Positions 1-64,000 of a DNA stretch of 64,000 nucleotides are shown here, piece by piece. The number at the start of each line of letters is the position of its first letter. Position 1 is the first letter of the stretch. The DNA is from an uncultured Candidatus Saccharibacteria bacterium. GTDB taxonomy: Bacteria > Patescibacteriota > Saccharimonadia > Saccharimonadales > UBA10212. The DNA lies in the NCBI GenBank assembly GCA_964460855.1, contig CAYWQH010000009.1, positions 1,351 through 65,350 of the forward strand. The letters run 5' to 3'. The notes beneath the pieces are model-generated. The model was not told the DNA's origin, made no database searches, and saw nothing but the letters and a program-made list of their open reading frames with translations. A program made the position numbers and the translations under genes.

Positions 1-1
1 C

Positions 2-472
2 TACAACGATTCGGTTTGCCGGGGGGCGATGAGTGTCGCCGAATTCGACGGCATCTTAGCTTCTGAGCTCAAACTGGATAAAGTGGATTGGGCCAGCTAT
101 TACTTCGCCGCCATTGACCCGATTCCAGAAATGCAGGAAACCCTGCAATGGGCCGCCAGCCATTATAAAGTCGGCTTGCTAAGTAACATCATGCCCGGTT
201 TCGTAGGCGAGATGCTGACCCGCAAACTAATACCCCGGCTCCAATATGACGCGGTGGTCGATTCTTCTTCGGTGGGCGCCGTTAAACCGGAAGCTAAAAT
301 TTATGAGATCGCCCAGGAAAAAGCCGGCGTGCCGGCTAACGAAATTTTATTAATCGACGACGGCCGCACCAACCTGATGGCCGCCGACCAAAATGGCTGG
401 CACGTTTTGTGGTTCGACGGCTACCGCCCGCGCGAGAATGCCGAGCGGGTCCGCGAAACGCTAGCTTTCTGA
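2..472 (+). CDS. HAD-superfamily hydrolase, C-terminal portion (5' end outside window)
   Basis: The frame is open to the window edge. HAD-like 'VGLLSN' and 'LLIDDGRTN' motifs are present, but the N-terminal DxD motif is missing, so the gene is truncated by the window. Confidence 0.6.
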   Translation, partial: YNDSVCRGAMSVAEFDGILASELKLDKVDWASYYFAAIDPIPEMQETLQWAASHYKVGLLSNIMPGFVGEMLTRKLIPRLQYDAVVDSSSVGAVKPEAKIYEIAQEKAGVPANEILLIDDGRTNLMAADQNGWHVLWFDGYRPRENAERVRETLAF

Positions 473-3061
473 TTCTGTTGCCGGCGCCGCGGCCTGGCTG
501 AACTGGGCGATTTCGTTATCGAGGTTATGTAAAATCTGCAACTGCTCTTCCAGTTGCTGCTTGGACTGATGGACCATCTCTTTGGGCGCCTTATGCAGGT
601 AATCTTGGTTATTTAGCCGGTGTTCTAAGCGGCGGATTACCAGCCGGCAGCCCAATTTTTGCTGCTGAAGTTCGGCAATGTAGCTTTCGGCGGTTTGGCG
701 GTCGATATCGAGCCACACGGCGTGCGGCGAGCGGGTTAGGCGTAGCCCCTGCCCCTCTTTAAGCTCGCGGACTTCGCCCAGTTTGCCCAACGCGGCAACC
801 AGGGCTGTATTCTTGCCGATAAAATCAGCGCCGCTGTAATACAGGTTAGGCTTAAAGCTTGGCTTTAGGTTGCGCAGAATATGGCGGCTTTCGGAAATGA
901 TAGTCTTTAGCTCTTCAAATTCCCGGGCCTCACCAATATGTGCTTTGGGCAAGTGCTGCCAGGTCTGGATGGCGAGAATATTTTCCTGGTCGGCAGCCAG
1001 CGTTTGCCAGATGGTTTCAGTAACAAACGGTGCAAATGGATGGGCTAGTTTGAGGGTTTCTTCGGTAACCAGCTTCAGCAACGGTAAATTCAGGTCAATT
1101 TTGCTGGCTTCTATATACCAGTCGGCCAAGTCGTCCCAAACAAAGCGGTACAAACTTTCGTAAGCCTCATTAAGCCGGTAATTATCCAAACTGTGGCTTA
1201 TTTGATCTGTTGTATGTTGTAACTTCGACAATATCCAATGGTCGGCTATGCTATGCGGTTCGGGCTTGGCCTCGCCTATTTTCTGGTCGGCTAACTTTCC
1301 TTCGACGTAGCGGGCGATATTCCAGAGTTTATTGCAGAAATTGCGGCCACCCTCGAACTTGGTCCGGTCGAAGCTGCTGTTTAGCCCGGCGGTCCGGCCG
1401 GCTAAGATACCAAGGCGCAGCGCGTCTGAGCCGAATTGCTCAACTATTTCCATCGGATTGAGCACATTGCCTTTGCTTTTGCTCATTTTTTGGCCGGTTT
1501 CATCTTGGATTAAGCCGTGCAAGTAAACGTTTTTAAACGGCGGCTCCCCTGTTAAGTAAAGCCCCAGGCCAAGCATCCTGGTTACCCACTGGTTTAAGAT
1601 GTCGTAGCCGGTTTCCATTAAGCTTAAGGGGTAAAATTTCCGGAAGTCTTCACTATCCGGGTAGTTGAGCGTGACCAACGGCCAGTGGCCACTGCTAAAC
1701 CAGGTGTCGAAAACGTCGGGGTCGCGGTGGTAGGTTTTACCTTCGCGGTTCAAATACTCTTCGTTTACATCGGCGCTGAATACCCAATCTTCGGGGTCGT
1801 CGATGTTGCGGTAGGCGGGAATTGGAATGCCCCAGGCAATCTGGCGGCTGATATTCCAGTCGCGGATGCCTTCGAGGTAACGGATAGTTTCTTTGAGCTT
1901 GCTTTTGGGATACAGAGCTACTCTGCCCTCTTTGAGGGAGGCAATTGATAGCTTGGCCAGCGGCTGCATTTTAACGAACCACTGCTCGCGCAGCAGCGGC
2001 TCGATAACATTCTTACATTTGTAACAAACCCCAACGGTGTGGGTGTAAGGCTCGATTTTGCGCATCAATCCCTTTTTGTCGATGGCTTTGGCTACGGCTT
2101 CGCGGGCTTCGAGGACGCCCATGCCCCGGAACTGCTCCGGTACATTTTCGCTCATCTTGCCTTCGTGGGTGATTAGCTCCAGTACCGGCAAATTATGGCG
2201 CTGGGCGACTTCGAAATCGTTTATATCATGGCCCGGAGTAACTGTTACTACCCCAGTTCCGAACGCCGGGTCAACATAGTCATCGCCAATAATTTGGATG
2301 GGTACTTCCGGTACCAGCGGCTGGTGGACGATTTTGCCAATCAGGTGCTTATAACGCTCGTCTTTGGGGTTAACCATCAGGGCGGCCTGCCCCAGCTTGG
2401 TTTCCGGCCGGGTGGTGGCGATAACCACTTCCCCGCTGCCATCGGCCAGCGGGTAGGCGATATGCCACAACTTGGTTTTTTCCTCGACGTGTTCGACTTC
2501 GATATCAGAAAAGCTGGTGCCATGGAAAGTACAGAAATTAACTACCCGTTTACCCCTGTAAATGAGGCCTTCGTCCCACATTTTCTGGAAAGTCCCATAG
2601 GCGGCATCAACCACCTTTTGGTCGAGCGTAAAGGTATATCGGGACCAGTCGGCGCTGATGCCTAAGGCCCGCAGCTGCCTTTCGAAGTTTTCCTTGTTTT
2701 GCTGGACGAAATCCCAAACCTGGTCGTAAAGCTCCTGGCGGGTGTAGTCGAAGCGGCTTTTACCCTGCTCTTGCAGCTGGCGCTCATAAACCACCCAGGT
2801 TTCGAAACCGGCGTGGTCGGAGCCCGGTACATAAAGGGTCGGTTTGCCCTGCATGCGGTGGTAGCGTACCAGAGTGTCTTCGATGGCTACTGTTAAGGCA
2901 TGGCCAAGGTGAAGGTCGCCGTTGGCGTTGGGCGGCGGCAAAACAGTACTGAAATAGCCTTCCCCGCCCCTGTTATGCGGCTGGAATACACCGCCCTGCT
3001 CCCACAGTGCGTATATGTTAGCTTCGTAGTGTCCCGGTTCGTAAACGCTAGGTAATTTCAT
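461..3061 (-). CDS. valS: valine--tRNA ligase
   Basis: 866 aa. Class I HIGH-type motif 'PPPNANGDLHLGH', 'KMSKSKGNV' motif, 'TTRPET' editing-domain signature and a C-terminal coiled coil. Confidence 0.95.
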   Translation of the reverse strand: MKLPSVYEPGHYEANIYALWEQGGVFQPHNRGGEGYFSTVLPPPNANGDLHLGHALTVAIEDTLVRYHRMQGKPTLYVPGSDHAGFETWVVYERQLQEQGKSRFDYTRQELYDQVWDFVQQNKENFERQLRALGISADWSRYTFTLDQKVVDAAYGTFQKMWDEGLIYRGKRVVNFCTFHGTSFSDIEVEHVEEKTKLWHIAYPLADGSGEVVIATTRPETKLGQAALMVNPKDERYKHLIGKIVHQPLVPEVPIQIIGDDYVDPAFGTGVVTVTPGHDINDFEVAQRHNLPVLELITHEGKMSENVPEQFRGMGVLEAREAVAKAIDKKGLMRKIEPYTHTVGVCYKCKNVIEPLLREQWFVKMQPLAKLSIASLKEGRVALYPKSKLKETIRYLEGIRDWNISRQIAWGIPIPAYRNIDDPEDWVFSADVNEEYLNREGKTYHRDPDVFDTWFSSGHWPLVTLNYPDSEDFRKFYPLSLMETGYDILNQWVTRMLGLGLYLTGEPPFKNVYLHGLIQDETGQKMSKSKGNVLNPMEIVEQFGSDALRLGILAGRTAGLNSSFDRTKFEGGRNFCNKLWNIARYVEGKLADQKIGEAKPEPHSIADHWILSKLQHTTDQISHSLDNYRLNEAYESLYRFVWDDLADWYIEASKIDLNLPLLKLVTEETLKLAHPFAPFVTETIWQTLAADQENILAIQTWQHLPKAHIGEAREFEELKTIISESRHILRNLKPSFKPNLYYSGADFIGKNTALVAALGKLGEVRELKEGQGLRLTRSPHAVWLDIDRQTAESYIAELQQQKLGCRLVIRRLEHRLNNQDYLHKAPKEMVHQSKQQLEEQLQILHNLDNEIAQFSQAAAPATESES

Positions 3062-3261
3062 GTCTAACCCGTTTTATAAGTGATTTGGCTTAAGTATAAC
3101 AGAAAATTACCCCTGTCTTCACGTGAACAAAGGCCACATAAAACTAGAGATTTGTGGTTAAACCCCGGGTTTCATATGGCCTTACGGCTTTCTACTTTTT
3201 GCGAAACACGTTTTTGTTTTTGGTAAGCTTAAGTGTAATAAGGGTTGGCGGCGGTGTCAAA

Positions 3262-4338
3262 TTACATCTGTAAATTTGGGGCGGGCGAGAGAGTGTAGGG
3301 GTCGGCGGCGGGCTGCTTATGGCTTGCCAGGTAATACCCCAGAGCGGCAACCATGGCGCCGTTATCGGTGCAGAGCTTTATGTCGGTATATAACACCTCT
3401 ATCGGCAAGTTGTTAAGCTCCTGGCGCAGGGCCTGGTTGGCGGCCACGCCGCCGGCGACTACCAGGGAAGCTGGCTGGTACTTATCGATAGCTTTGCGGG
3501 CCGCGCGGAGCAGGGCATCAATGGCGGCGCGCTGGAAACTTGCGGCAATGTTATGCTTTTGGGCTTCGGAGAGCGCCTGTGGCAGCTTTTTGCTGGGGAA
3601 AGCATAATCTTTACCAATTGCTTGCTGGGCGGCCCGTAGCACAGCCGTTTTGAGCCCTGAGAAGCTAAAGTCGTACGGGTTATCCATTTTAGCCAGGGGC
3701 AGGGGAAAAGCGTTGGGGTCGCCCTGGGCGGCAGCCTGGCTGACGCTGGGGCCGCCGGGGTAGGGCAAGCCCAGCATTTTGGCGACTTTATCGAATGCTT
3801 CGCCAACAGCGTCGTCGGCAGTGCGGCCGATTACCTCGTAATCAAAATGGCCCCGGTAAAAAACCAACTGGCTGTGGCCGCCGGAGACAATTAGGGCTAA
3901 AAAGGGAAACTCCGGGACTTTTGCCGGTAGTTTATAACCCGCTAACCCTGTTTTAGTAATGAAATTGGCATAGGGGTGGGCAGCCACGTGGTTGACCGCG
4001 TACAGCGGTTTATCTTTGGCAATCGCTAAAGTGCGGGCGGTTAAAACGCCTATTAACAGGCTGCCGCCCAGGCCGGGGCCATAAGTTACAGCGATGGCGT
4101 CGATTTTAGCCCAGGCTTTTTCGCGCGGCAGGCCGGGGAAGGCGCCGGCCAGGGCCTGGTGGACAACCGGCAGGATAACTTCGATATGGCTGCGGGCGGC
4201 AATTTCTGGCACCACGCCCCCATATTCGGCATGAAGGTCAACGCTGCTGCTAACGGCGTTACTCAGCATTTCGCTGCCATCTTTTACTACGGCCGCAGCA
4301 GTTTCGTCGCAACTAGTTTCAATCCCAAGGATGTTCAT
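3262..4338 (-). CDS. tsaD: tRNA N6-adenosine threonylcarbamoyltransferase
   Basis: N-terminus 'MNILGIETSCDETAAAVV' and 'GGVAAN' are typical of the Kae1/TsaD family; 358 aa. Confidence 0.9.
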   Translation of the reverse strand: MNILGIETSCDETAAAVVKDGSEMLSNAVSSSVDLHAEYGGVVPEIAARSHIEVILPVVHQALAGAFPGLPREKAWAKIDAIAVTYGPGLGGSLLIGVLTARTLAIAKDKPLYAVNHVAAHPYANFITKTGLAGYKLPAKVPEFPFLALIVSGGHSQLVFYRGHFDYEVIGRTADDAVGEAFDKVAKMLGLPYPGGPSVSQAAAQGDPNAFPLPLAKMDNPYDFSFSGLKTAVLRAAQQAIGKDYAFPSKKLPQALSEAQKHNIAASFQRAAIDALLRAARKAIDKYQPASLVVAGGVAANQALRQELNNLPIEVLYTDIKLCTDNGAMVAALGYYLASHKQPAADPYTLSPAPNLQM

Positions 4339-4380
4339 AACTGGTTATTTTAGCAAACTATAAGTGATAAAATTTGAGCA

Positions 4381-5682
4381 ATGAATCCCAGAAAAGTAGT
4401 CAAAAAGGTTATACCAACCAAACTGTTCAAGCAGGTTGAGCCATATGGGCACAAGGGTGAAACCATGCTGTGGCAGGCCAAATACGGTTATCCGGCCAAA
4501 GGGTTGAATGTTATCGGAATTACCGGCACTAACGGTAAGACCTCCACTGCCTTTTTGGCGCACAATATGCTTAATAAAGCCGGCTATAAGGTCGGCCTGA
4601 TGACCACCGTAGCTTACGGGGTGGGCGACAATTTAACGCCCCAAGTGGCCCATATGACCACTGTTTCGCCAAGCACATTGCTGAGCCGCATTAAAGCCAT
4701 GCGGGCCCAGGGAATGGAGTGGCTGGTATTAGAGACCACCAGCCATGCCTTGGCCCAGCACCGGGTGTGGGGCATACCTTATTCCATCGTTGCCATGACA
4801 AATTTAACCCACGAACACCTCGATTATCACGGCTCGTTTGAGAAATACCGCGATGCCAAGCTCCAACTGTTTAAATTGTGCAACGCCAATAAAAACGGCA
4901 GGCAAATCGGCATAGTTAATGCCGACGACCGCTACGGCGAGATGTTTGCCATGGCCATCGCCAACCCGGTTAGCTACGGCCTTAAGCACGGCGATTTACG
5001 GGTCGCAAATCTCAAGTTAACTCCTTCGGGCAGCACGTTTACCGCTAAAACTAACGGCGATGAGTACAATATTGTTTGCCACTTGCCGGGCAGCTTTAAC
5101 GTCAGTAACGCGCTGGCGGCCATAGCTATCGGGCGGGCTGTTGGGCTAAACCGCCAACAGATAGAACAGGGCATTTCAACGCTTAAAGCGGTAGAGGGCC
5201 GGATGAACCGGGTAGACGAGGGGCAGCCGTTTGAAGTTATTATCGACTTTGCCCATACGCCGGACTCCTTCGAAAAGCTATTTAAAGATTTGCGGCCGGT
5301 AGTAAAGGGCAAATTGATCTGCGTGTTTGGCAGCGCCGGGCGCCGCGACCAGGCCAAGCGGCCAATCCAAGGCGGGCTGGCCGGCAAGTACTGTGATGTG
5401 GTTGTAGTTACCGAAGAAGACGACCGAGACATAGACGGCCACAAAATTATGAACGAAATCGCCTCTGGCTCCGAAAAAGCCGGAAAAAAGAAAGACAAAG
5501 ATTTATTCCTGATCCTGGACCGCACCGAAGCTATTAAATTCGCTTTTAGCCAGGCTAAGGCAGGCGATACCGTACTGCTGCTTGGCAAAGGCCACGAAAA
5601 GACTATTGAGCGGGCCGACGGCACCCATGATTGGAACGAAACGGCCACCGCCACAGCCCTACTCAAAAAACTAAAAACATAA
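4381..5682 (+). CDS. murE: Mur ligase family protein (MurE-like UDP-MurNAc-tripeptide synthetase)
   Basis: P-loop 'GITGTNGKTST' with Mur ligase central and C-terminal domain pattern ('DFAHTPDS', 'GSAGRRD'). The N-terminal domain is short. Confidence 0.65.
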   Translation: MNPRKVVKKVIPTKLFKQVEPYGHKGETMLWQAKYGYPAKGLNVIGITGTNGKTSTAFLAHNMLNKAGYKVGLMTTVAYGVGDNLTPQVAHMTTVSPSTLLSRIKAMRAQGMEWLVLETTSHALAQHRVWGIPYSIVAMTNLTHEHLDYHGSFEKYRDAKLQLFKLCNANKNGRQIGIVNADDRYGEMFAMAIANPVSYGLKHGDLRVANLKLTPSGSTFTAKTNGDEYNIVCHLPGSFNVSNALAAIAIGRAVGLNRQQIEQGISTLKAVEGRMNRVDEGQPFEVIIDFAHTPDSFEKLFKDLRPVVKGKLICVFGSAGRRDQAKRPIQGGLAGKYCDVVVVTEEDDRDIDGHKIMNEIASGSEKAGKKKDKDLFLILDRTEAIKFAFSQAKAGDTVLLLGKGHEKTIERADGTHDWNETATATALLKKLKT

Positions 5683-5808
5683 GAGTATTGACAGTTAATA
5701 AAGCTTATGGTTGAATAGGCGGCATTCGAATTGGTTAACCCCTGTTCGAGGTGGTTTTACAAGAAGAGGAAGCCAACTTTCGTGAATGCCAAGAAAGTTT
5801 CTTGATAT

Positions 5809-6603
5809 TTACGACAACTGGAGAGTTAAACACTTAACCCCGCCGCCAGATTTTTGAAACTCGGTTATAGGGGTGGTTATAACATTCATGCCGCGGTTGC
5901 GGTATTCGCCAACCAAATTTTCGGCGCCCTGGGGTATGACTATATTGTGGCCGTCGCTCATGGCATTTAGCCCGTAAGCCATGGCGTCGCCGTAATTCGC
6001 TTCTATAACGTTCGGTACGATTTCCAGTACCGATTGGATACTGGCCGGGGTAAAAGCCGGCGGGTAAAGGGCGACAGTATCGTTAGATACGATGGTTAAA
6101 GCCGTATCTAGGTGGTAAAACCGCGGGTCAGTAAGTTGTAGGCTAACCGCCCGCACGCCTAAAAAGTCGCCCACTTCGCGGTGCGAGGGCTTATCGCTGC
6201 GCCAGGGAAAGCCGCTAAACAGGATGTCGTTAAAAAACAGGGCGTCGCCTTCGCCTTCAAAATCGTACTTTGGTTTATAAAACTCGGTAAAACCGTTACC
6301 GCGGAACCAGGTTTCAAACGCTTCGGTTTCCGGCTGGCGGTCGGGCTGGCGGAAATTGGGCAGCACAACTTTGCTGCCGCGCAATAAACCGCCATTGGCG
6401 GTAAACACCATGTCCGGCAACCCTTGCACTGGATCGACCAGTTTAACTTCCCAGCCTAACTGCTGAGTGTAAATATCGTATAAGCTTTGCCACTGGCGGC
6501 CGGCCTCATCCGGCTGAACCTGGTTGTCGGTATGCATCCAGGGATTGATTTCGTACTCGATATCAAAAAAGTCCGGCCGGCACATCAAAATGTTTTTTGC
6601 CAT
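5809..6603 (-). CDS. amidinotransferase / DDAH / arginine-deiminase superfamily protein
   Basis: 'FYHLDTAL' and the C-terminal catalytic-Cys context 'GGGVKCLTL' are typical of guanidino-group modifying enzymes. Confidence 0.65.
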   Translation of the reverse strand: MAKNILMCRPDFFDIEYEINPWMHTDNQVQPDEAGRQWQSLYDIYTQQLGWEVKLVDPVQGLPDMVFTANGGLLRGSKVVLPNFRQPDRQPETEAFETWFRGNGFTEFYKPKYDFEGEGDALFFNDILFSGFPWRSDKPSHREVGDFLGVRAVSLQLTDPRFYHLDTALTIVSNDTVALYPPAFTPASIQSVLEIVPNVIEANYGDAMAYGLNAMSDGHNIVIPQGAENLVGEYRNRGMNVITTPITEFQKSGGGVKCLTLQLS

Positions 6604-6634
6604 TGGCTTATTTTAACAGCATAAGGGTATTACA

Positions 6635-6663
6635 TTGACAAAAAACTGCAATAAGTGTAAAGT
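6635..6663 (+). promoter_or_regulatory. sigma70-type promoter (TTGACA-17 nt-TAAAGT) with no ORF downstream
   Basis: TTGACA at 6635-6640, a 17-nt spacer, TAAAGT at 6658-6663. Confidence 0.4.
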
Positions 6664-6669
6664 ATATCT

Positions 6670-6813
6670 GTTAACAATCCATTAAATCAGCAATGAAGCT
6701 TATCCCGTAACGGTTGGTCGCTTGGGATAAGTGGAGCCAGTAGCGAACCCACGGCTTAATGAGTCAGTAATTTTTTGATTTTGATAATCCCGGGTTTTCT
6801 GCCCGGGTTTTTT
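6670..6813 (+). ncRNA. candidate small RNA or orphan leader (unclassified)
   Basis: About 145 nt between the promoter at 6635 and the terminator at 6789-6813. It contains the hairpin CTTATCCC...GGGATAAG and has no credible ORF. Confidence 0.25.
6789..6813 (+). terminator. rho-independent terminator
   Basis: CCCGGG-ttttctg-CCCGGG stem-loop followed by TTTTTT. Confidence 0.6.
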
Positions 6814-6829
6814 GTTGTTTTAAGCGGCC

Positions 6830-6850
6830 GATAATATTACTGTTCGAACC
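6830..6850 (+). promoter_or_regulatory. -10 box plus initial transcribed sequence of the promoter-leader module shared with other GC-rich cassettes
   Basis: GATAAT followed by ATTACTGTTCGAACC. The 14-mer ATAATATTACTGTT recurs on the minus strand at 50504-50517. Confidence 0.4.
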
Positions 6851-7018
6851 CGGGATTGGTAGCTTTCCTTACCAGCCCCGGATCCGAACGGTAATCCGGC
6901 TAAAATTGTCGAACCTTAACTTTCGCTGTCTTTTCACTACAGAAAGGAGTGCAGCGACTAGTTTCCTGAACGAGAAAGGTTTGCCCGAAGTACGTCCAAT
7001 CCATTTAAGGAGCAGAAC

Positions 7019-8383
7019 GTGTTCAAAAAGCGAAACCTGGCCATACTTGGCGCCTTGGTTGGCGTCTCGCTGGCCACGGTGCTGGCCATGTCGGCCACTG
7101 CCAGTTCGTCCACCAAGGCCGTCAACACCCCTATGGGGCAGATCATCCCGGCCTCCCAGGCCCTCAAGCTGGTCAAGGCCTCGCGCCTGAACCGCAAGGT
7201 GCCGGTCGGCTTCTGCGCCCGCAACGGCGTGATTCGCTGGCTCTTCGTCGGCGGCGACGCGCAGGACCCCCACATGACGAAGGCGATGTTCATCCGCGAC
7301 TACGGCAACACCGCCGCGATCCCGGCCATGGAACGGGGCTTCGCCTGCATCAGCCATAACGCGGCGGCCATCGCGGCCGTTTCGCGTCAGCTGGTGTGGA
7401 ACATCCACAAGGGCCACGTGTCGTCCTGCAAGGTGCTGTCCGGCACCTACCTGCCCGCGCTCGGCTACCACTACCTCCGCCATCCATCAATCAAGGCGGC
7501 GGTGTGGTCCGGCAAGGGCACGCTGGGCTGCGTGCAGTCGACCGTCAAGGGCGTGCCCTTCGGTCGTACCTGGGAGGCGATGTGCGGCCCGGCCGTTTGC
7601 ACCTACCAGCGCGTCGCCGACGCCACGTTTGCGGCCGTCAACCGCAGGCCCGGCGGCCCCGATGGCAGCGGCTGCGGCAACATGATTCCGAAGATGATTC
7701 GGACTCGCATCGTGCTGGTGCGCAAGCGATTCCCGGTGGCGAACTTCGCTACCAAGGGCTGGAGCTTCGCGGGCCTGCCTTGGCAGATGCCGGCTGGCGC
7801 CGCGCACCTGCTGGTTAAGTTCCGGCCGCTCAACCCCATCAGCCACAAGTTCGGCGCCGTGACGTCCACGGTGGTCGCCACCCACAACGGCGCCATCTCG
7901 CTGGGCAATGCCTGGCCAGGGTCCCAGTACTGGGTCGCCGAGCTCCATCCCAAGCCCGGCACGGTCGTCATCGACCCGACCACCCACGTGTCCTACAACA
8001 TGGACGCCTGGACGGTCGACCCGCGCGTGCTGACCTTCACCGTCGGCGCCCATCCCACCACGGTCCACTTCGGCAACACGGCCGCGCCATGCATGTGCGT
8101 GGAGTGCATGGGCCACGGCAACTTCGCGGCTGGCTACACCTACACCCGGGAGTTCATGATCACCAGCTGGCAGGGCCCGATGGACGCCCACGCCAAGAGC
8201 CTGATCAAGATCTCTTCGACAACGCCGGCTACGGTCCAGTTCGTCTCCTTCACCACGACCCAGCCGAACCAGTTCGGCGACGTCCTGGTCCAGGTGACCT
8301 TCAAGGCCCTCCAGGCCGGCGCCGGCAACTTGCACGTCGCGTTCGGCAGCGTCCACGATGACGCCCCGCTGACCGTCAAGTAG
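7019..8383 (+). CDS. secreted cysteine-containing protein of unknown function (GC-rich cassette)
   Basis: GTG start 6 nt after AAGGAG. N-terminal signal peptide 'MFKKRNLAILGALVGVSLATVLAMSATA'. Third codon positions are almost all G/C, which picks this frame over the overlapping shadow ORFs. Confidence 0.75.
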   Translation: MFKKRNLAILGALVGVSLATVLAMSATASSSTKAVNTPMGQIIPASQALKLVKASRLNRKVPVGFCARNGVIRWLFVGGDAQDPHMTKAMFIRDYGNTAAIPAMERGFACISHNAAAIAAVSRQLVWNIHKGHVSSCKVLSGTYLPALGYHYLRHPSIKAAVWSGKGTLGCVQSTVKGVPFGRTWEAMCGPAVCTYQRVADATFAAVNRRPGGPDGSGCGNMIPKMIRTRIVLVRKRFPVANFATKGWSFAGLPWQMPAGAAHLLVKFRPLNPISHKFGAVTSTVVATHNGAISLGNAWPGSQYWVAELHPKPGTVVIDPTTHVSYNMDAWTVDPRVLTFTVGAHPTTVHFGNTAAPCMCVECMGHGNFAAGYTYTREFMITSWQGPMDAHAKSLIKISSTTPATVQFVSFTTTQPNQFGDVLVQVTFKALQAGAGNLHVAFGSVHDDAPLTVK

Positions 8384-8407
8384 TCCGCTCGTTCGGGGAA
8401 GCACAAC

Positions 8408-8437
8408 GTTCACCCATCCCTACGGGGATGGGTGAAC
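8408..8437 (+). terminator. perfect 13-bp GC-rich hairpin terminator
   Basis: GTTCACCCATCCC-tacg-GGGATGGGTGAAC, 24 nt after the stop codon. Confidence 0.6.
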
Positions 8438-8448
8438 AACCCCACCAA

Positions 8449-8473
8449 CCGCCAAAGTATAGGCGGCTTTTTT
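8449..8473 (+). terminator. second, native-style rho-independent terminator
   Basis: CCGCC-aaagtata-GGCGG followed by CTTTTTT. Confidence 0.55.
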
Positions 8474-8480
8474 ATATCTA

Positions 8481-8508
8481 TTGACAGCCAAATTGGCACT
8501 CGTATATT
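8481..8508 (+). promoter_or_regulatory. groESL promoter
   Basis: TTGACA at 8481-8486 and TATATT at 8503-8508. Confidence 0.6.
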
Positions 8509-8519
8509 ATGAGTGCTAG
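8493..8519 (+). promoter_or_regulatory. CIRCE operator (HrcA binding site)
   Basis: TTGGCACTC-N9-GAGTGCTAG matches the CIRCE consensus TTAGCACTC-N9-GAGTGCTAA and overlaps the groES promoter. Confidence 0.85.
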
Positions 8520-8564
8520 AAATCAGCAAAATAACGCTGGTAAAAAATTATCTTAGGAGGAAGC

Positions 8565-8831
8565 ATGTCGGTGAAATTACAACCGTTAGCGGACTACGTC
8601 GTGGCCGAGCAAGAAGAAGCCGCCACCAAGACAGCCAGTGGGCTGTACTTGCCAGAAAAAGCCGCCGAGAAGCCAAAAGTCGCCAAAGTATTATCAGTAG
8701 GCAAAAACGTCAAAGAAATTAAAGCCGGCGACCGGATAGTTTACAAAAGCTATTCAACTACCGAAGTAAAAGTCGAGAACAAAGAGTACATTTTAGTTAA
8801 AGAAGAAGACGTCCTGGCGACGGTTAAATAA
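8565..8831 (+). CDS. groES: co-chaperonin GroES
   Basis: 'LQPLADYVVAEQEE...ASGLYLPE' mobile-loop pattern; SD AGGAGG upstream; directly precedes groEL. Confidence 0.9.
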   Translation: MSVKLQPLADYVVAEQEEAATKTASGLYLPEKAAEKPKVAKVLSVGKNVKEIKAGDRIVYKSYSTTEVKVENKEYILVKEEDVLATVK

Positions 8832-8851
8832 GCGAAAGGTATCACACAGTT

Positions 8852-10498
8852 ATGGCTAAAAAAGTTTTTTATGACGACGACGCCCGCCGCCGCGTGTTGG
8901 GCGGGGCAAAAGTTTTATACGACGCTGTGAAAACCACTATGGGCCCCAAAGGCCGCAATGTGGTGATCAGCAAAAGTTACGGCAACCCAACTGTTACCCA
9001 CGACGGCGTAACAGTTGCTAAGGGTGTAGACCTGGAAGACGTCGACGACGAAACCCTGGGCTACAAAGTCGGTGCCGAGCTGATCAAGCAGGCCGCCAGC
9101 AAAATGAATGATGTAGCCGGTGACGGCACAACTACCGTAACGGTTTTGACTTACCATATTTTAAGCGAAGCGAATAAGCTGATAGCCGCCGGCCACAGCC
9201 CGATGCTGCTGCGCAAAGGGCTGGAAGCCGCCTCGCACGAAGTATTAACCAAGCTTGGCGGCATGGCCGAAGATATTGCCGGCAATAACAAGCGGGTGGC
9301 CGAAGTTGCCACCATTAGCGCCGGCGACGCCGAAATCGGCAAGCTAATCGCCGACGTCATGGATAAAGTCGGCAAAGACGGCGTAGTTACCGTAGAAGAA
9401 GGCCAGGGCCTGGCCCTGGAGAGTGAAGTCGTCGAAGGTTTCACTTTCGACCGCGGTTACGTCAGCCCTTATATGGTTACCGACACGGCCCGCATGGAAG
9501 CCGTTTACGATAAACCAGCCATCTTAGTTACCGACGCTAAAATCAGCTCCATCCAGGACTTTTTGCCGATGCTCGAAAAACTGGCCCAGTCCGGCAAAAA
9601 AGACCTGGTTATCGTAGCCGAAGACGTCGACGGCGAAGCTTTAGGAACATTAATCCTTAACAAACTCAAAGGCGTTTTCAATACCGTCGCCATAAAAGCC
9701 CCAGCCTTTGGCGACCGCCGCAAAGAAATTTTAGAAGATATCGCCATATTAACGGGCGGCCAGGTCATCAGTGAAGAGCAGGGCACCACGTTCGAAAATG
9801 CCGAGCTGGATATGATCGGCACCGCCCGCCGGGTAATCGCCACTAAAGACGAAACGACGATTATCGAAGGCAATGGCAGCCAATCGGCCATCAAAGAGCG
9901 GATTGCCCAAATCGCCAAGCAAATCGAAGCCGCTACTAGCGAATACGACAAAGAAAACCTCGAAAAGCGCCGGGCCGCTTTGCAGGGCAAGGTTGCTGTA
10001 ATTAAAGTCGGCGGCGCTACCGAAACCGAAATCGAAGAAAAGAAATTCCGCGTCGACGACGCCGTGCACGCCGTTAAAGCCGCATTGGACGAAGGTATTG
10101 TGCCGGGTGGCGGCGTCACGCTGGTAAACCTGATATTCGAAGTCACTCCGCTTACATCCGAACATACTTCGGTACTTGCCGGCCAAAGCTTACTGTTCAG
10201 AAGTTTCGAACAGCCATTCCGCATTTTGCTGGACAACGCCGGTATTAACCCCGACGAATGGTTGCCCCAGGTCCGCAAGGCCAAGCCGGGCCATGGCGTA
10301 GATGTCAGCAATCCGACCAAGCTTGTTGACCTTAAAGCTGCTGGAATTATTGACCCGGCCCGCGTCACTAAAGAAGCAATCCAAAACGCTGTGTCGATTG
10401 CCGGTACAGCTATGACCATGGGCGCTTTAGTTGCAGATGTGCCAGAGCCAAAATCCGCCCCGACTCCCGATATGGGCGCAATGGGCGGAATGATGTAA
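8852..10498 (+). CDS. groEL: chaperonin GroEL
   Basis: 'AGDGTTTVTVL', 'VAVIKVGGATE' and a C-terminal 'GGMM' tail; 548 aa. Confidence 0.97.
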   Translation: MAKKVFYDDDARRRVLGGAKVLYDAVKTTMGPKGRNVVISKSYGNPTVTHDGVTVAKGVDLEDVDDETLGYKVGAELIKQAASKMNDVAGDGTTTVTVLTYHILSEANKLIAAGHSPMLLRKGLEAASHEVLTKLGGMAEDIAGNNKRVAEVATISAGDAEIGKLIADVMDKVGKDGVVTVEEGQGLALESEVVEGFTFDRGYVSPYMVTDTARMEAVYDKPAILVTDAKISSIQDFLPMLEKLAQSGKKDLVIVAEDVDGEALGTLILNKLKGVFNTVAIKAPAFGDRRKEILEDIAILTGGQVISEEQGTTFENAELDMIGTARRVIATKDETTIIEGNGSQSAIKERIAQIAKQIEAATSEYDKENLEKRRAALQGKVAVIKVGGATETEIEEKKFRVDDAVHAVKAALDEGIVPGGGVTLVNLIFEVTPLTSEHTSVLAGQSLLFRSFEQPFRILLDNAGINPDEWLPQVRKAKPGHGVDVSNPTKLVDLKAAGIIDPARVTKEAIQNAVSIAGTAMTMGALVADVPEPKSAPTPDMGAMGGMM

Positions 10499-10502
10499 GA
10501 AA

Positions 10503-10530
10503 ATGAGACACCCGCAAGCGGGTTTCTCAT
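10503..10530 (+). terminator. groEL terminator hairpin
   Basis: ATGAGAcACCCGC-aa-GCGGGTtTCTCAT, immediately after the groEL stop. Confidence 0.55.
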
Positions 10531-10703
10531 CGCGCCGGGCAAAAAGTGTGATTTTTGCTCGGGCTGCTCTTCCCACCAGCTAAGACCGGGTCGAAGTAAA
10601 TTCGACTCGGGCTGTTCACCCGCAAGAGGATAAAAAGATCCCGAAGTAAATTAGGGATCTTCTTTATATATCTTAAAAATTATGCGTGACCTCTGTTATA
10701 TAA

Positions 10704-10732
10704 TTGACATAAAGTAGTAAAAATTGTAGAAT
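10704..10732 (+). promoter_or_regulatory. consensus sigma70 promoter (TTGACA-17 nt-TAGAAT)
   Basis: TTGACA at 10704-10709, a 17-nt spacer, TAGAAT at 10727-10732. Confidence 0.6.
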
Positions 10733-10785
10733 ACTGCCGATCTAAGACTTTGCCGTAGGACCACAGAGGATCTACGGCCTGCCCG

Positions 10786-11643
10786 GTGAAACCGACAGAA
10801 ATGAGGAATATACGGGCGAAGCTAGAGACCTTACAACTGGAATGTACTACGAATAAGGAAGAGGGATTATCTAACAACAAGACCAGTGGCGTTCGCAAGG
10901 CACCGCTCCGCGGGCCGGTCGAGGAAGAGTACGACACTTCGCCGAAGTGGCTGAAGGGTTCGAATCCCCGCGCCAGTAAGCACGCCCCGACCGACAAGCT
11001 CATGCCGACGATCGACGGTGAACTTCTACCGGTCGTGGAGGTGAGGACGGTTGATGGCTACCAGGACGCGGTGGGCACGTATTTCCGCCACATCTACCGC
11101 ATCAAGCGGCAGCCCAAGCTGTGGAGCGGGCCGGCTCATGTCCAGCTGACACACGCGCTGCGCTTCTTCAATATCGCGTCGCGCAAGCTCAGCAACAAGG
11201 CATACCGCCGGGTAGGCCATGAAATCGGCACCCAGGGTAAGATCATGGAAGACCCCGCGGACCTCCTAAAGCGGGCCGGCGCCTCGAAAGCCGTAGCCGA
11301 GAAGATTGTTGTCGACCTGCTGGAGCTCGAACTGCTCCAGCGCCAGCCGAACGGTGTTTACCACGTGCTGGCCAAGCGGCTTGTCGTCATGGCTGGTGAC
11401 TTGCCGTATCCCGAAGAGACCAACGAGCAAGGAGGCACGATCTTGCCTGTCCAAAAGAGCAAGCGCCGCCGCGCCCCCGCGCGCCCTGCGTCGCCGGATT
11501 ACCAGAAGCTACTGGACGAGTTCCAGTTCGCTTCGGAGGAGTTGAGCGAGCACTTCAGGGAGCTCGTCGAACGGAACGCTGAGCTCGAGGCGGAGAACGC
11601 CAGGATGCGCCCTGTCTTCGACATGGCTCACCGCGTCAAGTAG
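10786..11643 (+). CDS. hypothetical protein, GC-rich cassette (possible winged-helix region plus C-terminal coiled coil); start uncertain
   Basis: Longest ORF, with a GTG start. GC3 bias rises from about 10890. An alternative ATG at 11002 lacks an SD. The C-terminus 'ELVERNAELEAENARMR' looks like a coiled coil. Confidence 0.55.
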   Translation: MKPTEMRNIRAKLETLQLECTTNKEEGLSNNKTSGVRKAPLRGPVEEEYDTSPKWLKGSNPRASKHAPTDKLMPTIDGELLPVVEVRTVDGYQDAVGTYFRHIYRIKRQPKLWSGPAHVQLTHALRFFNIASRKLSNKAYRRVGHEIGTQGKIMEDPADLLKRAGASKAVAEKIVVDLLELELLQRQPNGVYHVLAKRLVVMAGDLPYPEETNEQGGTILPVQKSKRRRAPARPASPDYQKLLDEFQFASEELSEHFRELVERNAELEAENARMRPVFDMAHRVK

Positions 11644-11657
11644 TGCATCTAGTGGCC

Positions 11658-11691
11658 GGGCGGGCAGTACTCTATGTGAGTACGCCCGCCC
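11658..11691 (+). terminator. GC-rich hairpin terminator
   Basis: GGGCGGGCaGTACTC-tatgt-GAGTACGCCCGCCC. Confidence 0.55.
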
Positions 11692-11821
11692 TGCGCGGAA
11701 GTCCACGAATAAAAGTCGTGCTGATGAGCCATATTTGGCGAAACTTCCAACAATTAGCAAATCGTTTTTTTGCCAAATAGCCTAAAATGTAGTATTGTAG
11801 AGAAGTTAATGGAGCTAAAAA

Positions 11822-12280
11822 GTGAGGCCATTTTGGCGCCGCGACGAAGTTACACCTTCGGAAGCATCAGACCTAGAACAGTATTATGCCAACCAGCGCG
11901 CGAGTAACAGCTGGTTGTCGATGCTTGCCACTTTGCTGGCTATTGTTTTAATTGGAGTAGCCGTATTCTTCAGTGCCCGCTGGCTGTACAACAAATTCCA
12001 TAGCAATAAACCAGCCAACGCGCCGGTAGCAACCCAAAATGTTGCGCCGCCGCCAACTTCAAATTCGCAGCCGACCAACCCTCAACCGGCCAACCCCCCG
12101 GCTAATACCTACACTACTCCCAGCCCCACCACCACTGCTCCGCCCACCACCCAAACGGCTCCTCCGGCTACCAGCGCTACACCCAATACCGGACCGGGCA
12201 ATACCATCGCCATATTCTTAGGCGCCACAGTATTGGGCGCCGTAGTTTACCAGTTGCGCGCCCGCAGCCAAGCCGAATAA
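11822..12280 (+). CDS. membrane protein with Pro/Thr-rich region and C-terminal hydrophobic anchor
   Basis: An N-terminal TM helix, a P/T/N-rich low-complexity region, and the C-terminus 'TPNTGPGNTIAIFLGATVLGAVVYQLRARSQAE'. Confidence 0.5.
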   Translation: MRPFWRRDEVTPSEASDLEQYYANQRASNSWLSMLATLLAIVLIGVAVFFSARWLYNKFHSNKPANAPVATQNVAPPPTSNSQPTNPQPANPPANTYTTPSPTTTAPPTTQTAPPATSATPNTGPGNTIAIFLGATVLGAVVYQLRARSQAE

Positions 12281-12348
12281 CCCTAACACCTAATTGACTA
12301 CTAAGCATAAGTGTGATAGAGTATTATTGAAATTCACCAAAAACAAAC

Positions 12349-13809
12349 ATGTCCGAACAAATTCAAACACCTCCCGAAATTGTCCCCGAAGATAGCTTGA
12401 AACCAGTTGACCGACAGGTAGCTGATAAATTTTTTGACGGCTTAGCAGCCGAAGGTTTGAGTGAGTTCCAGGATCCGAACAAACTGCAGGCAGCCAAAGA
12501 AGCTGCTGCCGATCTTATCAAGCGCACCAAACTTCAACCGGAATTTTTCGAAAATGGCGGCCGGGCAGTAGTTTTTGCCGGGTTGGCTCATTTGCAAGCC
12601 TCACATAGTGATTCAGACCGCTACGGCCAGCGTTTTGCCTACAAGTCTTTACTGGAACTAGGCAAAACTTTTATAGATGAAAGCTTGAGTCAAAAGAAAG
12701 AGAAATTGGCAGACGAAGAGGAACTGCAAGTTTTTAAAAAGTATCAAAACACTGAGCTAACATCAATGCTTGAGGAATATCTGGAAACTTCAGGCGTACT
12801 TACCGAAACTCACCGATCTTTAGGCGTAACTCCGGATACAGAAGAACCTTTTGAAGTATTAGTTCTGGATATAGCCGATGGCTATACATGGGCAGGAATA
12901 GGCGTAGACATTCCCGAAATAGACGATTATGACGACTCAGAATCTTTTGACGACCCGGCATTTAAAGAAGCCGTCCAGAAAGCAGCGGAACTTCGAGAAG
13001 ATGAATCCAGACTAGAGCAAAACCTTGCACAGATGGCTGCTGAATTGCAGCAAGATGGTTTTCCGCCTGCCTGCGTCGTACAGCTAAACGGCAAAAAATA
13101 TTATGTTTTCCAAAACCCAACCGCCAGAAAATTAATGCAGCGGGTAAGCACCACGTCTTATTACGATGGATATAACGCTGAAGCGGACCAGGCTTTTTTG
13201 CAACATGAGTACGTTCATACCCAGCGGTTTAAAGGCTTAGGCTATAACACGGTTATGGGCATTACGTTGGAAGAAGTCCGGGCCGAAGAACTATCTGGCA
13301 ATAAGCATGGCTATGATGATGCCAAAACTTTTTTGGAGGAATTCAGCGTCATAACTGGCGCGGACATGTATGGCCTTTTAGAAAGTAACGCTACAAAGCC
13401 AGACGCTGGGGATATCTATTTAGAGCTGGCCAAAAAAGCCGGCTTGGAAGTTATGACAGAGGTTGCGTTAGTTTTGCCCAATGCGTATGCCAAACGAAAA
13501 AATGAACCTAATATGACAGATATCCAGACCAGGATTGGCGGCTATGCCAGCATAATTTCCAGACTGGAAAGCCAAGCGCCCAACGATGAAGCCGCAGTTC
13601 GCATCCGTGATTACTCAGAACACAAAGTGCGTCAAATAAGGGAGATAAACCAAAGGGATCGGAAAGAGGGTGGCCGTTTTATTATGACACCAGAACTATG
13701 GGCCAATTACTTTAACTATGGCCCTGAATTATCGGGACTAAAGAAAGAAGTTATCAGGTTGTACCGCGAAAAATACGGCCCGGAACCGGAAGAAGACCAA
13801 GTAGGCTAA
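12349..13809 (+). CDS. hypothetical protein with HExxH motif (putative metallopeptidase)
   Basis: 486 aa. 'LQHEYVHTQ' contains HExxH. I recognise no other family signature. Confidence 0.45.
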   Translation: MSEQIQTPPEIVPEDSLKPVDRQVADKFFDGLAAEGLSEFQDPNKLQAAKEAAADLIKRTKLQPEFFENGGRAVVFAGLAHLQASHSDSDRYGQRFAYKSLLELGKTFIDESLSQKKEKLADEEELQVFKKYQNTELTSMLEEYLETSGVLTETHRSLGVTPDTEEPFEVLVLDIADGYTWAGIGVDIPEIDDYDDSESFDDPAFKEAVQKAAELREDESRLEQNLAQMAAELQQDGFPPACVVQLNGKKYYVFQNPTARKLMQRVSTTSYYDGYNAEADQAFLQHEYVHTQRFKGLGYNTVMGITLEEVRAEELSGNKHGYDDAKTFLEEFSVITGADMYGLLESNATKPDAGDIYLELAKKAGLEVMTEVALVLPNAYAKRKNEPNMTDIQTRIGGYASIISRLESQAPNDEAAVRIRDYSEHKVRQIREINQRDRKEGGRFIMTPELWANYFNYGPELSGLKKEVIRLYREKYGPEPEEDQVG

Positions 13810-14637
13810 TTATTCGGCCGGAGTGTTTTGCGGTGGATGGTTTTGGGTGAAGTAGTTTATTTCGTTGATAACATCTAAAAGGGCTTGGGCCCGGGTTTGT
13901 TCATCGGTGATTTGCTTGGCGGCTTCGTAAGCCGTGCGCACCATCGCCGCGTTATCGGTGGCTTGGATCATCATCATGGTGGTGCGGAATTTTTCTTCGG
14001 GTGTTTGCTCGATGTGGTCTACCAGCGGCGCCAAGTTTGCTAAAGCTTCTTGTTTTACATCTAACAATTCGTCGGTATCTACCGGGCCGGCCGCGGTTGG
14101 GTCGGGCAAGTTCAAGCCCATTGAAGGCGCTTCGGCCGCAGTGGTATCGGCGGCTTCGGGCTCTGGGGCCGGGGAGTCCATAGGCACAGGGTCGGGCATT
14201 GCCGTTGGATCGGGCATGGAGGAGGCGGCATCGGCGGCCGCGCTATCAACCGAGGGTTCGGTGGCTGCCGGTTCAACGGCGGCTGGTTCGGCAGTTGCCG
14301 GGGCGGCTGTACCATAATTTGTAAACGGGCCGGGGCTGGCGGGCACCGCAGCGGGTAAATCAGTTTGGGGCATTTCGGGCGCGCTGGCAACCGATGATGC
14401 GGAGCTGGCAACCGGCGGGGCCGGGCTGGTGACCACCGGGGAGCTGCTCAACTGGGCGGCGACTTCGGCGGCGGTTGGCATAGCGCCTGCTGCCGGGCCG
14501 TTTGTGGCCATGGCATCGTCCATAGCCGGCATAGCCGGCATGGCAGCTCCCGCCGAAGAGTTATCCATAGGCTGGCTGGCGCCCGCTGACGGGTCAGCGC
14601 TGTTTACGGTTCCGAACATTCCACCCCCTGAGTCCAA
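13810..14637 (-). CDS. Ala/Pro-rich low-complexity protein with helical C-terminal domain
   Basis: 275 aa. The N-terminal two thirds are A/P/S/T-rich and the C-terminal roughly 90 aa are ordered and helical. Shadow ORFs on the other strand were rejected. Confidence 0.5.
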   Translation of the reverse strand: MDSGGGMFGTVNSADPSAGASQPMDNSSAGAAMPAMPAMDDAMATNGPAAGAMPTAAEVAAQLSSSPVVTSPAPPVASSASSVASAPEMPQTDLPAAVPASPGPFTNYGTAAPATAEPAAVEPAATEPSVDSAAADAASSMPDPTAMPDPVPMDSPAPEPEAADTTAAEAPSMGLNLPDPTAAGPVDTDELLDVKQEALANLAPLVDHIEQTPEEKFRTTMMMIQATDNAAMVRTAYEAAKQITDEQTRAQALLDVINEINYFTQNHPPQNTPAE

Positions 14638-14697
14638 TTTATATATTTCCTTATGTTAGTTTCATGTTAAGGCATAAGCGTAAAAAAGCCAATATTC

Positions 14698-15744
14698 ATG
14701 TACAATTCCCTTATGCTTGATGACCTCAAATATATCCATCAAAAAGATGGCCAGGATGCCCTGGGTATCGCCGAAAAACAGTTCCAGCAACTGCTGCCGG
14801 CTTATGAATTACCAGCCGCGGAAGGTAATATCGGCAATATAGTTTTTTCAGGTATGGGCGGCTCGGCGCTAGCGGCACTGCTCAGCACTACCTGGCCGGG
14901 TTATAAAGTGCCGTTTGAAATCATCCGCAATTATTCAATTCCAACTTACGTAGGTCCAGAAACTTTATTTATCGCATCCAGCTACTCCGGCAATACCGAA
15001 GAAACCATAGAAGCTTTGGGCCATGCCGAAGGGCAGGGAGCGAAAATAGCAATTATTACGTCGGGCGGCCAATTAGCCGAAACCGCCAAGGCCAAAAACT
15101 ATCCGTTGGCCTTAATACCCGGTGGCCTGCAGCCGCGCTACGCCGTATTACACAGCTTTAAAGCCCTGGCCGACATTTTGGTAAAATACGGCTTGGCCGA
15201 CGCAGCGCTACTAAACGAAGAGCTGCAAAAAGCTTCGGAGTTCTTGCGTACTGCCGTGGAATGGTGGCGGCCCGATGTGCCAACAAAAGACAATTATCCC
15301 AAGCAAATCGCCCTGGAGCTGATGGGCAAAAGCCCGGTGGTTTACGCCGGCCCGCTAATGTTTCCGGCGGCTTACAAATGGAAAATCAGTTTTAACGAAA
15401 ACGCCAAAAACGTTGCCTGGTGCAACCAGCTGCCGGAATTTAATCACAATGAATTCCTGGGCTGGACCAGCCACCCCACCGACAAGCCCTATGCCGTTAT
15501 ATGTTTGCGCAGTTCGTTCGAGCATCCCCGCGTCCAAAAGCGCTTCGAACTAAGTGAAAGAATGCTCAGCGGCATGCGGCCGCGTACCCTCAACATCGAC
15601 TCTCTGGGCGAAAACGTATTGCAGCACCTGCTTTGGCTTGTAGCCTTTGGTGATTTCGTCAGCCTCTACCTAGCACTGTTAAACGGCTTGAATCCCACAC
15701 CGGTAGACCTCATCGAAAAATTCAAACGCGAACTAAACAGCTAA
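14698..15744 (+). CDS. bifunctional phosphoglucose/phosphomannose isomerase (SIS domain)
   Basis: 'GMGGSALAA', 'SYSGNTEET', and a length and architecture typical of the PGI/PMI family. Confidence 0.75.
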   Translation: MYNSLMLDDLKYIHQKDGQDALGIAEKQFQQLLPAYELPAAEGNIGNIVFSGMGGSALAALLSTTWPGYKVPFEIIRNYSIPTYVGPETLFIASSYSGNTEETIEALGHAEGQGAKIAIITSGGQLAETAKAKNYPLALIPGGLQPRYAVLHSFKALADILVKYGLADAALLNEELQKASEFLRTAVEWWRPDVPTKDNYPKQIALELMGKSPVVYAGPLMFPAAYKWKISFNENAKNVAWCNQLPEFNHNEFLGWTSHPTDKPYAVICLRSSFEHPRVQKRFELSERMLSGMRPRTLNIDSLGENVLQHLLWLVAFGDFVSLYLALLNGLNPTPVDLIEKFKRELNS

Positions 15745-15907
15745 AAAATTCTCGCATTTGGATGCGATACAAGGAAGAAGCGAGTAGCGGACTGAAACGT
15801 ATTTAACATACGTTGAAGGAGCAACGCAGCTTCTGACGCCGTAGCGCGCCAAAAGTCCGCCGGGTTACCAGCTTAGCTGGGAAGCAGGGTGGACGGTGCG
15901 GGGATTT

Positions 15908-17137
15908 TTATTCGTTACGCAAAGCTTCGATTGGGTCTTTTTTAGCTGCCTTAAGCGCCGGCGTAATACAAAACAGCACGCCAATAACTATCGAAACCCC
16001 AGTAGCGATAAAGACGATCGGCCAGGTAATTACCGGCTTAAAGTCGGTGGTTATGCGCAACAGCATATTAATTCCAAAAGCGATTAGTACGGCTAAAATA
16101 CCTCCGAAAACTGTTAGTACCAAACCTTCGGTTAAGAATTGGCCGAGAATCTGGCGGTTGGTAGCACCCACGGCTTTGCGGATGCCGATTTCGCGGTTCC
16201 GCTCGCTAACGTTTACCAGCATGATATTCATAATTCCAATGCCGCCCACCAGCAGCGAGATGCCCGCCACTCCCGAAATAAAACCGGTAATGACGTTTAA
16301 TACCGTGCTGGTTATAGACAGTACTTCGGATTGTTTCAGAACCGTAATATTATCGCCGTCTTTATGGTTTACGGCCAAGGCTGCTTGCACGTCTTTAACG
16401 GCCTGGTCGTTATTTGTTCCCTTATTGGTAGCCACTAAAATTTGCTGGATCTGGGCTTTGTCACCGGTTAAGTCTTTGCCGGTGGTGTAAGGAATAAAAA
16501 TCGTGGAATTTAAGTCGGATCCCAATGTAGAAAACGTACCCGTAGGGGTGGCCTCGAACACGCCGCGCACCCTAAATGACTGCCCGTCGATGTTAAGCGA
16601 CCGGCCCACCGGGTTCAGTTCGTTAAACATCTGGGCGGCAATGTTAGGCCCGATAATGGCGTTGAACTGGTTGTTGTCGCTGTCATCAAAGTAAGCGCCG
16701 TAAGCGATTTTTTGGTTGAGTACGTTGGGCGCGTCGTTGCCGGTGCTCAGGACGTAAATGTTAGTTAATTGGTGGTCCTCGTTAGCAGCGCTGTTAGTTA
16801 TGAAGCTGATTGGCACGGCATTAGTTACGAACGGCAACTTTTTGACGGCATCAACGTCCTGGTCGCTTAAGGTACTGGTAGAAAGTACCGCCAACGGGTT
16901 AACGCCGGTTATATTGCCTTTTTTGTCGCGGTTGATGAGCTTGCCGGGCCGCACGGTTAAAACATTGTTGCCCAGTTGGGTAATTTGGTCGCTGACCTGG
17001 TGCTTTAAGCCTTCGCCCAAACTAACAGTAACGATAACCGAGCTAACGCCGATAATTATGCCCAGCATTGTAAGCAAACTGCGCCAGCGGTTAGACCGCA
17101 AATTAGCGATGGCCATTTTGACGTTTACGCCAAACAT
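15908..17137 (-). CDS. ABC transporter permease, MacB/FtsX-like
   Basis: An N-terminal TM helix, a large periplasmic domain and a C-terminal FtsX-type 3-TM bundle ('ERNREIGIRKAVGA'). Confidence 0.85.
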   Translation of the reverse strand: MFGVNVKMAIANLRSNRWRSLLTMLGIIIGVSSVIVTVSLGEGLKHQVSDQITQLGNNVLTVRPGKLINRDKKGNITGVNPLAVLSTSTLSDQDVDAVKKLPFVTNAVPISFITNSAANEDHQLTNIYVLSTGNDAPNVLNQKIAYGAYFDDSDNNQFNAIIGPNIAAQMFNELNPVGRSLNIDGQSFRVRGVFEATPTGTFSTLGSDLNSTIFIPYTTGKDLTGDKAQIQQILVATNKGTNNDQAVKDVQAALAVNHKDGDNITVLKQSEVLSITSTVLNVITGFISGVAGISLLVGGIGIMNIMLVNVSERNREIGIRKAVGATNRQILGQFLTEGLVLTVFGGILAVLIAFGINMLLRITTDFKPVITWPIVFIATGVSIVIGVLFCITPALKAAKKDPIEALRNE

Positions 17138-18018
17138 CAGCGCCGGCTCCGCTTAGCGGCTTTTGGCGGTTTAGCCGGTTTTTTGGTTTTTTGGTTGGCC
17201 CGCCGCTTGGCGTTGGCGGTTACTTCTTTGCCCGGTACTTCTTTTAATAAGCTGGACACGCCTTCGTACAGGTCGTCTTCGGTCGCTTCGTACTTGGTAT
17301 AGTGGCTGCGTTTGGCGCCGCTGGCAATGTCGCCGATGCGGGTGGTTTCGTCCTGGACTATCATGCCGTCGATCATGTAAATAACCCGGCTGGCGTAGCG
17401 GGTTAACTCCGGGTTATGGGTAACCAGTAAAATTGTATTGCCTTGGCGGTGAAGTTCGCTTAATAGCTCCATGACCACCCGGCTGCTGGAGCTGTCTAAG
17501 TTGCCGGTGGGTTCGTCGGCGATGATAATTTGCGGGTTATTTACCAGCGCCCGGGCAATGGCCACCCGCTGCAGCTGGCCGCCACTTAGATGGCGCGGAT
17601 AGTAATGCTCACGGTCGCGCAAACCAACGCGCTCCAGCATGTCGCTGGCCCGCTTAAGCCGCTTGCCCATGCCCATGCCGCTGTAGGCCAGGGGCAGGGC
17701 CACGTTATCCAAAACAGTCATGCGCGGCAACAAATTAAAATTCTGGAAAATAAAACCAATTTTTTCGCGGCGGGTCTTAGCCCGGCGGCTGGACCGTTGG
17801 CGGGCTACGTTATGGCTGTCTAAAAGGAAAATGCCGTGGGTCGGCCGGTCGAGCATGCCAATAATATTCATCATAGTGCTTTTGCCGCTGCCGCTAGGGC
17901 CCATAACCGCCACGAATTCGCCGGCATCCACGCTTAAAAAGACTTCATCCAAAGCCAACGTTGTAGCGTCGCCAAAACCGTAGAGTTTAGAAACTTCGTG
18001 TAGCTCAATAACTGCCAC
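17137..18018 (-). CDS. ABC transporter ATP-binding protein (MacB/LolD-like) with Lys-rich C-terminal tail
   Basis: Walker A 'GPSGSGKST', signature 'LSGGQLQR', Walker B 'IIIADEPT'. Its 3' end overlaps the permease start by 1 nt. Confidence 0.9.
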
Positions 18019-18229
18019 GAAATAACCCCTTTCATTAGGTGCCGTTTAATTACATTAGTGATGTTTGTTTTTGCTTGACGGAGCCTTATATAAAACTCTG
18101 CTAACAGTAGTTTAGACCTAATCCAACAGGTTGTTCAAGGGGTAAATTAATAAAATAGTTGTAAAAAAGTCAAAACTCTTGTTTAAACTTAAAAAGCTAA
18201 CTATTTAATTTTGCTAAAATAGCGCTTAA

Positions 18230-18319
18230 GGAGAGGTCGCATAGTGGCCGAGTGCGCTACCTTGGAAAGGTAGTATAGGGGCAACTCTATCGAGGGTTCG
18301 AATCCCTCTCTCTCCGCCA
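18230..18319 (+). tRNA. tRNA-Ser (anticodon GGA), CCA encoded
   Basis: Acceptor stem GGAGAGG/CTCTCTCC, anticodon stem-loop CTACC-TTGGAAA-GGTAG, a long variable arm, T-arm GAGGG-TTCGAAT-CCCTC, and a terminal GCCA. Confidence 0.9.
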
Positions 18320-18353
18320 ATCTTTTCGCTAAAATCTATTTAGCGAAAAGATT
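18320..18353 (+). terminator. 13-bp hairpin directly after the tRNA
   Basis: AATCTTTTCGCTA-aaatctatt-TAGCGAAAAGATT. Confidence 0.5.
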
Positions 18354-18361
18354 GACCCTGA

Positions 18362-18494
18362 GCGAATCCGCGGGAGCGGATGAGTCGAAGGGCCCTTACT
18401 GCTGCGTTAGCGATCCAAGAAAAAATACTGGTGGGTCGAAATCCCTCCCTGCCGGAAGGCGACGCGTCGAAGGGCCCGAACTGCCGCGTCAGCG
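18362..18494. repeat. two tandem degenerate repeat units containing tRNA 3'-end-like fragments
   Basis: 29-nt cores at 18384-18412 and 18466-18494 (GTCGAAGGGCCC..ACTGCnGCGTnAGCG) match at 25/29. The segment GGGTCGAAATCCCTCCCTGCC at 18430-18455 resembles the tRNA-Ser T-arm/acceptor 3' end. Confidence 0.6.
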
Positions 18495-18511
18495 GCTCAA
18501 CTTTTAAACAT

Positions 18512-18540
18512 TTGCCAAATCCACCAGTTAAGCAGATAAT
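18512..18540 (+). promoter_or_regulatory. promoter TTGCCA-17 nt-GATAAT, 6 nt before the ATG (leaderless-type)
   Basis: Paralogous to 19810-19838. Confidence 0.55.
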
Positions 18541-18546
18541 TTTTTT

Positions 18547-19794
18547 ATGATAGAGCGGGACGGTTACCCAAGTATGGACCGTTCACACCATTTGGAAGAG
18601 ATTGACTTGCCGCCGCCAATGCCGGAAGGGCTTGGCGCGCATGCCAGGCTGGGCGAATTGGCAGTCGCCAGCCTAAGCCCGGCCTCAATAGAAACTGTCC
18701 ATCCGGAATTTGACCTGGAAGCCAGGACGCAGGCCATAAATTTTATAAGGCAAAATTATGCCGGCCACCCAAAAGTAAACTGGCTGGTTAAAAAATATCT
18801 TTGGCAGCAAGACCTGCGCCGCCACCCCGAAATTACCGCCGCCAGCCGCGACCTGCAAAATACCACCCGGATCCGTTTGGGAGTAGAGGCATTTTCGGAC
18901 GGCCAGGAAACACAAGCATTACTCGATGCAGCTGCTGCCTGCGACGTAATTACCCTCCATTACACCGGCCTGGTCCAAAGCTTTGCCCGCCGGTTTAGCA
19001 ACAGTTTCCCTAGTAGTCCAATAACTTTCGAAGATTTCGTGCAGGAAGGTATGGCTGCAATAGCTAATTCAATTAGGCGTTTTGACGATGCAAAGGGCTC
19101 GTTTTTCTACTCCTATGCATCATCCGTCATAACCGGCAGCATGCACCACCTCCAGCGCGACAAAGGCAGTATGGTGTCCATCTCAAGGAATTTAATGGCC
19201 GCGTACAAGAATTTGTCTGTTCTGGAAAATGAGTACTATACCGAGCACCACATATACCCAACTGCCGCTTACCTGGCCGCCGAACTAGGTATTTCAGAAG
19301 AGGACCTGCAAGCTGTTATTGCCGCCAGAAGCTATAAGTCGTTAGAGTGGCAGGCTGAAGACGGCGGTGAACCTTTAATGGACAGCCTGGCCGGCAGCGA
19401 CGCGGTAGATGAGATGGTCGAATCCAAGTTGCTGCGCGATATTTTAGTAAAGTCCATAACTGATTTCTACGAAGCAGGCAGCAATATAGAAAAATGCCAG
19501 ATCGTCCTGTTTTGCGCTTACCACGACTTAAGTTATCCCGAGCTCGGGCATTTTATTTATAAGAGGTCAAAGCGGTCAAAAGAAATCGATTATTCCGCCA
19601 TGCTTGAGCTGGTGCGCGAAGCTGATAGGGAAATTCATAAACCCGGGCCTCGAAGCGCGGCCCGTAACATTACTTCACAAAGGGCTGTAGCTAATGTAAC
19701 TGGATACAGCCAGATGAATATCAGCCGGATTATCCGCAAGGTAGGCTGCCAGCTGGCATTTGAGCTAAGCCAGCAGCACCCCAACCTCGTATAA
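18547..19794 (+). CDS. divergent sigma-70 family protein
   Basis: Region 2-like 'FEDFVQEGMAAIANSIRRFDDAKGSFFYSYASSVITGSMHHLQRD', region 3/4-like segments, and a long N-terminal extension. Confidence 0.6.
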   Translation: MIERDGYPSMDRSHHLEEIDLPPPMPEGLGAHARLGELAVASLSPASIETVHPEFDLEARTQAINFIRQNYAGHPKVNWLVKKYLWQQDLRRHPEITAASRDLQNTTRIRLGVEAFSDGQETQALLDAAAACDVITLHYTGLVQSFARRFSNSFPSSPITFEDFVQEGMAAIANSIRRFDDAKGSFFYSYASSVITGSMHHLQRDKGSMVSISRNLMAAYKNLSVLENEYYTEHHIYPTAAYLAAELGISEEDLQAVIAARSYKSLEWQAEDGGEPLMDSLAGSDAVDEMVESKLLRDILVKSITDFYEAGSNIEKCQIVLFCAYHDLSYPELGHFIYKRSKRSKEIDYSAMLELVREADREIHKPGPRSAARNITSQRAVANVTGYSQMNISRIIRKVGCQLAFELSQQHPNLV

Positions 19795-19809
19795 GCTAAA
19801 AGTTTTAAT

Positions 19810-19838
19810 TTGCCAAAGCAATTGGTTAAGTGGATAAT
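19810..19838 (+). promoter_or_regulatory. promoter TTGCCA-17 nt-GATAAT, 8 nt before the ATG (near-leaderless)
   Basis: Paralogous to 18512-18540. Confidence 0.55.
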
Positions 19839-19846
19839 AAATTTCC

Positions 19847-20980
19847 ATGATAGACCGGGACAGTAATATTGATCTGGGCAGGCCGAAAAAGCTAGAGCAG
19901 TTTGTAAGCTCGCTTCAGTCGTTGAGAGCGCATGCCGGCATGATGGATGTCGGACTGTCATTTTTAGAGCCCGGTGAACTTGATGATCACGCTATCGAAG
20001 TAATAACCCGGCACTTACAGATATTGCATAGCCAGCTTGGCGAATTAGCCCTCAAGGCCGATCTATTATCCGGAGTTCACGAGGCAGCTTCTGTAACGGT
20101 GCTGACGACACTAGACCTCACAACTGAATCAGAACCTGAAGCAACAATTACCGACAAGCCGGAACCCGTCTCTTATATCGAAACGGAGCAATCTATACCG
20201 GCGATAGAACAGCCTGCCGAAAAAGTTGAAACCCCGCCTCTTAACTCAGATGATCTGAACGAAAAGACAAAGAGGGGTATAAAAGTAGAAGTTACCTTGA
20301 CAAATGATGAGGGGATATCCGGCTCAATGCTATTGTCCCGAAGGCAAGCTGAAATTCTTAAAATGATTACGGCAAGTGATAAACCTCTAAAATCAAGTGA
20401 TTTTAAAAGTTTATATGACGCAAAGAATAACCAGGTTTTTTATGCCTGTTTTAGCAGCGACCGGAAAGCGATATTTTTGGAATCCGGGCGGCTTGGCTTC
20501 GCATTTCCAATTGTTTATTCCGGAGCAAAAGGCGGGACCCGCTATTCCAAGCGGCCTGATTTAAGTTTCGAATTCGGTACGAAGGAAATTGATACGGGTC
20601 AGCAAGCTCAAATGCGAAATGTTAGAAGAAGCAAACATACTGATAAAGCCGAGAACAAGGAAGCTGGTATAAGCAGATTAAATTTAATGGCCAATGGAGA
20701 AGCGGTAAGCATAGAAGCCGACGACACACTCCGGCACATCATAAGCAAACTTTCTAAAAACCAGCAGGGCATAACGGTAGCAAAATTACGCGAAGGTTTT
20801 GAGCAAGACCCCAAAGGGCAAAATCAACTGGAATGGATGAGGTGCAAAAACGCATTGCAATATCTTGAAGGGGAATTAGCCGAAGAGATAGGTTTTAAAT
20901 TAATAAGCCATACGATATTAACTATTAGGGGCGAAGAAGACGTATTGTACTTTCTTGCCGACGGTGTTTCTCTGGCCTAA
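19847..20980 (+). CDS. hypothetical protein (lower-GC island gene)
   Basis: 377-aa ORF. It shares its promoter and first codons (MIDRD vs MIERD) with the preceding sigma-like gene. No family recognised. Confidence 0.55.
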   Translation: MIDRDSNIDLGRPKKLEQFVSSLQSLRAHAGMMDVGLSFLEPGELDDHAIEVITRHLQILHSQLGELALKADLLSGVHEAASVTVLTTLDLTTESEPEATITDKPEPVSYIETEQSIPAIEQPAEKVETPPLNSDDLNEKTKRGIKVEVTLTNDEGISGSMLLSRRQAEILKMITASDKPLKSSDFKSLYDAKNNQVFYACFSSDRKAIFLESGRLGFAFPIVYSGAKGGTRYSKRPDLSFEFGTKEIDTGQQAQMRNVRRSKHTDKAENKEAGISRLNLMANGEAVSIEADDTLRHIISKLSKNQQGITVAKLREGFEQDPKGQNQLEWMRCKNALQYLEGELAEEIGFKLISHTILTIRGEEDVLYFLADGVSLA

Positions 20981-20996
20981 GTCGAAAATTAAGGGT

Positions 20997-21107
20997 AGTG
21001 TAAGCTAGCGTTTTTACAAAAGAAAAGATGGCCCACCTCCCAGTAAGCCATCCCTCTAGCGAATGCTATTTTTGCGGATAACGAAAACCGTATCGCTAGC
21101 TTACACT
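20997..21107. repeat. 14-bp inverted repeat enclosing a hairpin with an anti-SD-like loop
   Basis: AGTGTAAGCTAGCG at 20997-21010 pairs with CGCTAGCTTACACT at 21094-21107. The inner hairpin GATGGC-ccacctcccagtaa-GCCATC lies at 21028-21052. Confidence 0.5.
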
Positions 21108-21656
21108 CGCTATCGAAATTATAGCATGTATGGTAAATAGCAATTACAACGTCGTATTATTTATAGCGCTTTTGCTTAAAACTACCTGTTAAAACTTCAG
21201 CTATATTTAAGCTTTGGCACTTATGTTTGAAGAGTGCTAAGCATAAATGCTAGACTAAAAGTACGATGCGCAGCAGATTTACTCGCAAAGCTGGCGCGGC
21301 GTCCAAACTTCGGATTCAGCGCCGCAAGCAATATCTGGAAATATACCGGACCTTCTCTTCGCAGTGTAACGCCTGCATCAAATTTATAGCCCGGCCCTGC
21401 ATCAAACTGGCCAGCCGGCGCAAAAAATTGCAGCGTAGAGCACTGCGCGCCATTGCGCTTTTAGTAAGTATGCAATTGAGCTTAGCCCGCAGGCGGGCAT
21501 CGGTGCGCGAACACTTGCGTATCAAACGTTTAGCCCACGAGCTGGACGTATATTGGCTGCATGGAACCGATCCTCGTACTGATTATGTTTGTCCGTGAGT
21601 TATCTCACAGTAGCACAAGATAAATAACAGTACTTTTAGTACGGAGGAATTCCAAA

Positions 21657-22097
21657 ATGAACGATAAAGATCAGATTAAAGATGTAGTTGAAGCTGTCGC
21701 CCAATTGCAGGATATGAAGCAGTGGGAACGGTTAGAATCATATTTCGTAGAAAAGCCATACGTGGACGCCAAAGAGCTGAGCGGCGAAAGCCCGGCTATC
21801 ATGCCTAAAAAGCGGTTGATAGAAAGCTGGCGGCGCGAAATTGGCGCTTACTTTTACGCCACCCGGCACTTCATTAAGCGCCTGGCCATCCGCATGCAGA
21901 ATTCGCGCAAGGCAAGGGTAACCACGTCGGTCGAGCACGTCCACTACGTTGCCGACAAAGGCGAGCGTTATGCCTGGACAGTTAAAGGAACCATTGAGTA
22001 CATCGTCATTAAGACGAGTACCGGCAGCTGGAAGATCAGCCAGATGATCTTTAAGATCACCGACCAGGCAGTCCGCCCGGTTGGCGCTGCCGCGTAA
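21657..22097 (+). CDS. SnoaL-like / NTF2-family protein
   Basis: 146 aa with an alpha+beta cone-type pattern ('WERLESYF', 'W.ISQM'); SD GGAGGAA upstream. Confidence 0.5.
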   Translation: MNDKDQIKDVVEAVAQLQDMKQWERLESYFVEKPYVDAKELSGESPAIMPKKRLIESWRREIGAYFYATRHFIKRLAIRMQNSRKARVTTSVEHVHYVADKGERYAWTVKGTIEYIVIKTSTGSWKISQMIFKITDQAVRPVGAAA

Positions 22098-22262
22098 ATA
22101 TTTCCAGCTTTTTTAGGGTGTATTAGAGCTGTTAAACGTTAAACTAGAAACTACTTTGTAACTTGTTCAGGTCGTATTTAGGCCTCGAACCAAGAAACAA
22201 AGTAGTTTTTTAGTAGCCTAAATTCATCAAGCTAATGCTTTTTAAAGTATAATTAAGCACTG

Positions 22263-22934
22263 ATGAACGTGTTGATTGTTTATGCCCACCACGAGCCGAG
22301 TTCTTTTACGTCTGCATTGAAAAACGAGGTGTTCCGGATCATGAAAGACCAGGGCCATGCGATTGCTATCAGCGATTTGTACGCCCAGGGCTTTAACCCG
22401 GTAGCCCAAAAGTGGGACTTTACCACGCTGTCGGGCACGCATGTGAACTACATGCTCGAGCAAAAGCACGCCAGCTTAAACGACTGGGCATTTTCGCCGG
22501 ATATCGTTAACGAACTGCAAAAGATCAAGCAAGCTGACCTGCTATTTATTGTTTCACCCATCTGGTGGTTTGGCGTGCCCGCCATATTAAAAGGCTGGTT
22601 CGACCGGGTACTGGCCATGGGCGTGGCCTGGGACGGCGGCAAAACTTACGAAAAAGGCCTGATGCACGGCAAGCAGGCCATGGTAGTGGCTGCGGCCGGC
22701 CACCCGGATTATTACTACAAAAAAGAGAACCAGAATAAAGCGACTATTTTAGACGTACTGCACCCGGTTAACCACGGTACGCTAGCCTTTTGCGGCTTTA
22801 ACGTGCACGAACCATTCGTAGCCCTAAATGTACTAGGGCTCGACCAAAAAGGGCTCGAAAACCAGCTCAAAGAACTGGAATTCCGGCTTCAAAACATTAC
22901 CGGCAGCCCCAACTGGTTAATCAATTACATATAA
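22263..22934 (+). CDS. NAD(P)H dehydrogenase (quinone) / flavodoxin-like fold family protein
   Basis: 'MNVLIVYAHHEPSSFTSAL' and 'PIWWFGVPAILKGWFDRV' are typical of the Flavodoxin_2/NQO1-like family. Confidence 0.75.
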   Translation: MNVLIVYAHHEPSSFTSALKNEVFRIMKDQGHAIAISDLYAQGFNPVAQKWDFTTLSGTHVNYMLEQKHASLNDWAFSPDIVNELQKIKQADLLFIVSPIWWFGVPAILKGWFDRVLAMGVAWDGGKTYEKGLMHGKQAMVVAAAGHPDYYYKKENQNKATILDVLHPVNHGTLAFCGFNVHEPFVALNVLGLDQKGLENQLKELEFRLQNITGSPNWLINYI

Positions 22935-22956
22935 GTTGACGTATAATCTAAGCATT

Positions 22957-23640
22957 ATGGGCTTACGCATGAGCCAGGAGCTGCGGCGGATAGTCGAGGC
23001 TGTTTTGATCCTCAACCTGTTGAGCCTGGTAATGCTGTCGCTGCGGGTAATTGCCACAAGCAGTACCCGGCACGGCTATATCCCTTGGAATTTGTTGCTG
23101 ACCTGGGTGCCTTTTGGCTTGTCGCTAGCCCTTGTGCAATTGCTGCAAAGCAAGCAGTGGCGTCACTGGAAAACTTTGCTGGCTGGCATTTTATGGCTAA
23201 TCTTTTTGCCCAATACCTGGTACGTGCTGAGCGATTACATCCATGTTTATCCGACCGGCGAAGTCAGCCAGCTTTACGACATCATCTTAATATCTACGTT
23301 GGTAATCAGCGGTTTTACGCTGGGCTTTACCAGCCTGTACATCGTCCATAAACAGTTTATAAAGCGGTTCGGCCTGCGCCGGGCCCATGTGATGATCGCG
23401 CTGACCCTTTTGATAAGCAGTTTTGCCATTTACCTGGGTCGCGACCTGCGCTGGAATACTTGGGACGTTTTAACCGACCCGGCCGGATTAATTGTCAACG
23501 TTTCGGACCGCATCATCGACCCGTTGGGCCACCCGAGGGCCTTAACGGTTACCGGTTTGTTCTTTTCGTTGTTGAGCGTAATGTACCTGGTGATTTACCG
23601 GGTAATCAGCGTGGCGGATAGTTCCCGCCGCGGCAATTAG
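22957..23640 (+). CDS. polytopic membrane protein (DUF1361-like)
   Basis: Multiple TM helices. TATAAT at 22942-22947 sits just upstream of the ATG at 22957. The longest ORF starts at a TTG at 22936. Confidence 0.5.
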   Translation: MGLRMSQELRRIVEAVLILNLLSLVMLSLRVIATSSTRHGYIPWNLLLTWVPFGLSLALVQLLQSKQWRHWKTLLAGILWLIFLPNTWYVLSDYIHVYPTGEVSQLYDIILISTLVISGFTLGFTSLYIVHKQFIKRFGLRRAHVMIALTLLISSFAIYLGRDLRWNTWDVLTDPAGLIVNVSDRIIDPLGHPRALTVTGLFFSLLSVMYLVIYRVISVADSSRRGN

Positions 23641-23662
23641 GTTGCTATACTAAAGCCATCTT

Positions 23663-25351
23663 ATGGAGCAGCAATTTTCTGATGCGGTTAAACGGGCGGC
23701 CGACGAAGTGCACGGCAGCGATTTACGGCCCGAACTAACGCGGCCGGACTCCCAATTTGGCGACTTTGCCACTAATATTGCCATGCGCCTGGCGTCGCAA
23801 GCCGGGCAGAACCCGCGGCAACTGGCAGAAGCGATTGCCGAAAAACTACGGTCCAATCCTGACCTGGCTGAAGTTAGCGTGGCCGGGCCGGGATTTATAA
23901 ACCTAAAAGTACAAGGCCAGGTTTTAACCGCGGAGCTTGATAATATCTTGCAGGCCGGCGAAAATTACGGCCGCCGCCAGGACCTGGCCGGCCAAACAGT
24001 GGTAGCCGAGTATTCCGACCCCAACCCTTTTAAGATTTTGCATGCCGGCCATCTTTATACCAGCATAGTAGGCGAAGCCATCGCTAATTTATTTGAAGCC
24101 AACGGCGCGACCGTCCACCGGGTGAACTTTGGCGGCGATGTTGGCATGCATGCCGCCAAAACCATGTGGGCCATACTTAACTTTTTAGCCGGCGAAAATC
24201 CAGACGGGCTGAATACTATCCCCGTAGAACAGCGCCCGCAGTGGCTGGCTGACCGGTATATTGAAGGCAACATAGCTTACGAAGAAAACCCCGAAATTAA
24301 ACCGCAGGTCCAAAGCTTAAACCAAAGGCTGTATGCCATTTCCGGCCAAAACGACCGCGACACGCCGCTGGCCAAAATTTACTGGACCACCCGCCAATGG
24401 AGCTATGAGTATTTTGAAGAATTTTACCGGCGCATCGGCAGCAAATTCGAAAAATATTATCCAGAAAGTGAAGTGGCCGATTTAGGTTTGCAGACTGTTA
24501 AAGAGCATATAGGCAGCGTATTCACCGAATCTGACGGCGCCGTTATATTCCGCGGCGACAATTTTGGCTTGCACGCCCGGGTGTTTATTAACAGCGAAGG
24601 CTTGCCGACCTACGAGGCCAAAGACGTCGGCTTAATTCTTAAGAAATACGAGGACTACCACTTTGACAAATCCATAGTAATTACCGGCAATGAACAAGCG
24701 CAATATATGGCTGTGGTGCTGAAAGCCGTAGAGCAGTTTAAGCCACAGCTGGTGCAAGCCACCCGCCATATCACCCATGGCTTGGTTAAGTTGGCCGGCG
24801 GCCAGAAGATGAGCAGCCGCAAAGGCAATATCTTAAAAGCTACCGATGTACTAGACACCGCCGCCGAAGCCAACCGGGCGGCCAGCGGCAGCCACGACGA
24901 ACTGGTTACGCTTGGCGCTGTTAAATATTCATTCCTCAAGCACCGGATTGGCGCCGATATAATTTATGACCCTAAAGAATCAGTGAGCATTCACGGTAAC
25001 AGCGGGCCTTATTTGCAGTACGCCCTGGTGCGGGCCAAAAACATCCTGGCCAAAGCGCCAGGCGGGGAAGGCGGCCCGGCAGTAGGCGAGCTGGATGCCG
25101 CCGAACGGAGCCTGGTGTTCAAGCTAACCGCGTACCCCGAAGTAATAAGTTTAGCTACAGCCGAATTGATGCCCCACCATGTGGCTAATTATTTATACGA
25201 GTTGGCCCAGGTTTTTAACCAGTTTTACGAGACTAACCAGGTAATCGGCAGCGAGAAACAGGCTTTTCGTTTGAGGCTGGTCAAGGCTTACGCCCAAACA
25301 CTGTCCAACGGCTTAGGCTTGCTGGGCATCCAAAATCCGGACCGTATGTAA
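23663..25351 (+). CDS. argS: arginine--tRNA ligase
   Basis: 562 aa. 'SDPNPFKILHAGHLYTSIVGEAI' (HIGH region), 'KMSSRKGN', and a C-terminal anticodon-binding domain ending in RM. Confidence 0.9.
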   Translation: MEQQFSDAVKRAADEVHGSDLRPELTRPDSQFGDFATNIAMRLASQAGQNPRQLAEAIAEKLRSNPDLAEVSVAGPGFINLKVQGQVLTAELDNILQAGENYGRRQDLAGQTVVAEYSDPNPFKILHAGHLYTSIVGEAIANLFEANGATVHRVNFGGDVGMHAAKTMWAILNFLAGENPDGLNTIPVEQRPQWLADRYIEGNIAYEENPEIKPQVQSLNQRLYAISGQNDRDTPLAKIYWTTRQWSYEYFEEFYRRIGSKFEKYYPESEVADLGLQTVKEHIGSVFTESDGAVIFRGDNFGLHARVFINSEGLPTYEAKDVGLILKKYEDYHFDKSIVITGNEQAQYMAVVLKAVEQFKPQLVQATRHITHGLVKLAGGQKMSSRKGNILKATDVLDTAAEANRAASGSHDELVTLGAVKYSFLKHRIGADIIYDPKESVSIHGNSGPYLQYALVRAKNILAKAPGGEGGPAVGELDAAERSLVFKLTAYPEVISLATAELMPHHVANYLYELAQVFNQFYETNQVIGSEKQAFRLRLVKAYAQTLSNGLGLLGIQNPDRM

Positions 25352-25446
25352 TACCTTTCACCTTGGAAGTTGAATTTTGGCACTTAATTCGCTACAATTC
25401 TGGGAACGGGTGTGTTTTAACAGCACAATATAAGGTGGGCTGAACT

Positions 25447-26124
25447 ATGAGAAGTAGGCCAGGAATTTTTATCACCATCGTCGCGGCAATTACTATAGCC
25501 GTTTCTGGGCTTGGCTTCGTCGTGGTTAAGCAAAGCCAAAAAGCCGAGCCGCGCGTCAAACAAGAAACTGCCCGCTACGAACAGCAAAAAGCCGCCACCC
25601 AGAACTCGCCGGTGACCACCGACAGCAGCAACCAATCAACCTTACCCCAACAGCCGGCGCAACCGCAGCCGACCGCTACTGATAACCAGCAAAATACTTC
25701 GGTGCAACCGGTTAGCACGGTGCAGGTATTTTTCACTAAAAACCCCGATAGTGGGGACAGCGACCAGGTATTTCCGGTTAGCCGCAACGTAGACCAAGGC
25801 CAGGATGCCGGCGTAGTAGCTATTAACGCATTAATTGCCGGCCCTACCAACGACGAAGTTAACCAAGGATACGTAGGCGGCCTGGAATTAACCGGCAGCA
25901 GTAACTGCGACGGCAAAGACTACACTCTAACTATTACTAACGGCACGGCTACTTTGAGGCTTTGCCGCAAGTTAGTCGGTTCCGAAACTTTAAGCGACAA
26001 CCAAACGGCGGCCCAGATCCGGGCCACACTGCTTAGTTTGCCCGGCGCCAGCCAAGCCTCCATTTTAAACAGGGCCGGCAATTGCATGTTCGCCAACTTG
26101 GGCGACAGCGTCTGCCAACAATAA
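25447..26124 (+). CDS. GerMN domain-containing membrane-anchored protein
   Basis: An N-terminal TM helix, a Q/P-rich linker, and 'VQVFFTKNP...VFPVSRNV...AINALIAGPTNDE', typical of GerMN. Confidence 0.6.
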   Translation: MRSRPGIFITIVAAITIAVSGLGFVVVKQSQKAEPRVKQETARYEQQKAATQNSPVTTDSSNQSTLPQQPAQPQPTATDNQQNTSVQPVSTVQVFFTKNPDSGDSDQVFPVSRNVDQGQDAGVVAINALIAGPTNDEVNQGYVGGLELTGSSNCDGKDYTLTITNGTATLRLCRKLVGSETLSDNQTAAQIRATLLSLPGASQASILNRAGNCMFANLGDSVCQQ

Positions 26125-26159
26125 ATCTCTTGTATACTAATTGGTAAACAAGGAGGCTT

Positions 26160-27359
26160 ATGTTAGACACGGCACAATCGATTATTCGGCGCGTGGGAAA
26201 ACAAATTGGATTGAGCGATGACGCAATCGAAAAACTGCTAAAGGCCGAGGCCGAACACGAGTTCGAAATCGAATTGTCTAACGGCAAAAAGCATAAAGCC
26301 TACCGGGTCCAGCACAACAGTAAATTGGGGCCATATAAAGGCGGTATCCGCTTCCACGAAAACGTTAATCTCGACGAAGTCCGGGCCCTGGCTACTTTAA
26401 TGAGCCTCAAAACGGCAGCCGTTGGCCTGCCGCTGGGCGGCGGCAAAGGCGGCGTAGCCGTTAACCCAAAACACTTAACCGAAGATGAGCTGGAAGAACT
26501 CAGCCGCAAATTCGTAGCCCATTTATACACGCATATCGGGCCGGACAAAGACATCCCGGCGCCCGATGTAAACACCGACGCGAAAATTATCGACTGGATG
26601 GTTGATGAGTACGAAAAGCTGACCGGCGATACTTCCAAAGCCAGCTTTACCGGCAAGTCGGTGGGCAAGGGCGGCAGCGCCGGCCGCGAAGCGGCTACCG
26701 GGCGGGGCGGGGTAATCGTTACGCGCGAACTTCTCAAAAAAATGAATAACCACCAAGAGGAACTGACTTATGCCGTGCAAGGTTTTGGCAACGTCGGGGC
26801 ATTCTTCGCAATGGTTGCCGAACAAGACCAGCACAACTGGCAGCTGCTGGGCGCAACAGATACCAGCGGCGGCGTCTATTTGCCAACCGGCTTAAGCGCC
26901 AAACACCTTTTCGATTTCAAAAAGAAGGGCGGCAAATTATCTAATTTCGGGCAGGGCGAAACTATCGATAATGAAGAATTGCTAGGCCTGGATGTCGATA
27001 TCCTGGTGCTGGCCGCCCTCGAAGATTCCGTTACGGCGGCCAATGCCGAAAACATCAAAGCCCGCTACATAATCGAAATGGCCAACGGGCCGGTAAACGA
27101 TAACGCCAACCGCACGCTTGATATGCACGATACGGTAGTTATACCCGACGTTTTAGCCAACGCCGGCGGGGTAATCGTCAGCTACCTGGAGTGGCAGCAA
27201 AACCGCCTGGGCGAAGAATGGGACGAATCTAAAGTAAACCAGGAACTGGAAAATTACCTGGTTAACGCCACCGGTACCATTTACGAGCAGGCCCGCAAAA
27301 GCCACACCAACCTTAAAGAAGCGGCTTTTGAAGTAGCTTTGCGCCGCCTAACCGCCTAA
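26160..27359 (+). CDS. gdh: Glu/Leu/Phe/Val dehydrogenase (glutamate dehydrogenase-like)
   Basis: 'KGGIRFH' and 'LPLGGGKGG' catalytic motifs and a 'GFGNVG' Rossmann motif. Confidence 0.85.
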   Translation: MLDTAQSIIRRVGKQIGLSDDAIEKLLKAEAEHEFEIELSNGKKHKAYRVQHNSKLGPYKGGIRFHENVNLDEVRALATLMSLKTAAVGLPLGGGKGGVAVNPKHLTEDELEELSRKFVAHLYTHIGPDKDIPAPDVNTDAKIIDWMVDEYEKLTGDTSKASFTGKSVGKGGSAGREAATGRGGVIVTRELLKKMNNHQEELTYAVQGFGNVGAFFAMVAEQDQHNWQLLGATDTSGGVYLPTGLSAKHLFDFKKKGGKLSNFGQGETIDNEELLGLDVDILVLAALEDSVTAANAENIKARYIIEMANGPVNDNANRTLDMHDTVVIPDVLANAGGVIVSYLEWQQNRLGEEWDESKVNQELENYLVNATGTIYEQARKSHTNLKEAAFEVALRRLTA

Positions 27360-27452
27360 ATTTACATTTATCAGGTATCATTGCTCATTTATTTATCATT
27401 TTATAATTGGTAAATGTTAAATAAATTGTGAAATGCTAAATGATAAATGATA
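27360..27452. repeat. AT-rich imperfect palindromic module (TCATTTA/TAAATGA repeats), an empty paralog of the module around 56829-57240
   Basis: The left arm ATTTACATTTA... (27360-27400) and right arm AAATGCTAAATGATAAAT (27431-27448) match the flanks of the four-helix-bundle gene. Confidence 0.6.
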
Positions 27453-27475
27453 ATTGTCTCAAAAGGAGACATCTT

Positions 27476-27832
27476 ATGAGCGAAGTAAAAGAACCAAAGC
27501 GTAATTTTATGTATTTCGTCCGCACCCAGGGGGTAGTGGGCTTGGCCGTTGGTTTAGCCATTGGCACCCAGGTGGGCAAAGTGGTAGAAGCCATAGTTAC
27601 CGGTTTTATTAACCCCTTGGTAGCGTTTATTATCGGCAACCAATCCGGTTTGCAAGCGGCCAAATGGACAATATATAAGAATAACCATCCTGGCGGGCGC
27701 GTGCTGATTATCAGTTGGGGGCAGGTTTTTTCGGCAGTCATAACGCTATTAGCGGTGTCGGCGGTTATTTATTATATTGTGCACGGCTTGCGCCTCGACC
27801 GGGTAGACTCCAAAAAAGACGAAGCCAAATAG
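27476..27832 (+). CDS. mscL: large-conductance mechanosensitive channel
   Basis: 'FVRTQGVVGLAVGLAIGTQVGKVVEAIVTGFINPL'; SD AAGGAG 7 nt upstream of the ATG at 27476. Confidence 0.85.
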   Translation: MSEVKEPKRNFMYFVRTQGVVGLAVGLAIGTQVGKVVEAIVTGFINPLVAFIIGNQSGLQAAKWTIYKNNHPGGRVLIISWGQVFSAVITLLAVSAVIYYIVHGLRLDRVDSKKDEAK

Positions 27833-27847
27833 TAGTAAAATAATATT

Positions 27848-28138
27848 ATGGCCGAAGGTAAACAGTTGTGGTTTAGAGCCCGCCGCTACGGTTGGGGCTG
27901 GATGCCGGTTACCTGGCAAGGCTGGACAATATTTACGGTTTACATTTTAGCCGTAGCGGTTAGCGCTATATTGCTGTTGCCTTCCAATGCCGATACCGTA
28001 AAACATACTGTCCATGTAGTATCATTCTGCTTATTATTTTTATCAGCCACCTTGATATTTATCGGTATCTGTTACGCCAAAGGCGAGTATCCCCGCTGGC
28101 AGTGGGGCAAAAAGGAGAAAAAACATGGTAAAAGCTAA
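27848..28138 (+). CDS. small membrane protein
   Basis: 96 aa with two predicted TM helices. Confidence 0.5.
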
Positions 28139-28535
28139 CTTAACTGACGACCAATGGAAAAAGATGCTGACGCCGGAGCAGTATAAAATACTGCGCGAAA
28201 AAGGCACCGAAGCGCCGTTTACCGGCGAGCTATTACATAACAAAGACAACGGCATGTATTTATGCGGCGCCTGCAAGTCACCGCTGTTTAGCAGCAACAC
28301 CAAATTCGATAGCGGCAGCGGCTGGCCCAGCTTTTTCGACGTCGCCACCAAGGGCGCGGTCAATTTACACGAAGACACCACGCTAGGCATGAGCCGGGTA
28401 GAAGTAACCTGTGCAAACTGTGGCAGCCACCTCGGCCATGTGTTTAACGACGCACCGGACCAGCCGACCGGCATGCGTTTTTGTATTAACTCGGCCGCCC
28501 TCGAATTCCTGAACAACAAAGATAAAAAAAATTAA
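28125..28535 (+). CDS. msrB: peptide-methionine (R)-S-oxide reductase
   Basis: Two CxxC pairs ('CGACKSPLF', '[12 protein letters not shown]'), 'GWPSF', and the catalytic 'RFCINS'. Confidence 0.92.
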
Positions 28536-28536
28536 T

Positions 28537-29715
28537 ATGAAATTTCCCCGGTGGCGTTACATATTAGCGCTGGGGATAGTGCTGGTAACCGGGGCAGTGG
28601 TTTGGCATGTAAACACCGCCACCGCTCCGTCAACAAATAAATTACCTGCGGCAATACTGCCGGCCAAACAAGCCAAAGCCGTGGCCGGTTCTTATTTGTT
28701 TAACGGCACAATTTTTTGGGCCAGGCGGGTCCAGACTTGGTCCGTTAAGGCTGATGGTACTCTGGATTATAATTATCCGTTCAGCCAGTTGGACACTTTT
28801 GACCGCCAAAAATACGATGCCTGGGTAGCGGACTTAGAGTGTCCCACTACTAAAACCGATGTGCCGATGGACCAGCAGGAAAACCAGCTAAAATTTAACT
28901 GCAAACCGGAATATCTGCCTTATGCCGCCAAATATTTCAACATTATTGATTTAGCTAACAACCATTCGGATAACATGGGTCCTACCGGTTTAACAGAGAC
29001 CCGGCAAGCTTTAGAAGCAAACGGCATCCAGCATTATGGTAATTACGAACCGGGTAATTTAGGTGATACTTGCGAAGTAATTTCTTTACCGGTGCGGGTT
29101 AGCTACTCCGATAACTCCATCAAAAAAGCTGGCCTGCCGGTCGCGTTTTGCGCCTGGCACTATTTTTACCGCAAGCCGCTACCCGGGGAAATAGAGAACA
29201 TGCAAAAGTATGCCGCCGTAATGCCGGTGTTCGCTTTTATCCATATGGGCGTTGAATATAAGGCCAAGGCTGACCCGGTACAACAGGAAATCGCCCACAA
29301 AGTTGCCGACCAAGGCTCGGAATTTGTTGTAGCTAATAACCCGCACTGGGTACAAAACAGCGAAGTTTATAAAGGCAAATTAATTGTTTATAGCACCGGC
29401 AATTTTATATTTGACCAGCAAGGCGATGCCGAAGTTACCCGCAGCGACAGTTTGCGGGCCGACGTTGAATTAAACTACGATTCAAATATCCAAAAATGGC
29501 TGGATCTGGCGCCGCAATGTGCCGGTTTTCACGATGATTGCTTGGCCAAAGCCAAAGCCCTCGGCCTGCAAAAACCCAAGCTAAGTTATAAATTCAGCAT
29601 TGTCGCCGGCGATAACAGCAATAAAATAACAAAAAAGGCCGGGCCGGATATCCAGAAAGCAGTAGAAGAGCGGCTCAACTGGGCGGCAACTTTGCAAGCT
29701 TTGCGCCAAAATTAA
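28537..29715 (+). CDS. CapA/PGA_cap family metallophosphatase-like protein
   Basis: An N-terminal TM helix, 'LANNHSDNMG' and 'GNFIFDQ' motifs. Confidence 0.7.
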   Translation: MKFPRWRYILALGIVLVTGAVVWHVNTATAPSTNKLPAAILPAKQAKAVAGSYLFNGTIFWARRVQTWSVKADGTLDYNYPFSQLDTFDRQKYDAWVADLECPTTKTDVPMDQQENQLKFNCKPEYLPYAAKYFNIIDLANNHSDNMGPTGLTETRQALEANGIQHYGNYEPGNLGDTCEVISLPVRVSYSDNSIKKAGLPVAFCAWHYFYRKPLPGEIENMQKYAAVMPVFAFIHMGVEYKAKADPVQQEIAHKVADQGSEFVVANNPHWVQNSEVYKGKLIVYSTGNFIFDQQGDAEVTRSDSLRADVELNYDSNIQKWLDLAPQCAGFHDDCLAKAKALGLQKPKLSYKFSIVAGDNSNKITKKAGPDIQKAVEERLNWAATLQALRQN

Positions 29716-29749
29716 AGCGCAAGCTTCCTACCTCTGTTAAAATGAGGGT

Positions 29750-30325
29750 ATGAAGCGAAACGAACGGCCGGCAAAATTTTTGTGGCTGGATATGGAATTT
29801 AGCGGCTTGGAACCGGCCGATAACAGGATTTTAGAAGTGGCCGTAATTATTACCGATGCCAACCTTAAGGAGCTGGCTACCTACCACTCGTCTATTTCGC
29901 ACGCCGAAGCGACCATCCGCAAATTATTAAAGAAATCACCTTTTTGGTCGCAGCGGCCCGAAGAAGTAGAAAAAGTAATTACCGATATGCACAGCGGCCT
30001 GCCGGAAAAGCAGGTCGAAAAAGACCTAATAACTCTTGTAGAAAAATATTATATGCCGGGCGAGGCGGTTTACCTGGCCGGCAATACCATCCGCATGGAC
30101 CGGAAATTTGTCGATTACTGGCTGAAAGATTTCGCCAAGCTGCTGCATTACCGGATGCTGGACGTCACGGCTTTTAAGTTGTGGTGGCTGGGGCAGGGCA
30201 ACAAAGAGTTCAACCCGCCCAAAGCCCACCGGGCTTTAGACGACATCCGGCGTTCGATCACCGAACTTAAATATTACCTGGAACATATTGAGGGCTTTAA
30301 CCGTGCGGCACCTGGTAAGCCATAA
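29750..30325 (+). CDS. orn: oligoribonuclease
   Basis: DEDDh exonuclease motifs 'LWLDMEFSGL', 'AGNTIRMDRKF' and 'HRALDDIRRS'. Confidence 0.88.
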   Translation: MKRNERPAKFLWLDMEFSGLEPADNRILEVAVIITDANLKELATYHSSISHAEATIRKLLKKSPFWSQRPEEVEKVITDMHSGLPEKQVEKDLITLVEKYYMPGEAVYLAGNTIRMDRKFVDYWLKDFAKLLHYRMLDVTAFKLWWLGQGNKEFNPPKAHRALDDIRRSITELKYYLEHIEGFNRAAPGKP

Positions 30326-30656
30326 ACAAGTCGAAGAATATCTGCTGGGCATGCCTAATGCTTTTTTGGATTACCCGTTTGGCGAAAATGTGGCCGTTTA
30401 TAAAGTTAAGGTTAAAGGCCAGGATAAAATGTTCGCCCTGGTCAGCGAAAAATCGGCTCCGGTACAGATCAGCCTGAAGTGCGAACCCCAGCTGGCCGAA
30501 GTGCTCCGCGAGCGTTACGAAAGCGTTTTGCCGGGCTACCATCTCAATAAAAAACACTGGAACACCGTAATATTAAGCGGCCAGCTAGCCTGGGAAGAAG
30601 TCCAAGACTTAATTAAGCACAGCTATAACTTAGTGACTAACCGTTTAGCGCTTTAG
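30303..30656 (+). CDS. MmcQ/YjbR family DNA-binding protein
   Basis: 'VEEYLLGMPNAFLDYPFGENVAVYKV...KMFAL...HLNKKHWNTV'. The GTG at 30303 has GAGGG 8 nt upstream; the longest ORF starts at a TTG at 30288. The gene overlaps the orn 3' end. Confidence 0.7.
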   Translation: MRHLVSHKQVEEYLLGMPNAFLDYPFGENVAVYKVKVKGQDKMFALVSEKSAPVQISLKCEPQLAEVLRERYESVLPGYHLNKKHWNTVILSGQLAWEEVQDLIKHSYNLVTNRLAL

Positions 30657-31260
30657 CGGTACTGCCCAGGATATCAATACTGGCGTTTGCGTCAAATAAT
30701 ATGCTGCGCAGCTTTAAGCTTTTAGCGTTTGTATAAAGCTGCGACATGTTTTTTTGGTAAACGGCGCTATTAACGGCCAGGTAATCGATATAGGCCGCGT
30801 CGTATTTATTATTCTGGGCGGCTTCGGCGAAAGCGGCGTCGGTAGCCGCGCTTTTTTTGGCCGCTAATAATTTGGGGTTAACTTTAATATGTTTGGATTT
30901 AAGATAAATTACCAGGTCGTTCTGTTCGCTTTGGACGGTTGCGGCTGTGTTGGCGGCCAAAGTTTTGGCGGTGGGGCCTTTGGCGTTAATGTTGGCGTTA
31001 GTGCTGACCCTGATTATTTCCTGCTGGGTGGCCGCTAAGTCTAACAGCTGCTGTTTACTATCACCCTTGCCGCTGGTCGCAATTACAGCTATAACCGATA
31101 GAATCATGCCCACCACTACCACCAGTCCAAGCACCATTAGCGCTTTGTTGCGAAAGCCGGGGCCGCTGGCTTTAGGCTGAGTCTGCGGTTTAAGTATAAA
31201 ATCAAACTGGCCGTTGGCGGCATTAGCTTTTTCACCTTTGTCTTCTGGCGGCATAAGCAA
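30637..31260 (-). CDS. membrane-anchored hypothetical protein
   Basis: 207 aa with a single TM helix near the N-terminus and an Ala/Lys/Asn-rich helical ectodomain. Confidence 0.5.
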   Translation of the reverse strand: MLMPPEDKGEKANAANGQFDFILKPQTQPKASGPGFRNKALMVLGLVVVVGMILSVIAVIATSGKGDSKQQLLDLAATQQEIIRVSTNANINAKGPTAKTLAANTAATVQSEQNDLVIYLKSKHIKVNPKLLAAKKSAATDAAFAEAAQNNKYDAAYIDYLAVNSAVYQKNMSQLYTNAKSLKLRSILFDANASIDILGSTAKALNG

Positions 31261-31329
31261 TATTGTAACTTGTTGTTAGTATTTTTACCGAATTTGTTAG
31301 CTGGTTACGGTAGACTGTACACTTAAGAG

Positions 31330-33075
31330 ATGGATGGCGTAGAGGAAGTTAAAAGCCGCCTCAATATTGAGGATGTCATTGGCGAATACGTGGAGTTAAA
31401 GCGCGCGGGCCGCAATTATAAGGGCTTGAGCCCATTTAGTAATGAGCGGACGCCGAGCTTTATGGTCAGCCCCGAAAAGCAGATTTGGCACGACTTCAGC
31501 AGCGGCAAAGGCGGCAACATGTTTGGCTTTATCATGGAAATGGAAGGCCTGGATTTTAAAGCCGCGCTGCAATACCTGGCCCGCAAAGCCGGCGTTGAAC
31601 TTGCCCAATACAGCGGCGGCAATAACTACCAGGCCAAGCTAAAAGAGCGGCTGGAGCAGGCCAGCGATAAAGCCGCCAACTTTTACCAGCGCCAACTCAC
31701 CGCCAACCGCCAGGCCCTGACATATCTGCGCACCGAGCGCGGTTTTAGCAAAGAAACTATTTTACAGTGGCGGCTGGGTTACTCGCCGGCCGACGGCCGG
31801 GTGCTGTCAGATTATTTGACCAAACAAGGCTTTACCGCCGAAGAAATGAAGCGCAGCGGGCTGGTTACCGAACGCCGCCACGGGGTAGGCGACATGTTCC
31901 GCGGCCGCATTATGGTTCCTTTGAGCGACCCGTTTGGCAAACCAATCGGCTTTACGGCCCGCATATTAAACGACGAGCCGGGGCCAAAATATATCAATAC
32001 GCCATCGACGCCAATTTACGATAAAAGCCGCCATATCTTCGGGCTATTTTTAGCAAAAGAAGCTATCCGCACTTCCGGCTACGTGGTGGTGGCCGAAGGC
32101 AACATGGACGTCATCAGCAGCCACCAGGCCGGCGTCAAAAACGTGGTGGCCACCGCCGGCACGGCCATGACCGAAATGCAGATTAAAGCCCTAAGCCGCT
32201 TTACGGGCGATATCCGCATCTGTTTTGACGCCGACGCCGCCGGCCTGGCGGCTACCGAGCGGGTAATTCCCATTGCCCAGAAAGTAGGCGTTAATTTAAG
32301 CGTAGTAGTGCTGCCATCCGGCAAAGATCCCGACGAACTGGTACGCAAACAGCCGGCCGCCTGGCAAAAAGCTATCGAAGGCAGCGTTTACGCCCTCGAT
32401 TGGCTGCTTAACCATTACGCCCGCCAATCGGACTTAAACTCGGTGCAGGGCAAAAAAGCGTTTACCGACGCCATGCTTACAGTTATCCGCCAATTGCGCG
32501 ACCCGGTAGAACGCGAGCATTATGTACGCCGGGCCGCCGAACTGGCCGGCACATCGGTTTCGGCCGTGCAGGACAAGCTCCGCCGCCAGGGCGAGAACCA
32601 GCCAACTGCCCGCCGCAAAGTCCGCCAACCGGCGCCGCTAACCGATAAAGATGCGGCCGACCGCCGCAAGCTGCAAAACCACTTTTTGGCGATGGTTTTA
32701 ATGCAGCCCGCATTACGCAACTTGCTGCACACCTGCAAAACAGACTTCTTTGACGAAGGCGATCCGCGCACGCTTTTTCAGTTTTTACGGCTCAACCCGG
32801 AATTTTCCGGCGACCCGCAAGCCGCTAAAGGCTTGCATTCTATCGCCGATTATGTCAAAATCATTTCGTTACAGTTTGAAGAACTTTATCAGGGATTATC
32901 AATAGAGCAATTGCAGACGCAAGCTAACCGCCTAAGGGCGCGCCTGATAGACAGTTACGTAAAAAACCAAAAACACCGCCTGGCCGCCGCCATGCAGCAA
33001 ACAACAGATGAAAGCGAAATGGCAGACTTGATTAAACAAGTGAATGCCTTAAACCAATTAATTAAACAACCGTAA
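31330..33075 (+). CDS. dnaG: DNA primase
   Basis: A CHC2-type region ('[22 protein letters not shown]'), the TOPRIM '[12 protein letters not shown]' and 'CFDADAAG'. It precedes rpoD, as in the classical operon. Confidence 0.9.
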
Positions 33076-33088
33076 CAGGGGGATATTA

Positions 33089-34222
33089 ATGTCTGATAAA
33101 AAAACCGTCGTGGCCCAAAGCCCGGCAGCCAATACTTTTGATAAAGAGCGTAAGCAAATTATCGATAAAGCTAAAAAAGACGGCAAAATTGACCAGCGCG
33201 ACATTTTCGCGCTGATTCCGGATACGCCGGCTAATATTGATGTGCTCGATTCGCTGTACGGCGAACTGAGCGACCTAGGTTTCGAAATTATCGGCGCCAC
33301 CGAACCCGACCCAACGTCTTTTAGCGACGAATGGGTCGCCGAAGACACCGAAGAAGAAATCGTGCTCGACGAAAGTACTTATATGGATGACATTGCCGAT
33401 GACTCGGTGCGGCTATACCTGCGCGAAATCGGCAAAATTCCGCTATTAAATGCCGAAGAAGAATTAGCTTTGGCCCAGCGGGTCGTAGCCGGCGACAAAG
33501 ACGCCAAAGATAAAATGGCCGAAGCCAACATGCGCTTAGTGGTTAGTATTGCCAAGCGTTATGTCGGCCGCGGTCTCGACTTACTGGACTTAATCCAAGA
33601 GGGCAACACCGGTTTATTACGCGCCGTCGAGAAATTTGATCCCGACAAGGGCTTTAAATTCTCGACCTACGCCACCTGGTGGATCCGCCAAGCCATTACC
33701 CGGGCCATCGCCGACCAGGCCCGCACCATCCGTATTCCGGTGCATATGGTGGAAACTATTAACAAGCTGCTGCGCACCCAGCGCCGCCTGACCCAAGAGC
33801 TTAACCGTGAGCCAACCAACGAAGAAATCGCCGTGGCCATGGAAATGGATGTCGATAAAGTCGAGCACATCATGAAAATCAAACAGGATATTTCCAGCCT
33901 TGATGCCAGCGTCCGTGACGACGAAGAAGACAGCGTACTGGGCGACTTTATTGAAGACGAGGACACCGTTAGTCCCGAAGAGTCGGCCACCGGCCAGCTG
34001 CTGAAAGAGCAAGTTAAGCAAATTCTCGGAACTTTAACCGAACGCGAGCAGAAAATTCTGAAACTGCGCTTTGGCCTGGAAGACGGCAAAAGCCACACGC
34101 TCGAAGAAGTCGGCCAGGAGTTCAGCGTTACCCGCGAGCGCATCCGCCAGATCGAAGCCAAAGCCCTGGCTAAGCTGCGCAAGCACAAAGACGCCAAAAA
34201 ACTTCACGACTATATCCAGTAA
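33089..34222 (+). CDS. rpoD: RNA polymerase sigma factor RpoD (primary-type)
   Basis: Region 1.2 '[16 protein letters not shown]', region 2 '[37 protein letters not shown]', region 4.2 '[24 protein letters not shown]'. Confidence 0.92.
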
Positions 34223-34243
34223 AAACTGTATAATACACCCCCT

Positions 34244-35275
34244 ATGGCAGTCGACAGGGACGATTATTACAGCCCGATAGAACCGGAACAAAAGCCCGCG
34301 CCAGAGGGTGAAACCCCATGGGCTAATTTAGGCGCTGTTTTAGGCTTTGAAGTTGTTACGGAAGAGGCCGAGCCCGACGATCCGCAGCCCGATGAAAATG
34401 ACGAAGAGCATCTCGATCCGCGGCATGAAGAGTCGATGGACAGCACGCTGATTTATTTAAGGCAAATCGGCCAATACCCTTTGCTGACCCACAGCCAGGA
34501 AATAGCCCTGGCCAAGCGTATCGAACGCGGCGATATGGCCGCAAAACATAAAATGGTTACCTCAAATTTACGCCTGTCTGTAAGTGTCGCTAAAAGATAC
34601 CGCAACCGCGGCTTATCGTTTTTGGACCTTATCCAAGAAGGCAATTTGGGGCTTTACCGGGCCACCGAAAAATATGATTGGCGCCGGGGGTATAAGTTCA
34701 GTACGTACGCCACCTGGTGGATCCGCCAGGGCATAACCCGGGGCATCGCCTTAAATGCGCTTACCATCCGTTTACCAATTCATATCGTAGAAGACGTATA
34801 TAAGATTTACCGGGCCACGCAAGATCTTATTAGTGCCACTGATAACCTGAACCCGAGTGACGAGGAAATTGCTGCCGCAGCCCGCTTATCCCCCGAAAGG
34901 GTGGCTTTCATAAAACAAAATACCGTGGCGCCCGTTAGCTTGGATGTGCGGCAACCGCAGGGTGACGGACGGGAAGGCGATTCTTTAGGCGAATTGCAAG
35001 AAGATATATCATCGCCCGATCCGGTTACCGAAACGAATAATAGCGTAACGCAGAGCTTGTTATACGAGTTAATTGCGATACTACCCGAGCGCGAAGCACG
35101 TGTAATTGCCGAACGTTACGGCTTAATCGACGGTGTGCCGAAAACCCTTGATGAAGTCGGGCTAATATTCGGGTTAACCCGCGAGCGCATCCGCCAAATT
35201 GAGGGCCGGGCTATTATTAGGCTGCGGGATTCGGCTAAATCTGAGCCGCTGCGGTTGCGCAATTTTAACGGCTGA
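34244..35275 (+). CDS. second RpoD-like (group 1/2) sigma-70 factor
   Basis: '[37 protein letters not shown]' and '[24 protein letters not shown]'. It lies 21 nt after rpoD. Confidence 0.85.
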   Translation: MAVDRDDYYSPIEPEQKPAPEGETPWANLGAVLGFEVVTEEAEPDDPQPDENDEEHLDPRHEESMDSTLIYLRQIGQYPLLTHSQEIALAKRIERGDMAAKHKMVTSNLRLSVSVAKRYRNRGLSFLDLIQEGNLGLYRATEKYDWRRGYKFSTYATWWIRQGITRGIALNALTIRLPIHIVEDVYKIYRATQDLISATDNLNPSDEEIAAAARLSPERVAFIKQNTVAPVSLDVRQPQGDGREGDSLGELQEDISSPDPVTETNNSVTQSLLYELIAILPEREARVIAERYGLIDGVPKTLDEVGLIFGLTRERIRQIEGRAIIRLRDSAKSEPLRLRNFNG

Positions 35276-35296
35276 TATATATACTAAACCCAAGAT

Positions 35297-35878
35297 ATGA
35301 TTATCATCGGATTATCCGGAACCGGCGGCAGCGGCAAAGATACAGTCGGGCATCTACTCGCCAGTGACTTTAACTTTTTGTTTGTGTCCGTTAGCGATTT
35401 GCTCCGGCAAGAAGCAACCAAACGAGGTGAGCCGATAGAAAGGGCTGTGCTTAAAAGTATCAGTGAAGAGTGGCGGCGCGACTACGGGCTTGGCGTATTA
35501 GTAGATAAAGCCCTGAAACATTTTCACGAACAAGGCCGGGGTAAGCAGGGCTTAGCCCTGGCCAGTTTGCGCAATACCGGCGAAGCCGACCGTGTACATA
35601 AACTAGGCGGGAAAGTTATCTGGTTGGATGCTGACCCGCGGCTGCGGTACGACCGTATTCATACCAGGTTACGGTCGCCCGAAGATATGAAGACCTACGA
35701 ACAGTTCCTGGCCGAAGAGCAGGCTGAAATGGAGCGCGCCGAAGGTGCAGACTCCACTACGCTAAATATGGGAGCCATTAAAGATTTAGCCGATTTTACT
35801 TTTATTAATAACTCCAGTGATATAGACGAGTTCAAACTCAACGCTAAAACTTTTATAGAAGCTAATCTGCTAAGCTGA
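35297..35878 (+). CDS. P-loop nucleotide/nucleoside kinase-like protein
   Basis: Walker A 'GLSGTGGSGKDTV'; size and layout resemble dNMP/dephospho-CoA kinase-type NTPases. Specificity unknown. Confidence 0.5.
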   Translation: MIIIGLSGTGGSGKDTVGHLLASDFNFLFVSVSDLLRQEATKRGEPIERAVLKSISEEWRRDYGLGVLVDKALKHFHEQGRGKQGLALASLRNTGEADRVHKLGGKVIWLDADPRLRYDRIHTRLRSPEDMKTYEQFLAEEQAEMERAEGADSTTLNMGAIKDLADFTFINNSSDIDEFKLNAKTFIEANLLS

Positions 35879-38615
35879 TTTTGAAATTTATTAACCAGCG
35901 CCCAAAAATATAAATAAAGGCCGCGCCCAAGGCTAACAGCCAATCGGTAAGGCCTAAGGGTCCGCTGCCCAGGTAGTTTTGGGCAATGGGAGCGTAGGCA
36001 ATTATCAAGATACCGGCAAACGAAAGTAAAAACGCCGCCAGCAAGTGCTTATTGCTCCATAAATAACTGCTTAGCAGCGAGCGGCGGAAAGAATGGGTGC
36101 GGCGGATCAGGATATTAGCGAATTGGCAGGTAACTATGGTCAAGTACGTTAAGGTTACGGCACTGGCGTATAAGGCCGGTTGGTGTTTGTCAAAATGAGT
36201 GGCCTGGCCTCCATGCCTTTCTATAAAAAATAAGAAATTAGCGTAAGCCAAACCGCCCATTAAAATGCCGCACAGCGCCAGGTCTGTAATCCGCTTCCAA
36301 TTTAAAATATGGTCTTGCTGCCGGCGCGGTTGTTCGTCCATTAGCTCGCCATAGGCCGGGTCCCAGCCCAATGAGGCAATCGGGAACAGCTCGGCCATCA
36401 AATCGATTAGTAAAATCAGCACGGCCGGGATAGCGATTGGTATATCCCATAAACTAAAAGCCGCTAAGCTAACCAGCACTGTAAACAGTTCGCCGGAATT
36501 GCTTGTTAAAGCTGATATGGCGGCTTTGCGGATATTTTGGAAGATTACCCGGCCTTCCTGGATGGCGCTAACCAGCGTATGAAAACTATCGTCCAATAAA
36601 ATTATGTCGGCCGATTGCTTGGCCACATCGGTACCGGTAATTCCCATGGCCACGCCAATGTCGGCCCGTTTGAGGGCGGGGGCGTCGTTAATGCCGTCGC
36701 CGGTTACTGCTACGACTTTTCTGGCCGATTTAGCTAACTCCACAATTCGCAGCTTATCTTCCGGCGCCACCCGGCTGAATATTACATTGCCATCAGTTAG
36801 AGCGCTTATTACCTGGCTGTTTTCCATTGTTTGAAGTTGCTCGCCGGTAATAATGCGTAAGTCCTGGGCGGTAGCGGCCAGGCCGGTTTTTACGGCAATG
36901 GCGCTGGCTGTTAAAGCGTTGTCGCCGGTTACAATGCAAACCGGAATGTGGGCCTTAATTGCCGCGGCCATGGCTTCGGGAATTTCATCGCGCGGCGGGT
37001 CGATCATGCTTACCAGGCCCAGGAAAATAAGGTCCGATTCGGCTTCGGCCATGGTCAGTTTTTCTTCATCGGCAGTTTCTTTATAGGCATAGGCCAAGTT
37101 GCGCATGGCGCTTTGGGCCAGCAGGCTGTCGCGGGCCATTATGCTTTCTCGGTCTTTTACGGTAAGCTTACGTATTATGTTGCCGTCTAAAATCCGGTTG
37201 CAAACAGCCAGTACGCTGTCCGGCGCGCCTTTGCAAAATATTTTCGGGCCGTGGTAATTGCGGATTGAGCTCATCCGCTTGCGGGCCGAGTCAAAAGTAA
37301 ACTCGTAAATTTCCGGGTAGCGGGTGTGCAGTTCGGTATCGTTAATGCCGGCTTTATGGGCCAGGGTGATTAATGAGCCTTCGGTTGGGTCGCCCAGCGT
37401 GTACCAGTTGCCGTGCTGCTCGTCCGGCGGGCGGATGATGGCGTTACTGGCAAATACGCCGGTAGCAAAAAATAATTCGTATTGCCCGAGCTCGGATTTT
37501 TTTAACGGCTTATGTAACTGGTCGCAAATTTGGCCGTTAGCCTGGTAGCCGGTGCCGGTAACCCACAACGCCCGCCCGCCAATTAATATTTGCTCGACTG
37601 TCATCTGGTTTTTGGTTAACGTGCCGGTTTTATCGGTAAGGATAATGCTGGTGCTGCCCAGGGTTTCGACGGCGCTGAGTTTTTTTACAAGGGCTTTGGC
37701 TTTGGCTAAGCGGTTGGCGGCGCTGCTCAGCGCCGTGCTTACCTCAGCCGGCAGGCCCTGCGGGATCATGGCGCTGGCAATGCCAATGGCAAAAACGAAC
37801 GACTCTTTAATGCCCAAAGATTCCTTAAAAGCTATCAGCGCTAAAATGGCGCCTAAAATTACCGTGCCTTTGGTTATAGTGGCGGCCAGGTGGTTCATCT
37901 CTTTTTGCAGCGGGCTTAAATCCTGTTTGGTGCTTTGGCTTAAGTTGGCAATGCGGCCTAACTCTGTTTGCATGCCGGTACCGATAACCACGCAATGGCC
38001 GTCGCCGGTTGCTACGGTTGTGCCCATAAACACCAGGTTGTGCCGCCGGCCCAGGGTAACTTCGCCCTTAATGGCGTGCTGGAATTTACGGCTGGGGTTG
38101 CTTTCGCCGGTTAGGGCGAAATCGTTGGTGCTAAAAATATTTTCGGTAAGTATGCGGGCATCGGCCGGCACGCTGTCGCCCTCCGCCAGGTAAATAACAT
38201 CGCCGGGTACCAGTTGGGCCGTGGGTATTTCTATTAAACTGCCGTCGCGCATTACCCGCGATTTAGCTACCACCAGTTTTTCTAAACTGGCCATTATATT
38301 TTCGGCTTTATGTTCCTGCCAAAAACCAATGGTGGCGTTAACAATTACGATCACGAACAAGATGGCAGCCGTGCGGTACTCCTGCAGGTAAATCGAAATG
38401 CCGGCGCTGGCCAGCAACAGGATAATCATCAGGTCCTGGAACTGCCGCAGCAATTTATATATAAGAGGTTCTTTATTTATCTGTTGAAGTTCGTTAAAGC
38501 CAAACTTGTTAAGCCTTTTAGCCGCCTCGCCGGCAGGCAAGCCTTCGGCCCGGCTGCCGTAAAGCTCAAGTACGCGGCTGCCGCTTAATTGGTAAGCTGG
38601 CTTATCGTGCTTCAT
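35862..38615 (-). CDS. cation-transporting P-type ATPase (type II, Ca2+/Mg2+-like)
   Basis: 917 aa. 'DKTGTLT' phosphorylation site, 'TGES', 'TGDN', 'GDGINDAPAL' and 10-TM topology. Confidence 0.9.
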   Translation of the reverse strand: MKHDKPAYQLSGSRVLELYGSRAEGLPAGEAAKRLNKFGFNELQQINKEPLIYKLLRQFQDLMIILLLASAGISIYLQEYRTAAILFVIVIVNATIGFWQEHKAENIMASLEKLVVAKSRVMRDGSLIEIPTAQLVPGDVIYLAEGDSVPADARILTENIFSTNDFALTGESNPSRKFQHAIKGEVTLGRRHNLVFMGTTVATGDGHCVVIGTGMQTELGRIANLSQSTKQDLSPLQKEMNHLAATITKGTVILGAILALIAFKESLGIKESFVFAIGIASAMIPQGLPAEVSTALSSAANRLAKAKALVKKLSAVETLGSTSIILTDKTGTLTKNQMTVEQILIGGRALWVTGTGYQANGQICDQLHKPLKKSELGQYELFFATGVFASNAIIRPPDEQHGNWYTLGDPTEGSLITLAHKAGINDTELHTRYPEIYEFTFDSARKRMSSIRNYHGPKIFCKGAPDSVLAVCNRILDGNIIRKLTVKDRESIMARDSLLAQSAMRNLAYAYKETADEEKLTMAEAESDLIFLGLVSMIDPPRDEIPEAMAAAIKAHIPVCIVTGDNALTASAIAVKTGLAATAQDLRIITGEQLQTMENSQVISALTDGNVIFSRVAPEDKLRIVELAKSARKVVAVTGDGINDAPALKRADIGVAMGITGTDVAKQSADIILLDDSFHTLVSAIQEGRVIFQNIRKAAISALTSNSGELFTVLVSLAAFSLWDIPIAIPAVLILLIDLMAELFPIASLGWDPAYGELMDEQPRRQQDHILNWKRITDLALCGILMGGLAYANFLFFIERHGGQATHFDKHQPALYASAVTLTYLTIVTCQFANILIRRTHSFRRSLLSSYLWSNKHLLAAFLLSFAGILIIAYAPIAQNYLGSGPLGLTDWLLALGAAFIYIFGRWLINFKISLAD

Positions 38616-38775
38616 TCATAAGCATTATAGCTATTATTCGTAGCTATTAAGTCTACAAGTTGTTTTTTTAATCTGTTACAAAACGTTGTATAACTTCCGT
38701 TGCTTTAACTACCTTGCCGCTTCGCTAAATCGCACCCATAATCGATGGTGTATCACTAAATAAAGAGGAGGGTGT

Positions 38776-39309
38776 ATGTTAGGTATCAGAAAAATCAGTC
38801 CAATGGCCCGCGCCATCGGCACAATGGGAGTGGTCGCAACACTCGTCGGTGCAGTAACATTCGCAGCAGTAACATCAAATACAGTAGCCTTAACAGATAA
38901 CAATTTAACTAGTGGAACTCCCATGCTCCAAATTGGGACCGCTGTAGATCCTTTTGGAAATAGTGCAACTGGATTAACTGCAACGCTAAAACCAAATATT
39001 CCCAAGTCATTTACTTTCTTTTTGCAAAATAACGATACAAGCCCGCTTACAATAACAGCAAGTATACCGAGCAGTTTTGCAGGTTCTCAAATTCCGCCTA
39101 GCGCAGTTACTATGGCTTTAGATTGTGGTAGCGGCAGTGTTAGTTTCCCCATTAGTTCATGGGCAGGAGGCAGCGCGCCAATTCCAGGTACGGTAGCAGC
39201 AAATGGTGGTATTGCAACCTGTACTGAAACTGTAACATTGGACGCATCCTATAGTCCAAGTGGTAACACGCTAAATTCTTACACTATAAATTTTGTAGGT
39301 AACGAATAA
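38776..39309 (+). CDS. TasA/camelysin-like secreted protein with SipW-cognate-type signal peptide
   Basis: The N-terminus 'ARAIGTMGVVATLVGAVTFAAVTSN' resembles SipW-dependent signal peptides. It is immediately followed by a SipW-type peptidase gene. Low-GC locus. Confidence 0.55.
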   Translation: MLGIRKISPMARAIGTMGVVATLVGAVTFAAVTSNTVALTDNNLTSGTPMLQIGTAVDPFGNSATGLTATLKPNIPKSFTFFLQNNDTSPLTITASIPSSFAGSQIPPSAVTMALDCGSGSVSFPISSWAGGSAPIPGTVAANGGIATCTETVTLDASYSPSGNTLNSYTINFVGNE

Positions 39310-39326
39310 TAAAATAGTAGTTACTA

Positions 39327-40601
39327 ATGAAGTGGCCAAAAAGACTTTTCATTAGTATTTGCATTACTTTCCTATTGATATGTTGCGGCGTAATGCTGCT
39401 ATTTAATTTGTCGGTTACTGGCTGGAAAGCTTTAACCGTACAAACTGGCAGCATGCGCCCGATTATTCCTAAGGGATCTTTGGTATTGATGCACCGAGTC
39501 CCCGAAAAAACTTTAAAAATCGGGGATGTAATCACCTATGCCAACCCAAGAAAATTGAATACGACTATTACACACAGGGTAATAAATAAATATGAAAAAC
39601 AAAATGTAACTTACTACGTAACTAAGGGCGATGCTAATTCTACTGCAGATCAACCGATTACTTCAGGACTTGTTAGAGGGCAGGCGGTTTATCATATGCC
39701 ATATATTGGCGGTTTTCTAAATTGGTCCAAAAAACCAATTGGCTTAATGTCTATGATTTATATTCCAGCATTAATAATAATGATTACCGAAACAATAAAA
39801 CTTGCTCAATATTACAAGAAAAAACAACCGTATCGTTTACGCAGGGCAACAGTCATTAGTAAGGCAGAAAATAACATTGCATTACCAATGACATTATTTA
39901 CTATTTCATTTATTTTAGTTTTCTCGTTTACTGGTGCTACTGTCAAGGCTTTACTACATAGCAATACTGTAGCTTTAGCAAATAATCATATTACTTCTGA
40001 GTCAGCTAATAATTCTGGGATATTGTTCAATAAAGTTATTTTCAGGTGTTCAGACGATAACACGCCAACCGCCAGTAAGCGCCCACTGATAGAAATAAAC
40101 AACCCGACCAAGCAGGATGTAAACATCACCGGCTGGCAAATTAAGGATAACAACGGGGTGATTGTTACATTTTCTAGTTCAACTATTATCCATAAACATA
40201 AAAAGCTGCAAGTCACGCCGCTGCTGAGTAACGGATTGCAGTATGCCGGTGACCGTTTGGGTTTGTATAACACCCAAAATGTACTCGTCGACGGGCTAAG
40301 CTGGGGCAGCGACCATACTTACCTCAACCCGGCGATTACTGGAGTTGGAGCCGGCACCCGCCTCAAACGCGTTCCGCCCAAAAAAGATACCGACACTAAA
40401 AACGATTGGAACGTTACCGGCCATAAGTGCGCAAAAGATGACGACGGCCACGGGCACCACGACGACGGCGACCACGAGAGTGACGGCGACCGGGACGGAG
40501 ATAAAGGCGACCAAGACGAGCACTGCTTCGACAGCCGCGACGAAACCGACCGCGTCCACGTTACGGGCATGTACCACTTCTTAGAATTAAACGAAGACTA
40601 A
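39327..40601 (+). CDS. signal peptidase I, SipW/archaeal type, fused to a lamin-tail-like domain and an Asp/His-rich tail
   Basis: 'TGSMRP', 'ITHRV' and 'TKGDAN' peptidase motifs. An LTD-like segment 'INNPTKQDVNITGWQIKDNNG...GDRLGLYN...VDGLSWG'. A C-terminal 'DDDGHGHHDDGDHESDGDRDGDKGDQDEH' tail in GC-rich DNA. Confidence 0.7.
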   Translation: MKWPKRLFISICITFLLICCGVMLLFNLSVTGWKALTVQTGSMRPIIPKGSLVLMHRVPEKTLKIGDVITYANPRKLNTTITHRVINKYEKQNVTYYVTKGDANSTADQPITSGLVRGQAVYHMPYIGGFLNWSKKPIGLMSMIYIPALIIMITETIKLAQYYKKKQPYRLRRATVISKAENNIALPMTLFTISFILVFSFTGATVKALLHSNTVALANNHITSESANNSGILFNKVIFRCSDDNTPTASKRPLIEINNPTKQDVNITGWQIKDNNGVIVTFSSSTIIHKHKKLQVTPLLSNGLQYAGDRLGLYNTQNVLVDGLSWGSDHTYLNPAITGVGAGTRLKRVPPKKDTDTKNDWNVTGHKCAKDDDGHGHHDDGDHESDGDRDGDKGDQDEHCFDSRDETDRVHVTGMYHFLELNED

Positions 40602-40665
40602 TTAATTAACCGCAAACTTTGAATTTCAAAATCTCTGGTTAATGTTTGACCGGATATAGGGGGGC

Positions 40666-40691
40666 GCCCCGGGGTCGGTTGACCCCGGGGC
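40666..40691. terminator. perfect 11-bp GC hairpin between convergent genes
   Basis: GCCCCGGGGTC-ggtt-GACCCCGGGGC. Confidence 0.55.
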
Positions 40692-40721
40692 AAGCTGCTG
40701 CTACCCGCCGCTGAACTCCGC

Positions 40722-41381
40722 CTACAGGCCGAAGTTGCGGTGGAAGTTCTCGTACGCCGACAGCGGCGCCGGCTCCCGCTCGGGCTCCGGCTCGCTCTCC
40801 AGCTCCGGCTCGCTCTCCAGTTCGAAGATCGAGTCGAGGGTGTCGACGTAGAAGTCCTGCATCCGATGGTGGTTGGCCCGGATCAGCGGTTCCAGAGCCA
40901 GACGGATGCCGTACCAGTCGCTCGAGTCGTACCTCCTGATGAAGTTGAGGTGGTACGGCACGTCGAGATCGTCGACGACGCCCAGCGTCCGGCGCAGCGC
41001 CTCATCGAGGAGGCGCTTCTCGGACAGGAAGGTGCCGCGGTTGTTAGTGATCCGCAGCACGAGGGCGTCCAGCGCCGGTATGTCGCCGGCGACATCGGTG
41101 CAGACGACGAACGGCACGCGCTCGACCTTGTACACCGGGTTGCAGGCATGCCGGAACTCGGTCTCGAAGATGTCAGCCAGGTCGCTGGCCGAGTAGTAGC
41201 CGGCAGCGCGGGCCATCCACATGAACTCCTCGCGGCCGGGTTGGCCGGCCACGGAGGGCCAGTTGAACGCGATGGCCAGGATGGGCAGGTCGTTGTCGCC
41301 ACTGGCATCACGCACGGTGAGCCAGCAGCCAACGACTTGAACGATGCCGGACGCGATATCATCGCTGAAATCAGACATCAT
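40722..41381 (-). CDS. hypothetical protein, GC-rich cassette (acidic ELESEPE repeat tail)
   Basis: High GC3 in this frame. Tandem ATG ATG directly after GAAGGAGG (either 41381 or 41378 could be the start). C-terminal 'ELESEPELESEPEPEREP'. Confidence 0.65.
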   Translation of the reverse strand: MMSDFSDDIASGIVQVVGCWLTVRDASGDNDLPILAIAFNWPSVAGQPGREEFMWMARAAGYYSASDLADIFETEFRHACNPVYKVERVPFVVCTDVAGDIPALDALVLRITNNRGTFLSEKRLLDEALRRTLGVVDDLDVPYHLNFIRRYDSSDWYGIRLALEPLIRANHHRMQDFYVDTLDSIFELESEPELESEPEPEREPAPLSAYENFHRNFGL

Positions 41382-41452
41382 CCTCCTTCGGGTAGTGGGT
41401 TTACACCCGGTCAAACTGCGTTGCCGCAGCCTAACCGCGACAATCTAAGATT

Positions 41453-41481
41453 ATTATATAATAATTAGCAAACTTAAGCAA
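41453..41481 (-). promoter_or_regulatory. promoter TTGCTT-17 nt-TATAAT for the 40722-41381 cassette
   Basis: Minus strand: -35 at 41481-41476 and -10 at 41458-41453. Confidence 0.6.
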
Positions 41482-41567
41482 TTAGTTTAAATAGATAATT
41501 GCTAATCACAAAGCTCAAAAAGTTTAAGCATTATGATTAGTGTTTGACAGAGTATGTGTCGGGCGCG

Positions 41568-41594
41568 CCCGCCGGTTCGTTGAACACCGGCGGG
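41568..41594 (-). terminator. GC hairpin after the 41616-42071 gene
   Basis: CCCGCCGGT-N9-ACCGGCGGG. Confidence 0.5.
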
Positions 41595-41615
41595 CTTGGA
41601 GCAGGCTGGGGAGGC

Positions 41616-42071
41616 CTACTCTTGTTCCATGTCGATGTCATACCTGGTGAAGAATTCTCTGAACTCATCCACCAGGGCCCAGCGCCGATCTAGCCCTTCC
41701 TTGTAGCCGACGATCTCGCTTTCGACCATCGCGATCAGCATGAGCTCGGCCGCGTCCTTGTCGGTATGGTCATCGAGCGGGCCAGTCGATGCGTACAGTT
41801 CGGCCGGAAATATGAGCTTCACGTCAGCCAGCAGGATACTGGCCAGTTTCTTTTCGAGTTTATTGTACATCTCGAATGTCATCCGGTAGGGCCGGCCGGT
41901 ACGGTGTTCCACTCCCCAGTGGAACATTTGCCGGCAGGCCTCTTCTACGGCCTTTTCGGAGTCGTAGACCCGGGGTACCAGGTACTCCGGGTGGTGGAAC
42001 CGCTGGGCGAATAGCTGCTTGGCGATGTCCACTATCTGCCGGGCGAGCGTACCTTCGAAACTGCTTTCCAT
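41616..42071 (-). CDS. hypothetical protein, GC-rich cassette
   Basis: 151-aa ORF with a GC3-biased frame. No family recognised. Confidence 0.6.
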   Translation of the reverse strand: MESSFEGTLARQIVDIAKQLFAQRFHHPEYLVPRVYDSEKAVEEACRQMFHWGVEHRTGRPYRMTFEMYNKLEKKLASILLADVKLIFPAELYASTGPLDDHTDKDAAELMLIAMVESEIVGYKEGLDRRWALVDEFREFFTRYDIDMEQE

Positions 42072-42145
42072 GGCATCTCATTTCTCGAATGAAGGGTTAC
42101 TCTGTCAAACTGCGAATCCGCAGTCAGACAGCGGAAATCGACAAT

Positions 42146-42174
42146 ATTATAAAATAATTAATAGATATAAGCAA
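42146..42174 (-). promoter_or_regulatory. promoter TTGCTT-17 nt-TATAAT for the 41616-42071 cassette
   Basis: Minus strand: -35 at 42174-42169 and -10 at 42151-42146. Paralogous to 41453-41481. Confidence 0.6.
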
Positions 42175-42182
42175 TAAGTATA

Positions 42183-42914
42183 TCAGATTAGAGCCACGGC
42201 GAAGCCGTTGCGGCCTTCGGGCTCGCCGGTCAGCCGGCTGCGGCGGTGCGAATAATAATGCGGGTCGCCGCCGGTATCAATTTTATTGATTTCGATATTT
42301 TTTGGATTCATTCCGTTTTGGGTAAATTCGTTGAGCACATAACCGGGCAAATCTATGTGCCAGCCATCTGTTTCGTTGGTTATGTAGGGCTCCCACGAAC
42401 CATCTAATTTCTTCTCCTCAATACTTTCAAAACGGTAAGATTTTTTCTTAACCGACGGGCCGATATAACATTTTAAGTCGGCTGGGTCAGCCTGGTACTC
42501 ATTTTTTAACAGCCGCAGCATTTTAGCCGGGAACTCCAGCGCGGCGTTAGAGGTAGCTATGTGCATGAAAGCCAGCAGCGGGTGGCCGGGAATATATAAC
42601 ACGGCCGGCAGGCAATCACCGGCAAATAAGCCTATAACTATGTCGGTTCTCGAAGTAATAAAGCCGTCGCCTTTTACCCAGGCCGGTAGGCGGCCAAACT
42701 CCAAGCTGTCTAGATGGGCGATATCTATCCCGGCATTGGTATCCATCAAAACTAAGTGCTTGCCTTTAAAAGGCGCGAATAACCTTTTGCGGTTTTGTTC
42801 TACATCTGCGGCCGGACTGTATTTTTCACTCAAATTACCGAGCTTTTTGCCGGAATAGGCGATTAAGATGTTGGACGCCGGTTTGATTAGCGTAGGTTCG
42901 GTGTTTTGGGCCAT
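42183..42914 (-). CDS. pgeF: YfiH/PgeF-like (DUF152, polyphenol oxidase family) protein
   Basis: 'AGDCLPAVLY', 'FMHIATSN' and the C-terminal 'YYSHRRSRLTGEPEGRN' match the His/Cys/His and YRR..TGR signatures of the family. Confidence 0.65.
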   Translation of the reverse strand: MAQNTEPTLIKPASNILIAYSGKKLGNLSEKYSPAADVEQNRKRLFAPFKGKHLVLMDTNAGIDIAHLDSLEFGRLPAWVKGDGFITSRTDIVIGLFAGDCLPAVLYIPGHPLLAFMHIATSNAALEFPAKMLRLLKNEYQADPADLKCYIGPSVKKKSYRFESIEEKKLDGSWEPYITNETDGWHIDLPGYVLNEFTQNGMNPKNIEINKIDTGGDPHYYSHRRSRLTGEPEGRNGFAVALI

Positions 42915-43039
42915 ATATTAATTATAGCCAGGCAGGGAATTTAAGCTTAAATATATTGTAAAATAGGGCTAATAATGATATAATATGAGTTCAATGCGGA
43001 AATCGGTCCGCATGTACCTGTAGTAAGGAGGTGAGTATC

Positions 43040-43918
43040 TTGCGTGTCCCGACCGACGGGTGGCTGAATGGTGGCTGGAACAACAAGCGCCAGCAGTTCT
43101 ACCTACTGGGCGAGACGGTGGGCCTCGAGCCTAACCCGTCTCCGGAACAGTTGCAGGATACGCTTCGCCGGGTTAGCTCGGCGAAGGTCTTCGCGGAGTC
43201 CATCGCGGACTTCGTGGAGGCGACTGGTATGACCACCAAGCAGGTGGCAGACCGTCTGAAGACGGTCAACCACCAGCTGGGGGTCATGGATCCGCTGCCG
43301 TTCATGTCGCTCAAGGGTCACTGCGACCCGAAGAGCTTCCGCGGCACGGCCATCTGGCCCGCCGGTACGGTTGCCTGGATGCAGCTCCGCTGGGAGCAGA
43401 TCCAGCTGGCCGAGCTGGCCGGCGCGACTTTCGAGCGCGTCATCGTGCTCGGAAGTTCGCGCCAGTGCAACGCTCCGGCCGACCGCCGGCATCCCTACGT
43501 CAACGGGGTCTTCCCCGAGGGCAAGGAGCCGACCGAGCTCGAGCTCATGAAGCAGTGGGTGTTCGCATCCGGCCGAAACACCGGCCAGTATTTGTTCCCC
43601 GAGCTGGACGAGCACAACGAGCAGGGCAAACCGCTCTCGCTGGAGCAGATGCTCCGGCAGTACGGCGAGCGGTACGAGCCCTTCGCGCCTGACTCCCAGG
43701 TGTACGTTCCGGCCAACCCGAACGCATTGTACGTGCCACTGCACGTGCGCCGTGTACTCGGCCTGGACGATGTCTGGCTCAGCCAGGGCGGAGCCCGTCT
43801 GTACAGCGAGATGCCGCCGTACTGGTGGCCCAGCTGCCAGGACCTGATGACGACGCCTTCGGGCATCTTCAGGCTCTGGATCGAGCTGATCCGCAACGGC
43901 TGCATCAACAGCCGGTAA
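43040..43918 (+). CDS. hypothetical protein, GC-rich cassette
   Basis: GC3-biased frame. A TTG at 43040 lies 8 nt after AAGGAGG; the longest ORF begins at a GTG at 43031, abutting the SD. Confidence 0.6.
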   Translation: MRVPTDGWLNGGWNNKRQQFYLLGETVGLEPNPSPEQLQDTLRRVSSAKVFAESIADFVEATGMTTKQVADRLKTVNHQLGVMDPLPFMSLKGHCDPKSFRGTAIWPAGTVAWMQLRWEQIQLAELAGATFERVIVLGSSRQCNAPADRRHPYVNGVFPEGKEPTELELMKQWVFASGRNTGQYLFPELDEHNEQGKPLSLEQMLRQYGERYEPFAPDSQVYVPANPNALYVPLHVRRVLGLDDVWLSQGGARLYSEMPPYWWPSCQDLMTTPSGIFRLWIELIRNGCINSR

Positions 43919-43933
43919 ACCCTCTAACTGCAG

Positions 43934-43974
43934 GAACCCCTCGCGCGCTTCGGCGCCGGGGGGTTCTTCATTTT
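43934..43974 (+). terminator. imperfect GC hairpin plus T-rich tract
   Basis: GAACCCCTCGCGC...GCGCCGGGGGGTTC followed by TTCATTTT. Confidence 0.5.
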
Positions 43975-44024
43975 GAGCATAAGCAATCGGAATAACAGGG
44001 ATAACAGAGTATAATTGCTAGGTA

Positions 44025-46667
44025 ATGGCAGAGCGTAAAAAATTAGCTATCATTGACGGTAAGAGTGTATTTTACCGGGGTTATTACGCCATGCCCAATT
44101 TGAGCACAAAAGATGGTACGCCCACCGGCGGAGTACACGGCTTCGCGGCCATGGCGCTGGAGCTTGTTAAGCGGCTCAAGCCGGATTACGTGTGCGTGGC
44201 CTGGGACAAGCCCAAAACCAATATCCGCAAGCGCCTGGCGCTGTACGCCGACTATAAAGCCGGCCGCAAACCGGCGCCGCCCGATTTTTACGCCCAGATC
44301 CCGATTCTGCATGAACTGTTAGAAGCCTTCCACTGGCCGCTGTACGAACTGGATGATTACGAAGCCGACGACATTATGGGTACGCTGGCTTGCGCCGCCG
44401 CCAAAAAAGACATCGAAACCATGCTGATTACATCCGATTTGGACGTGCTGCAGCTGGTGGACCCGCACATCCACGTTTACGCCCTCAAGCGCGGTTTTAC
44501 GGATATAGATATCTTTAAACCGGAAAGCTTCGAACAAAAATACGGCATCAAAACCACCCAGTTTTTGGATTTAAAAGCACTGAAAGGCGACAGTTCCGAT
44601 AATATCCCTGGCGTGCCCGGCATTGGTGAAAAAACTGCCCTGGATTTGCTCAAACAATATAATGATCTCGATAACATCTACGATAACCTCGATTTAATTA
44701 AAAATAGTGTGCAGGCCAAGCTCAAAGCCGGCAAAGATCTGGCTTATTTAAGCCGCGAGCTGGCCGAAATCTGGACCGACGCGCCAATTGAGCTGAACCT
44801 CAGCGAAATGGACGGCAGCAAAATGGACACCGCCCATTTGCAGAATATTTTGCAGCGGCTGGAGTTCCGCAGTTTGTTGAGGCAACTGCCCGAAAATATG
44901 CGCTCCGAAACTCCTACCAACGACTTAGTAGGCGGGGTAGAACTGACACTACCAAAATTAACCATGGTCGAATCAGACAAAGTGTTAAACGCCTTGGACT
45001 TTAGCCAGGCCAAACAGCTATATATCCATTCGCGCTCGGCCGGCAAGCACGGCCGCGAGCCGCTGGTTTTAATGATTGGTACCGGCGAACACGCCTACGT
45101 TTTAAATATCAAAAAAATTAGTTCAGCGGCCATCCGCGACAAGCTAAGCCCGATATTCGAAAACAAAGAAATTGGCAAAATCGGCTACGAGATCAAAAAC
45201 GACATTAAATTTTTAAAGAGCATGGGTATTGGCTTTGAATGCGTTGAGCACGACGTATTGGTTGGCGCTTTCTTGATAAACCCCTTGGGCCGCATCCGAA
45301 CCATAACCGAGCTGGCCAGCGACACGATCAGTTTCGAAGGCGCGGCTTTTGAAGATTTGCCTACCGAAGACTTTATGGCCCGGGCGCCGGAATTTATAGC
45401 GGTCATTAAAGAGCTGTATAACCAACAATTGGTTACCTTAAAAGATATGCCTAAAGTGCTTCAGCTGGCTAAAGATATCGAATGGCCGGTTATACCGGTA
45501 CTGGCCGGTATGGAATACGAGGGCATCAAACTCGACGTGCCTTATTTACATAAATTTGCCAAGCAATTAGACGACGCCATATCAGATGTTGAACAAAAAA
45601 TTTACGGCCATGCCGACCAGGAATTTAATATCAGCTCGCCTAGCCAATTAGCCGATGTGCTGTTTACCAAGCTGCTGCTGCCGACGCAGAACATCAAGAA
45701 GTTAAAAACCGGCTATAGCACTGCCGCCAGCGAACTGGATAAGCTGCGCGGCATCCACCCGGTCATCGACCTGATTACCCAATACCGAGAAGTTACCAAG
45801 CTAAAAAACACTTATGTAGATACTTTGCCTAACCAGGTAGACGATAACAGCCGGGTGCACACTACTTTTAACATGACCATGGCCCAAACCGGCCGGCTAA
45901 GCAGCATCGACCCTAATTTGCAGAACATTCCGGTACGTACCGAGCTTGGTAAAAAAATCCGCACGGCTTTTGTAGCCGATAAAGGCAACGTTTTGGTCAG
46001 CGCCGACTATAGCCAGCAGGAGTTGAGAATCGCGGCGGTGATTGCCGGCGACAAAGGCATGCTCGAAGCGTTTAACCGCGACGAAGACATCCATATATTA
46101 ACGGCCGCAGCCGTGCGGGGCATTAAGCCCGAAGAAGTTACTAAAGATATGCGCTACCAGGCCAAGGCCGTTAACTTTGGCATTTTGTACGGGCAGGGGC
46201 CGCACGCCCTGGCGCTGCAAACCGGCCTGACTTTTGCCGAAGCGAAGGAGTTTATCGATAAGTATTTTGAAGTCCGTCCGAAGCTGCGCGAATATATCGA
46301 CGAAACCCGCAAAAAAGCCGTAGAAGTCGGTTATGTCGAAACCATTATGGGCCGCCGCCGGCCGACGCCGGACGCCCACAGCAGTAACTTTGTTGTCCGC
46401 GAAGCAGCCTTGCGCGCCGCCGTTAATATGCCTATCCAAGGTACAGCCGCCGACCTGAGCAAACTGGCAATGATAGAAGTGAATAAAAAAATGGGCGATA
46501 AATGCACAATGTTATTACAAATCCACGACAGCATTTTGGTTGAGTGTCCGGAAAAAGAAGCCGACTCAGTTAGTAAAATGCTGCAAGAAACCATGGAAGG
46601 CGTTTACGAACTGCCAGTAAAGCTCAAAGTTGATATTTCTATCGGCAAAAACTGGGGCGAGCTTTGA
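44025..46667 (+). CDS. polA: DNA polymerase I
   Basis: 880 aa with a 5'-nuclease N-terminal domain, a 3'-5' exo-like middle domain and pol motifs 'DYSQQELR', 'KAVNFGILYG' and 'QIHDS'. Confidence 0.95.
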   Translation: MAERKKLAIIDGKSVFYRGYYAMPNLSTKDGTPTGGVHGFAAMALELVKRLKPDYVCVAWDKPKTNIRKRLALYADYKAGRKPAPPDFYAQIPILHELLEAFHWPLYELDDYEADDIMGTLACAAAKKDIETMLITSDLDVLQLVDPHIHVYALKRGFTDIDIFKPESFEQKYGIKTTQFLDLKALKGDSSDNIPGVPGIGEKTALDLLKQYNDLDNIYDNLDLIKNSVQAKLKAGKDLAYLSRELAEIWTDAPIELNLSEMDGSKMDTAHLQNILQRLEFRSLLRQLPENMRSETPTNDLVGGVELTLPKLTMVESDKVLNALDFSQAKQLYIHSRSAGKHGREPLVLMIGTGEHAYVLNIKKISSAAIRDKLSPIFENKEIGKIGYEIKNDIKFLKSMGIGFECVEHDVLVGAFLINPLGRIRTITELASDTISFEGAAFEDLPTEDFMARAPEFIAVIKELYNQQLVTLKDMPKVLQLAKDIEWPVIPVLAGMEYEGIKLDVPYLHKFAKQLDDAISDVEQKIYGHADQEFNISSPSQLADVLFTKLLLPTQNIKKLKTGYSTAASELDKLRGIHPVIDLITQYREVTKLKNTYVDTLPNQVDDNSRVHTTFNMTMAQTGRLSSIDPNLQNIPVRTELGKKIRTAFVADKGNVLVSADYSQQELRIAAVIAGDKGMLEAFNRDEDIHILTAAAVRGIKPEEVTKDMRYQAKAVNFGILYGQGPHALALQTGLTFAEAKEFIDKYFEVRPKLREYIDETRKKAVEVGYVETIMGRRRPTPDAHSSNFVVREAALRAAVNMPIQGTAADLSKLAMIEVNKKMGDKCTMLLQIHDSILVECPEKEADSVSKMLQETMEGVYELPVKLKVDISIGKNWGEL

Positions 46668-47224
46668 CCGAATTATTTGATATCGTAGACCAAAACGACC
46701 AACCAACAGGTAAAACTACAGATAAGGTGGCTGCTCATCGGGACGGTATATTACATCGGGTTGCTGCAATATTAGTTTTTACGGACAGTGGTGAGTTACT
46801 GATTCAAGAACACAAATCTCACGGCAGGTTATGGGACCATTCGGTAGGGGGCCATGTGCAGGCAGGTGAATCATATTCTGCAGCAGCCAAGAGGGAATTG
46901 GACGAAGAGTTGGGGTTGGATTTGCCGTTAGAAGAGATTAAAACCGGAGTTCCAACTTTAAATATTGATCCGCGGCCGCAGTATAAAAACGGAAAACATT
47001 TTTATGGGGTTTATACGTGCAGCGTACCCAGCGATTGGGTGCATAAAGAAACGGAAGAAGTAGACCGGTTAATAGCTATGCCGGTCGCCGAAGTAGTTAA
47101 AATAATGAATTCTGAACCGGAAAAGTTTTTGAACGGTTTTTTTATTACGCTTAGCACTTACTTAAACAGTATTAACTCGGATCTAAAAATTAAAGCCTTT
47201 GGCCAGAACTGGGGCGAACTTTAA
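46664..47224 (+). CDS. NUDIX hydrolase (lower-GC insertion)
   Basis: NUDIX box 'GGHVQAGESYSAAAKRELDEELGL'. The TTG start overlaps the polA stop. The C-terminus GQNWGEL copies the polA C-terminus GKNWGEL. Confidence 0.8.
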   Translation: MTELFDIVDQNDQPTGKTTDKVAAHRDGILHRVAAILVFTDSGELLIQEHKSHGRLWDHSVGGHVQAGESYSAAAKRELDEELGLDLPLEEIKTGVPTLNIDPRPQYKNGKHFYGVYTCSVPSDWVHKETEEVDRLIAMPVAEVVKIMNSEPEKFLNGFFITLSTYLNSINSDLKIKAFGQNWGEL

Positions 47225-47664
47225 TGCTTGGGAATAAAAAGGACTCATATTATGTAGCGTTTAAATTGTTGCTGCGGAATGGTGACAAGTTGCTGATTAC
47301 CCATGATATTTTTGGCGCCTGGGATATTCCCGGCGGCCGGATCCGGCAGGATGAATTCGACAAGCCCATCGAACAAGTTATTGAGCGCAAAATGAAAGAA
47401 GAGCTGGGCGGCGATGTTAAGTACGAAGTTGGCCCGCCGGTAACTTTCTTTAGGGTAGAGCGGGCCGAACATGACCAGGGCGGGGAGTTGGTACGGATTT
47501 TCGCGGTGGGCTACGACGCCAAATTCCTGGGCGGTAAAGTTAAACTGGGCAAGCACCATGACCAAATGGAATGGGTAGATGTAAAAACTTTCCAGCCAGA
47601 AAAGTATTTTACCGGCGGCTGGCTAACCGGCATCCAAGAATATTTAGCCAAAGTCCGCGGCTAA
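47224..47664 (+). CDS. NUDIX hydrolase
   Basis: 'PGGRIRQDE...IERKMKEELGG' NUDIX-like box. The start overlaps the previous stop (TAATG). Confidence 0.7.
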   Translation: MLGNKKDSYYVAFKLLLRNGDKLLITHDIFGAWDIPGGRIRQDEFDKPIEQVIERKMKEELGGDVKYEVGPPVTFFRVERAEHDQGGELVRIFAVGYDAKFLGGKVKLGKHHDQMEWVDVKTFQPEKYFTGGWLTGIQEYLAKVRG

Positions 47665-47729
47665 TTTTTTAACCTTTTTTACTGTAAAATAAACTTAAGC
47701 ATTTAATCTTAACCAGCTAAAGGAAGCTA

Positions 47730-49469
47730 ATGGTGGGCATGAGCCTGAAATCGGTATACTCGCTGCCGGTCAAGATTATTCTTGGGCGCAAAATTGATGA
47801 TTTGTCCGATGCTTTATATAAACGGCTGCGCTTTTTGTGCGTCATTTACGCCGTAGGCTTCGCGTTTACGCTTTTGCTGTTGTCGATAGATACGGCCAAG
47901 CGTTTTCCGGTTGGCATGCTGCTGGACTTTACCATTTTAGCCGGCATCGTGGTTATTTGCATTAAGCTGCGCTCGGCTAAAACCTACCGCTGGGCTTTTC
48001 ATGCCACGGTGGCCGTGCTGGCGGCCGTCATACAGTTTACTTATTTCTTGGCGATCGGCACGCCGCAGGCACTGCTGTTGATGCCGATGGTGTTAATCCT
48101 GGCATATTTTTTGCTGGGCCAGCGCTCCGGCTTGCTTTGGAGCATCGCCGTAATATGCGGCAATATCGCGGCTTTGGCTATCGGCCAGCTGGGTTGGGCC
48201 TATTTACCGATAACCACCCACGTAATGGTTTATTCGATTATGAACTTGGCCGTAATTTCGGCGTTTTTGTACGTGTACGAAGGGGTAAACAAAGATAATG
48301 AAGAACGGATAGCCGTCCGCGACCGCAAACTCAAAACACTTAATGGCCAGCTGGCTGACGAAAAAGCCCATGTCGAGCACCTGGTAGAAGTCCGCACCCA
48401 CCAGCTGCACGAAGAAGAGGCCCGCCTGCAGGCTTCAATTATGGCCCTGGAGCTGGGCTTTATTATGGTGCTGCGCGACTGGAGCGTGGCCCGTTATAAC
48501 CCGGCATTGCTGCATATCGTGGACGGCCTAGTGGAGAACTCCAACGTATCGCTGGTTTGGCAGCTTATAGAAAAAGTCCACCGCTCGTACCATCTCGATA
48601 AGGCTATCGAGAAATGCCTCAAAAACGGCAAGTCGTTTTCGAAAACCGACATCCCGGTTGGCGACAAGTTCGTGCGGATTATCGGCTCGGCTATCCATAA
48701 CGGCCATAGTGGTAAGGTTATCGGCGTGGTGCTGCTGGTAGAGGATATGACCGAAGAAAAAATGCTGGAGCGCCGAGAGGACGAGTTCGTATCGATCGCC
48801 TCGCACGAGCTGCGCACGCCGCTGACAGTTATAGAAGGCAACTTATCGATTATCGAGGACGAATTCGGCAGCGAAATAAAAGACGAGGCGCTTAAACATA
48901 TGCTGGGCAACGTTAAAGACTCATCCGGCCGGCTGATCCAAATCGTTAACCAGTTCTTAAACATGACCCGCCTGGAGCAAAATAAAACCGTGTTTAACCT
49001 CACCAGGGCGGACATAAATTCGATTGTACGGCAGGTAGCTTCGGAGCTGGGGCCGATTGCCCATAAGAAAGGCCTGGAAGTAAAAATGGAGCTGGCTACC
49101 GAAAACGTCTGCGTAACGGCCGACGTCCGGCGGCTGCAGGAAATCGTATCGAATATGTTCGATAACGCCATCAAATACACCGATAAAGGCAGCATCATAT
49201 TGCGCACGGTGCACACCGGTAACGATGTTATTTTCCAGGTCGAAGATACGGGCAAGGGCATCGAGCCTAAAAACCAAAAGCACCTGTTTTATAAATTCCA
49301 CCAAGCGACGAATAATATTCTGACGCGCGACGACAGCCGCAGCACCGGCCTTGGCTTATACATATCCCGCTTGCTGGCCGAGCAAATGGGCGGCCGGGTG
49401 GAACTGACCCGTTCGGTGCCGGGCAAAGGCTCTTTGTTTACGCTGACACTGCGCAAGTACGAAAAATAA
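47730..49469 (+). CDS. sensor histidine kinase (membrane, PAS-like, HisKA/HATPase_c); no adjacent response regulator
   Basis: About 6 TM helices, H-box 'SHELRTPL', N-box 'DNAIKYT', G1 'EDTGKGI' and G2 'GLGLYISR'. Confidence 0.88.
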   Translation: MVGMSLKSVYSLPVKIILGRKIDDLSDALYKRLRFLCVIYAVGFAFTLLLLSIDTAKRFPVGMLLDFTILAGIVVICIKLRSAKTYRWAFHATVAVLAAVIQFTYFLAIGTPQALLLMPMVLILAYFLLGQRSGLLWSIAVICGNIAALAIGQLGWAYLPITTHVMVYSIMNLAVISAFLYVYEGVNKDNEERIAVRDRKLKTLNGQLADEKAHVEHLVEVRTHQLHEEEARLQASIMALELGFIMVLRDWSVARYNPALLHIVDGLVENSNVSLVWQLIEKVHRSYHLDKAIEKCLKNGKSFSKTDIPVGDKFVRIIGSAIHNGHSGKVIGVVLLVEDMTEEKMLERREDEFVSIASHELRTPLTVIEGNLSIIEDEFGSEIKDEALKHMLGNVKDSSGRLIQIVNQFLNMTRLEQNKTVFNLTRADINSIVRQVASELGPIAHKKGLEVKMELATENVCVTADVRRLQEIVSNMFDNAIKYTDKGSIILRTVHTGNDVIFQVEDTGKGIEPKNQKHLFYKFHQATNNILTRDDSRSTGLGLYISRLLAEQMGGRVELTRSVPGKGSLFTLTLRKYEK

Positions 49470-49472
49470 TAA

Positions 49473-49527
49473 GTGATAATCACGGGGCTCCCCGCACGGA
49501 TCCGAAGATCCGCGCGGGGAATACCCC
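49473..49527. repeat. 55-nt GC-rich palindromic repeat, copy A
   Basis: GTGATAATCACGGGGCTCCCCGCACGGATC-cgaa-GATCCGCGCGGGGAATACCCC. It pairs with copy B at 50072-50127. Confidence 0.85.
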
Positions 49528-49556
49528 TTCTGCCTATTGTCCGGGCCGGGTCCGCG

Positions 49557-50015
49557 CTAGGCGGCGCGCCGGAAATCGATTTCCGGCAGCTCGTCCTCGA
49601 GACTGAGCTGGCCGCTCCGGCGGTTCGGATGCCGCAGGGTCGGATGTTCGACCACCTGGGCTTCGCGCTGCCGTTGGGCCGTGTTGCGCAGCAGCCGGAG
49701 GACTTCGGCCTTGCCGTACGTGTCGCTCCATGCCATCAGGATGGCGAGGAGTTCGACGCCGCCTTTGGCCAGCGTGGTGAAGTACTTGTCGCGCCTACGG
49801 CGCAGCTCGTCAGCCAGCGCCTCCGCCAGGTCGGCCGGGATGATATCGTCGACGTTGTCGTCGTTGACCTCGTCGTAGCCGAGGGCCTGGCCGATGGCCG
49901 TCAGCTGGCAGCCACCGAGGCCGCAGTTGCCGGTGCCCCAGCCGCGCCGCCAGCCGTAGATCTCGATGTTGTAGGCCGCTCGGCATAACACATCCGCGTA
50001 CACTGGACCTCCCAT
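49557..50015 (-). CDS. hypothetical protein, GC-rich cassette
   Basis: 152 aa with a GC3-biased frame. The start is the ATG at 50015, or the GTG at 50003 if GGGAGG serves as the SD. Confidence 0.6.
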   Translation of the reverse strand: MGGPVYADVLCRAAYNIEIYGWRRGWGTGNCGLGGCQLTAIGQALGYDEVNDDNVDDIIPADLAEALADELRRRRDKYFTTLAKGGVELLAILMAWSDTYGKAEVLRLLRNTAQRQREAQVVEHPTLRHPNRRSGQLSLEDELPEIDFRRAA

Positions 50016-50071
50016 TTCGGGGATTTGCAGAATAAGCTTAAAGTAACCTAATTTATAATTTTTAGCAATTC

Positions 50072-50127
50072 GTGATAATCGCGGGGCACCCCGCGCGGAC
50101 CTTGTGAGTCCGCGCGGGGAAGGCCCC
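50072..50127. repeat. 56-nt GC-rich palindromic repeat, copy B
   Basis: GTGATAATCGCGGGGCACCCCGCGCGGAC-cttgtga-GTCCGCGCGGGGAAGGCCCC, with a perfect 12-bp stem. Confidence 0.85.
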
Positions 50128-50135
50128 GGGTGCCG

Positions 50136-50255
50136 TCAGAAGATTAGTGAGACCAGCTTGGCGAACATCCAGCCACCTACCACGTAGGCGGGCGAAAGAA
50201 AGATGAGCGCCCACAGAATCTGCTGCCACGGCTCGAGCTGCTTGTCCTGCTTCAT
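50136..50255 (-). CDS. 39-aa single-TM micro-protein
   Basis: ATG preceded by GGAAGGAGGTGATCC, a near-perfect anti-16S-tail SD. Sequence 'MKQDKQLEPWQQILWALIFLSPAYVVGGWMFAKLVSLIF'. Confidence 0.55.
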   Translation of the reverse strand: MKQDKQLEPWQQILWALIFLSPAYVVGGWMFAKLVSLIF

Positions 50256-50278
50256 GCGCGGATCACCTCCTTCCATTG

Positions 50279-50476
50279 TCAGGGTGAGGTAGTGGTCGTG
50301 CCGGGCTGCGGGTGTATGAAGCCTTGGTGTCCGGCGCCGGGGATCGGCCAGCCATTGCGTAGTGCCAGGATCCCATAGGTGATGTATAGGACCATAAACA
50401 CTATGAGCGCAACGATTGCCCATCTGTTAACGCGCTCCCCTTCGTAATGCTCTTCTGGGTCGATCTGTTCCGGCAT
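50279..50476 (-). CDS. 65-aa single-TM micro-protein
   Basis: ATG 5 nt after GAGGAGG. A TGGTATAAT promoter lies just upstream. It corresponds to the last 65 codons of the 231-aa track ORF. Confidence 0.55.
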   Translation of the reverse strand: MPEQIDPEEHYEGERVNRWAIVALIVFMVLYITYGILALRNGWPIPGAGHQGFIHPQPGTTTTSP

Positions 50477-50541
50477 GCTAACCTCCTCGGTTCGCCGACA
50501 GATAACAGTAATATTATACCATAAACATAATAAATTAACAA

Positions 50542-51843
50542 TCAATCTTCGCCGTTTTGGTAGAGGTCGATGAGGTCTTTGACCGAGCCGAAAGCGATGC
50601 GGTCGAGGATGAAATTGTCCATGTTGACCACCAGCGCCGAAGCGACGGTTAAGTCTCCGTAAGTGTCGTTTATTTCGTCGAGGGCCCGGGCCAGGGCGTG
50701 GCTGTCCAGCCGGGTGCCGTCGTCGAGGCTGAGCTGCAGCGGCTCGTACGGCACCAGGTCGTAAACGGTAATGGCCAGGTGGGCGACCACTTTGGCTGCC
50801 GGCTGTTGGTCTAGGAGACGCGTGGCATGGACATAGATATCCTGCGTCGTGAACAGCCGGCCGCCAATGCGTTCGCCGTGGTGCCACATGGTGCGGTCGT
50901 CGTAAATGCAGCTGACGTGGATGGCTTCGGCGAAGAACCCGTGGCGGCGCAGCCGCCGGCCGGTTTTTTCGCACAGCTTCATCATCAGCCGGTTGAGGTG
51001 GTCGCGGTCGGCGGTTTTTTGGCCGAGCGCGTAAGTGTGGCCGATGCTGCGGCGCTTGAAGTCGACGCCGTCGATCTCCCAGCCCCGCAGCCGTAAATAC
51101 CAGTAGTAGCCATTGATTGATTCGAACACGATCTTTTTAAGCACGTGCATCGGGGCATTAAAGAACTCTAGGGGCGTGGTGATTCCGGCCCGGTAAAGTC
51201 GTCGTCGATTTCGAATATTAATGCCGCAAATATCGAGTAGGTCCATGTGTTGGTATACATCTTGTAAATTCTCCTTGGTTATTACATCTAAGCCGTCGGG
51301 CTTGTGCAGGCCGGCGGCCGTTTTTGCTAAAAAGCGGTTGGTGCCGAGGCCGACATTTACGGTAACGTAACTGCCGACTTCGTCGCGCACCCGCCGCTTA
51401 ATTTCTTTGCCTATTTCAATTAGCGACCGCTCGTCTTTGATGGCCGCGTCGTTAAAGTCGATGATCATTTCGTCGATCGATTTGGGTGTGACCCGGCTGG
51501 TGTAGCTTTCGAATATCCGCTTAAAGCGGATGTGGGCGTCGCGGTACTTGGGCGGGTCGGGCGGCAGCACTATCATATCGGGGCAGAGCTTGAGGCCGTC
51601 CATCACCCGCATGCCGGTTTTAACGCCGCAGCGCTTGGCTTCGTAGCTGGGCGCCAATATGCAGCCGCGGGGGCTAACGTAGGCCGCCACGGCCACCGGC
51701 TTGCCGCGCAGCAGGGGGTTGGCCTGCTGCTCCATGATGGCGAAGCAGCTGTTCATATCGATGTGCATTACCAGCGGCCGGGCGGTGTTAACCGGCATTT
51801 CGATGAAACCCAGCGGGTAGTTAGGCTTCAAACTGTTGGCCAC
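50542..51843 (-). CDS. dinB: Y-family DNA polymerase (DinB/UmuC-like)
   Basis: 'MHIDMNSCFAIMEQ', 'SIDEMIIDF' and little-finger domain length. The GTG start overlaps the upstream stop by 1 nt. Confidence 0.85.
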   Translation of the reverse strand: MANSLKPNYPLGFIEMPVNTARPLVMHIDMNSCFAIMEQQANPLLRGKPVAVAAYVSPRGCILAPSYEAKRCGVKTGMRVMDGLKLCPDMIVLPPDPPKYRDAHIRFKRIFESYTSRVTPKSIDEMIIDFNDAAIKDERSLIEIGKEIKRRVRDEVGSYVTVNVGLGTNRFLAKTAAGLHKPDGLDVITKENLQDVYQHMDLLDICGINIRNRRRLYRAGITTPLEFFNAPMHVLKKIVFESINGYYWYLRLRGWEIDGVDFKRRSIGHTYALGQKTADRDHLNRLMMKLCEKTGRRLRRHGFFAEAIHVSCIYDDRTMWHHGERIGGRLFTTQDIYVHATRLLDQQPAAKVVAHLAITVYDLVPYEPLQLSLDDGTRLDSHALARALDEINDTYGDLTVASALVVNMDNFILDRIAFGSVKDLIDLYQNGED

Positions 51844-52118
51844 TAGTTAACCTCACTACTGCCCAATTTTCCGAGCAGCCACGTTAAATCTTCAGTATTG
51901 AACTTGAGCTCGAAAAAGTGGACGCCGTCGGTGGCCGAAAAAACGTGGATGGTGGCCCGGCCCTGCTTGTATTTATGGTGGTAGCCCAGCTCTTTAATTA
52001 CGTACTCCCGGCCGTGCCATTCCAGCCGGAAGGGGGACAGGTCTTTGTAGGTATCTTTGGGGAAGCGGGCTATCACCGCAACCCTCTCATTAATCGTTTC
52101 ATACATTGGTTTCTCCAA
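51843..52118 (-). CDS. small protein translationally coupled to the Y-family polymerase (possible accessory factor)
   Basis: 91 aa. The stop TAG overlaps the dinB GTG (TAGTG). Confidence 0.5.
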   Translation of the reverse strand: MEKPMYETINERVAVIARFPKDTYKDLSPFRLEWHGREYVIKELGYHHKYKQGRATIHVFSATDGVHFFELKFNTEDLTWLLGKLGSSEVN

Positions 52119-52180
52119 TTGAAGTTTTAGTTGTTAATTTTTTGCTTTATAGGTTCGCTAAATTCATTCACAATATAGGT

Positions 52181-52867
52181 ATGTGCGGAAGATACACCTT
52201 ACATGCCCAGGCCGAGGAAATTGCCGAACGGTTCGGCGTGGACGATATTCTGCAGGGTTACCGCGAGAACTATAACGTCGCTCCCGGGCAAATCATGCCG
52301 GTGATTACCGAAGACGAATCGGGCCATAGGCATTTGGAGCTGATGAAGTGGGGCCTGATACCGTTTTGGGCCAAAGACCCTAAAATCGGTTACAAGCTCA
52401 TCAACGCCCGCGACGATACGATCTTCGACAAGCCGATGTGGCGCAACGTGGTGTTAAAGAAACGGGCTTTGATACCGGCCGACGGGTTTTACGAATGGAA
52501 GAAGCCGGAAGACCCCAAAGGCCGCAAACAGCCTTTTTATATTCATCCCAAACGAGAAAACTTGTTTGCCTTTGCCGGGGTTTGGGAAACCTGGAAAGAC
52601 GTTGAAGGCAAAGAGATTAAAACCTATTCGATTATTACGACCGACCCTAATAAAGAGATGCGGGGCGTGCATAACCGTATGCCTGTGATATTGGACCAAA
52701 AAGACGAAGCTTCGTGGTTGGAGCCGTCGCACACCAGCCGGGAAGACGTTGAGCCTTTCCTGCACCCGTATGACGATAATGGCTTGGATATGTTTGAGGT
52801 CAGCAGTGACGTGAATGTTACCCGGAATAACGAGGAAAAACTCATTTATCCGCTTAACTCCCAGTGA
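52181..52867 (+). CDS. SOS response-associated peptidase (SRAP/YedK family)
   Basis: It begins 'MCGRYTL' with the catalytic Cys2, and has 'NARDDT' and 'FYEW'. The longest track ORF (from 52106) adds 25 implausible residues. Confidence 0.85.
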   Translation: MCGRYTLHAQAEEIAERFGVDDILQGYRENYNVAPGQIMPVITEDESGHRHLELMKWGLIPFWAKDPKIGYKLINARDDTIFDKPMWRNVVLKKRALIPADGFYEWKKPEDPKGRKQPFYIHPKRENLFAFAGVWETWKDVEGKEIKTYSIITTDPNKEMRGVHNRMPVILDQKDEASWLEPSHTSREDVEPFLHPYDDNGLDMFEVSSDVNVTRNNEEKLIYPLNSQ

Positions 52868-53032
52868 GTTTGCAAACCTTGGTTGTGATAAAAGCCTGGA
52901 GGTAGGAATCCGCCCTAAGGCAAAAGCACTTCCATAGCGTAAGAACCATTATTCATCCAAGCGGCTAGCCGCGTCAAGCAGTTAATTAACATTTGGCTCT
53001 TATTTAAGGTATATGCTAAATAAGGAGTAGCT

Positions 53033-53902
53033 ATGGCGACAAATCCCGAACAATTGCAAAACCAGGGCGATGCCTTAAGAGATAAAGGCTTAGGCGACGA
53101 TGCCGCCCTGAGGTATGCGGATGCCGCCCGGCAGTTCGAACAAGCGGGAGACTTATTAAGCGCTGCATCCAGCTGGCACATGGCCGGTGTCAGTATGAAG
53201 CACGACCAGGCCAAAGCCATGGAGCTTTTTAAAGCGGCTATCACTTTTTACGAAGAAGCAGGCGATGAAGTGGGGGTAGGGCGGGTGTACCGCGACCAGG
53301 CCGTTACTTATGCCTACCGGGCCGAGCATGAAGAAGCATTAAAACTTTTAGAAGAAAGCCGGGAAGTTTTAGCTAAAACCAAAGCTAAAGACGAATTAGG
53401 TATTACTATCGCCAAAATCGGCAACGTCTTAACCCATCAGGGCGAATACGACGAAGCCGCCGCCAAACTTTACGAAGGCCTGGCGCTCATTAAACAGCAG
53501 CCTAACGCTTTTTATGAGGGCACCGCCTATATGCATTTAGCCCAGTTGCGCCTGCGCCAAAAAGAATTTAAGTCGGCCCTGGTATATTCCCATACTGCCG
53601 CTAAAACCCTCGCGCGGCAAAACCCGGAAATGGATTTTAACCAGGCCATGGATTATTTTGGGCGGCGTTCGGCCCAAATTTACGGCATTATGGCCCAAAG
53701 CTACCTTGGTTTAGGTAATACCAAGCTAGCCGGAGATTATTTTGTAAAAAGCCTCGACTATATAAAGCCGTTGGCCGCCGATGCCGCCGAAGTTTTATTA
53801 CAAGATATCGGTGCCGGGGATTTTGTGGAGTCAATCAAATCGTCAGACCCGAATTTAAATAGGAAATTAGCCAAACACCCGGTTTTTAAACGCCTGCGGT
53901 AA
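53033..53902 (+). CDS. tetratricopeptide repeat protein
   Basis: Repeated about 34-aa A/Y/L-patterned helical pairs throughout the 289 aa. Confidence 0.65.
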   Translation: MATNPEQLQNQGDALRDKGLGDDAALRYADAARQFEQAGDLLSAASSWHMAGVSMKHDQAKAMELFKAAITFYEEAGDEVGVGRVYRDQAVTYAYRAEHEEALKLLEESREVLAKTKAKDELGITIAKIGNVLTHQGEYDEAAAKLYEGLALIKQQPNAFYEGTAYMHLAQLRLRQKEFKSALVYSHTAAKTLARQNPEMDFNQAMDYFGRRSAQIYGIMAQSYLGLGNTKLAGDYFVKSLDYIKPLAADAAEVLLQDIGAGDFVESIKSSDPNLNRKLAKHPVFKRLR

Positions 53903-53924
53903 CCAGCCGATGTAAAATAGAAGT

Positions 53925-54551
53925 ATGTGGAGAGACAGGGTGGAGGCCGGCCGGGAGCTGGCCCAGAAGCTGAAAATCTACCGCGACAGCCACGCGGTAG
54001 TGTACGCTTTGCCGCGCGGCGGGGTAGTAGTGGGCGCCGAGGTGGCCCGCGAACTTGGCGTGCCGCTGGATTTGGTTATCGCCCGTAAAATCGGCCACCC
54101 GAGCCATGCCGAATACGCCATTGCCGCCGTCACCGAAACCGGCCAGCCGGTGGTTAACGAATTCGAGTTGTTACAAGTAAGCGAAGAATGGTTCGACCGC
54201 GAATTGGACCGCCAGCGGACCGAAGCCAAACGCCGCCGCGAAAAATACTTTGGCGACTTGCCGCATACAAAAGCCACCCACCGGACGGCCATTATTATCG
54301 ACGACGGCATCGCCACCGGCCTAACTCTTAAAGCCGCCATTGTACGCATCAAAGACGAAAACCCGGCCAAAATTGTCGTAGCCGTACCGGTTACGCCGGA
54401 TGATACGGCGGCCGAGCTAGAGAAGCTGGTAGACGAATTCGTATGCCTGCACCGCGAGCAGGGCTTTTTTGGCGCCGTCGGCAGTTATTACCGCTATTTC
54501 GACCAAACGGCTGACGACGAAGTGGTCAATTTGCTGCACGAGCTCGAATAA
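53925..54551 (+). CDS. phosphoribosyltransferase family protein
   Basis: 'VVYALPRGGVVVGAEVA' and the PRPP loop 'AIIIDDGIATGLT'. Confidence 0.75.
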   Translation: MWRDRVEAGRELAQKLKIYRDSHAVVYALPRGGVVVGAEVARELGVPLDLVIARKIGHPSHAEYAIAAVTETGQPVVNEFELLQVSEEWFDRELDRQRTEAKRRREKYFGDLPHTKATHRTAIIIDDGIATGLTLKAAIVRIKDENPAKIVVAVPVTPDDTAAELEKLVDEFVCLHREQGFFGAVGSYYRYFDQTADDEVVNLLHELE

Positions 54552-54580
54552 TCGCCGTACTTTAGTGGCATAATAGCAAT

Positions 54581-55159
54581 ATGACCATATCGATAAAGGC
54601 CATAATTTTTGATTTCTTTGGCGTAATTTGCTCGGACGAATACTGGAATTTTGTCAGCGTCGATAAAAATTACAGCTCCGAATTCCATAAACTGGCCGAC
54701 GAAGTCAATTTGGGTAAACTCGGTTGGCAGGAATTTTTGACGGACGTTGCCGAAATGACCGGCCAGACTTACCGGCAGGTGGAAAGGCTATATAAGCAGG
54801 AAAAAATCAACCCGGAATTTATCGGCTACATCCAGCAACTTCACAAACGCTACAAAACGGCACTGCTTACCAACGCCCACTATGAATTTTTGGAACCGTT
54901 AGCAGAAAAAGCCCATTTAAATACGGTGTTCGACGAAATTATTATGTCTTCGCGGGTGGGCGCTACCAAACCCTCGCCTCAAATTTACCAATATGCTTTA
55001 GATAAGCTCGGGCTGCAGCCCCACGAAGTAATTTTTGTCGATGACCTTAAAGTTAATACCGACGCCGCCGAAAAGCTGGGAATAAAATCTATCCTTTATG
55101 AATCTTTCGAACAGTGTAAATTCGAACTGCGCCAACTGCTAGCTGATACGGATAATTAA
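54581..55159 (+). CDS. HAD family hydrolase
   Basis: Motif I 'IIFDFFGVI', motif II 'LLTNA', motif III/IV 'K...FVDD'. Confidence 0.75.
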   Translation: MTISIKAIIFDFFGVICSDEYWNFVSVDKNYSSEFHKLADEVNLGKLGWQEFLTDVAEMTGQTYRQVERLYKQEKINPEFIGYIQQLHKRYKTALLTNAHYEFLEPLAEKAHLNTVFDEIIMSSRVGATKPSPQIYQYALDKLGLQPHEVIFVDDLKVNTDAAEKLGIKSILYESFEQCKFELRQLLADTDN

Positions 55160-55375
55160 AGGCTTAGTCAGCTTGCAGGCTTCGACTAAGCGGTTTTTTT
55201 CCATTTGGATGGAGCTGGCTAAAGAAGAGTTAGAAACAATAAGCATAATATTGCCGTTACTATGCTGTACGCGGCATTTGCTTTTATAGCGCCGCAACAC
55301 ATAGTCTTTAATCATTTCAATTTCGGTGGGCGGCGTAAAATCGCGGCTGCCCAGAATGTGTTGCAAGCTTTCCAT
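55139..55375 (-). CDS. small DUF721/DciA-like protein (tentative)
   Basis: 78 aa. The pattern 'IMLIVSNSSLASSIQMEKNRL' resembles the DciA family. The assignment is weak. Confidence 0.35.
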   Translation of the reverse strand: MESLQHILGSRDFTPPTEIEMIKDYVLRRYKSKCRVQHSNGNIMLIVSNSSLASSIQMEKNRLVEACKLTKPLIIRIS

Positions 55376-55429
55376 GTTTAAAGTATAACGAAAATACCAA
55401 ATAGAAGTGAGTTGCCGGAAGGAGATAAT

Positions 55430-55927
55430 TTGGGATCACCCGAAAATTTACAATTTGACGAGCCTTCTGAACCGCTGCCGGAAGAATTTTTAACCATTAA
55501 CTGGCCGCCGGTAGGAGACTGGGAACTTTCCGGCGAATTAACTTATGCGTCCGTTAATTTGGGTACGGTAGAAGTAGAGTTATTGCACGACGAAGAACTG
55601 ATGGACGCCGCTTTTGAATTTAATATTGAATATCTAAACAGCGTTTGGCCGGCCACCACGTTTCGCTACTATATAGAGAGCTATTCGGAACTTTTCCCCA
55701 AACTTAAAGCCATTCGGTTTTCCACTACGCAATCGCTGGCGGCTATTAGTTTTATAAAAGCGGCCGTACCGGAAGGTTGGCAGCGCCGGATGGCACTTTA
55801 CGACTTAAAAGACGAACTTAACCCGGGATTATTACTGGCTTGTGACGTTACCGACCCCGAAGTAATAGATAGTTGTGTCATTCTAGACGCCGTTGCGTCT
55901 GCCATTGTAAGCCGCGATAATCAGTAA
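55430..55927 (+). CDS. acidic hypothetical protein
   Basis: A TTG at 55430 lies 5 nt after GGAAGGAG; the longest ORF starts at 55412. Confidence 0.5.
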   Translation: MGSPENLQFDEPSEPLPEEFLTINWPPVGDWELSGELTYASVNLGTVEVELLHDEELMDAAFEFNIEYLNSVWPATTFRYYIESYSELFPKLKAIRFSTTQSLAAISFIKAAVPEGWQRRMALYDLKDELNPGLLLACDVTDPEVIDSCVILDAVASAIVSRDNQ

Positions 55928-55949
55928 CCAATAAGGATATAATTACTTT

Positions 55950-56825
55950 ATGCCCGAACTGCCCGAGGTAGAAACGGTTAAGCGCGGCCTGAGCAAGCTG
56001 TTGCCGGGTTTAGCTATTGCCGACGTCCACCACGACTGGGCCAAGTCTTTTCCTAACGCGCCTCATGATGTGATGCGGTTTATGATTAAGGCCAAAGTTT
56101 TAAGCGTACGGCGGCGGGCCAAAGTATTAATTATCGATTTAAGTACCAAACACAGTTTAATTATCCACCTTAAAATGACCGGCCAGCTGGTGTTTGTGGG
56201 CCAGGAGCGGTTCGGCGCCGGCCATCCCAGCGATTCTTTGGTAAATAAACTGCCTGATAAATCTACCCGCGTCACCATCGATTTTAAAGACGGCAGCAAG
56301 CTGTTTTTTAACGACCAGCGTAAGTTCGGCTGGATGCGTTTGATACCGACTATCGAAATACCGGAAATCGACTTTTTCAAAAAAGTCGGCCCCGAGCCGC
56401 TAGACGATAACTTTAGCGTTACGGCTTTTTCAAAGCAGTTAATGCGACGCCAAAACAGCGGTATTAAAGCGGTGCTTTTAGACCAGACAGTGATAGCCGG
56501 CGTCGGCAATATTTATGCCGATGAATCGCTGTGGATGGCCAAAATCCATCCTGAAACACTCGTAAAAAACATTCCTAAAAGTAAAATCGTGGCTTTGTTT
56601 AGCGACCTTCGAGAAGTATTACTACTTAGTATTAAAAAAGGCGGCAGCTCCGACCGTAATTACGTAAATGCCGAGGGCAAAAAGGGCAGCTATATAAGTT
56701 TCGCCAAAGTATTCCGGCGTGAAGGCCAGCCTTGCCAGCGCTGCGGCAACACAATAATAAAGACACGCGTCGCCGGCAGAGGCACCCATCTTTGCCCAAT
56801 TTGCCAAAAACTCAAGAAACCTTGA
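55950..56825 (+). CDS. mutM: formamidopyrimidine-DNA glycosylase
   Basis: N-terminal 'MPELPEVETV' and a C-terminal zinc finger 'CQRCGNTI...CPICQ'. Confidence 0.92.
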   Translation: MPELPEVETVKRGLSKLLPGLAIADVHHDWAKSFPNAPHDVMRFMIKAKVLSVRRRAKVLIIDLSTKHSLIIHLKMTGQLVFVGQERFGAGHPSDSLVNKLPDKSTRVTIDFKDGSKLFFNDQRKFGWMRLIPTIEIPEIDFFKKVGPEPLDDNFSVTAFSKQLMRRQNSGIKAVLLDQTVIAGVGNIYADESLWMAKIHPETLVKNIPKSKIVALFSDLREVLLLSIKKGGSSDRNYVNAEGKKGSYISFAKVFRREGQPCQRCGNTIIKTRVAGRGTHLCPICQKLKKP

Positions 56826-56868
56826 GCAATTTACATTTAACACTTATCAATCCACAATTTATTTAACA

Positions 56869-57231
56869 ATGAACATTTCTCAAGTGCGAGCTATGGAACT
56901 TGAAGAGCGTATGTCGGATTTTGCTCTTTCATGTATTAATTTATCCAGAGAATATTCAACAAACATGGAAAATAAAATAATACTAAATCAATTAGTAAGG
57001 TCATCTGCATCAATAGGTGCAAATTATGCAGAAGCAAATAATGCCGGGTCTCGAGCTGATTTTAGAAATAAATTGTATTTAAGTAAAAAAGAAGCATCTG
57101 AAACAAGGTATTGGTTAAAATTATTAGGCAGGGCGAATATAAGTATCAGCACTATTAAATTAGTTGATGAATGCACTGAATTAATACTAATCTTACAAAA
57201 ATCAATTAACACTTTGAAAAATGCTAAATGA
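56869..57231 (+). CDS. four-helix-bundle protein (23S rRNA intervening-sequence protein family)
   Basis: 'QLVRSSASIGANYAEANNAGSRADFRNKLYLSKKEASETRYWLKLL' is the family signature. The gene is very AT-rich. Confidence 0.8.
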   Translation: MNISQVRAMELEERMSDFALSCINLSREYSTNMENKIILNQLVRSSASIGANYAEANNAGSRADFRNKLYLSKKEASETRYWLKLLGRANISISTIKLVDECTELILILQKSINTLKNAK

Positions 57232-57266
57232 TAAATAAATGATTAATGACAAATGGTAAATGACCA

Positions 57267-58187
57267 GTGGTAACGACATTAACGGGAAATAATGCTTTTG
57301 GGCTGCGCGCCGAACTGAATAAGCTAATTTCTGGATTTACAGATCAGTTTGGCGACTTGGCATTGGAAAAATTCGACGGCGATGAGGCTTCGGTGGAACA
57401 AATATTTGATGCCGTGCAAGCCTTACCGTTTTTATCGCCAAAGAAAATGGTGGTGGTACGCAACGTTAGCTCACTGCCGGAGGCAAATGAAAAAATCGGC
57501 GAGTTGGTTGCTTTGGCCGGCGAAACGGACCTGGTGCTTTACGAGCCCAAACTGGATAAGCGCACCAGCCTATATAAAACCCTAAAAACCAAATCCGATT
57601 TTAAAGAATTAAACGAACTGGAGGGCGGGCAGCTTTCGAGATGGCTGGTGGATGAGGCTAAAAAAGAGGGGGCAGAGCTTTCATTTTCCGATGCCTCTTA
57701 CTTAATAAGCCGGGGCGGCCATAACCAGATGATGCTATCGCAAGAAATTGCCAAGCTGGCGCTGTATGAGCCTAAAATCACCCGGCAAAATATCGACCTG
57801 TTGGTAGAGCCGGTTCCGCAGAGCCGGATTTTTGACCTGCTGGACGCGGCTTTTGCCGGGCAAGCACTCAGGGCATTGGAATTATACGAAGACCAGCGCG
57901 CCCAAAAAGCTGAGCCCCAGCAAATACTGGCCATGATAACCTGGCAGCTGGGCGTACTGGCAACGGTAATCGCCGCCGGCAACCGGCCGGCCGACGAAAT
58001 TGCCCGGCAGGCCCGGATCAGCCCGTACTCGGTGCGTAAATGCATGGATTTAAAACGAAAGATTACTTTAACAAAATTAAAACAACTGGTGGCCGATTTG
58101 CTGGAAATTGATATTAAATCTAAAACGTCGTCATACAGTTTAGATGACGGCCTGCGGCATTTTATTATCTCGATAAACCAGGCTTAA
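57267..58187 (+). CDS. holA: DNA polymerase III subunit delta
   Basis: 306 aa with a GTG start, 'LPFLSPKKMVVVRN', and a HolA-like three-domain length and pattern. Confidence 0.75.
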   Translation: MVTTLTGNNAFGLRAELNKLISGFTDQFGDLALEKFDGDEASVEQIFDAVQALPFLSPKKMVVVRNVSSLPEANEKIGELVALAGETDLVLYEPKLDKRTSLYKTLKTKSDFKELNELEGGQLSRWLVDEAKKEGAELSFSDASYLISRGGHNQMMLSQEIAKLALYEPKITRQNIDLLVEPVPQSRIFDLLDAAFAGQALRALELYEDQRAQKAEPQQILAMITWQLGVLATVIAAGNRPADEIARQARISPYSVRKCMDLKRKITLTKLKQLVADLLEIDIKSKTSSYSLDDGLRHFIISINQA

Positions 58188-58190
58188 AAT

Positions 58191-58243
58191 GACGAACGCC
58201 CCGCGCCGGATCTGGGTAGATCCAGGCGCGGGGCGGTTCGTTC
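58191..58243. terminator. long GC-rich compound hairpin
   Basis: GACGAACGCCCCGCGCC-GGATCTgggtAGATCC-aGGCGCGGGGCGgTTCGTtC. Its core is related to the 49.5/50.1 kb repeats. Confidence 0.55.
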
Positions 58244-58254
58244 CGAGTGCGCCG

Positions 58255-58527
58255 TCAGTCGACAGGCAGCTCCTTGAGCTTGACGCCCACGCAGGACAGC
58301 GAGGTGGCGAAGCCGACGCCGGCGACGATGGACAGACCGAGAGCGTCGGCCCAGTACAGGTGCCTTACCGAGATCGGGGTGTGCCACGGGCCGATGACCA
58401 GCCACGTCATAAACGCGGCCGTGACGCCGGCGGCGGCCAGGAACACGTAGAACGCGCCCTCGTCGAAGCAGATGCAAACGAGGAGAGCCGACACGATGAT
58501 CAGCGCCGACACGATGAAGAACAACAC
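58255..58527 (-). CDS. 90-aa three-TM membrane protein, GC-rich cassette
   Basis: GTG start 6 nt after AGGAGG, with TATAAT at 58567-58562 (minus strand). The frame is GC3-biased and hydrophobic. Confidence 0.55.
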   Translation of the reverse strand: MLFFIVSALIIVSALLVCICFDEGAFYVFLAAAGVTAAFMTWLVIGPWHTPISVRHLYWADALGLSIVAGVGFATSLSCVGVKLKELPVD

Positions 58528-58597
58528 GTACTTCCTCCTAGCTCGGGAACGGAACTGGAATATTATACAATAATAAGATTAAAACGTAAAGTTAAAG

Positions 58598-58996
58598 CTA
58601 TTTCTTAGCGGCGGGTTTTTTAGCGGCTGGCTTCTTGGCGGCAGCTTTTTTTGGCGCGGCTTTTTTAGCAACCGGCTTTTTAGCCGCGGTTTTCTTAACG
58701 GGGGCGGCTTTTTTAGCGGCAGCGGTTGGTTTAACACCGTGGGCTTTGGCCTTTGCGGCCACTTGGGCTTTTTTGCGGGCAGCCTTGTTTTTATGGATAA
58801 CGTCTTTTTTAGCGGCTGTATCAATGGCGCTGATAGCTTCTTTTTCGGTCTTGGCGATGTCGGCGCTTTTGCCGGCGGCCAAAGCTTTGTTAAAAGCCTT
58901 TAAAGCCTCGCGCAAGTTGCGGCGGGTGCGGGCGTTGCGGACAGTGGCTTTGCGGGCGACTTTAACGCGCTTTTTAGCAGATTTGATAATTGGCAT
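58598..58996 (-). CDS. rpsT: 30S ribosomal protein S20 with Lys/Ala/Pro-rich C-terminal extension
   Basis: 'MPIIKSAKKRVKVARKATVRNARTRRNLREALK' followed by about 45 aa of AKKPAAKK repeats. Confidence 0.88.
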   Translation of the reverse strand: MPIIKSAKKRVKVARKATVRNARTRRNLREALKAFNKALAAGKSADIAKTEKEAISAIDTAAKKDVIHKNKAARKKAQVAAKAKAHGVKPTAAAKKAAPVKKTAAKKPVAKKAAPKKAAAKKPAAKKPAAKK

Positions 58997-59279
58997 TAAA
59001 TAAAAATTTCCTGATTAACTTCCGAATTTAGTCAAAACATAACTATACAGAGGTAGGCGCTGTTTGTAAAGAGAGAGGGTAATTTACAATTCACAGCTTT
59101 CAAATCACAACAAGCTTTCAGCTTTCAACGTTCAGCTGAGAATTGAATGCTGCTAATTTGAATGTTTGTTGATCATTGAAAGTTGCGCGCTGAAAGCTTA
59201 ACCATGCTTGTGCTTACTTCTTATATATGTTACATTCAACCTATCTGTTCCCAAGAAACCAAAACTATAAAATATATAT

Positions 59280-61058
59280 ATGGATCCGACCGCCAAACAA
59301 CAAATTGTTGAGCGCCTCAAACAGGCTAATAATGTGCTGGTTACGGTTAGCAACAACCCCAGCGTCGACCAGCTTGCAGCCTGCATTGGCTTTACGCTGC
59401 TGCTCAATAAAATGAATAAGCACGGTACAGCGGTGTTTAGCGGCCAGATACCCAGCACCCTGGAATTTTTACAGCCCGATAAAACCATCGAGCAAAATAC
59501 CGACAGCCTGCGAGATTTTATAATCAGCCTCGACAAAAGCAAAGCCGACAAACTGCGCTATAAGGTCGAAGACCAGGTCGTGCGGATATTTATTACTCCT
59601 TACCGCACCAGCTTATCGGAGGCCGATTTAGTCTTTAGCCAGGGCGACTTTAACGTTGAAGTCGTTATTGGGCTTGGCGTGAAAGAACGCGACCAGCTGG
59701 ACGCGGCCATTACGGCCCACGGCCGGATACTGCACGACGCAACCGTTATATCGGTAAATTCCGGCGAAGGCCAGCCCGCCAACCTCGGTTCGCTTAACTG
59801 GCAAGACCCCCAGTCCAGTAGCCTATGCGAAATGCTGGTAAGCATGAGCGAAGCATTTGGCAGCGGCTTGATAGACAACCAGATGGCTACCGCTTTCTTA
59901 ACAGGCATTGTGGCCGAAACCGAACGCTTCAGTAACAAAAAGACCAGCCCCAAAGTTATGACCATGAGCGCCCAGCTAATGGCTGCCGGCGCTAACCAGC
60001 AATTAATTGCTAATAAACTGGCCGATCCGGTAGCCGCCGCGCCTCCGCTGTCTGGCGGAGCAGCCACTTCGCCGGGAGAAACGCTTGGCGGCCAACAGGC
60101 TAAGCCTGCCGCAGACGGCGGCCTTAACATTGCCCATAACGAAAAAGCCGAAGTGCCAAACCCCGACGCAATCCACATCGACGAACACGGCAATATGAAT
60201 AAACACGATCTCCAGAAGCAACAAGAAGAAGCTGCCCAAAAAGAAGACAACGGGCTGATTGACCCTTTGATAAACCACGATGAAAATGCTCCCGGGCGGC
60301 AGTCGCTAGACCCGGCCGGCCAACCTTCTAGGGGAGGCACGCTAAGCGCCAATACCACACCGGAAGAATACGGCGGCACCAGCGACCCGATGAGCCAGCC
60401 AACCAAAAACGGACCGATGCTCAAGCGGGATTCCGAAAAACGGCCGCCGGCCCCCGATATGCCCATTGCCGATTTAATCGAACCGCAGATTCAGCAGTCG
60501 CCGGACCCACCTCCGCCTAAGGCGGAAATGGCCGAGCCCAAAAAGGAGCCAGCCGCCGCACCCCCTCCTCCGGAAAATACGCCGCCGCCATTAGCTGTGC
60601 CAGATCCGCCTAAGGTAGAGCCTAAAGCCGAAGCTCCGGCTCCGCCGCCGCCGGCCCCCGACCACCATGCCGCCGGCACTATGCTGGTTCCGCCGGAATT
60701 AAGCGAAATCGCCAAAGAAGTAGAAGCCGCCGACGAAAAAGGCGCTTTCGACCCGCTAGCCAACCCCGAAAAGAATGAAACCGATTCGGCCCGCAGCAAA
60801 GTTAACTCGGCGATAAATTCAGTGCCATTTGACCCGGCAGGGCATCCTACTTTATCCCATGGAAGTGCCGGCTTAGACCATGGCACGGCCCATCAGATCA
60901 CACCACCTCCGGATCATGGACTGGCTGTATCTGCCGAAGCGCCGGCCCCGGCCGACAAGCCACCGGCTGATAGCCCGGCGCCCCCACCGGTACCGCCGCC
61001 TTTGCCAATAGATAATTTACCCGGCCTAAATTTGCCGCCGCCCCAACCGCCTAAATAA
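59280..61058 (+). CDS. DHH/DHHA1-like (NrnA-like, apparently degenerate) domain protein with long Pro-rich C-terminal region
   Basis: The N-terminal roughly 250 aa have NrnA-like spacing ('VLVTVSNNPSVDQLAACIG', 'FLTGIVAETERF') but lack the DHH residues. The C-terminal roughly 340 aa are P/A/E-rich. Confidence 0.4.
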   Translation: MDPTAKQQIVERLKQANNVLVTVSNNPSVDQLAACIGFTLLLNKMNKHGTAVFSGQIPSTLEFLQPDKTIEQNTDSLRDFIISLDKSKADKLRYKVEDQVVRIFITPYRTSLSEADLVFSQGDFNVEVVIGLGVKERDQLDAAITAHGRILHDATVISVNSGEGQPANLGSLNWQDPQSSSLCEMLVSMSEAFGSGLIDNQMATAFLTGIVAETERFSNKKTSPKVMTMSAQLMAAGANQQLIANKLADPVAAAPPLSGGAATSPGETLGGQQAKPAADGGLNIAHNEKAEVPNPDAIHIDEHGNMNKHDLQKQQEEAAQKEDNGLIDPLINHDENAPGRQSLDPAGQPSRGGTLSANTTPEEYGGTSDPMSQPTKNGPMLKRDSEKRPPAPDMPIADLIEPQIQQSPDPPPPKAEMAEPKKEPAAAPPPPENTPPPLAVPDPPKVEPKAEAPAPPPPAPDHHAAGTMLVPPELSEIAKEVEAADEKGAFDPLANPEKNETDSARSKVNSAINSVPFDPAGHPTLSHGSAGLDHGTAHQITPPPDHGLAVSAEAPAPADKPPADSPAPPPVPPPLPIDNLPGLNLPPPQPPK

Positions 61059-61109
61059 ATTCAAATAAATAAACCGCTCGAGTAACCAAGCGGTTAATTT
61101 ATATAGTTT

Positions 61110-62408
61110 TTACTGCTTTGGAGGCTGGTTTGGGTTTATAACGTTATTTGGCGGTTCGGGGTTGTTATTTTCGGTTCCCTGGGGCGATATAACCTGGCCG
61201 GCGCTGGGATTTTGCGGGCCGCTTAGTTGTTGCAGCGTGCCGTCCGGTTTGGCGGGCGGGGGAGTGGAGCTGGAAATGTCATGGTGGCCGGCAAATTGGT
61301 GCCTGGAACTAAGTTGGCGGAAAACCAGCCAGCCCAGTACTGCCAGCAGTAAAATTCCGGCACCGGCTGCTACCGGCACTACTGGTACGGATTTAAAGGT
61401 GCTGGAAGACTCGGGCGTGGTTGCGGCTTTAGCCGGAGCAGCGGCTGGCGGCGTAGTAAACGTAGCTTCTTTGCTGGTAGCGGCATTGCCAGCAGCGTCG
61501 GCACTTTTTACCTGGTAATAAAACATTGTTCCGGGCTGCAATAAACCCTTGCTAGTTATATCTACTTTATGCGAGGTAGCCAGCCCGTTAACCGTAATGG
61601 CTTCATATTTGCTGCTGGACAAACCAACAAGTGCCGTAGAAGTTGCCGGTTCTGAAGTTGTCCAGGTTATAGTCGCGCTGCTAGCGGTAATATTGCTGAC
61701 GTTAACTTTTGTAATAACCGGCGGTGTTTTATCCGGGGCGGGCGCAGTGGTTTTAGCCGGGGTGCTGGTTTTTTTGGTAGGCGTGGCGCTGCCGCTGGTA
61801 GAGCCAGTGCTGCCCGTACTGCCGGTGCTTCCGGTGCCGCCGGTTCCACCCGTGCCGCCCGTTCCTCCGGTTCCACCGGTACCGCCAGTTGACGGCGCGT
61901 TAATGGTGTAGCTGGCAGTGCCTTTAGTGCTTGGAATTTCGACTGCGGCGGTGTTAAGTACTTTAGAATTGCTGTCTAAGCTCAAATTTGCCGTGCCGGC
62001 AGCGCTAGCCGTAAAGGTAATAGTGGCGACCAGCTGGTTGCCGGTGATGCCGCCGGGAGTTGTAGTGCCAACAGCTACTTTTACGGTCCTAAAACCGCTG
62101 CCAGGCGTGGCGTTGTCGGAATTTTCAGCTTGCACCTGCCAGGCCGAAGCGGTCGTAGAGCTAACATAAGTTAACAGCGTAGACGGGTAAACGACATTGG
62201 CTTGCACGGCATTGGCGTTATCGCCGGTAATATCGGCGTGCACCTGGACCGAAAAATTATTGCCTTTTGTTATCGTCGAGCTGGAGGGCGTAAACGTCAG
62301 GGTGGCCGTGCCGGCGGCCGTGGCCCTCAATGACGGCAAAGTTAACGCAGCAACTAATCCGGCCGCCAATACCAGAACAATTACTTTTCTTAAATGCTTT
62401 TTAATCAT
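61110..62408 (-). CDS. membrane-anchored cohesin domain / FN3 domain protein
   Basis: A signal peptide, a cohesin-like about 140-aa beta domain ('LTFTPSSSTITKGNNFSVQV...ATITFTASAAGTANLSL'), a (GGT)n/(GST)n linker, an FN3-like domain ('PPVITKVNVSNITASSATITWTTSEPATS') and a C-terminal TM helix. Confidence 0.65.
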   Translation of the reverse strand: MIKKHLRKVIVLVLAAGLVAALTLPSLRATAAGTATLTFTPSSSTITKGNNFSVQVHADITGDNANAVQANVVYPSTLLTYVSSTTASAWQVQAENSDNATPGSGFRTVKVAVGTTTPGGITGNQLVATITFTASAAGTANLSLDSNSKVLNTAAVEIPSTKGTASYTINAPSTGGTGGTGGTGGTGGTGGTGSTGSTGSTGSTSGSATPTKKTSTPAKTTAPAPDKTPPVITKVNVSNITASSATITWTTSEPATSTALVGLSSSKYEAITVNGLATSHKVDITSKGLLQPGTMFYYQVKSADAAGNAATSKEATFTTPPAAAPAKAATTPESSSTFKSVPVVPVAAGAGILLLAVLGWLVFRQLSSRHQFAGHHDISSSTPPPAKPDGTLQQLSGPQNPSAGQVISPQGTENNNPEPPNNVINPNQPPKQ

Positions 62409-62413
62409 ATCTG

Positions 62414-64000
62414 TTAAGTACCATAATGGCTTAATAAAATGCTTAAGTCAAATATGTCAACGGTGTTGTCATTATTGATATCAGCGGTAGCGTCCGACGT
62501 GCCATATTTAGACAATAATAGTGACAAGTCAAATATATCTACATGGCCGCTGTTATTCAAGTCGCCGGGTATGGGGCTGCCGGCCGGAACAAATTCTTTG
62601 GCCCCGGCATCAGGGGCGGAGCCGCAATATGATGTTAATGCACCGCTGCAGCCGGAGGTGAGCGTGCCGGTTGCCGGGTTGGCCACGCCAAAATCTATGG
62701 CCGGGCTGCTGGAAGTCAAGGTAGCGTCCGGGCTGGTGGCCACAATGGAAGTAAGCAATGGGTTAGTTATTGACGAGCCGCTTTCACCGGGGAAGGAAGC
62801 CAAGGCTACACTGGAGCCGCGAAACGAAAACGTCGTGCCACCACTGGTATCAAAGTACATGTTATTGCGGCCAGTGTAGCTGCCTGTGGCACTGCCGCTA
62901 AAAACTTGGAGGGCGGTGTTTGTGCCCATATTGCCGACTATAATGTTATTTTCAAAGTTTACATTTGTCGTTAAACCGGCGGCATCCGGGCCGCGGATAT
63001 CGACACCCTGTTTAATTGCCCCACTAACAGTGTTGGTGATAAAGGTGTTATTGCTGAAATTGAAATTCATAGTGTGGCCGTTAACATTCAATGGATTGCC
63101 GCTGGGGTTATTGGATGTGAAGTCGATGTACATTCCGGCCGTGGAAACGTCATAAACCAAGTTATGATCGACATTTAATGTCTGGCTGGCCGCCCGGGTG
63201 TAGTCGAACCAGCCTACTCCGGCAGAGCAGGCGTGCAAAACGTTATTCTGGATCAAACCGCCTTCGCGGGGAGAAGTACAGCTGCCGCCGGTTATATCGT
63301 ATATCGTGGAATTCTTAATCGTAATTTGCGGGCCTTTGGCGTAAATACCGTGCTTGCCAACGCTAATAGTGGCGTCTATGCCGCAATGGTGCACGGTAAC
63401 GTTATCGTAAGTAGAAAATCCGGCTTCGTCGATGATGCAGCTGTCGCCGTTATTACTCATATCATCGTTCTGATATAGCCAGCCGGTAGAGCCATGGTGG
63501 GCCATTTCGATGCTCTGGCTGCCGGTTGTCAGGCCGGTAATCGTCGTGTTTTTAACCGTCGTATTCGTATCGCCGGTACCAGAAGCCGAAGTAATAATGC
63601 CGGTGCCATTGTTGTGGATGTAAAGGTTATCGAAAGTCACATGGTCGCTACCCACCATGTAGACGCCATCGCCGCTGGTCCAGTTGGCCAGTTCCAGGTT
63701 ACTAAACGTTACGTAACTATTGCTAAAAGCCACCTGCAGCCCGGCGAAACCGCTGCCGCCGCCGGCAAATATTGGCCGGTTGCTGCCGGTACAGCTGCCG
63801 TACTGGGTAACGGTAAGCGGCGAAGTGGAGTTGCCGCTATTGCGCAAAGTCAGCATTTCGTTCCAAGTTGAGCCGCACTTAAAGCTGATGGTGTCGCCAG
63901 GCTGGAAAATGCTTTGGGCGTTAACCTTAGCCAGGGTTTTCCATGGCGTAGACGAACTGGTGCCATTGTTAGAATCACTGCCGGCAGCCGAATCTACGAA
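62414..64000 (-). CDS. right-handed beta-helix (pectate-lyase-fold) protein with C-terminal dockerin; 5' end outside window
   Basis: The frame stays open to the window edge upstream of the first Met. Parallel beta-helix repeats ('NNTFITN', 'NNIIVGN'). Dockerin duplicate 'DLNNSGHVDIFDLSLLL...DINNDNTVDIFDLSILL'. Confidence 0.7.
   Translation of the reverse strand, partial: FVDSAAGSDSNNGTSSSTPWKTLAKVNAQSIFQPGDTISFKCGSTWNEMLTLRNSGNSTSPLTVTQYGSCTGSNRPIFAGGGSGFAGLQVAFSNSYVTFSNLELANWTSGDGVYMVGSDHVTFDNLYIHNNGTGIITSASGTGDTNTTVKNTTITGLTTGSQSIEMAHHGSTGWLYQNDDMSNNGDSCIIDEAGFSTYDNVTVHHCGIDATISVGKHGIYAKGPQITIKNSTIYDITGGSCTSPREGGLIQNNVLHACSAGVGWFDYTRAASQTLNVDHNLVYDVSTAGMYIDFTSNNPSGNPLNVNGHTMNFNFSNNTFITNTVSGAIKQGVDIRGPDAAGLTTNVNFENNIIVGNMGTNTALQVFSGSATGSYTGRNNMYFDTSGGTTFSFRGSSVALASFPGESGSSITNPLLTSIVATSPDATLTSSSPAIDFGVANPATGTLTSGCSGALTSYCGSAPDAGAKEFVPAGSPIPGDLNNSGHVDIFDLSLLLSKYGTSDATADINNDNTVDIFDLSILLSHYGT

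Follow-up and report, generated by a model that had tools for sequence, protein, structure and literature searches.

The genomes of Saccharibacteria and other Patescibacteria are tiny and contain few recognised mobile elements; little is understood of how genes are gained and shuffled in these bacteria. The gene stacks that we describe here behind polA share traits with several known systems. In integron arrays (attI/attC, IntI) promoterless single-gene units lie in one orientation behind a fixed anchor providing expression, a repeated element follows each unit, order and content differ between genomes, and toxin-antitoxin cassettes occur inside. Integrase-mediated insertion of a prophage or island at the 3' end of a gene (tRNA, tmRNA or protein gene) is also similar: the element brings a replacement 3' end and attL/attR repeats, and as behind polA the target recovers its 3' end, with a direct repeat of it at the distal border. 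Transposon target-site duplications are likewise short direct repeats of the target that bracket inserted DNA. In translationally coupled genes (ATGA, TAATG overlaps) the restart codon overlaps the preceding stop, and the last codons upstream contain a purine- or G-rich stretch. Finally, homology-facilitated illegitimate recombination (HFIR) in natural transformation (de Vries & Wackernagel 2002; Prudhomme et al. 2002, summarised in PMC6382021) could capture foreign DNA through a conserved anchor, in this case polA, and a very short second homology.

The window analysed is a 64-kb stretch (64,000 nt) of Saccharibacteria DNA, and all features described below lie on its plus strand. Its polA gene (44025..46667, 880 aa), the conserved anchor gene and source of the tail, was identified as DNA polymerase I in an equivalog test (NCBIfam PRK05755, 929.7 bits, cutoff 720), with 5'-3' exonuclease and family-A polymerase domains present (Pfam 5_3_exonuc_N, 5_3_exonuc and DNA_pol_A). 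The last seven codons plus stop (46644..46667, GGCAAAAACTGGGGCGAGCTTTGA) encode GKNWGEL-stop. The DNA_pol_A match (PF00476) spans residues 507-879 of 880 and runs to the end of the profile (position 381/381), so that the tail belongs to the PolA polymerase domain itself; we take the heptapeptide to be the buried end of the polymerase domain and no free motif. The initial annotation had regarded G.NW near the C-terminus as a normal PolA ending, and this ending is indeed near-invariant among 78 complete Saccharibacteria polA ends: 74 close with G-x-[NT]-W-G-E-L-stop, and synonymous sites vary freely. At the G-run the commonest glycine codon in the 78 genes is GGC, not the better-pairing GGA. A TATAAT at 44010..44015, 10-15 nt 5' of the polA ATG, is a candidate -10 box, possibly that of an operon promoter producing a short-leader or leaderless mRNA; a strict consensus promoter scan did not call it. 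The 22 nt preceding the start read aacagagTATAATtgctaggta, a layout shared by many genes of the window.

The following gene, NUDIX-1, ends with a second copy of the tail (47201..47224, GGCCAGAACTGGGGCGAACTTTAA), translated as its C-terminus GQNWGEL-stop. The repeat, which had been pointed out before, was confirmed on the sequence: both copies are in frame and identical at 20 of 24 nt, and the PWM score of the second (34.9) equals the median of polA tails (34.9). The probability of 20 or more matches out of 24 at one position is 4.1e-9, and 5e-4 matches are expected on both strands of the window. No other match of at least 18/24 was found in the window and none in 300 shuffles; a search allowing up to three mismatches found the polA copy alone, as expected. 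We rejected an assembly artefact because positions 46163-48595 recur at 100% identity in two independent assemblies (SRR9179560, SRR9179562) and the pattern occurs in more than 15 unrelated assemblies. Convergence was considered as well: overlapping junctions need a G-rich ribosome-binding stretch, TGG-GGN-GAR offers an SD-like G-run suitably spaced from the restart codon, and unrelated genes could have converged on W-G-E. However, the number of matches expected by chance is minute, the identity also covers G-K-N and L-stop, which SD pairing does not require, and the extra copies are concentrated in arrays downstream of polA. Tail-like ends are also not a general property of gene junctions. 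Among 49,158 pairs of nearby ORF ends (up to 3 kb apart) 16 were similar, and 13 of these were polA tails. Statistics and the polA-linked distribution refute chance or convergence, to which we assign practically no probability. The end of NUDIX-1, seven codons and the stop, was copied from the corresponding end of polA. A longer duplication reaching back to PolA ...LPVKLKVD, which the 'LP[YVF]xL' extension of NUDIX relatives resembles, was discarded; because the extension is also present in members far from polA (L099, L110, L115, L141), it is a family feature or coincidence.

NUDIX-1 (46664..47224, 186 aa) is an IDI-like/YfcD-like Nudix hydrolase gene, a cassette with a borrowed tail. Its protein passed the NUDIX domain test (PF00293, 66.1 bits, cutoff 21.1, E = 4e-18); the match covers residues 31-155 of 186 and the tail therefore lies outside the domain. 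The Nudix box GX5EX7REUXEEXGU is intact (G63-HVQAG-E69-SYSAAAK-R77-E78-L-D-E81-E82-L-G84-L), with E69, R77, E78, E81 and E82 invariant in the family alignment. Isopentenyl-diphosphate isomerase type 1 was rejected as an assignment (PRK03759 50.5 bits, cutoff 127; TIGR02150 35.5 bits, cutoff 105.8). PDB matches to IDI and YfcD are weak, and in the alignment to 3hyq SVCGHP corresponds to SVGGHV, the IDI catalytic Cys being replaced by Gly. The body of the gene between the tail copies (46668..47200) has a G+C content of 42.2% compared with 49.6% in polA, 49.4% in NUDIX-2 and 51.2% in the window, in agreement with the lower G+C noted originally, and ranks among the lowest 4% of 533-nt windows. GC3 shows the same pattern with 0.41 in NUDIX-1, 0.60 in polA and 0.57 in NUDIX-2. 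NUDIX-1 is compositionally foreign in this genome, an outlier between native-looking neighbours. Its orthologues have a GC3 of 0.34-0.43 irrespective of the GC3 of the host polA (0.42-0.64).

Two direct 24-nt copies bracketing a low-GC gene exactly at the polA stop would fit a fresh insertion with a true target-site duplication, in which the last 24 bp of polA received a staggered cut that was repaired by fill-in once a NUDIX fragment had been captured. The initial annotation had read the locus in this way, and comparison of polA 3' ends in relatives upheld the insert while contradicting its recent duplication. In L006 and L026 an orthologue of NUDIX-2 (63-65% identical) directly follows polA without NUDIX-1 in between, and NUDIX-1 is the compositional outlier. 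The junction A[FY]-G[KQ][ND]W[GS]EL-stop, however, is common to 5-6 NUDIX-1 orthologues, all 3' of polA. It predates the window genome, since NUDIX-1 proteins only 49-61% identical end in it in five other genomes. The gene therefore arrived at the polA position with its tail attached, and no ~24 bp of target were duplicated by an insertion in this genome. The two copies already differ at 4/24 positions, and the repeat predates the insertion seen today. With just one NUDIX ORF, the insert could not be classed as transposon or IS: neither transposase, integrase nor terminal inverted repeats were found. Target-site duplications are usually far shorter than 24 bp, and a copy whose left boundary varies, giving 16-33 nt among cases, is atypical for them. 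We consider a fresh insertion very unlikely. It is already largely refuted by the junction common to the orthologues.

Occupied and empty sites were observed repeatedly. Besides polA-NUDIX-1-NUDIX-2 in the window vs polA-NUDIX-2 in L006/L026, we found polA-NUDIX-1-gene M (L084) vs polA-gene M (L043), polA-NUDIX-1-103-aa gene (L081) vs polA-103-aa gene (L005/L016), and polA-Ham1-NUDIX-1-methyltransferase (L085) vs polA-methyltransferase (L042). NUDIX-1 with its tail thus precedes at least four different genes, NUDIX-2, gene M, the 103-aa gene and the methyltransferase gene, each of which abuts polA elsewhere. In L083 it precedes YecM, and no matching empty site (polA-YecM) was seen. For the 103-aa 'KVYNKLVRDKIPE' protein a MazG-like identity was considered; it gained no Pfam or NCBIfam support and was dropped, which leaves the protein unassigned. 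Judging from orthologues that are 49-61% identical, NUDIX-1 with its tail is an old unit. Since the closest NUDIX-1 relative is 61% identical, the direction of change (insertion or deletion of NUDIX-1) and its date can only be inferred. We observed no recombination intermediate, donor or recent event. Identities of NUDIX-1 are incongruent with those of polA: L082 vs L007/L096 shows 73-74% for polA and only 41-47% for NUDIX-1, L082 vs the window 68% and 61%. We count this as a putative sign of mobility.

The tail follows polA and not the NUDIX family. All eight family genes with an intact tail (8/8) are located downstream of polA; among the 24 members having at least 2.5 kb of upstream sequence and no polA, none carries it (Fisher p = 2.5e-4). 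The earlier suggestion that the NUDIX protein inherited a PolA tail is thereby supported, as is the expectation that homologs away from polA lack NWGEL. In L085 polA and NUDIX-1 both end in GKDWGEL, matching at 23/24 nt, and D is found in 0/78 other polA tails. A permutation test of cassette tails against the polA tail of their own genome gave p = 0.10 for nucleotides and 0.02 for synonymous codons. General concerted evolution of polA and cassette tails was discarded on this weak result, with only L085 and L081 standing out; as a rule a cassette tail resembles the polA tail of its own genome no more than those of other genomes, and frequent local crossover is therefore unsupported.

Which small promoterless genes occupy the position immediately 3' of polA differs from one Saccharibacteria genome to another, and in these stacks no fewer than ten unrelated families carry the polA-tail ending. 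These include Ham1 (L085, GKYWGEL; a tail-less orthologue in L048), YecM (L083, TKNWGE-stop; tail-less orthologues in L051 and L046), 2H-phosphoesterase (2H/LigT; L051, L166), a RibD_C gene (L035), an AAA_18 P-loop kinase (L009), SAM-methyltransferases (L090; tail decayed in L009), a second NUDIX lineage at most 33% identical to all others (L010) and three uncharacterised families: F19 (L010; decayed in L051), an 84-aa family (L009) and a 227-aa family (L166/L168, decayed to NRGEL). Six orphan tails all lie inside short ATG-initiated mini-ORFs of 9-24 codons, and five of them relay into the next gene. Scanning with the tail PWM gave 21 additional hits in the 0.47 Mb that follow polA (plus strand) vs 2 in the other 2.69 Mb, one of these two being the incomplete L090 locus; no copies turned up on the reverse strand. 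Among 2H database homologues, P0059 (tail) and P0060 (frameshifted tail) directly follow polA and the tail-less P0061 does not. This was a test of a prediction, and its outcome agrees with the tie between tail and polA. The recurrence on many unrelated genes across the phylum does not appear in the initial annotation and is the main point here.

Stacks of single promoterless genes in one direction, with the same repeat after each, could reflect a dedicated integron-like system, in which the ~24-nt tail would be the recognition site of a recombinase that moves tail-bounded cassettes into and out of the polA locus. The units run tail to tail in 15/19 cases, one cassette precedes different genes in different genomes, and toxin-antitoxin modules (VapBC, RelE-like) are present inside arrays, as in chromosomal integrons. 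However, no integrase or other recombinase, an adjacent intI tyrosine recombinase included, was found among the ORFs at 38.7-53.9 kb of the window (+-6-8 kb) or in the gene tables of L081, L083 and L166. Unlike attC, the tail is a direct in-frame coding copy of 16-33 nt, usually 24 nt, with neither dyad symmetry, inverted repeats nor a hairpin. Nothing outside it is conserved among cassettes, whose flanks are unrelated. Compared with integrons the arrays are short (1-5 units) and the repeat is translated within the cassette protein. One junction, L035 vs L009, is accounted for by a 6-nt AAAGAC microhomology. We therefore judge a site-specific system unlikely. The window locus could also not be classed as a prophage or island insertion: it consists of one 0.56-kb gene (a 557-nt unit) without integrase, its distal repeat forms an in-frame fusion with the inserted gene and doubles as the link to the following one, and where several inserts are stacked each has its own copy. 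The tail pattern had no match in viral contigs, and a phage or plasmid vector was set aside.

Alternatively, the heptapeptide could be a functional C-terminal motif of PolA and nucleotide-pool enzymes, serving for instance docking or turnover and kept or acquired for its role in the protein. Many carriers are nucleotide house-cleaning enzymes (NUDIX, Ham1), and orthologues of NUDIX-1 and 2H at ~55% identity conserve the amino acids with synonymous changes. The AF2 model of NUDIX-1 (mean pLDDT 96.6) places the tail at a fairly high pLDDT of 83, and its W and G are conserved among orthologues. Against this, the heptapeptide in PolA ends the polymerase domain rather than being free. Carriers include unrelated enzymes and the mini-ORFs, tail-less orthologues exist, terminal genes of stacks lack the tail, and it is confined to polA arrays save for the two PWM copies mentioned above. 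In decayed copies (NRGEL, QNRGQL, QNKGK) the W is lost but the stop/start overlap is kept. We regard a general protein motif as quite improbable. Within the NUDIX-1 family a role of the tail in the protein may have arisen secondarily; our preferred explanation does not need it.

The stop/start overlaps are a regular feature of the stacks, whose genes are joined head to tail by overlaps of 1-4 nt. In the window the TTG start of NUDIX-1 shares TG with the polA TGA (TTGA, 46664..46667, cTTTGAcc), at a position homologous to ATG-ACT-GAA in L081 and GTG-ACA-GAA in L084. The NUDIX-1 TAA (47222-47224) overlaps the ATG (47224-47226) of NUDIX-2 in TTAATG (47221..47226); both starts had been placed correctly before. 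NUDIX-2 (47224..47664, 146 aa; PF00293, E = 5e-7) is the last gene of the operon and has no tail. Its junction with polA in L006 and L026 has the same architecture as its junction with NUDIX-1 in the window. Promoter and terminator scans between polA and NUDIX-2 remained at background level, and in this structural respect the locus agrees with a translationally coupled operon. Across loci, all tail stops examined except one (the L082 mini-ORF) overlap or abut the start of the next gene, and tails without an adjacent downstream gene are decayed (L130, L103). Most genes of the window lack Shine-Dalgarno sequences, and the G-run of the tail is only a weak match. A known RNA element was discarded: the only Rfam hit in the window was one tRNA, and the conserved spacer that follows polA in L081 gave no hit.

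Taken together, these observations make it probable that the tail serves as a portable linker, acting both as a short recombination homology beside the polA anchor and as a stop-restart junction for promoterless genes. From the observed copy and its recurrence we infer the roles in recombination and expression. A donor fragment of the form polA-3'...tail-X-tail would pair on both sides, polA providing a long arm and the meeting of the distal with the resident tail an arm of ~24 nt, because every Saccharibacterium contains the polA 3' region and the near-invariant tail. Gene X would be inserted, polA would stay intact and a direct repeat would be left. A circularised X-tail unit could give the same product by a single crossover in the tail. 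New gene families may gain the tail by microhomology joins in its A-rich start. Uptake of the DNA would probably occur through natural transformation: natural competence and the integration of DNA through homologous recombination are known from Saccharibacteria (PMC10633639). According to PMC6382021, HFIR uses 3-10 bp of microhomology, and ~25-35 bp suffice for RecA-mediated exchange. The L035 junction with its 6-nt microhomology resembles HFIR, which at these loci is hypothetical. Classical HFIR usually deletes recipient DNA, whereas polA loci keep the duplicated end of the anchor, and their short arm, ~24 nt long, travels with the cassette and can be used again. Sampled polA genes differ by 30-40% at the nucleotide level; because this exceeds efficient RecA exchange, transfers would need closer, unsampled relatives.

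With regard to expression, NUDIX-1 and NUDIX-2 would depend on the tail, having neither a promoter of their own nor a good Shine-Dalgarno sequence. Their restart codons (TTGA, TAATG) lie 9-13 nt after TGGGG and overlap the preceding tail stop, and we therefore propose that the tail is a portable terminate-and-restart junction at which ribosomes would be passed from polA down the stack. Such a role would explain why tails stay translated, persist as mini-ORFs and decay where no gene follows. In contrast to ordinary translational coupling, one module has been copied from an essential gene onto many unrelated genes and mini-ORFs, and because of this it is recognisable as a repeat. More tentatively, the last ~24 nt of polA might constitute a recombinase-free cassette system on an essential gene, serving as universal homology arm and translational restart junction. 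This would be a functional analogue of the integron built from housekeeping recombination and a coding repeat, with exchange by natural transformation.

Our literature search found no description of polA-tail cassettes, and recurrent copying of the tail onto stacked genes appears to be a mode of operon gene addition without published description. A hotspot behind an essential, universal gene would be a simple route for operon growth in which added genes inherit its C-terminal codons. It would need no dedicated machinery and fits the demonstrated natural competence of the group. Copying of the tail also accounts for puzzling C-terminal extensions (...GKNWGEL) of annotated proteins that are otherwise unrelated, and warns against taking them for functional motifs. 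The polA stop could serve as a built-in expression site for genetic engineering of Saccharibacteria. The enrichment of house-cleaning enzymes (NUDIX, Ham1) beside polA hints at a functional theme. Finally, the last 80 codons of polA have a GC3 of 0.47 vs 0.60 in the polA body, and over the last 219 nt the similarity rank of all five NUDIX-1-bearing relatives rises. Both are suggestive of a donor-derived polA 3' end; they lie within normal fluctuation and are kept as a hint only.

Behind polA in the window, both the 186-aa and the 146-aa ORF encode NUDIX proteins. The polA gene (44025–46667) ends in GGC AAA AAC TGG GGC GAG CTT TGA (GKNWGEL-stop). NUDIX-1 (186 aa) starts at the TTG of cTTTGAcc at 46664, thereby overlapping the polA stop, and terminates at 47224 with GGC CAG AAC TGG GGC GAA CTT TAA (GQNWGEL-stop); the ATG of NUDIX-2 (146 aa) lies within TAATG at this second stop. 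The two terminal 24-mers, referred to here as tails, are equal at 20/24 positions, whereas 5e-4 matches as good would be expected by chance in the window, and no further match at ≥18/24 was found elsewhere in it. Between the tails the DNA has 42% G+C and a GC3 of 0.41, compared with 50% and 0.60 in polA and 49% and 0.57 in NUDIX-2. The region is identical base for base in two independent assemblies. The repeat observation is therefore solid, and every detail of the initial annotation was confirmed: the repeated terminal codons, the lower G+C between the copies, the TTG overlapping the polA stop and the second NUDIX start at the duplicated stop.

The Pfam DNA_pol_A match reaches residue 879 of 880 and the final profile position, while the NUDIX domain match in NUDIX-1 ends at residue 155 of 186. 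The window is from a Saccharibacteria (TM7) genome: the best 80 relatives of its polA are all Saccharibacteria or Patescibacteria MAGs. A set of 78 polA genes from Saccharibacteria almost all end in G-x-N-W-G-E-L-stop (including GKNWGEL in 40, GDNWGEL in 12 and GQNWGEL in 5), so that G.NW is indeed a normal PolA ending, as had been proposed. Third codon positions vary freely in these 78 tails, which places selection on the PolA protein. From the domain ends and the conserved polA endings it follows that polA is the source and the NUDIX gene the recipient; the suggestion that the NUDIX protein inherited a PolA tail thus holds.

NUDIX-1 has an intact Nudix box and weak likeness to IDI, YfcD and DR0079-type Nudix proteins, lacks the catalytic Cys of IDI and falls below every NCBIfam cutoff; NUDIX-2 is a divergent Nudix protein. 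AF2 predicts a confident NUDIX-1 fold (pLDDT 96.6; 83 for the final six residues), and in this family the tail may have taken on a structural role. All nine closest database homologues of NUDIX-1 (53–61% identical) end in a polA-like heptapeptide, e.g. AYGKNWGEL or AFGQDWSEL, and remoter homologues (161–175 aa) end about 20 residues sooner. We took family contexts from genomes and metagenomes. All members with an intact tail lie on the same strand as polA and downstream of it, at −3 nt from the polA stop in the window, +6 nt in the Saccharibacteria loci L084 and L007, and +64 (L083), +91 (L081), +569 (L085), +581 (L010) and +1188 nt (L082) in others. Degenerate tails (RKNWGKTR-stop, RHNWSKTH-stop, AAWGSSY...) likewise lie 0.7–1.7 kb behind polA. 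A check for NUDIX homologues that lack NWGEL elsewhere gave a clear answer: the tail is absent from all 24 members whose upstream sequence extends ≥2.5 kb without containing polA (Fisher p = 2.5e-4). Neighbor-joining analysis of the NUDIX core places the window gene in one clade with those of L081–L085, all with the common junction A[FY]/G[KQ][ND]W[GS]EL, and the fusion is therefore older than these genomes. An insertion that duplicated about 24 bp of target in the present genome, as first proposed, is not compatible with this shared junction. The tail, although old, does not belong to the NUDIX family as such.

The tail is also found on unrelated genes. A six-frame motif scan and a weight matrix (PWM) scan of 164 sequences detected 21 further copies, all on the polA strand and downstream of polA (0.47 Mb covered); the remaining 2.69 Mb contained only two, one of them from the L090 polA locus, present a second time in truncated form. 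Comparison of polA-downstream genes in related genomes, as had been advised, thus showed tails recurring on unrelated families: Ham1/ITPase (L085, GKYWGEL), YecM (L083, TKNWGE-stop), 2H/LigT phosphoesterase (L051 and L166, GKNWGEL), RibD_C (L035, GKNWGGL), an AAA_18 kinase (L009), SAM methyltransferases (L090, GKNWGEQ; L009, GQNRGQL), the functionally unassigned F19 family (L010, HHNWGEL; decayed in L051 to QNKGK-stop), an 84-aa protein of unassigned family (L009, GKNWGGL), a 227-aa family of unassigned function (L166 and L168, decayed to NRGEL) and a second NUDIX lineage in L010 that shares at most 33% identity with any other. For Ham1 (L048) and YecM (L051, L046) there are also orthologues that lack the tail. 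For 2H, a prediction made blind was borne out: a 55%-identical database homologue with tail lies directly after polA, as does one whose tail is frameshifted by a 1-nt A-run deletion, and a tail-free homologue (43% identical) lies elsewhere. At least two extra copies occur at seven loci, with at least four in L009; at least one is present at 6 of the approximately 74 loci that extend far enough downstream in the unbiased, polA-anchored genome sample. Tail likeness as a general property of gene junctions was rejected: of 49,158 ORF-end pairs ≤3 kb apart, 16 were similar, and 13 of these were polA tails.

The genes are stacked tail to tail in 15 of 19 cases, each unit starting at a codon overlapping the prior stop (NTGA, TAATG, TAGTG) and ending in its own tail; the terminal gene, e.g. 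NUDIX-2 in the window, has none. The same kinds of downstream gene follow either tail with unchanged overlap architecture: NUDIX-2 is found after NUDIX-1 in the window and directly after polA in L006 and L026, gene M in L084 and L043, respectively, a 103-aa gene in L081 and in L005 and L016, and a methyltransferase in L085 and L042. Six orphan tails all lie in mini-ORFs of 9–24 codons with an ATG start (stop codons omitted: MASLSNHKNWGEL, MDDSGKNWGEL, MGRIYNKLVTDRAGKNWGQL, MISRACPERAQRVEWVSIGDNWGQL, MSEQSESNDWGEL and MSHKDWGEL), five of which terminate on the next gene's start codon. Decaying tails have lost the W and retain the G-E-L-stop/start portion, and where no gene adjoins on the downstream side, the tails are decayed (L130, L103). 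Copied segments are 16–33 nt long, and one junction (L035 compared with L009) lies at a 6-nt AAAGAC microhomology.

Several smaller features were seen in the stacks. Toxin-antitoxin pairs are VapBC-like in L009 (9468–10105), AbrB/PIN-like in L103 (3041–3710) and L130 (4311–4989) and RelE-like in L090 (1248–1821). The initial ~10 codons of the 103-aa 'KVYNKLVRDKIPE' gene occur joined to the NUDIX-1 N-terminus in L082 (2668–2700, MAKKVYNKLV/SYEEEKFDIVD) and straight to a polA tail as a mini-ORF in L096 (5549–5611); both fusions look like scars of deletions inside stacks. In L168 (1873–1892) a 1-nt deletion in the tail A-run (GGAAAAA-TTGGGG) takes 2H out of register with the tail, so that it reads GKIGESYERDIS-stop; the A-run is therefore where the repeat is vulnerable to mutation. 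The element GAGCGAGC(AA/GC)AGCGAGTCGAATG, translated as ...ERSESNG or ERAKRVE, lies within or beside a tail copy in two unrelated genomes (L009 11454–11485, L027 8635–8675) and nowhere else in 163 loci or the window. A conserved ~35-nt element TAATGAGACAAACCACAGGTTTTTCTCACCGCGCCGGGC follows the polA stop in L081 (4908–4945) and directly after the stop also in L014, L055 and L130; it has no Rfam match, and it has hairpin potential or could be a short ORF (MRQ..FSHRAG).

NUDIX-1 identity is out of step with polA identity: L082 shares 73–74% of polA and 41–47% of NUDIX with L007 and L096, compared with 68% and 61% with the window. GC3 of NUDIX-1 stays at 0.34–0.43 whether that of the host polA is 0.42 or 0.64. 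L085 has GKDWGEL, seen nowhere else, in both its polA and NUDIX tails (23/24 nt common); general concerted evolution of polA and cassette tails was not supported (p = 0.10). The last 80 codons of the window polA have a GC3 of 0.47 versus 0.60, and all five NUDIX-1-bearing relatives gain similarity rank across its final 219 nt, a weak hint that the polA 3' end travelled together with the cassette.

The distribution, recurrence, junction architecture and composition of the stacks are direct observations. Like integrons, they consist of promoterless cassettes behind an expression anchor with a repeat after each, toxin-antitoxin modules included, and they resemble islands that regenerate the 3' end of a target gene. 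However, the stacks lack the defining features of both, having neither a recombinase nor attC/att structures; they likewise lack those of a transposon target-site duplication. Full-text literature searches found no published description of the arrangement. Searches for an integrase, a transposase, inverted repeats or a link to viruses came up empty for the tail-bounded genes, and their boundaries are not fixed; ordinary recombination filtered by selection is therefore favored. The polA 3' region would serve as the long homology arm and the ~24-nt tail as the short one, near the 25–35 bp reported to be enough for RecA exchange; homology-facilitated illegitimate recombination requires just 3–10 bp (PMC6382021). 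Natural competence and DNA integration via homologous recombination have been demonstrated in the group (PMC10633639). Selection would favor inserts that leave PolA intact and ribosomes flowing. Most window genes lack Shine-Dalgarno sequences and many have TATAAT just before the start; neither promoter nor terminator signals were detected in the stretch from polA to NUDIX-2, so promoterless inserts would rely on terminate-and-restart at the tail. That the units recombine by this route and are translationally coupled is our inference, and the mechanism as a whole is moderately supported.

TATAAT-like hexamers lie 7–15 nt before many starts, e.g. at 44010–44015 (polA) and at genes at 19847, 22263, 34244 and 59280, which together with the few Shine-Dalgarno sequences suggests widespread leaderless or short-leader mRNAs. 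Window ORFs at 43031–43918, 7019–8383, 10786–11643 and 50542–51843 have a GC3 of 0.76–0.91 (genome typically 0.55–0.65) and may have been acquired from a high-GC organism, e.g. an actinobacterial host; no Pfam match was obtained for the 295-aa ORF immediately preceding polA. In L159 (560–1565, equal to the L161 region) a histidine-kinase end (...FYIRLLKA-stop) recurs about 980 nt downstream (...GYIRLPKA-stop); the remnant of a RelE-like toxin and also a NUDIX gene separate the two copies. This pair, one of the similar ORF-end pairs other than polA tails, looks like the same 3'-end duplication at another anchor gene. On the minus strand of L044, two ORFs whose ends at 9253 and 11592 are 2.3 kb apart both finish in WRIHQVA-stop (20/21 nt equal), which could reflect tandem paralogy or a further case of a repeated 3' end. 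A few kb behind polA in the window lie a DinB-type translesion polymerase (IMS, 50542–51843, minus strand) and an SRAP/YedK abasic-site peptidase (52106–52867, plus strand), which form a DNA-maintenance neighborhood with the NUDIX genes.

Follow-up and report, generated by a model that had tools for sequence, protein, structure and literature searches.

Bidirectional terminators are known among those of the intrinsic type, and hairpin-only ('I-shaped') terminators have been described in Actinobacteria. The target duplications that accompany transposons are usually 2-15 bp long. To our knowledge, very few mobile elements have been described in Saccharibacteria, which belong to the CPR bacteria.

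The locus considered here belongs to the genome of an uncultured Candidatus Saccharibacteria bacterium (CPR) and lies in a 64-kb stretch of DNA, the whole of which is called the window below. Two GC-rich direct repeats, copies A and B, bracket a single gene of the DUF6197 family (Table 1). Several described systems resemble this arrangement in part. With intrinsic terminators, the repeats share a strong GC-rich stem-loop placed a few to 30 nt past stop codons, one copy (A) that is common to convergent genes, and an 11-bp stem which recurs in identical form, with T-rich tails, at many unrelated loci; they differ from them in that no U-tract abuts the stem, in a stem of 19 bp and about -42 kcal/mol, and in the homology of two neighbouring hairpins over 67 nt, non-stem positions included. 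As in attL/attR pairs and transposon target duplications, direct repeats surround compositionally foreign DNA, but here they come without a recombinase or inverted terminal repeats, and they are about 78% identical over 67 nt. Integron cassettes and their attC sites likewise combine one ORF of about 450 nt with an imperfect palindrome of about 60-70 nt in a unit of about 600 bp; in contrast, the present locus has no core sites, no nearby intI and only one 'cassette', and its palindrome is a near-perfect GC stem instead of the attC fold with extrahelical bases. Finally, REP/BIME palindromes are also short, imperfect and extragenic, and stand behind genes, whereas here there are two local copies, and searches of the window gave no RAYT/Y1 transposase.

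Table 1. Features of the repeat locus and of the second locus with repeated flanks (positions in the window)
Feature	Position	Strand	Remarks
X1	40722-41381	-	adjacent to X2
X2	41616-42071	-	adjacent to X1
Histidine kinase	47730..49469	+	Pfam HisKA, HATPase_c; convergent on copy A; stop 49467-49469
Repeat copy A	49468..49534	-	67-nt module between the kinase stop and the DUF6197 stop
Hairpin A	49484..49527	-	5-bp outer helix and 14-bp inner helix, UUCG loop (minus-strand RNA)
DUF6197-family gene	49557..50003	-	148 aa from GTG 50003; 152 aa if ATG 50015; stop 49557-49559
DUF6197 gene leader	50004..50066	-	63 nt, AT-rich (35% GC); SD GGGAGG at 50008-50013
Repeat copy B	50067..50134	-	68-nt module, begins 1 nt past the mp39 stop codon
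Hairpin B	50083..50127	-	5-bp outer helix and 13-bp inner helix, 5-nt loop
mp39	50136..50255	-	39 aa, one hydrophobic segment; SD AAGGAGGTGATCC in front; stop 50136-50138
mp65	50279..50476	-	65 aa, one transmembrane segment; SD GAGGAGG in front
Micro-protein operon promoter	50513..50541	-	TTGTTA-17-TGgTATAAT, 10/12 matches plus TG extension; abuts the dinB stop codon
dinB (DNA polymerase IV)	50542..51843	-	Pfam IMS and IMS_C
p91	51843-52118	-	first gene of the minus-strand series p91, dinB, mp65, mp39, DUF6197 gene

The two repeats are homologous, that is, they are alike by common ancestry and not by convergence. Aligned over the full modules, copies A and B are identical at 52 of 67-68 positions, and their local alignment score of 35 compares with a maximum of 17 in 2000 shuffles. 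In the narrower spans 49473-49527 and 50072-50127, where the initial annotation had reported direct repeats of about 55 nt, 45 of 55-56 positions are identical; the repeats are present as described, and their likeness reaches 67-68 nt. It is not confined to the stem but takes in loops, bulges and flanks, which also supports the earlier proposal of duplication over convergence. The longest uninterrupted identity is 13 nt, and with differences at about 20% of positions the copies are not collapsed or expanded reads of one sequence. The latter point bears on whether the duplication could have been produced by mis-assembly at a palindromic repeat. Two sibling sequencing runs, SRR9179563 and SRR9179559, yielded independent assemblies of the same organism. 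The contig from SRR9179559 (1195 nt, identical to 51302-50110) breaks off within hairpin B, at the palindrome CCGCGCGG, as such an artefact might lead one to expect, but the independent Logan assembly of SRR9179563 spans both copies in a contig of 9042 nt that is 100% identical to 47156-56197 of the window, and an assembly error is accordingly so improbable that it can hardly be entertained. Variants of the locus were absent from every collection queried.

The modules fold into unusually long hairpins. In minus-strand RNA, a 5-bp outer helix of G4/C4 encloses an inner helix of 13-14 bp in each copy, at about -42 kcal/mol, and the stem amounts to 19 bp across the two nested helices. For hairpin B, the predicted energy is -45.5 kcal/mol (z -5.3) in a 77-nt context and -42.8 kcal/mol for the module alone, and its two strands fold with similar stability. 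Hairpin A reaches -42.1 kcal/mol (z -6.1) on the minus strand and -36.0 kcal/mol on the plus strand; its UUCG tetraloop and two G·U pairs exist on minus-strand RNA only, and in the plus-strand fold the G·U position of the inner helix becomes an unpaired A·C. This asymmetry of copy A, whose plus strand is 6 kcal/mol weaker, points to a function as minus-strand RNA. Where the copies differ, the change lies in a loop, bulge or flank, replaces G-C by G·U, or is compensatory (GGATC/GATCC against GGAC/GTCC). The folds thereby bear out the initial claim that the hairpin was kept through the compensatory changes at the top of the stem, on the basis of two sequences only and hence of few positions.

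In addition to the main stem, a second palindrome in each copy had initially been interpreted as a competing structure. This part of the description does not hold, since the G4 and C4 runs find their partners farther away and build the outer helix, and the palindrome in question is the junction of the two nested helices. The runs do permit local alternative pairing, and one may imagine a regulatory RNA switch in which overlapping palindromes alternate between terminator and anti-terminator, thus controlling read-through from dinB and the micro-protein genes into the DUF6197 gene; the latter has no convincing promoter (see below), so that read-through at hairpin B could matter. Such a switch is nevertheless very unlikely, because the local mini-hairpin attains -6 to -11 kcal/mol, whereas the ensemble is dominated by the nested fold at about -42 kcal/mol, because Rfam searched over the locus at E values up to 10 returned no credible family, and because nothing lies downstream of copy A that could be regulated. 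As a separate observation, GTGATAATCAC in copy A forms a 5+5 palindrome of its own; its interpretation as an operator or as a plus-strand -10 box was dropped, as it is not enriched in the window and no usable -35 element precedes it in copy A.

Both hairpins stand behind genes. Hairpin B starts 8 nt past the mp39 stop codon, and hairpin A starts 29 nt past the stop of the DUF6197 gene and 15 nt past that of the convergent kinase gene. A U-tract directly 3' of the stem is absent at both hairpins, and a terminator scan flagged neither of them; no U-rich run follows copy B, and the first one downstream of copy A begins about 12 nt from its stem. GC-rich hairpins are likewise present at the ends of other genes in the window; one of them, behind the gene at 43031-43918, has a UUCG loop and is followed by TTCATTTT. 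The inner stem, CCCCGCRCGGA-N4-12-TCCGCGCGGGG, occurs at no fewer than 120 (at least 120) unrelated metagenome loci on contigs with a GC content of 0.44 to 0.75. A T-rich tail is present at 70 of the 120 inner-stem matches listed, with A and T tracts on both sides in many, as is typical of intrinsic terminators, and the 17-nt left flank of the module is shared by none of the at least 120 matches listed (minimum 8 mismatches). Recurrence of the inner stem without shared flanks indicates a generic terminator stem that was reached many times independently. The initial annotation had set its cassette against the alternative of a common terminator found at many unrelated loci, and the answer divides: the inner stem is common in just this way, but the full 67-nt module is, as far as could be tested, private to this locus.

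This privacy is apparent from several searches. In the 64 kb, a 23-nt pattern from the left half of the module matches copies A and B alone, where no match would be expected by chance, and searches with either half of the module, mismatches allowed, gave no third copy in the window. In viral contigs, the flank-containing patterns GGGGCNCCCCGCRCGGA and GTGATAATCNCGGGGC found only chance matches of seed length, none of which extended. These results weigh on the idea of a dispersed family of small repeats, REP/BIME- or MITE-like hairpins that settle after genes and whose two copies would be neighbours here by chance. A length of about 67 nt, an imperfect palindrome and an extragenic position after stop codons are indeed REP-like, and one relative carries a Y1 transposase gene next to dinB. 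We nonetheless hold such a family to be improbable, given no copies in the 64 kb besides the two at this locus, no match with shared flanks in the viral contigs or among the metagenome loci listed, and no Y1 transposase detected in the window.

Copy B follows a short operon of two micro-protein genes, for which the details given by the initial annotation were confirmed; the operon has a promoter with a TG extension, strong SD sequences in front of mp65 and mp39, and one hydrophobic segment in each product (Table 1). Codon scores in the annotated frames are +0.33 (mp65) and +0.47 (mp39) bits per codon, with negative values off frame, and the order GC3 > GC1 > GC2 favours the same frames in both genes; mp39 is moreover among the genes annotated in two public assemblies. 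Homologues of mp65 and mp39 were not found, a concatenated query of both matching mp65 itself only, and neither protein matched Pfam, PHROGs, NCBIfam or PADLOC. Judged by their sequences, they are plausibly lineage-specific membrane micro-proteins. The sequence between dinB and the micro-protein promoter contains no terminator, which makes read-through from dinB possible.

The bracketed gene is of foreign composition. Its GC content is 0.67 and its GC3 is 0.87, where about 0.51 and about 0.6 are typical of the window; a composition this extreme recurs in just two further genes there. In frame it scores +0.85 bits per codon. Its product matches the Pfam family PF19698 (DUF6197) with 34.3 bits, where the curated cut-off is 24.6, and with E 3.2e-8, the alignment covering positions 7-111 of the 111 in the profile. 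For the gene, initially proposed to encode 152 aa, the likely start is GTG 50003, which gives 148 aa and has GGGAGG 4 nt upstream. The public gene call uses this start too; ATG 50015 lacks an SD sequence. The promoter which the gene had been thought to possess was not recovered: a scan of the minus strand found no sigma-70-like promoter in the leader, and the best candidate found by eye is TTGCTA-17-TACTTT, with about 7 of 12 matches. An ORF on the plus strand (49473-49988), which starts at the GTG of the repeat, was set aside as a GC-rich shadow ORF without a Pfam match and antisense to the Pfam-supported gene.

Searches for relatives of this protein gave little. Exact look-up and homology searches with the 148/152-aa protein returned only the protein itself, none of the 1.84 billion cluster representatives searched reached E 0.001, tblastn against phages and plasmids gave nothing meaningful, and the matches among PDB sequences were compositional ones to designed repeat proteins only. 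A single-sequence AlphaFold model had a pLDDT of 41, too low for use. A Pfam match over the full domain without any single-sequence relative indicates that this Saccharibacteria genome encodes a very divergent representative of DUF6197. DUF6197 has been reported in a gene cluster of Streptomyces kanamyceticus and in cluster A15 Gordonia phages, where it lies beside DNA polymerase I (PMC10586128). The present protein resembles these actinobacterial and actinophage proteins in its full-domain match, and its high GC3 is as expected for an actinobacterial origin; it differs from them in being very divergent and in residing in a Saccharibacteria genome. Saccharibacteria live as episymbionts of Actinobacteria, their known hosts (PMC8406219). 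It is a reasonable inference that the gene was acquired from the host or from a phage of the host, a donor not having been found, and a DUF6197 gene of foreign composition in a Saccharibacterium fits gene flow from host to episymbiont.

How the gene came to stand between two homologous hairpins is linked to the question of mobility. The initial annotation had regarded the repeats as attL/attR-like products or as a duplicated target, a reading for which the searches brought no positive evidence. By Pfam and tblastn, no integrase, transposase or other recombinase is encoded between the repeats or in the 10 kb or so around them, and the 148-aa DUF6197 protein is the sole ORF counted between them. 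A Phage_integrase domain is missing from the genes from 47.2 to 56.2 kb and from the genes scanned from 38.8 to 44 kb, and tblastn with a Saccharibacteria Y1 transposase and tyrosine integrase gave no match in the window. The module ends, AATAAGTGATAATC and CCCCTTCTGCC / CCCCGGGTGCC, are not complementary to each other and lack the integron core sites R'' (RYYYAAC) and R' (GTTRRRY); inverted repeats are absent from the inner edges of the copies, and the direct repeat of 67 nt far exceeds the usual length of a target-site duplication.

The neighbourhood of dinB in related genomes was compared in a synteny search for an empty site, which took in 13 loci from GTDB together with three contigs from the nearest relatives by dinB. 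In the GTDB species set, the closest dinB loci belong to MAGs of Saccharibacteria and other Patescibacteria and are at most 56% identical, and the best of 3393 dinB relatives in a set of 5.8 billion proteins is 62% identical; with the best dinB relatives at 56-62%, none of the collections searched held a genome near enough to reveal an empty site. A triad of SRAP, p86 and dinB is conserved in the relatives, the DNA downstream of dinB differs in every genome, and no similar hairpins follow dinB in the relatives examined. In two relatives, the spot after dinB is occupied by a Y1 transposase or tyrosine-integrase gene. As the DNA after dinB differs in every relative, this spot is variable and compatible with an insertion in the present genome.

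In a broader form of the attL/attR reading, the repeats could be the scar of a recombination event: a circular or linear unit of about 600 bp, made up of the DUF6197 gene and one hairpin module, would have entered the genome at a terminator hairpin already present there, through either site-specific recombination or homologous recombination of the Campbell type, and left an attL/attR-like copy on each side; the hairpins may still terminate transcription in this case. The direct repeats of common descent do bracket exactly one gene of foreign composition, the spot after dinB varies among Saccharibacteria, and unrelated ORFs within homologous non-coding frames occur at a second locus of the window (see below). 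We consider such a scar unlikely, though it merits more credence than the dispersed family or the RNA switch, in view of the missing recombinase, core sites and inverted terminal repeats and of the fact that no empty site or junction was seen, the one longer contig being identical to the window and the shorter one stopping inside hairpin B. Moreover, the divergence of about 20% between the copies, together with their short runs of identity, means that any recombination would be old or would have involved substrates that had already diverged.

The second locus, at 40.6-42.2 kb, contains the adjacent genes X1 and X2 (Table 1). Between the two proteins no similarity is detectable (BLASTP E 0.83), and yet their non-coding frames are homologous. 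Both have a TTGCTT-17-TATAAT promoter and a 5'-UTR stem-loop which contains GTTTGAC, and both end in GC-rich terminators with a conserved TCAAC loop and compensatory stems, followed by an inverted copy of the GTTTGAC motif; the alignment on the terminator side has 76% column identity. The motif GTTTGACMGRRTA is confined to 40.6-42.2 kb within the window. The repeated flanks were also considered as a wider family, which was rejected when the viral matches proved to be due to chance. The comparison of these sequences suggests that regulatory modules duplicated locally around unrelated ORFs recur in the genome. A second locus with homologous frames favours ordinary local duplication, and it also keeps alive the idea of gene capture. 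In the broadest form of that idea, Saccharibacteria may take up foreign genes one at a time, placing them at terminator hairpins or in pre-existing 'expression frames' through recombination that duplicates the non-coding frame, and the DUF6197 unit (49.5-50.1 kb) and the X1/X2 pair would both be its products; we mention this as a speculative proposal with a low probability.

Taken together, a locally duplicated terminator or 3'-end module, of which copy A serves two convergent genes, is the account to which we incline, with somewhat better than even confidence. That neither recombination machinery nor recombination sites were found counts in its favour. The two repeats would be paralogous copies of one 3'-end module, a GC-rich RNA hairpin which ends or stabilises minus-strand transcripts. 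Copy B would close a unit that begins at the micro-protein promoter and comprises mp65 and mp39. Since no terminator separates dinB from this promoter, the unit probably also receives read-through from p91 and dinB. Copy A would close the DUF6197 unit and, as a near-palindrome, also the convergent histidine kinase gene. The DUF6197 gene itself may be a lineage-specific, compositionally foreign addition at the variable spot downstream of dinB, and the terminator copy may have been duplicated locally when the DUF6197 unit was added or created, both copies having since been kept as hairpins by selection. A function in termination leaves the homology of two neighbouring terminators unexplained, and an insertion by recombination at the hairpin would present the same picture.

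Terminators are poorly described in CPR genomes. If the ordinary reading of a duplicated terminator is true, the locus offers an example of such an element keeping its fold by compensatory change, which would be useful for the annotation of 3' ends in the CPR. Only if the reading as a product of recombination is true would the locus also bear on the acquisition of genes by the reduced genomes of these bacteria.

In the window, three genes occupy positions 50542-52867: an SRAP gene (YedK-like), a small one and dinB, which encodes DNA polymerase IV. This triad is kept across Saccharibacteria and other Patescibacteria (L002, L008, L015, L017 and L018, loci of relatives), and its small gene, which encodes ~86-91 aa with a weak DUF6504-like match, overlaps the start of dinB. 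The sequence directly 3' of dinB is different in every genome compared and, in two relatives, includes a Y1 transposase gene or one encoding a tyrosine integrase.

Downstream of dinB in the window lie the micro-protein genes mp65 and mp39, hairpin B (an RNA hairpin of the minus strand within repeat copy B) and the GC-rich DUF6197 gene bracketed by the repeats. The public contig L147, which belongs to the same organism but comes from a sibling sample (run SRR9179559), corresponds to window 51302-50110 and terminates within hairpin B, immediately past the self-complementary word CCGCGCGG, its final two bases differing from the window. This end probably marks a failure of the assembly at the palindrome and not a biological junction.

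For the DUF6197 gene, the initial annotation had proposed the start ATG 50015, which we replace: GTG at 50003, preceded by the Shine-Dalgarno (SD) sequence GGGAGG 4 nt upstream, is the probable start and would give 148 aa; the public gene call has this start too. A long plus-strand ORF at 49473-49988, beginning at the GTG of the repeat, was rejected as a shadow ORF of this GC-rich gene. In Gordonia phages of cluster A15, the gene immediately downstream of DNA polymerase I is a DUF6197 gene (PMC10586128). In the window, the DUF6197 gene follows DNA polymerase IV, separated from it by two small genes, and is ~3 kb from polA (44025-46667 and 49557-51843). The proximity to polymerase genes in both settings may be coincidence.

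Further paired and repeated elements occur elsewhere in the window (see table). Between the neighbouring orphan genes X1 and X2 (window 40600-42190) no similarity is detectable; the terminator modules framing them are homologous (76% column identity, with compensatory stems), as are the promoter modules, and each gene carries an inverted GTTTGAC... motif on its flanks. The 3' end (40440-40545) of a 424-aa gene (39327-40601) encodes an acidic Asp/His/Gly-rich tail, formed by imperfect tandem repeats at a spacing of 18-27 nt.

Coordinates of orphan genes, high-GC3 genes and repeats in the window
Feature	Position	Strand	Remarks
High-GC3 gene	7019-8383		GC3 0.91
tRNA	18230-18316		
15-bp AT-rich hairpin	18316-18356		after the tRNA
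42-nt direct repeat	18371-18412 and 18453-18494		79% identical; follows the hairpin
X1	40722-41381	minus	GC-rich orphan gene, adjoins X2
X2	41616-42071	minus	GC-rich orphan gene, adjoins X1
Promoter/5'-UTR stem-loop modules framing X1, X2	41405-41489 and 42099-42182		homologous, 73-79% identical
Perfect 13-bp inverted repeat (GTTTGAC... motif) around X2	41542-41554 and 42098-42110		
High-GC3 gene	43031-43918		GC3 0.87

The GC3 of both high-GC3 genes is extreme. Their promoters are AT-rich and resemble the consensus, their SDs are strong and their terminators are GC hairpins, and the one at 7019-8383 encodes a signal-peptide-like segment at its N-terminus. Neither yielded a match in Pfam, PHROGs or PADLOC, and the two may represent further foreign acquisitions.

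What the first reader, a model, noticed from the sequence alone, without database searches (positions are those of the whole stretch)
56826..57262. A four-helix-bundle (23S-IVS-type) gene sits inside an AT-rich palindromic module that also exists empty elsewhere
The very AT-rich gene 56869-57231 is flanked on the left by ATTTACATTTAACACTTATCAATCCACAATTTATTTAACAAT (from 56829). On the right it is flanked by AAATGCTAAATGATAAAT... plus further TAAATGA-type repeats (57219-57262); the stop codon lies inside that repeat. The same two flanks occur back to back at 27360-27452, with only about 30 nt between them and no gene. The left arm matches at about 33/41 and the right arm at 18/18. In both places the module starts 1-4 nt after the stop of the upstream gene (gdh; mutM) and ends just before the next gene. 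This is a filled-site/empty-site pair, which implies the four-helix-bundle gene is, or was, mobile within a hairpin-forming intergenic module.
Basis: seen in the sequence. Interest (0 to 1): 0.6.

Follow-up and report, generated by a model that had tools for sequence, protein, structure and literature searches.

The report
Helix-bundle gene cassette framed by heptamer repeats
A small, conserved four-helix-bundle gene of the kind first found inside ribosomal RNA insertions sits here between two housekeeping genes, framed by mirror-image runs of 7-base repeats; a gene-less copy of the frame lies elsewhere in the window, and the same design recurs in every phylum sampled, linking this protein family to bacterial heptamer repeats whose role is unknown.

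Summary
Gene 56869-57231 is a TIGR02436/PF05635 four-helix-bundle protein (30% GC in a 51% GC window). It is flanked by two arms of degenerate tandem heptamers that are reverse complements of each other. A 96-nt gene-less palindrome of the same arms lies at 27360-27455. Arm similarity scores 99, against 35.8 +/- 4.6 (maximum 53) for 500 shuffles.

The design holds across the sample. In 84 related loci, 82% have flank complementarity above the 95th percentile of control genes. Lag-7 identity is 0.49 against 0.28. Unit sequence differs between lineages while mirror symmetry is kept. Eight plasmid loci from cyanobacteria, Chloroflexota, Bacteroidota and a spirochaete also carry flanking heptamer arrays.

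Gene-less modules are internal-deletion derivatives of full cassettes, shown in locus L072; they are not empty landing pads. The mutM|holA copy is old: at least eight lineages share it and relatives appear to have lost it. The gdh|mscL module is absent from every relative sampled.

Closest known are the 23S rRNA intervening sequence with its S23p ORF, and the unexplained heptamer arrays of Xanthomonas, where one array overlaps the start codon of XCC0516, a member of this family. How the arms work is inferred, not shown.

The parts
56826..56868 (+). Left arm of the cassette. About six degenerate heptamers (AATTTAC ATTTAAC ACTTATC AATCCAC AATTTAT TTAACA) fill the whole mutM-to-ORF spacer and end at the ATG. 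No Shine-Dalgarno motif is present.
   Evidence: Sequence. Matches the gene-less module at 33/41 direct and 40/48 in reverse orientation. It is 76-86% identical to left arms in other genomes and gene contexts, where third codon positions of the ORF are only about 40% identical. An SD-like motif is present in 3/85 family members against 25% of control ORFs.
56830..56858 (+). Promoter-like site inside the left arm: TTTACA, 17 nt, CACAAT. The second hexamer ends 10 nt before the ATG, which predicts a leaderless or near-leaderless mRNA. This is an inference.
   Evidence: Consensus scan. The same TTTACA-N17-CACAAT arrangement occurs in 27 of 84 related loci, with the -10 hexamer ending 9-10 nt before the ATG in 30 of the 37 loci that have any promoter-like site.
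56869..57231 (+). Four-helix-bundle protein gene (TIGR02436 / PF05635; S23p, 23S rRNA-IVS protein family; Avd-like fold). 120 aa, 30% GC.
   Evidence: Pfam and NCBIfam matches. It carries all 20 columns that are invariant in the alignment of 26 sequences. AlphaFold2 model with pLDDT 93.8 shows four helices. Best structural matches are 2rld (TM 0.79-0.88), then 2gsc, then Avd 4dwl and 8ub7. A profile search of PDB sequences hits 2rld at 8.7e-26.
57219..57262 (+). Right arm: AAATGCT AAATGAT AAAT AAATGAT TAATGAC AAATGGT AAATGAC, the reverse-complement type of the left arm. It starts inside the last four codons and contains the stop codon. holA (GTG 57267) begins 5 nt after it.
   Evidence: Sequence. 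Exact 18-mer shared with 27431-27448. It is 84% complementary over 37 nt to 27365-27401 (I2). Detected as a period-7 array at 57235-57262.
27360..27455 (.). Gene-less palindromic heptamer module in the gdh|mscL junction. Its two halves (about 27360-27401 and 27412-27455) correspond to the two cassette arms in either orientation, around a loop at about 27402-27411.
   Evidence: Sequence. DNA hairpin of -15.5 kcal/mol, z = -4.1. Similarity to the cassette arms scores 99 against 35.8 +/- 4.6 for shuffles. The window's own cassette ties for the best match among 84 cassettes. The module is absent from the gdh|mscL junctions of relatives. It is identical in an independent assembly.

Best explanation
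This is an IVS-type four-helix-bundle cassette together with a gene-less derivative of it.

The unit has three parts: a left array of about 4-6 degenerate heptamers, a 120-aa TIGR02436 ORF, and a right array of the reverse-complement heptamers. This is the same design as the S23p-encoding intervening sequences of 23S rRNA. Here it is lodged in the junction of two co-directional protein genes, mutM and holA.

Shown:
- The gene and its arms travel and are conserved as one unit.
- The arms are under stronger constraint than synonymous sites.
- The design holds across this sample of the family, in several phyla.
- Gene-less palindromes arise from full cassettes by internal deletion between short direct repeats.
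- The cassette has been at mutM|holA for a long time.
- The gdh|mscL module is absent from all sampled relatives.

Inferred working:
- The cassette is a self-contained expression unit. The left arm carries a sigma-70-like promoter whose -10 hexamer ends about 10 nt before an ATG that has no ribosome-binding site, which predicts a leaderless mRNA. The right arm carries the stop codon.
- The two mirror-image arrays act as cis sites that bring the cassette ends together. They could do so by pairing with each other, in DNA or in RNA as in rRNA IVSs that RNase III cuts. They could also do so by being bound as tandem heptamers by a protein. The most economical candidate is the encoded ring-forming (pentameric in homologues) Avd-like protein.
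- Either way, the insert would be tolerated inside an operon, and a gene-less copy would remain recognisable.
For: Identity of the gene.

Arms homologous to the gene-less module, beyond chance.

Flank rule across the sampled family (84 loci):
- Complementarity of the upstream flank to the reverse complement of the downstream flank has a median score of 29. This compares with 15 for shuffled flanks, 14 for the direct orientation and 13 for 250 control genes. 82% of loci exceed the control 95th percentile.
- Lag-7 identity is 0.486 and lag-14 is 0.425, against 0.276 in controls.
- Unit sequences differ between clades, but the left and right consensus units stay reverse complements, matching at 5-7 of 7 positions in 29 of 34 loci.
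- Arrays are short and uniform, about 4 units.
- RNA duplex energy of the arms has a median of -25.5 kcal/mol and a median z of -3.2.

Unit moves and is conserved together: the same arms occur with close homologues at mutM|holA, PNPase|UDG, ABC2|x, HSP20|comF and x|glycosyltransferase. Left arms are 76-86% and right arms mostly 74-82% identical, while ORF third positions are about 40% identical.

Operon passenger: the neighbouring gene is co-directional upstream in 58/77 and downstream in 70/79 loci, and the arms fill the spacers. There is no SD (3/85), and the promoter-like motif is conserved.

Deletion origin of gene-less copies: L072. Other gene-less palindromes.

Site history.

Other phyla: eight plasmid loci, all with heptamer arrays. 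In the first 50 kb of a Planktothrix plasmid, arrays occur only around its four-helix-bundle gene and share its units.

Literature:
- The Coxiella IVS has a stem of inverted repeats cut by RNase III, three or four tandem heptamers before the S23p ATG, and a poor SD (PMC4990558).
- A four-unit GGGAATC array overlaps the start codon of XCC0516, the protein of PDB entry 2GSC (PMC4692102, S2 Table A row 15).
Against: - No direct evidence exists for transcription starts, RNA processing, protein-repeat binding or any mobility mechanism.
- The cassette encodes no recognisable recombinase or nuclease.
- No target-site duplication is evident by eye.
- The arm mismatches show no sense-strand G.U signature. 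There are 81 G.U-compatible mismatches against 123 A.C. The antisense duplex is slightly more stable than the sense duplex (51 loci against 33, p = 0.008).
- The window's own arms pair only weakly as sense RNA: -15.9 kcal/mol, z = -1.4. The fold of the whole cassette is unremarkable, z = 0.04.
- Much of the complementarity survives a 7-nt shift (0.75 against 0.62), so a fixed stem is not demonstrated.
- Stems are only about 79% Watson-Crick.
- The promoter-like motif is limited to one large clade (27/84).
- Heptamer arrays elsewhere in the loci mostly do not share the unit of the nearest cassette (median rank 30 of 84). This weakens a simple model in which the local protein binds the local arrays.
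- Only two clear modules are visible in this 64-kb window.
Confidence: 0.6

Rival explanations
1. Pure RNA model, as for rRNA intervening sequences. The cassette is transcribed by read-through from mutM. Its arms form a long imperfect double-stranded RNA stem. RNase III cuts the stem, releasing the four-helix-bundle mRNA and separating the mutM and holA messages. The heptamer periodicity would be incidental.
For: - RNase III excision at the inverted-repeat stem is experimentally shown for the Coxiella IVS, which has the same ORF family and heptamers (PMC4990558).
- Arm duplexes are stable across the sampled family, with a median of -25.5 kcal/mol and z of -3.2.
- Cassettes are co-directional with their neighbours, and the arms abut the neighbouring ORFs.
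- The minimum-free-energy fold of 56820-57275 pairs the two ends.
Against: - There is no sense-strand G.U enrichment, and the antisense duplex is slightly better.
- The window's own sense duplex is weak, z = -1.4.
- Complementarity largely survives 7-nt shifts.
- Solitary, unpaired arrays are common: 89 in the loci examined and most of the 186 arrays in Xanthomonas. This model cannot explain them.
- The strong sequence conservation of the arms exceeds what pairing alone needs.
Confidence: 0.25
2. A hairpin-forming intergenic module exists first and is dispersed on its own. The four-helix-bundle gene is a passenger that inserts into, or hops between, such modules, so the copy at 27360 is a vacant site.
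For: - Gene-less palindromic heptamer modules exist in several genomes. In Xanthomonas, repeat arrays far outnumber any plausible count of such genes: 186 arrays, with 70 cases of closely spaced inverted pairs.
- The gdh|mscL module has no gene and no recognisable ORF 5' end.
Against: - In L072 both gene-less modules retain the ORF's first 17-24 nt and last 17 nt, fused at an 8-nt direct repeat. This is the signature of deletion from a full cassette.
- The window's module retains the last codon and the stop.
- The ORF ends are built into the arms: the stop codon lies inside a heptamer, and the arm runs to the ATG. Gene and arms are conserved as one unit in all contexts.
Confidence: 0.1
3. Nothing specific. 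These would be two AT-rich intergenic palindromes, such as terminators, attenuators or UP-like elements, that resemble each other through low complexity and happen to flank a horizontally acquired AT-rich gene.
For: - The regions are very AT-rich (module GC 0.21), and promoter-like matches abound in such sequence.
Against: - The permutation test and the real AT-rich controls exclude chance.
- No intrinsic terminator was found in or next to the cassette. Near the gene-less module the scan found one weak minus-strand terminator-like hairpin at 27455-27471, no more than shuffles give.
- The flank design recurs in 84 related loci and eight plasmid loci from several phyla, with clade-specific units.
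- Period-7 arrays are 18-fold rarer in control loci from similar organisms.
Confidence: 0.02

Closest known systems
23S rRNA intervening sequences that carry an S23p ORF (Leptospira, Coxiella burnetii and others)
   Same: The ORF belongs to the same protein family (PF05635/TIGR02436). It is bounded by inverted repeats that can form a stem. Tandem heptamers lie directly upstream of the ATG (GACAGAT x3-4 in Coxiella). The ribosome-binding site is poor or absent. The overall size is about 430 nt (PMC4990558).
   Different: The element here lies between two protein-coding genes, not in helix 25 or 45 of 23S rRNA. No rRNA motifs were found in any of the loci fetched up to that point. A promoter-like site sits in the left arm. 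RNase III processing has not been shown and is not favoured by the mismatch pattern. The protein looks fully conserved here, whereas in Coxiella it is decaying.
Over-represented heptameric tandem repeats: GGGAATC arrays of Xanthomonas, GGGGAYT of Nostoc, cyanobacterial STRR sequences, and the heptanucleotide elements of Geobacter metallireducens
   Same: The arrays mostly have about four units. Many form closely spaced inverted pairs that sit in operon junctions a few nucleotides after the upstream gene, for example groES|groEL and atpA|atpG. Their function is unknown. One array overlaps the start codon of XCC0516, a member of this protein family (PMC4692102; PMC2700814).
   Different: Those papers do not connect the repeats with the four-helix-bundle family. 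The units here are AT-rich and cannot form the G-quadruplexes proposed there. Genome-wide copy number in this organism is unknown; two clear modules are seen in 64 kb.
REP sequences/REPINs and their RAYT gene
   Same: The architecture matches: a single gene flanked by inverted copies of a short repeat, and the same repeat also dispersed as gene-less inverted doublets in intergenic regions.
   Different: RAYTs are HUH tyrosine transposases. The four-helix-bundle protein has no known catalytic activity. The repeats here are tandem heptamer arrays, not single palindromes. No dependence of the arrays on the protein has been shown.
Avd, the accessory protein of diversity-generating retroelements
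   Same: Same fold and superfamily (Foldseek hits 4dwl and 8ub7, TM about 0.6-0.7). Avd is a pentamer that binds nucleic acid and the reverse transcriptase.
   Different: The neighbours are mutM and holA. No reverse transcriptase or template/variable repeat pair lies adjacent. Sequence similarity to Avd is low (14%).
MITEs (miniature inverted-repeat elements derived from larger elements by internal deletion)
   Same: The gene-less module consists of the two terminal inverted arms of the larger unit. In L072 it was produced by internal deletion.
   Different: The parent unit has no transposase, no target-site duplication is evident, and copy number is low in the data at hand.

Membership tests
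TIGR02436 / PF05635 four-helix-bundle (S23p, 23S rRNA-IVS protein) family | Profile match above the curated cut-off | tested here: met
   PF05635 at 61.4 bits (cut-off 33.8). TIGR02436 at 82.9 bits (cut-off 24).
TIGR02436 / PF05635 four-helix-bundle (S23p, 23S rRNA-IVS protein) family | Four-helix-bundle fold like BT_0352 (2rld) and XCC0516 (2gsc) | tested here: met
   AlphaFold2 model with pLDDT 93.8 and four helices. Foldseek matches 2rld at TM 0.79-0.88 and 2gsc at up to 0.82.
TIGR02436 / PF05635 four-helix-bundle (S23p, 23S rRNA-IVS protein) family | Conserved motif GxxRxxxSxxxNxxE (as given in PMC3936711) | tested here: met
   R44, S48, N52 and E55 are present. S48, N52 and E55 are invariant and R44 is nearly invariant (90% or more) in the alignment. 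The first position is Q41 instead of G throughout this clade.
TIGR02436 / PF05635 four-helix-bundle (S23p, 23S rRNA-IVS protein) family | Homopentameric ring | not tested
   Only a monomer was modelled. The homologue crystal structures 2rld and 2gsc each list five chains, A to E.
23S rRNA intervening sequence (IVS) element | Inserted in a 23S rRNA helix and transcribed as part of the pre-rRNA | tested here: not met
   The element lies between mutM (55950-56825) and holA (57267-58187). No rRNA signature motifs were found in any of the loci fetched up to that point.
23S rRNA intervening sequence (IVS) element | S23p ORF bounded by inverted repeats, with tandem heptamers before the ATG | tested here: met
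   compared with PMC4990558.
23S rRNA intervening sequence (IVS) element | Excision by RNase III at the stem | not testable with these tools
   Indirect tests are not supportive: there is no sense-strand G.U signature, and the window's sense duplex has z = -1.4.
DGR accessory protein Avd | Encoded next to a DGR reverse transcriptase with a template/variable repeat pair | tested here: not met
   The immediate neighbours are mutM and holA, and in relatives other housekeeping genes. The rest of the window was not scanned for a reverse transcriptase.
Inverted heptamer-array pairs of the Xanthomonas GGGAATC type / STRR-like repeats | Tandem heptamers of about four units, as closely spaced inverted pairs in gene junctions | tested here: met
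   Module at 27360-27455. Arm arrays have a median of about 4.2 units. Compared with PMC4692102 S2 Table A.
Inverted heptamer-array pairs of the Xanthomonas GGGAATC type / STRR-like repeats | High genomic copy number of one unit type | not testable with these tools
   Only 64 kb of this genome is available. It holds two clear modules and one doubtful one.
MITE / REPIN-like mobile repeat | Terminal inverted repeats and derivation from a larger unit | tested here: met
MITE / REPIN-like mobile repeat | Cognate transposase (for example a RAYT) and target-site duplication | tested here: not met
   The only gene in the unit is the four-helix-bundle protein. No duplication is visible at either module's borders (inspected by eye only).

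The most novel reading that the evidence does not exclude
Four-helix-bundle (S23p/Avd-like) proteins are the missing trans-acting partners of bacterial heptameric tandem repeats. These repeats include cyanobacterial STRRs, the Xanthomonas GGGAATC arrays, the Geobacter heptanucleotide elements, and the arms and gene-less palindromes seen here.

Under this reading each ring-shaped protein recognises arrays of about four or five cognate heptamers. The gene flanked by its own arrays is the master copy, and the dispersed gene-less arrays and palindromes are its dependents. That would be a REP/RAYT-like relationship built on a non-enzymatic, nucleic-acid-binding ring. Such a system could also explain why these cassettes can live inside rRNA and inside operons.
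Probability: 0.25. Interest if true: 0.85.

Novelty: new variant of a known kind. Interest (0 to 1): 0.66.

Why it matters
Two old puzzles would become one testable question.

- The ORF of 23S rRNA intervening sequences was described in the early 1990s. Its large family of "four helix bundle proteins" still has no known function outside DGR Avd.
- Heptameric tandem repeats are strikingly over-represented in some bacteria. They include the STRRs of cyanobacteria and the GGGAATC arrays of Xanthomonas. No role or origin is known for them.

The data here show that, in every phylum sampled, genes of this family are framed by mirror-image heptamer arrays. Gene-less versions of the frame exist at operon junctions. 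Period-7 arrays also concentrate around these genes.

This gives concrete experiments: binding of the protein to four or five heptamers, mapping of transcript ends, and deletion of XCC0516 paralogues. It also gives a practical annotation rule: an AT-rich 120-aa ORF with no ribosome-binding site, wedged between operon genes and framed by 7-nt repeats.

It explains, too, why these genes turn up inside cas, DISARM/BREX and restriction-modification operons without needing to be part of those systems.

Tried and rejected
- A blastn self-comparison as a hairpin finder returned nothing usable, because palindromes are reported as self-overlapping hits. I replaced it with a lag-7 array detector and local alignments.
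- Rfam found no match on the cassette region. PADLOC and PHROGs found no match for the protein.
- The Ralph & McClelland 1993 paper is not held in the library. Three literature searches for a stated link between this family and heptamer repeats found none.
- I tested whether heptamer arrays elsewhere in a locus share the unit of the nearest cassette. Mostly they do not (median rank 30 of 84; only 12 of 94 in the top five), so I dropped the simple model in which the local protein binds the local arrays.
- I tested for an RNA-level signature, namely G.U tolerance on the sense strand. The result was the opposite trend.
- I looked for an allelic filled/empty pair in independent assemblies of the same population. 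All were identical.
- I looked for a four-helix-bundle gene at gdh|mscL in 80 related metagenome loci. There was none.
- I looked for cassettes inside rRNA among the fetched loci. There were none.
- I considered the cassette as a DGR Avd. I rejected this for lack of an adjacent reverse transcriptase or template repeat. The whole window was not scanned.
- I considered an intrinsic terminator or attenuator. I rejected this because no terminator-like site is present and because the flank design recurs across the sampled loci.
Full report
**1. The observation**

The window is about 51% GC and comes from a Saccharimonadales-like (CPR) genome. The nearest homologues are annotated as Candidatus Saccharimonadales or Saccharibacteria.

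ORF 56869-57231 (120 aa, 30% GC) is a TIGR02436/PF05635 four-helix-bundle protein. It lies between mutM (55950-56825) and holA (57267-58187).

The 43-nt spacer before the ORF, and the 44 nt that start inside its last four codons, are runs of degenerate heptamers. The left run is of the ATTTACA type and the right run of the AAATGAT/TGNTAAA type. The two are reverse complements of each other (I1 and I2).

The same two arms lie back to back at 27360-27455, between gdh and mscL.

- Because the module is a palindrome, the reverse orientation fits even better: 40/48 and 31/37.
- The summed alignment score is 99. For 500 dinucleotide shuffles it is 35.8 +/- 4.6 (maximum 53). For 144 real AT-rich windows it is at most 45.
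- The gene-less module folds as a hairpin with z = -4.1.
- These two places hold the only period-7 arrays in the 64 kb.

**2. The design recurs across the sample**

Close homologues (50-64% identical) occur in other gene contexts: PNPase|UDG, ABC transporter|x, HSP20|comF, x|glycosyltransferase, and again mutM|holA. All have the same kind of flanks.

A scan of one genome per species gave 80 more loci. Over 84 loci with full flanks:

- The upstream flank matches the reverse complement of the downstream flank with a median score of 29. Shuffled flanks give 15, the direct orientation 14, and 250 control genes in the same loci 13. 82% of loci exceed the control 95th percentile.
- Lag-7 identity in the flanks is 0.486 and lag-14 is 0.425, against 0.276 in controls.
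- The unit sequence changes from clade to clade (ATTTACA, CAATGNT, GTAACAG, ATTTCTA, AAGTTTA and others), yet the right arm stays the mirror image of the left.
- Arrays are short and uniform, about four units.
- The arms run up to the ATG and into the stop codon.
- The genes almost never have a Shine-Dalgarno motif: 3/85 against 25% of control ORFs.
- The genes are AT-richer than their surroundings in 83/85 loci.
- Neighbouring genes are mostly co-directional, and the arms fill the spacers.
- In the window's clade the left arm holds a conserved TTTACA-N17-CACAAT motif ending 9-10 nt before the ATG.
- Left arms are 76-86% identical between genomes and contexts. Third codon positions of the ORF are only about 40% identical, so the arms are under strong constraint.

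Eight annotated plasmid loci all have heptamer arrays next to the "four helix bundle protein" gene. They come from Nostoc, Planktothrix, Aulosira, Gloeocapsa, Pseudanabaena, Chlorohelix, Bernardetia and Treponema. The arrays are inverted in most and direct in Treponema.

Several of these genes are wedged inside defence operons: cas2|cas1, drmD|pglX, helicase|methylase and DUF1156|Swt1.

In the first 50 kb of the Planktothrix plasmid, all six period-7 arrays lie in the operon that contains the gene, and they share its units.

**3. What the gene-less module is**

In L072 (a Yanofskybacteria MAG), a full cassette lies at 5977-6342. Two gene-less modules lie on the other strand at about 2096-2220 and 4601-4720.

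The better-preserved of these two modules (about 4601-4720) aligns at 68/73 with the left arm plus the first 24 nt of the ORF. It aligns at 67/73 with the last 17 nt of the ORF plus the right arm. The other (about 2096-2220) aligns at 65/74 and 55/64. In both, the two alignments overlap in TCAGAAAT, a direct repeat present at both ends of the ORF.

These modules are therefore internal-deletion derivatives of a cassette, not vacant sites. The window's module keeps the left arm up to the base before the ATG, and the last codon plus the stop plus the right arm. This is consistent with the same origin, although the 13-nt junction is not informative.

Other gene-less heptamer palindromes exist in unrelated loci: L060 (z = -5.4), L095 and L012.

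**4. Site history**

*mutM|holA.* The cassette is at, or next to, this junction in L006, L012, L013, L016, L018, L019, L039 and L073.

Five holA relatives chosen without regard to the cassette lack it:

- L173/L174 and L177 have mutM and holA overlapping by ATGA.
- L172 has a 43-nt spacer without heptamers.
- L175 and L178 have other small genes at the junction.

On a neighbour-joining tree of mutM+holA, the cassette-less genomes are nested within cassette-bearing ones. Long residence with at least two losses is therefore more parsimonious than five or more gains at one junction.

*gdh|mscL.* Among 80 loci with gdh 52-63% identical, about ten keep the gdh|mscL adjacency. All of these have short plain spacers. 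None has a heptamer module or a four-helix-bundle gene. On these data the window's module is confined to its own lineage.

Both modules are identical in independent assemblies from four or five sequencing runs.

**5. How it may work**

The protein is well conserved: 20 invariant columns in 26 sequences. Its model matches the homologue crystal structures 2rld and 2gsc, each deposited with five chains, and more distantly the DGR protein Avd.

*Pairing.* The arms could pair. The median RNA duplex energy is -25.5 kcal/mol with z = -3.2. In the Coxiella IVS such a stem is cut by RNase III. Three results argue against a simple sense-RNA stem:

- Arm mismatches are not enriched for G.U on the sense strand (81 against 123 A.C).
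- The antisense duplex is slightly more stable, and the window's own sense duplex is weak (z = -1.4).
- Most of the complementarity survives a 7-nt shift (0.75 against 0.62, with a background of 0.32).

*Recognition of tandem units.* Several observations point to the tandem heptamer array itself as the recognised element:

- The length is uniform at about four units.
- The sequences are strongly conserved.
- Solitary arrays exist, some of them inside ORFs.
- Period-7 arrays are enriched 18-fold in these loci relative to control loci from similar organisms, while other periods are equal (22.2 against 1.2 per 100 kb).

The encoded ring protein is the most economical candidate reader. That is an inference. 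It is weakened by the finding that nearby arrays usually have other units than the local cassette.

**6. Comparison with what is known**

The closest known element is the S23p-carrying IVS of 23S rRNA. It has the same ORF family, bounding inverted repeats, heptamers before the ATG and a poor SD. The element here fails the defining feature of being inside rRNA.

The gene-less module closely resembles the inverted GGGAATC pairs of Xanthomonas. Those are four-unit arrays, 21-67 nt apart, a few nucleotides after the upstream gene in junctions such as groES|groEL and atpA|atpG. Their function is unknown (PMC4692102).

That paper's own table places a four-unit array over the start codon of XCC0516, which is the crystallised member of this family (2GSC). 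The paper does not remark on it.

Geobacter metallireducens has similar four- and five-unit heptanucleotide elements, attributed to an "unidentified global regulator".

I found no paper in the searchable library that links the protein family to heptamer repeats beyond the Coxiella IVS. The library is incomplete, so prior notice elsewhere cannot be excluded.

The architecture is analogous to REP/RAYT: a gene framed by inverted copies of a repeat that also occurs gene-less. The protein, however, is not a known enzyme.

**7. Verdict**

The thing is an IVS-type four-helix-bundle cassette outside rRNA, with a MITE-like gene-less derivative. It is a new variant of a known kind.

The wider pattern links the family with heptamer arrays in every phylum sampled. 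This is the more interesting result and deserves a genome-scale test.

Noticed in passing
L072:1052-5885 (also L014, L021, L025, L037 downstream of their cassettes): Tandem heptamer arrays lie in frame inside glycosyltransferase ORFs next to four-helix-bundle cassettes, for example the peptides KLQVTSYKLQDQ and NFQFPISNFQF. In all, 41 of 96 arrays not adjacent to a cassette are inside ORFs of at least 150 aa. A one-unit slip would shift the frame, so these could be phase-variation tracts in surface-sugar genes.
   Followed up: partly
window:59095-59205: In the intergenic region between rpsT (S20, minus strand) and the next gene there are three or four AGCTTTC units. An 11-nt perfect inverted repeat (AAGCTTTCAGC ... 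GCTGAAAGCTT) sits about 65 nt apart. This may be a third, degenerate heptamer palindrome of another unit type. Its fold is not significant (z = -1.4).
   Followed up: partly
L180-L187 (plasmid loci); L188:6167-22582: In cyanobacterial and Chloroflexota plasmids the four-helix-bundle genes sit inside defence operons: between cas2 and cas1, between DISARM drmD and BREX pglX, between a helicase and an N6-methylase, and between DUF1156 and a Swt1 HEPN gene. In the Planktothrix operon, arrays of the same unit also occupy another gene junction (8834-8898).
   Followed up: partly
L077:3150-7620: In a Moraniibacteria locus, copies of the cassette's left arm (3251-3281, 4268-4304), embedded in a longer repeated segment, lie upstream of unrelated small genes. 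By eye these look like a PemK/MazF-like toxin and a Fic-domain protein. Two four-helix-bundle cassettes lie nearby. The region looks like an island of small cassettes sharing one upstream repeat.
   Followed up: no
window:57255-57275 and L173:2990-3010, L177: holA has no ribosome-binding site and starts 5 nt after the right arm. In cassette-less relatives mutM and holA overlap by ATGA, which implies translational coupling. The cassette therefore interrupts a coupled gene pair. In relatives the holA start codon sits at or inside the last heptamer.
   Followed up: partly
window:7200-8400, 43200-43800, 49500-50100, 58200-58500 versus 39300-40200: Base composition is strongly mosaic. Several islands reach 65-69% GC, and one AT-rich stretch is 34-37% GC. 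The AT-rich stretch covers the 5' part of a 424-aa ORF (39327-40601) whose N-terminal part looks membrane-anchored by eye. The 58200-58500 island has long ORFs on both strands.
   Followed up: no
window:58598-58700: The S20 gene ends in a lysine/alanine-rich repeat tail (AAKKPAAKK...). It shows up as a 15-nt direct-repeat family in the repeat search.
   Followed up: no
window:18307-18494: A 27-nt inverted repeat with a 5-nt loop (18307-18365) is followed by two 42-nt direct repeats 82 nt apart (18371-18412, 18453-18494). The local GC is low (37%). Not examined.
   Followed up: no
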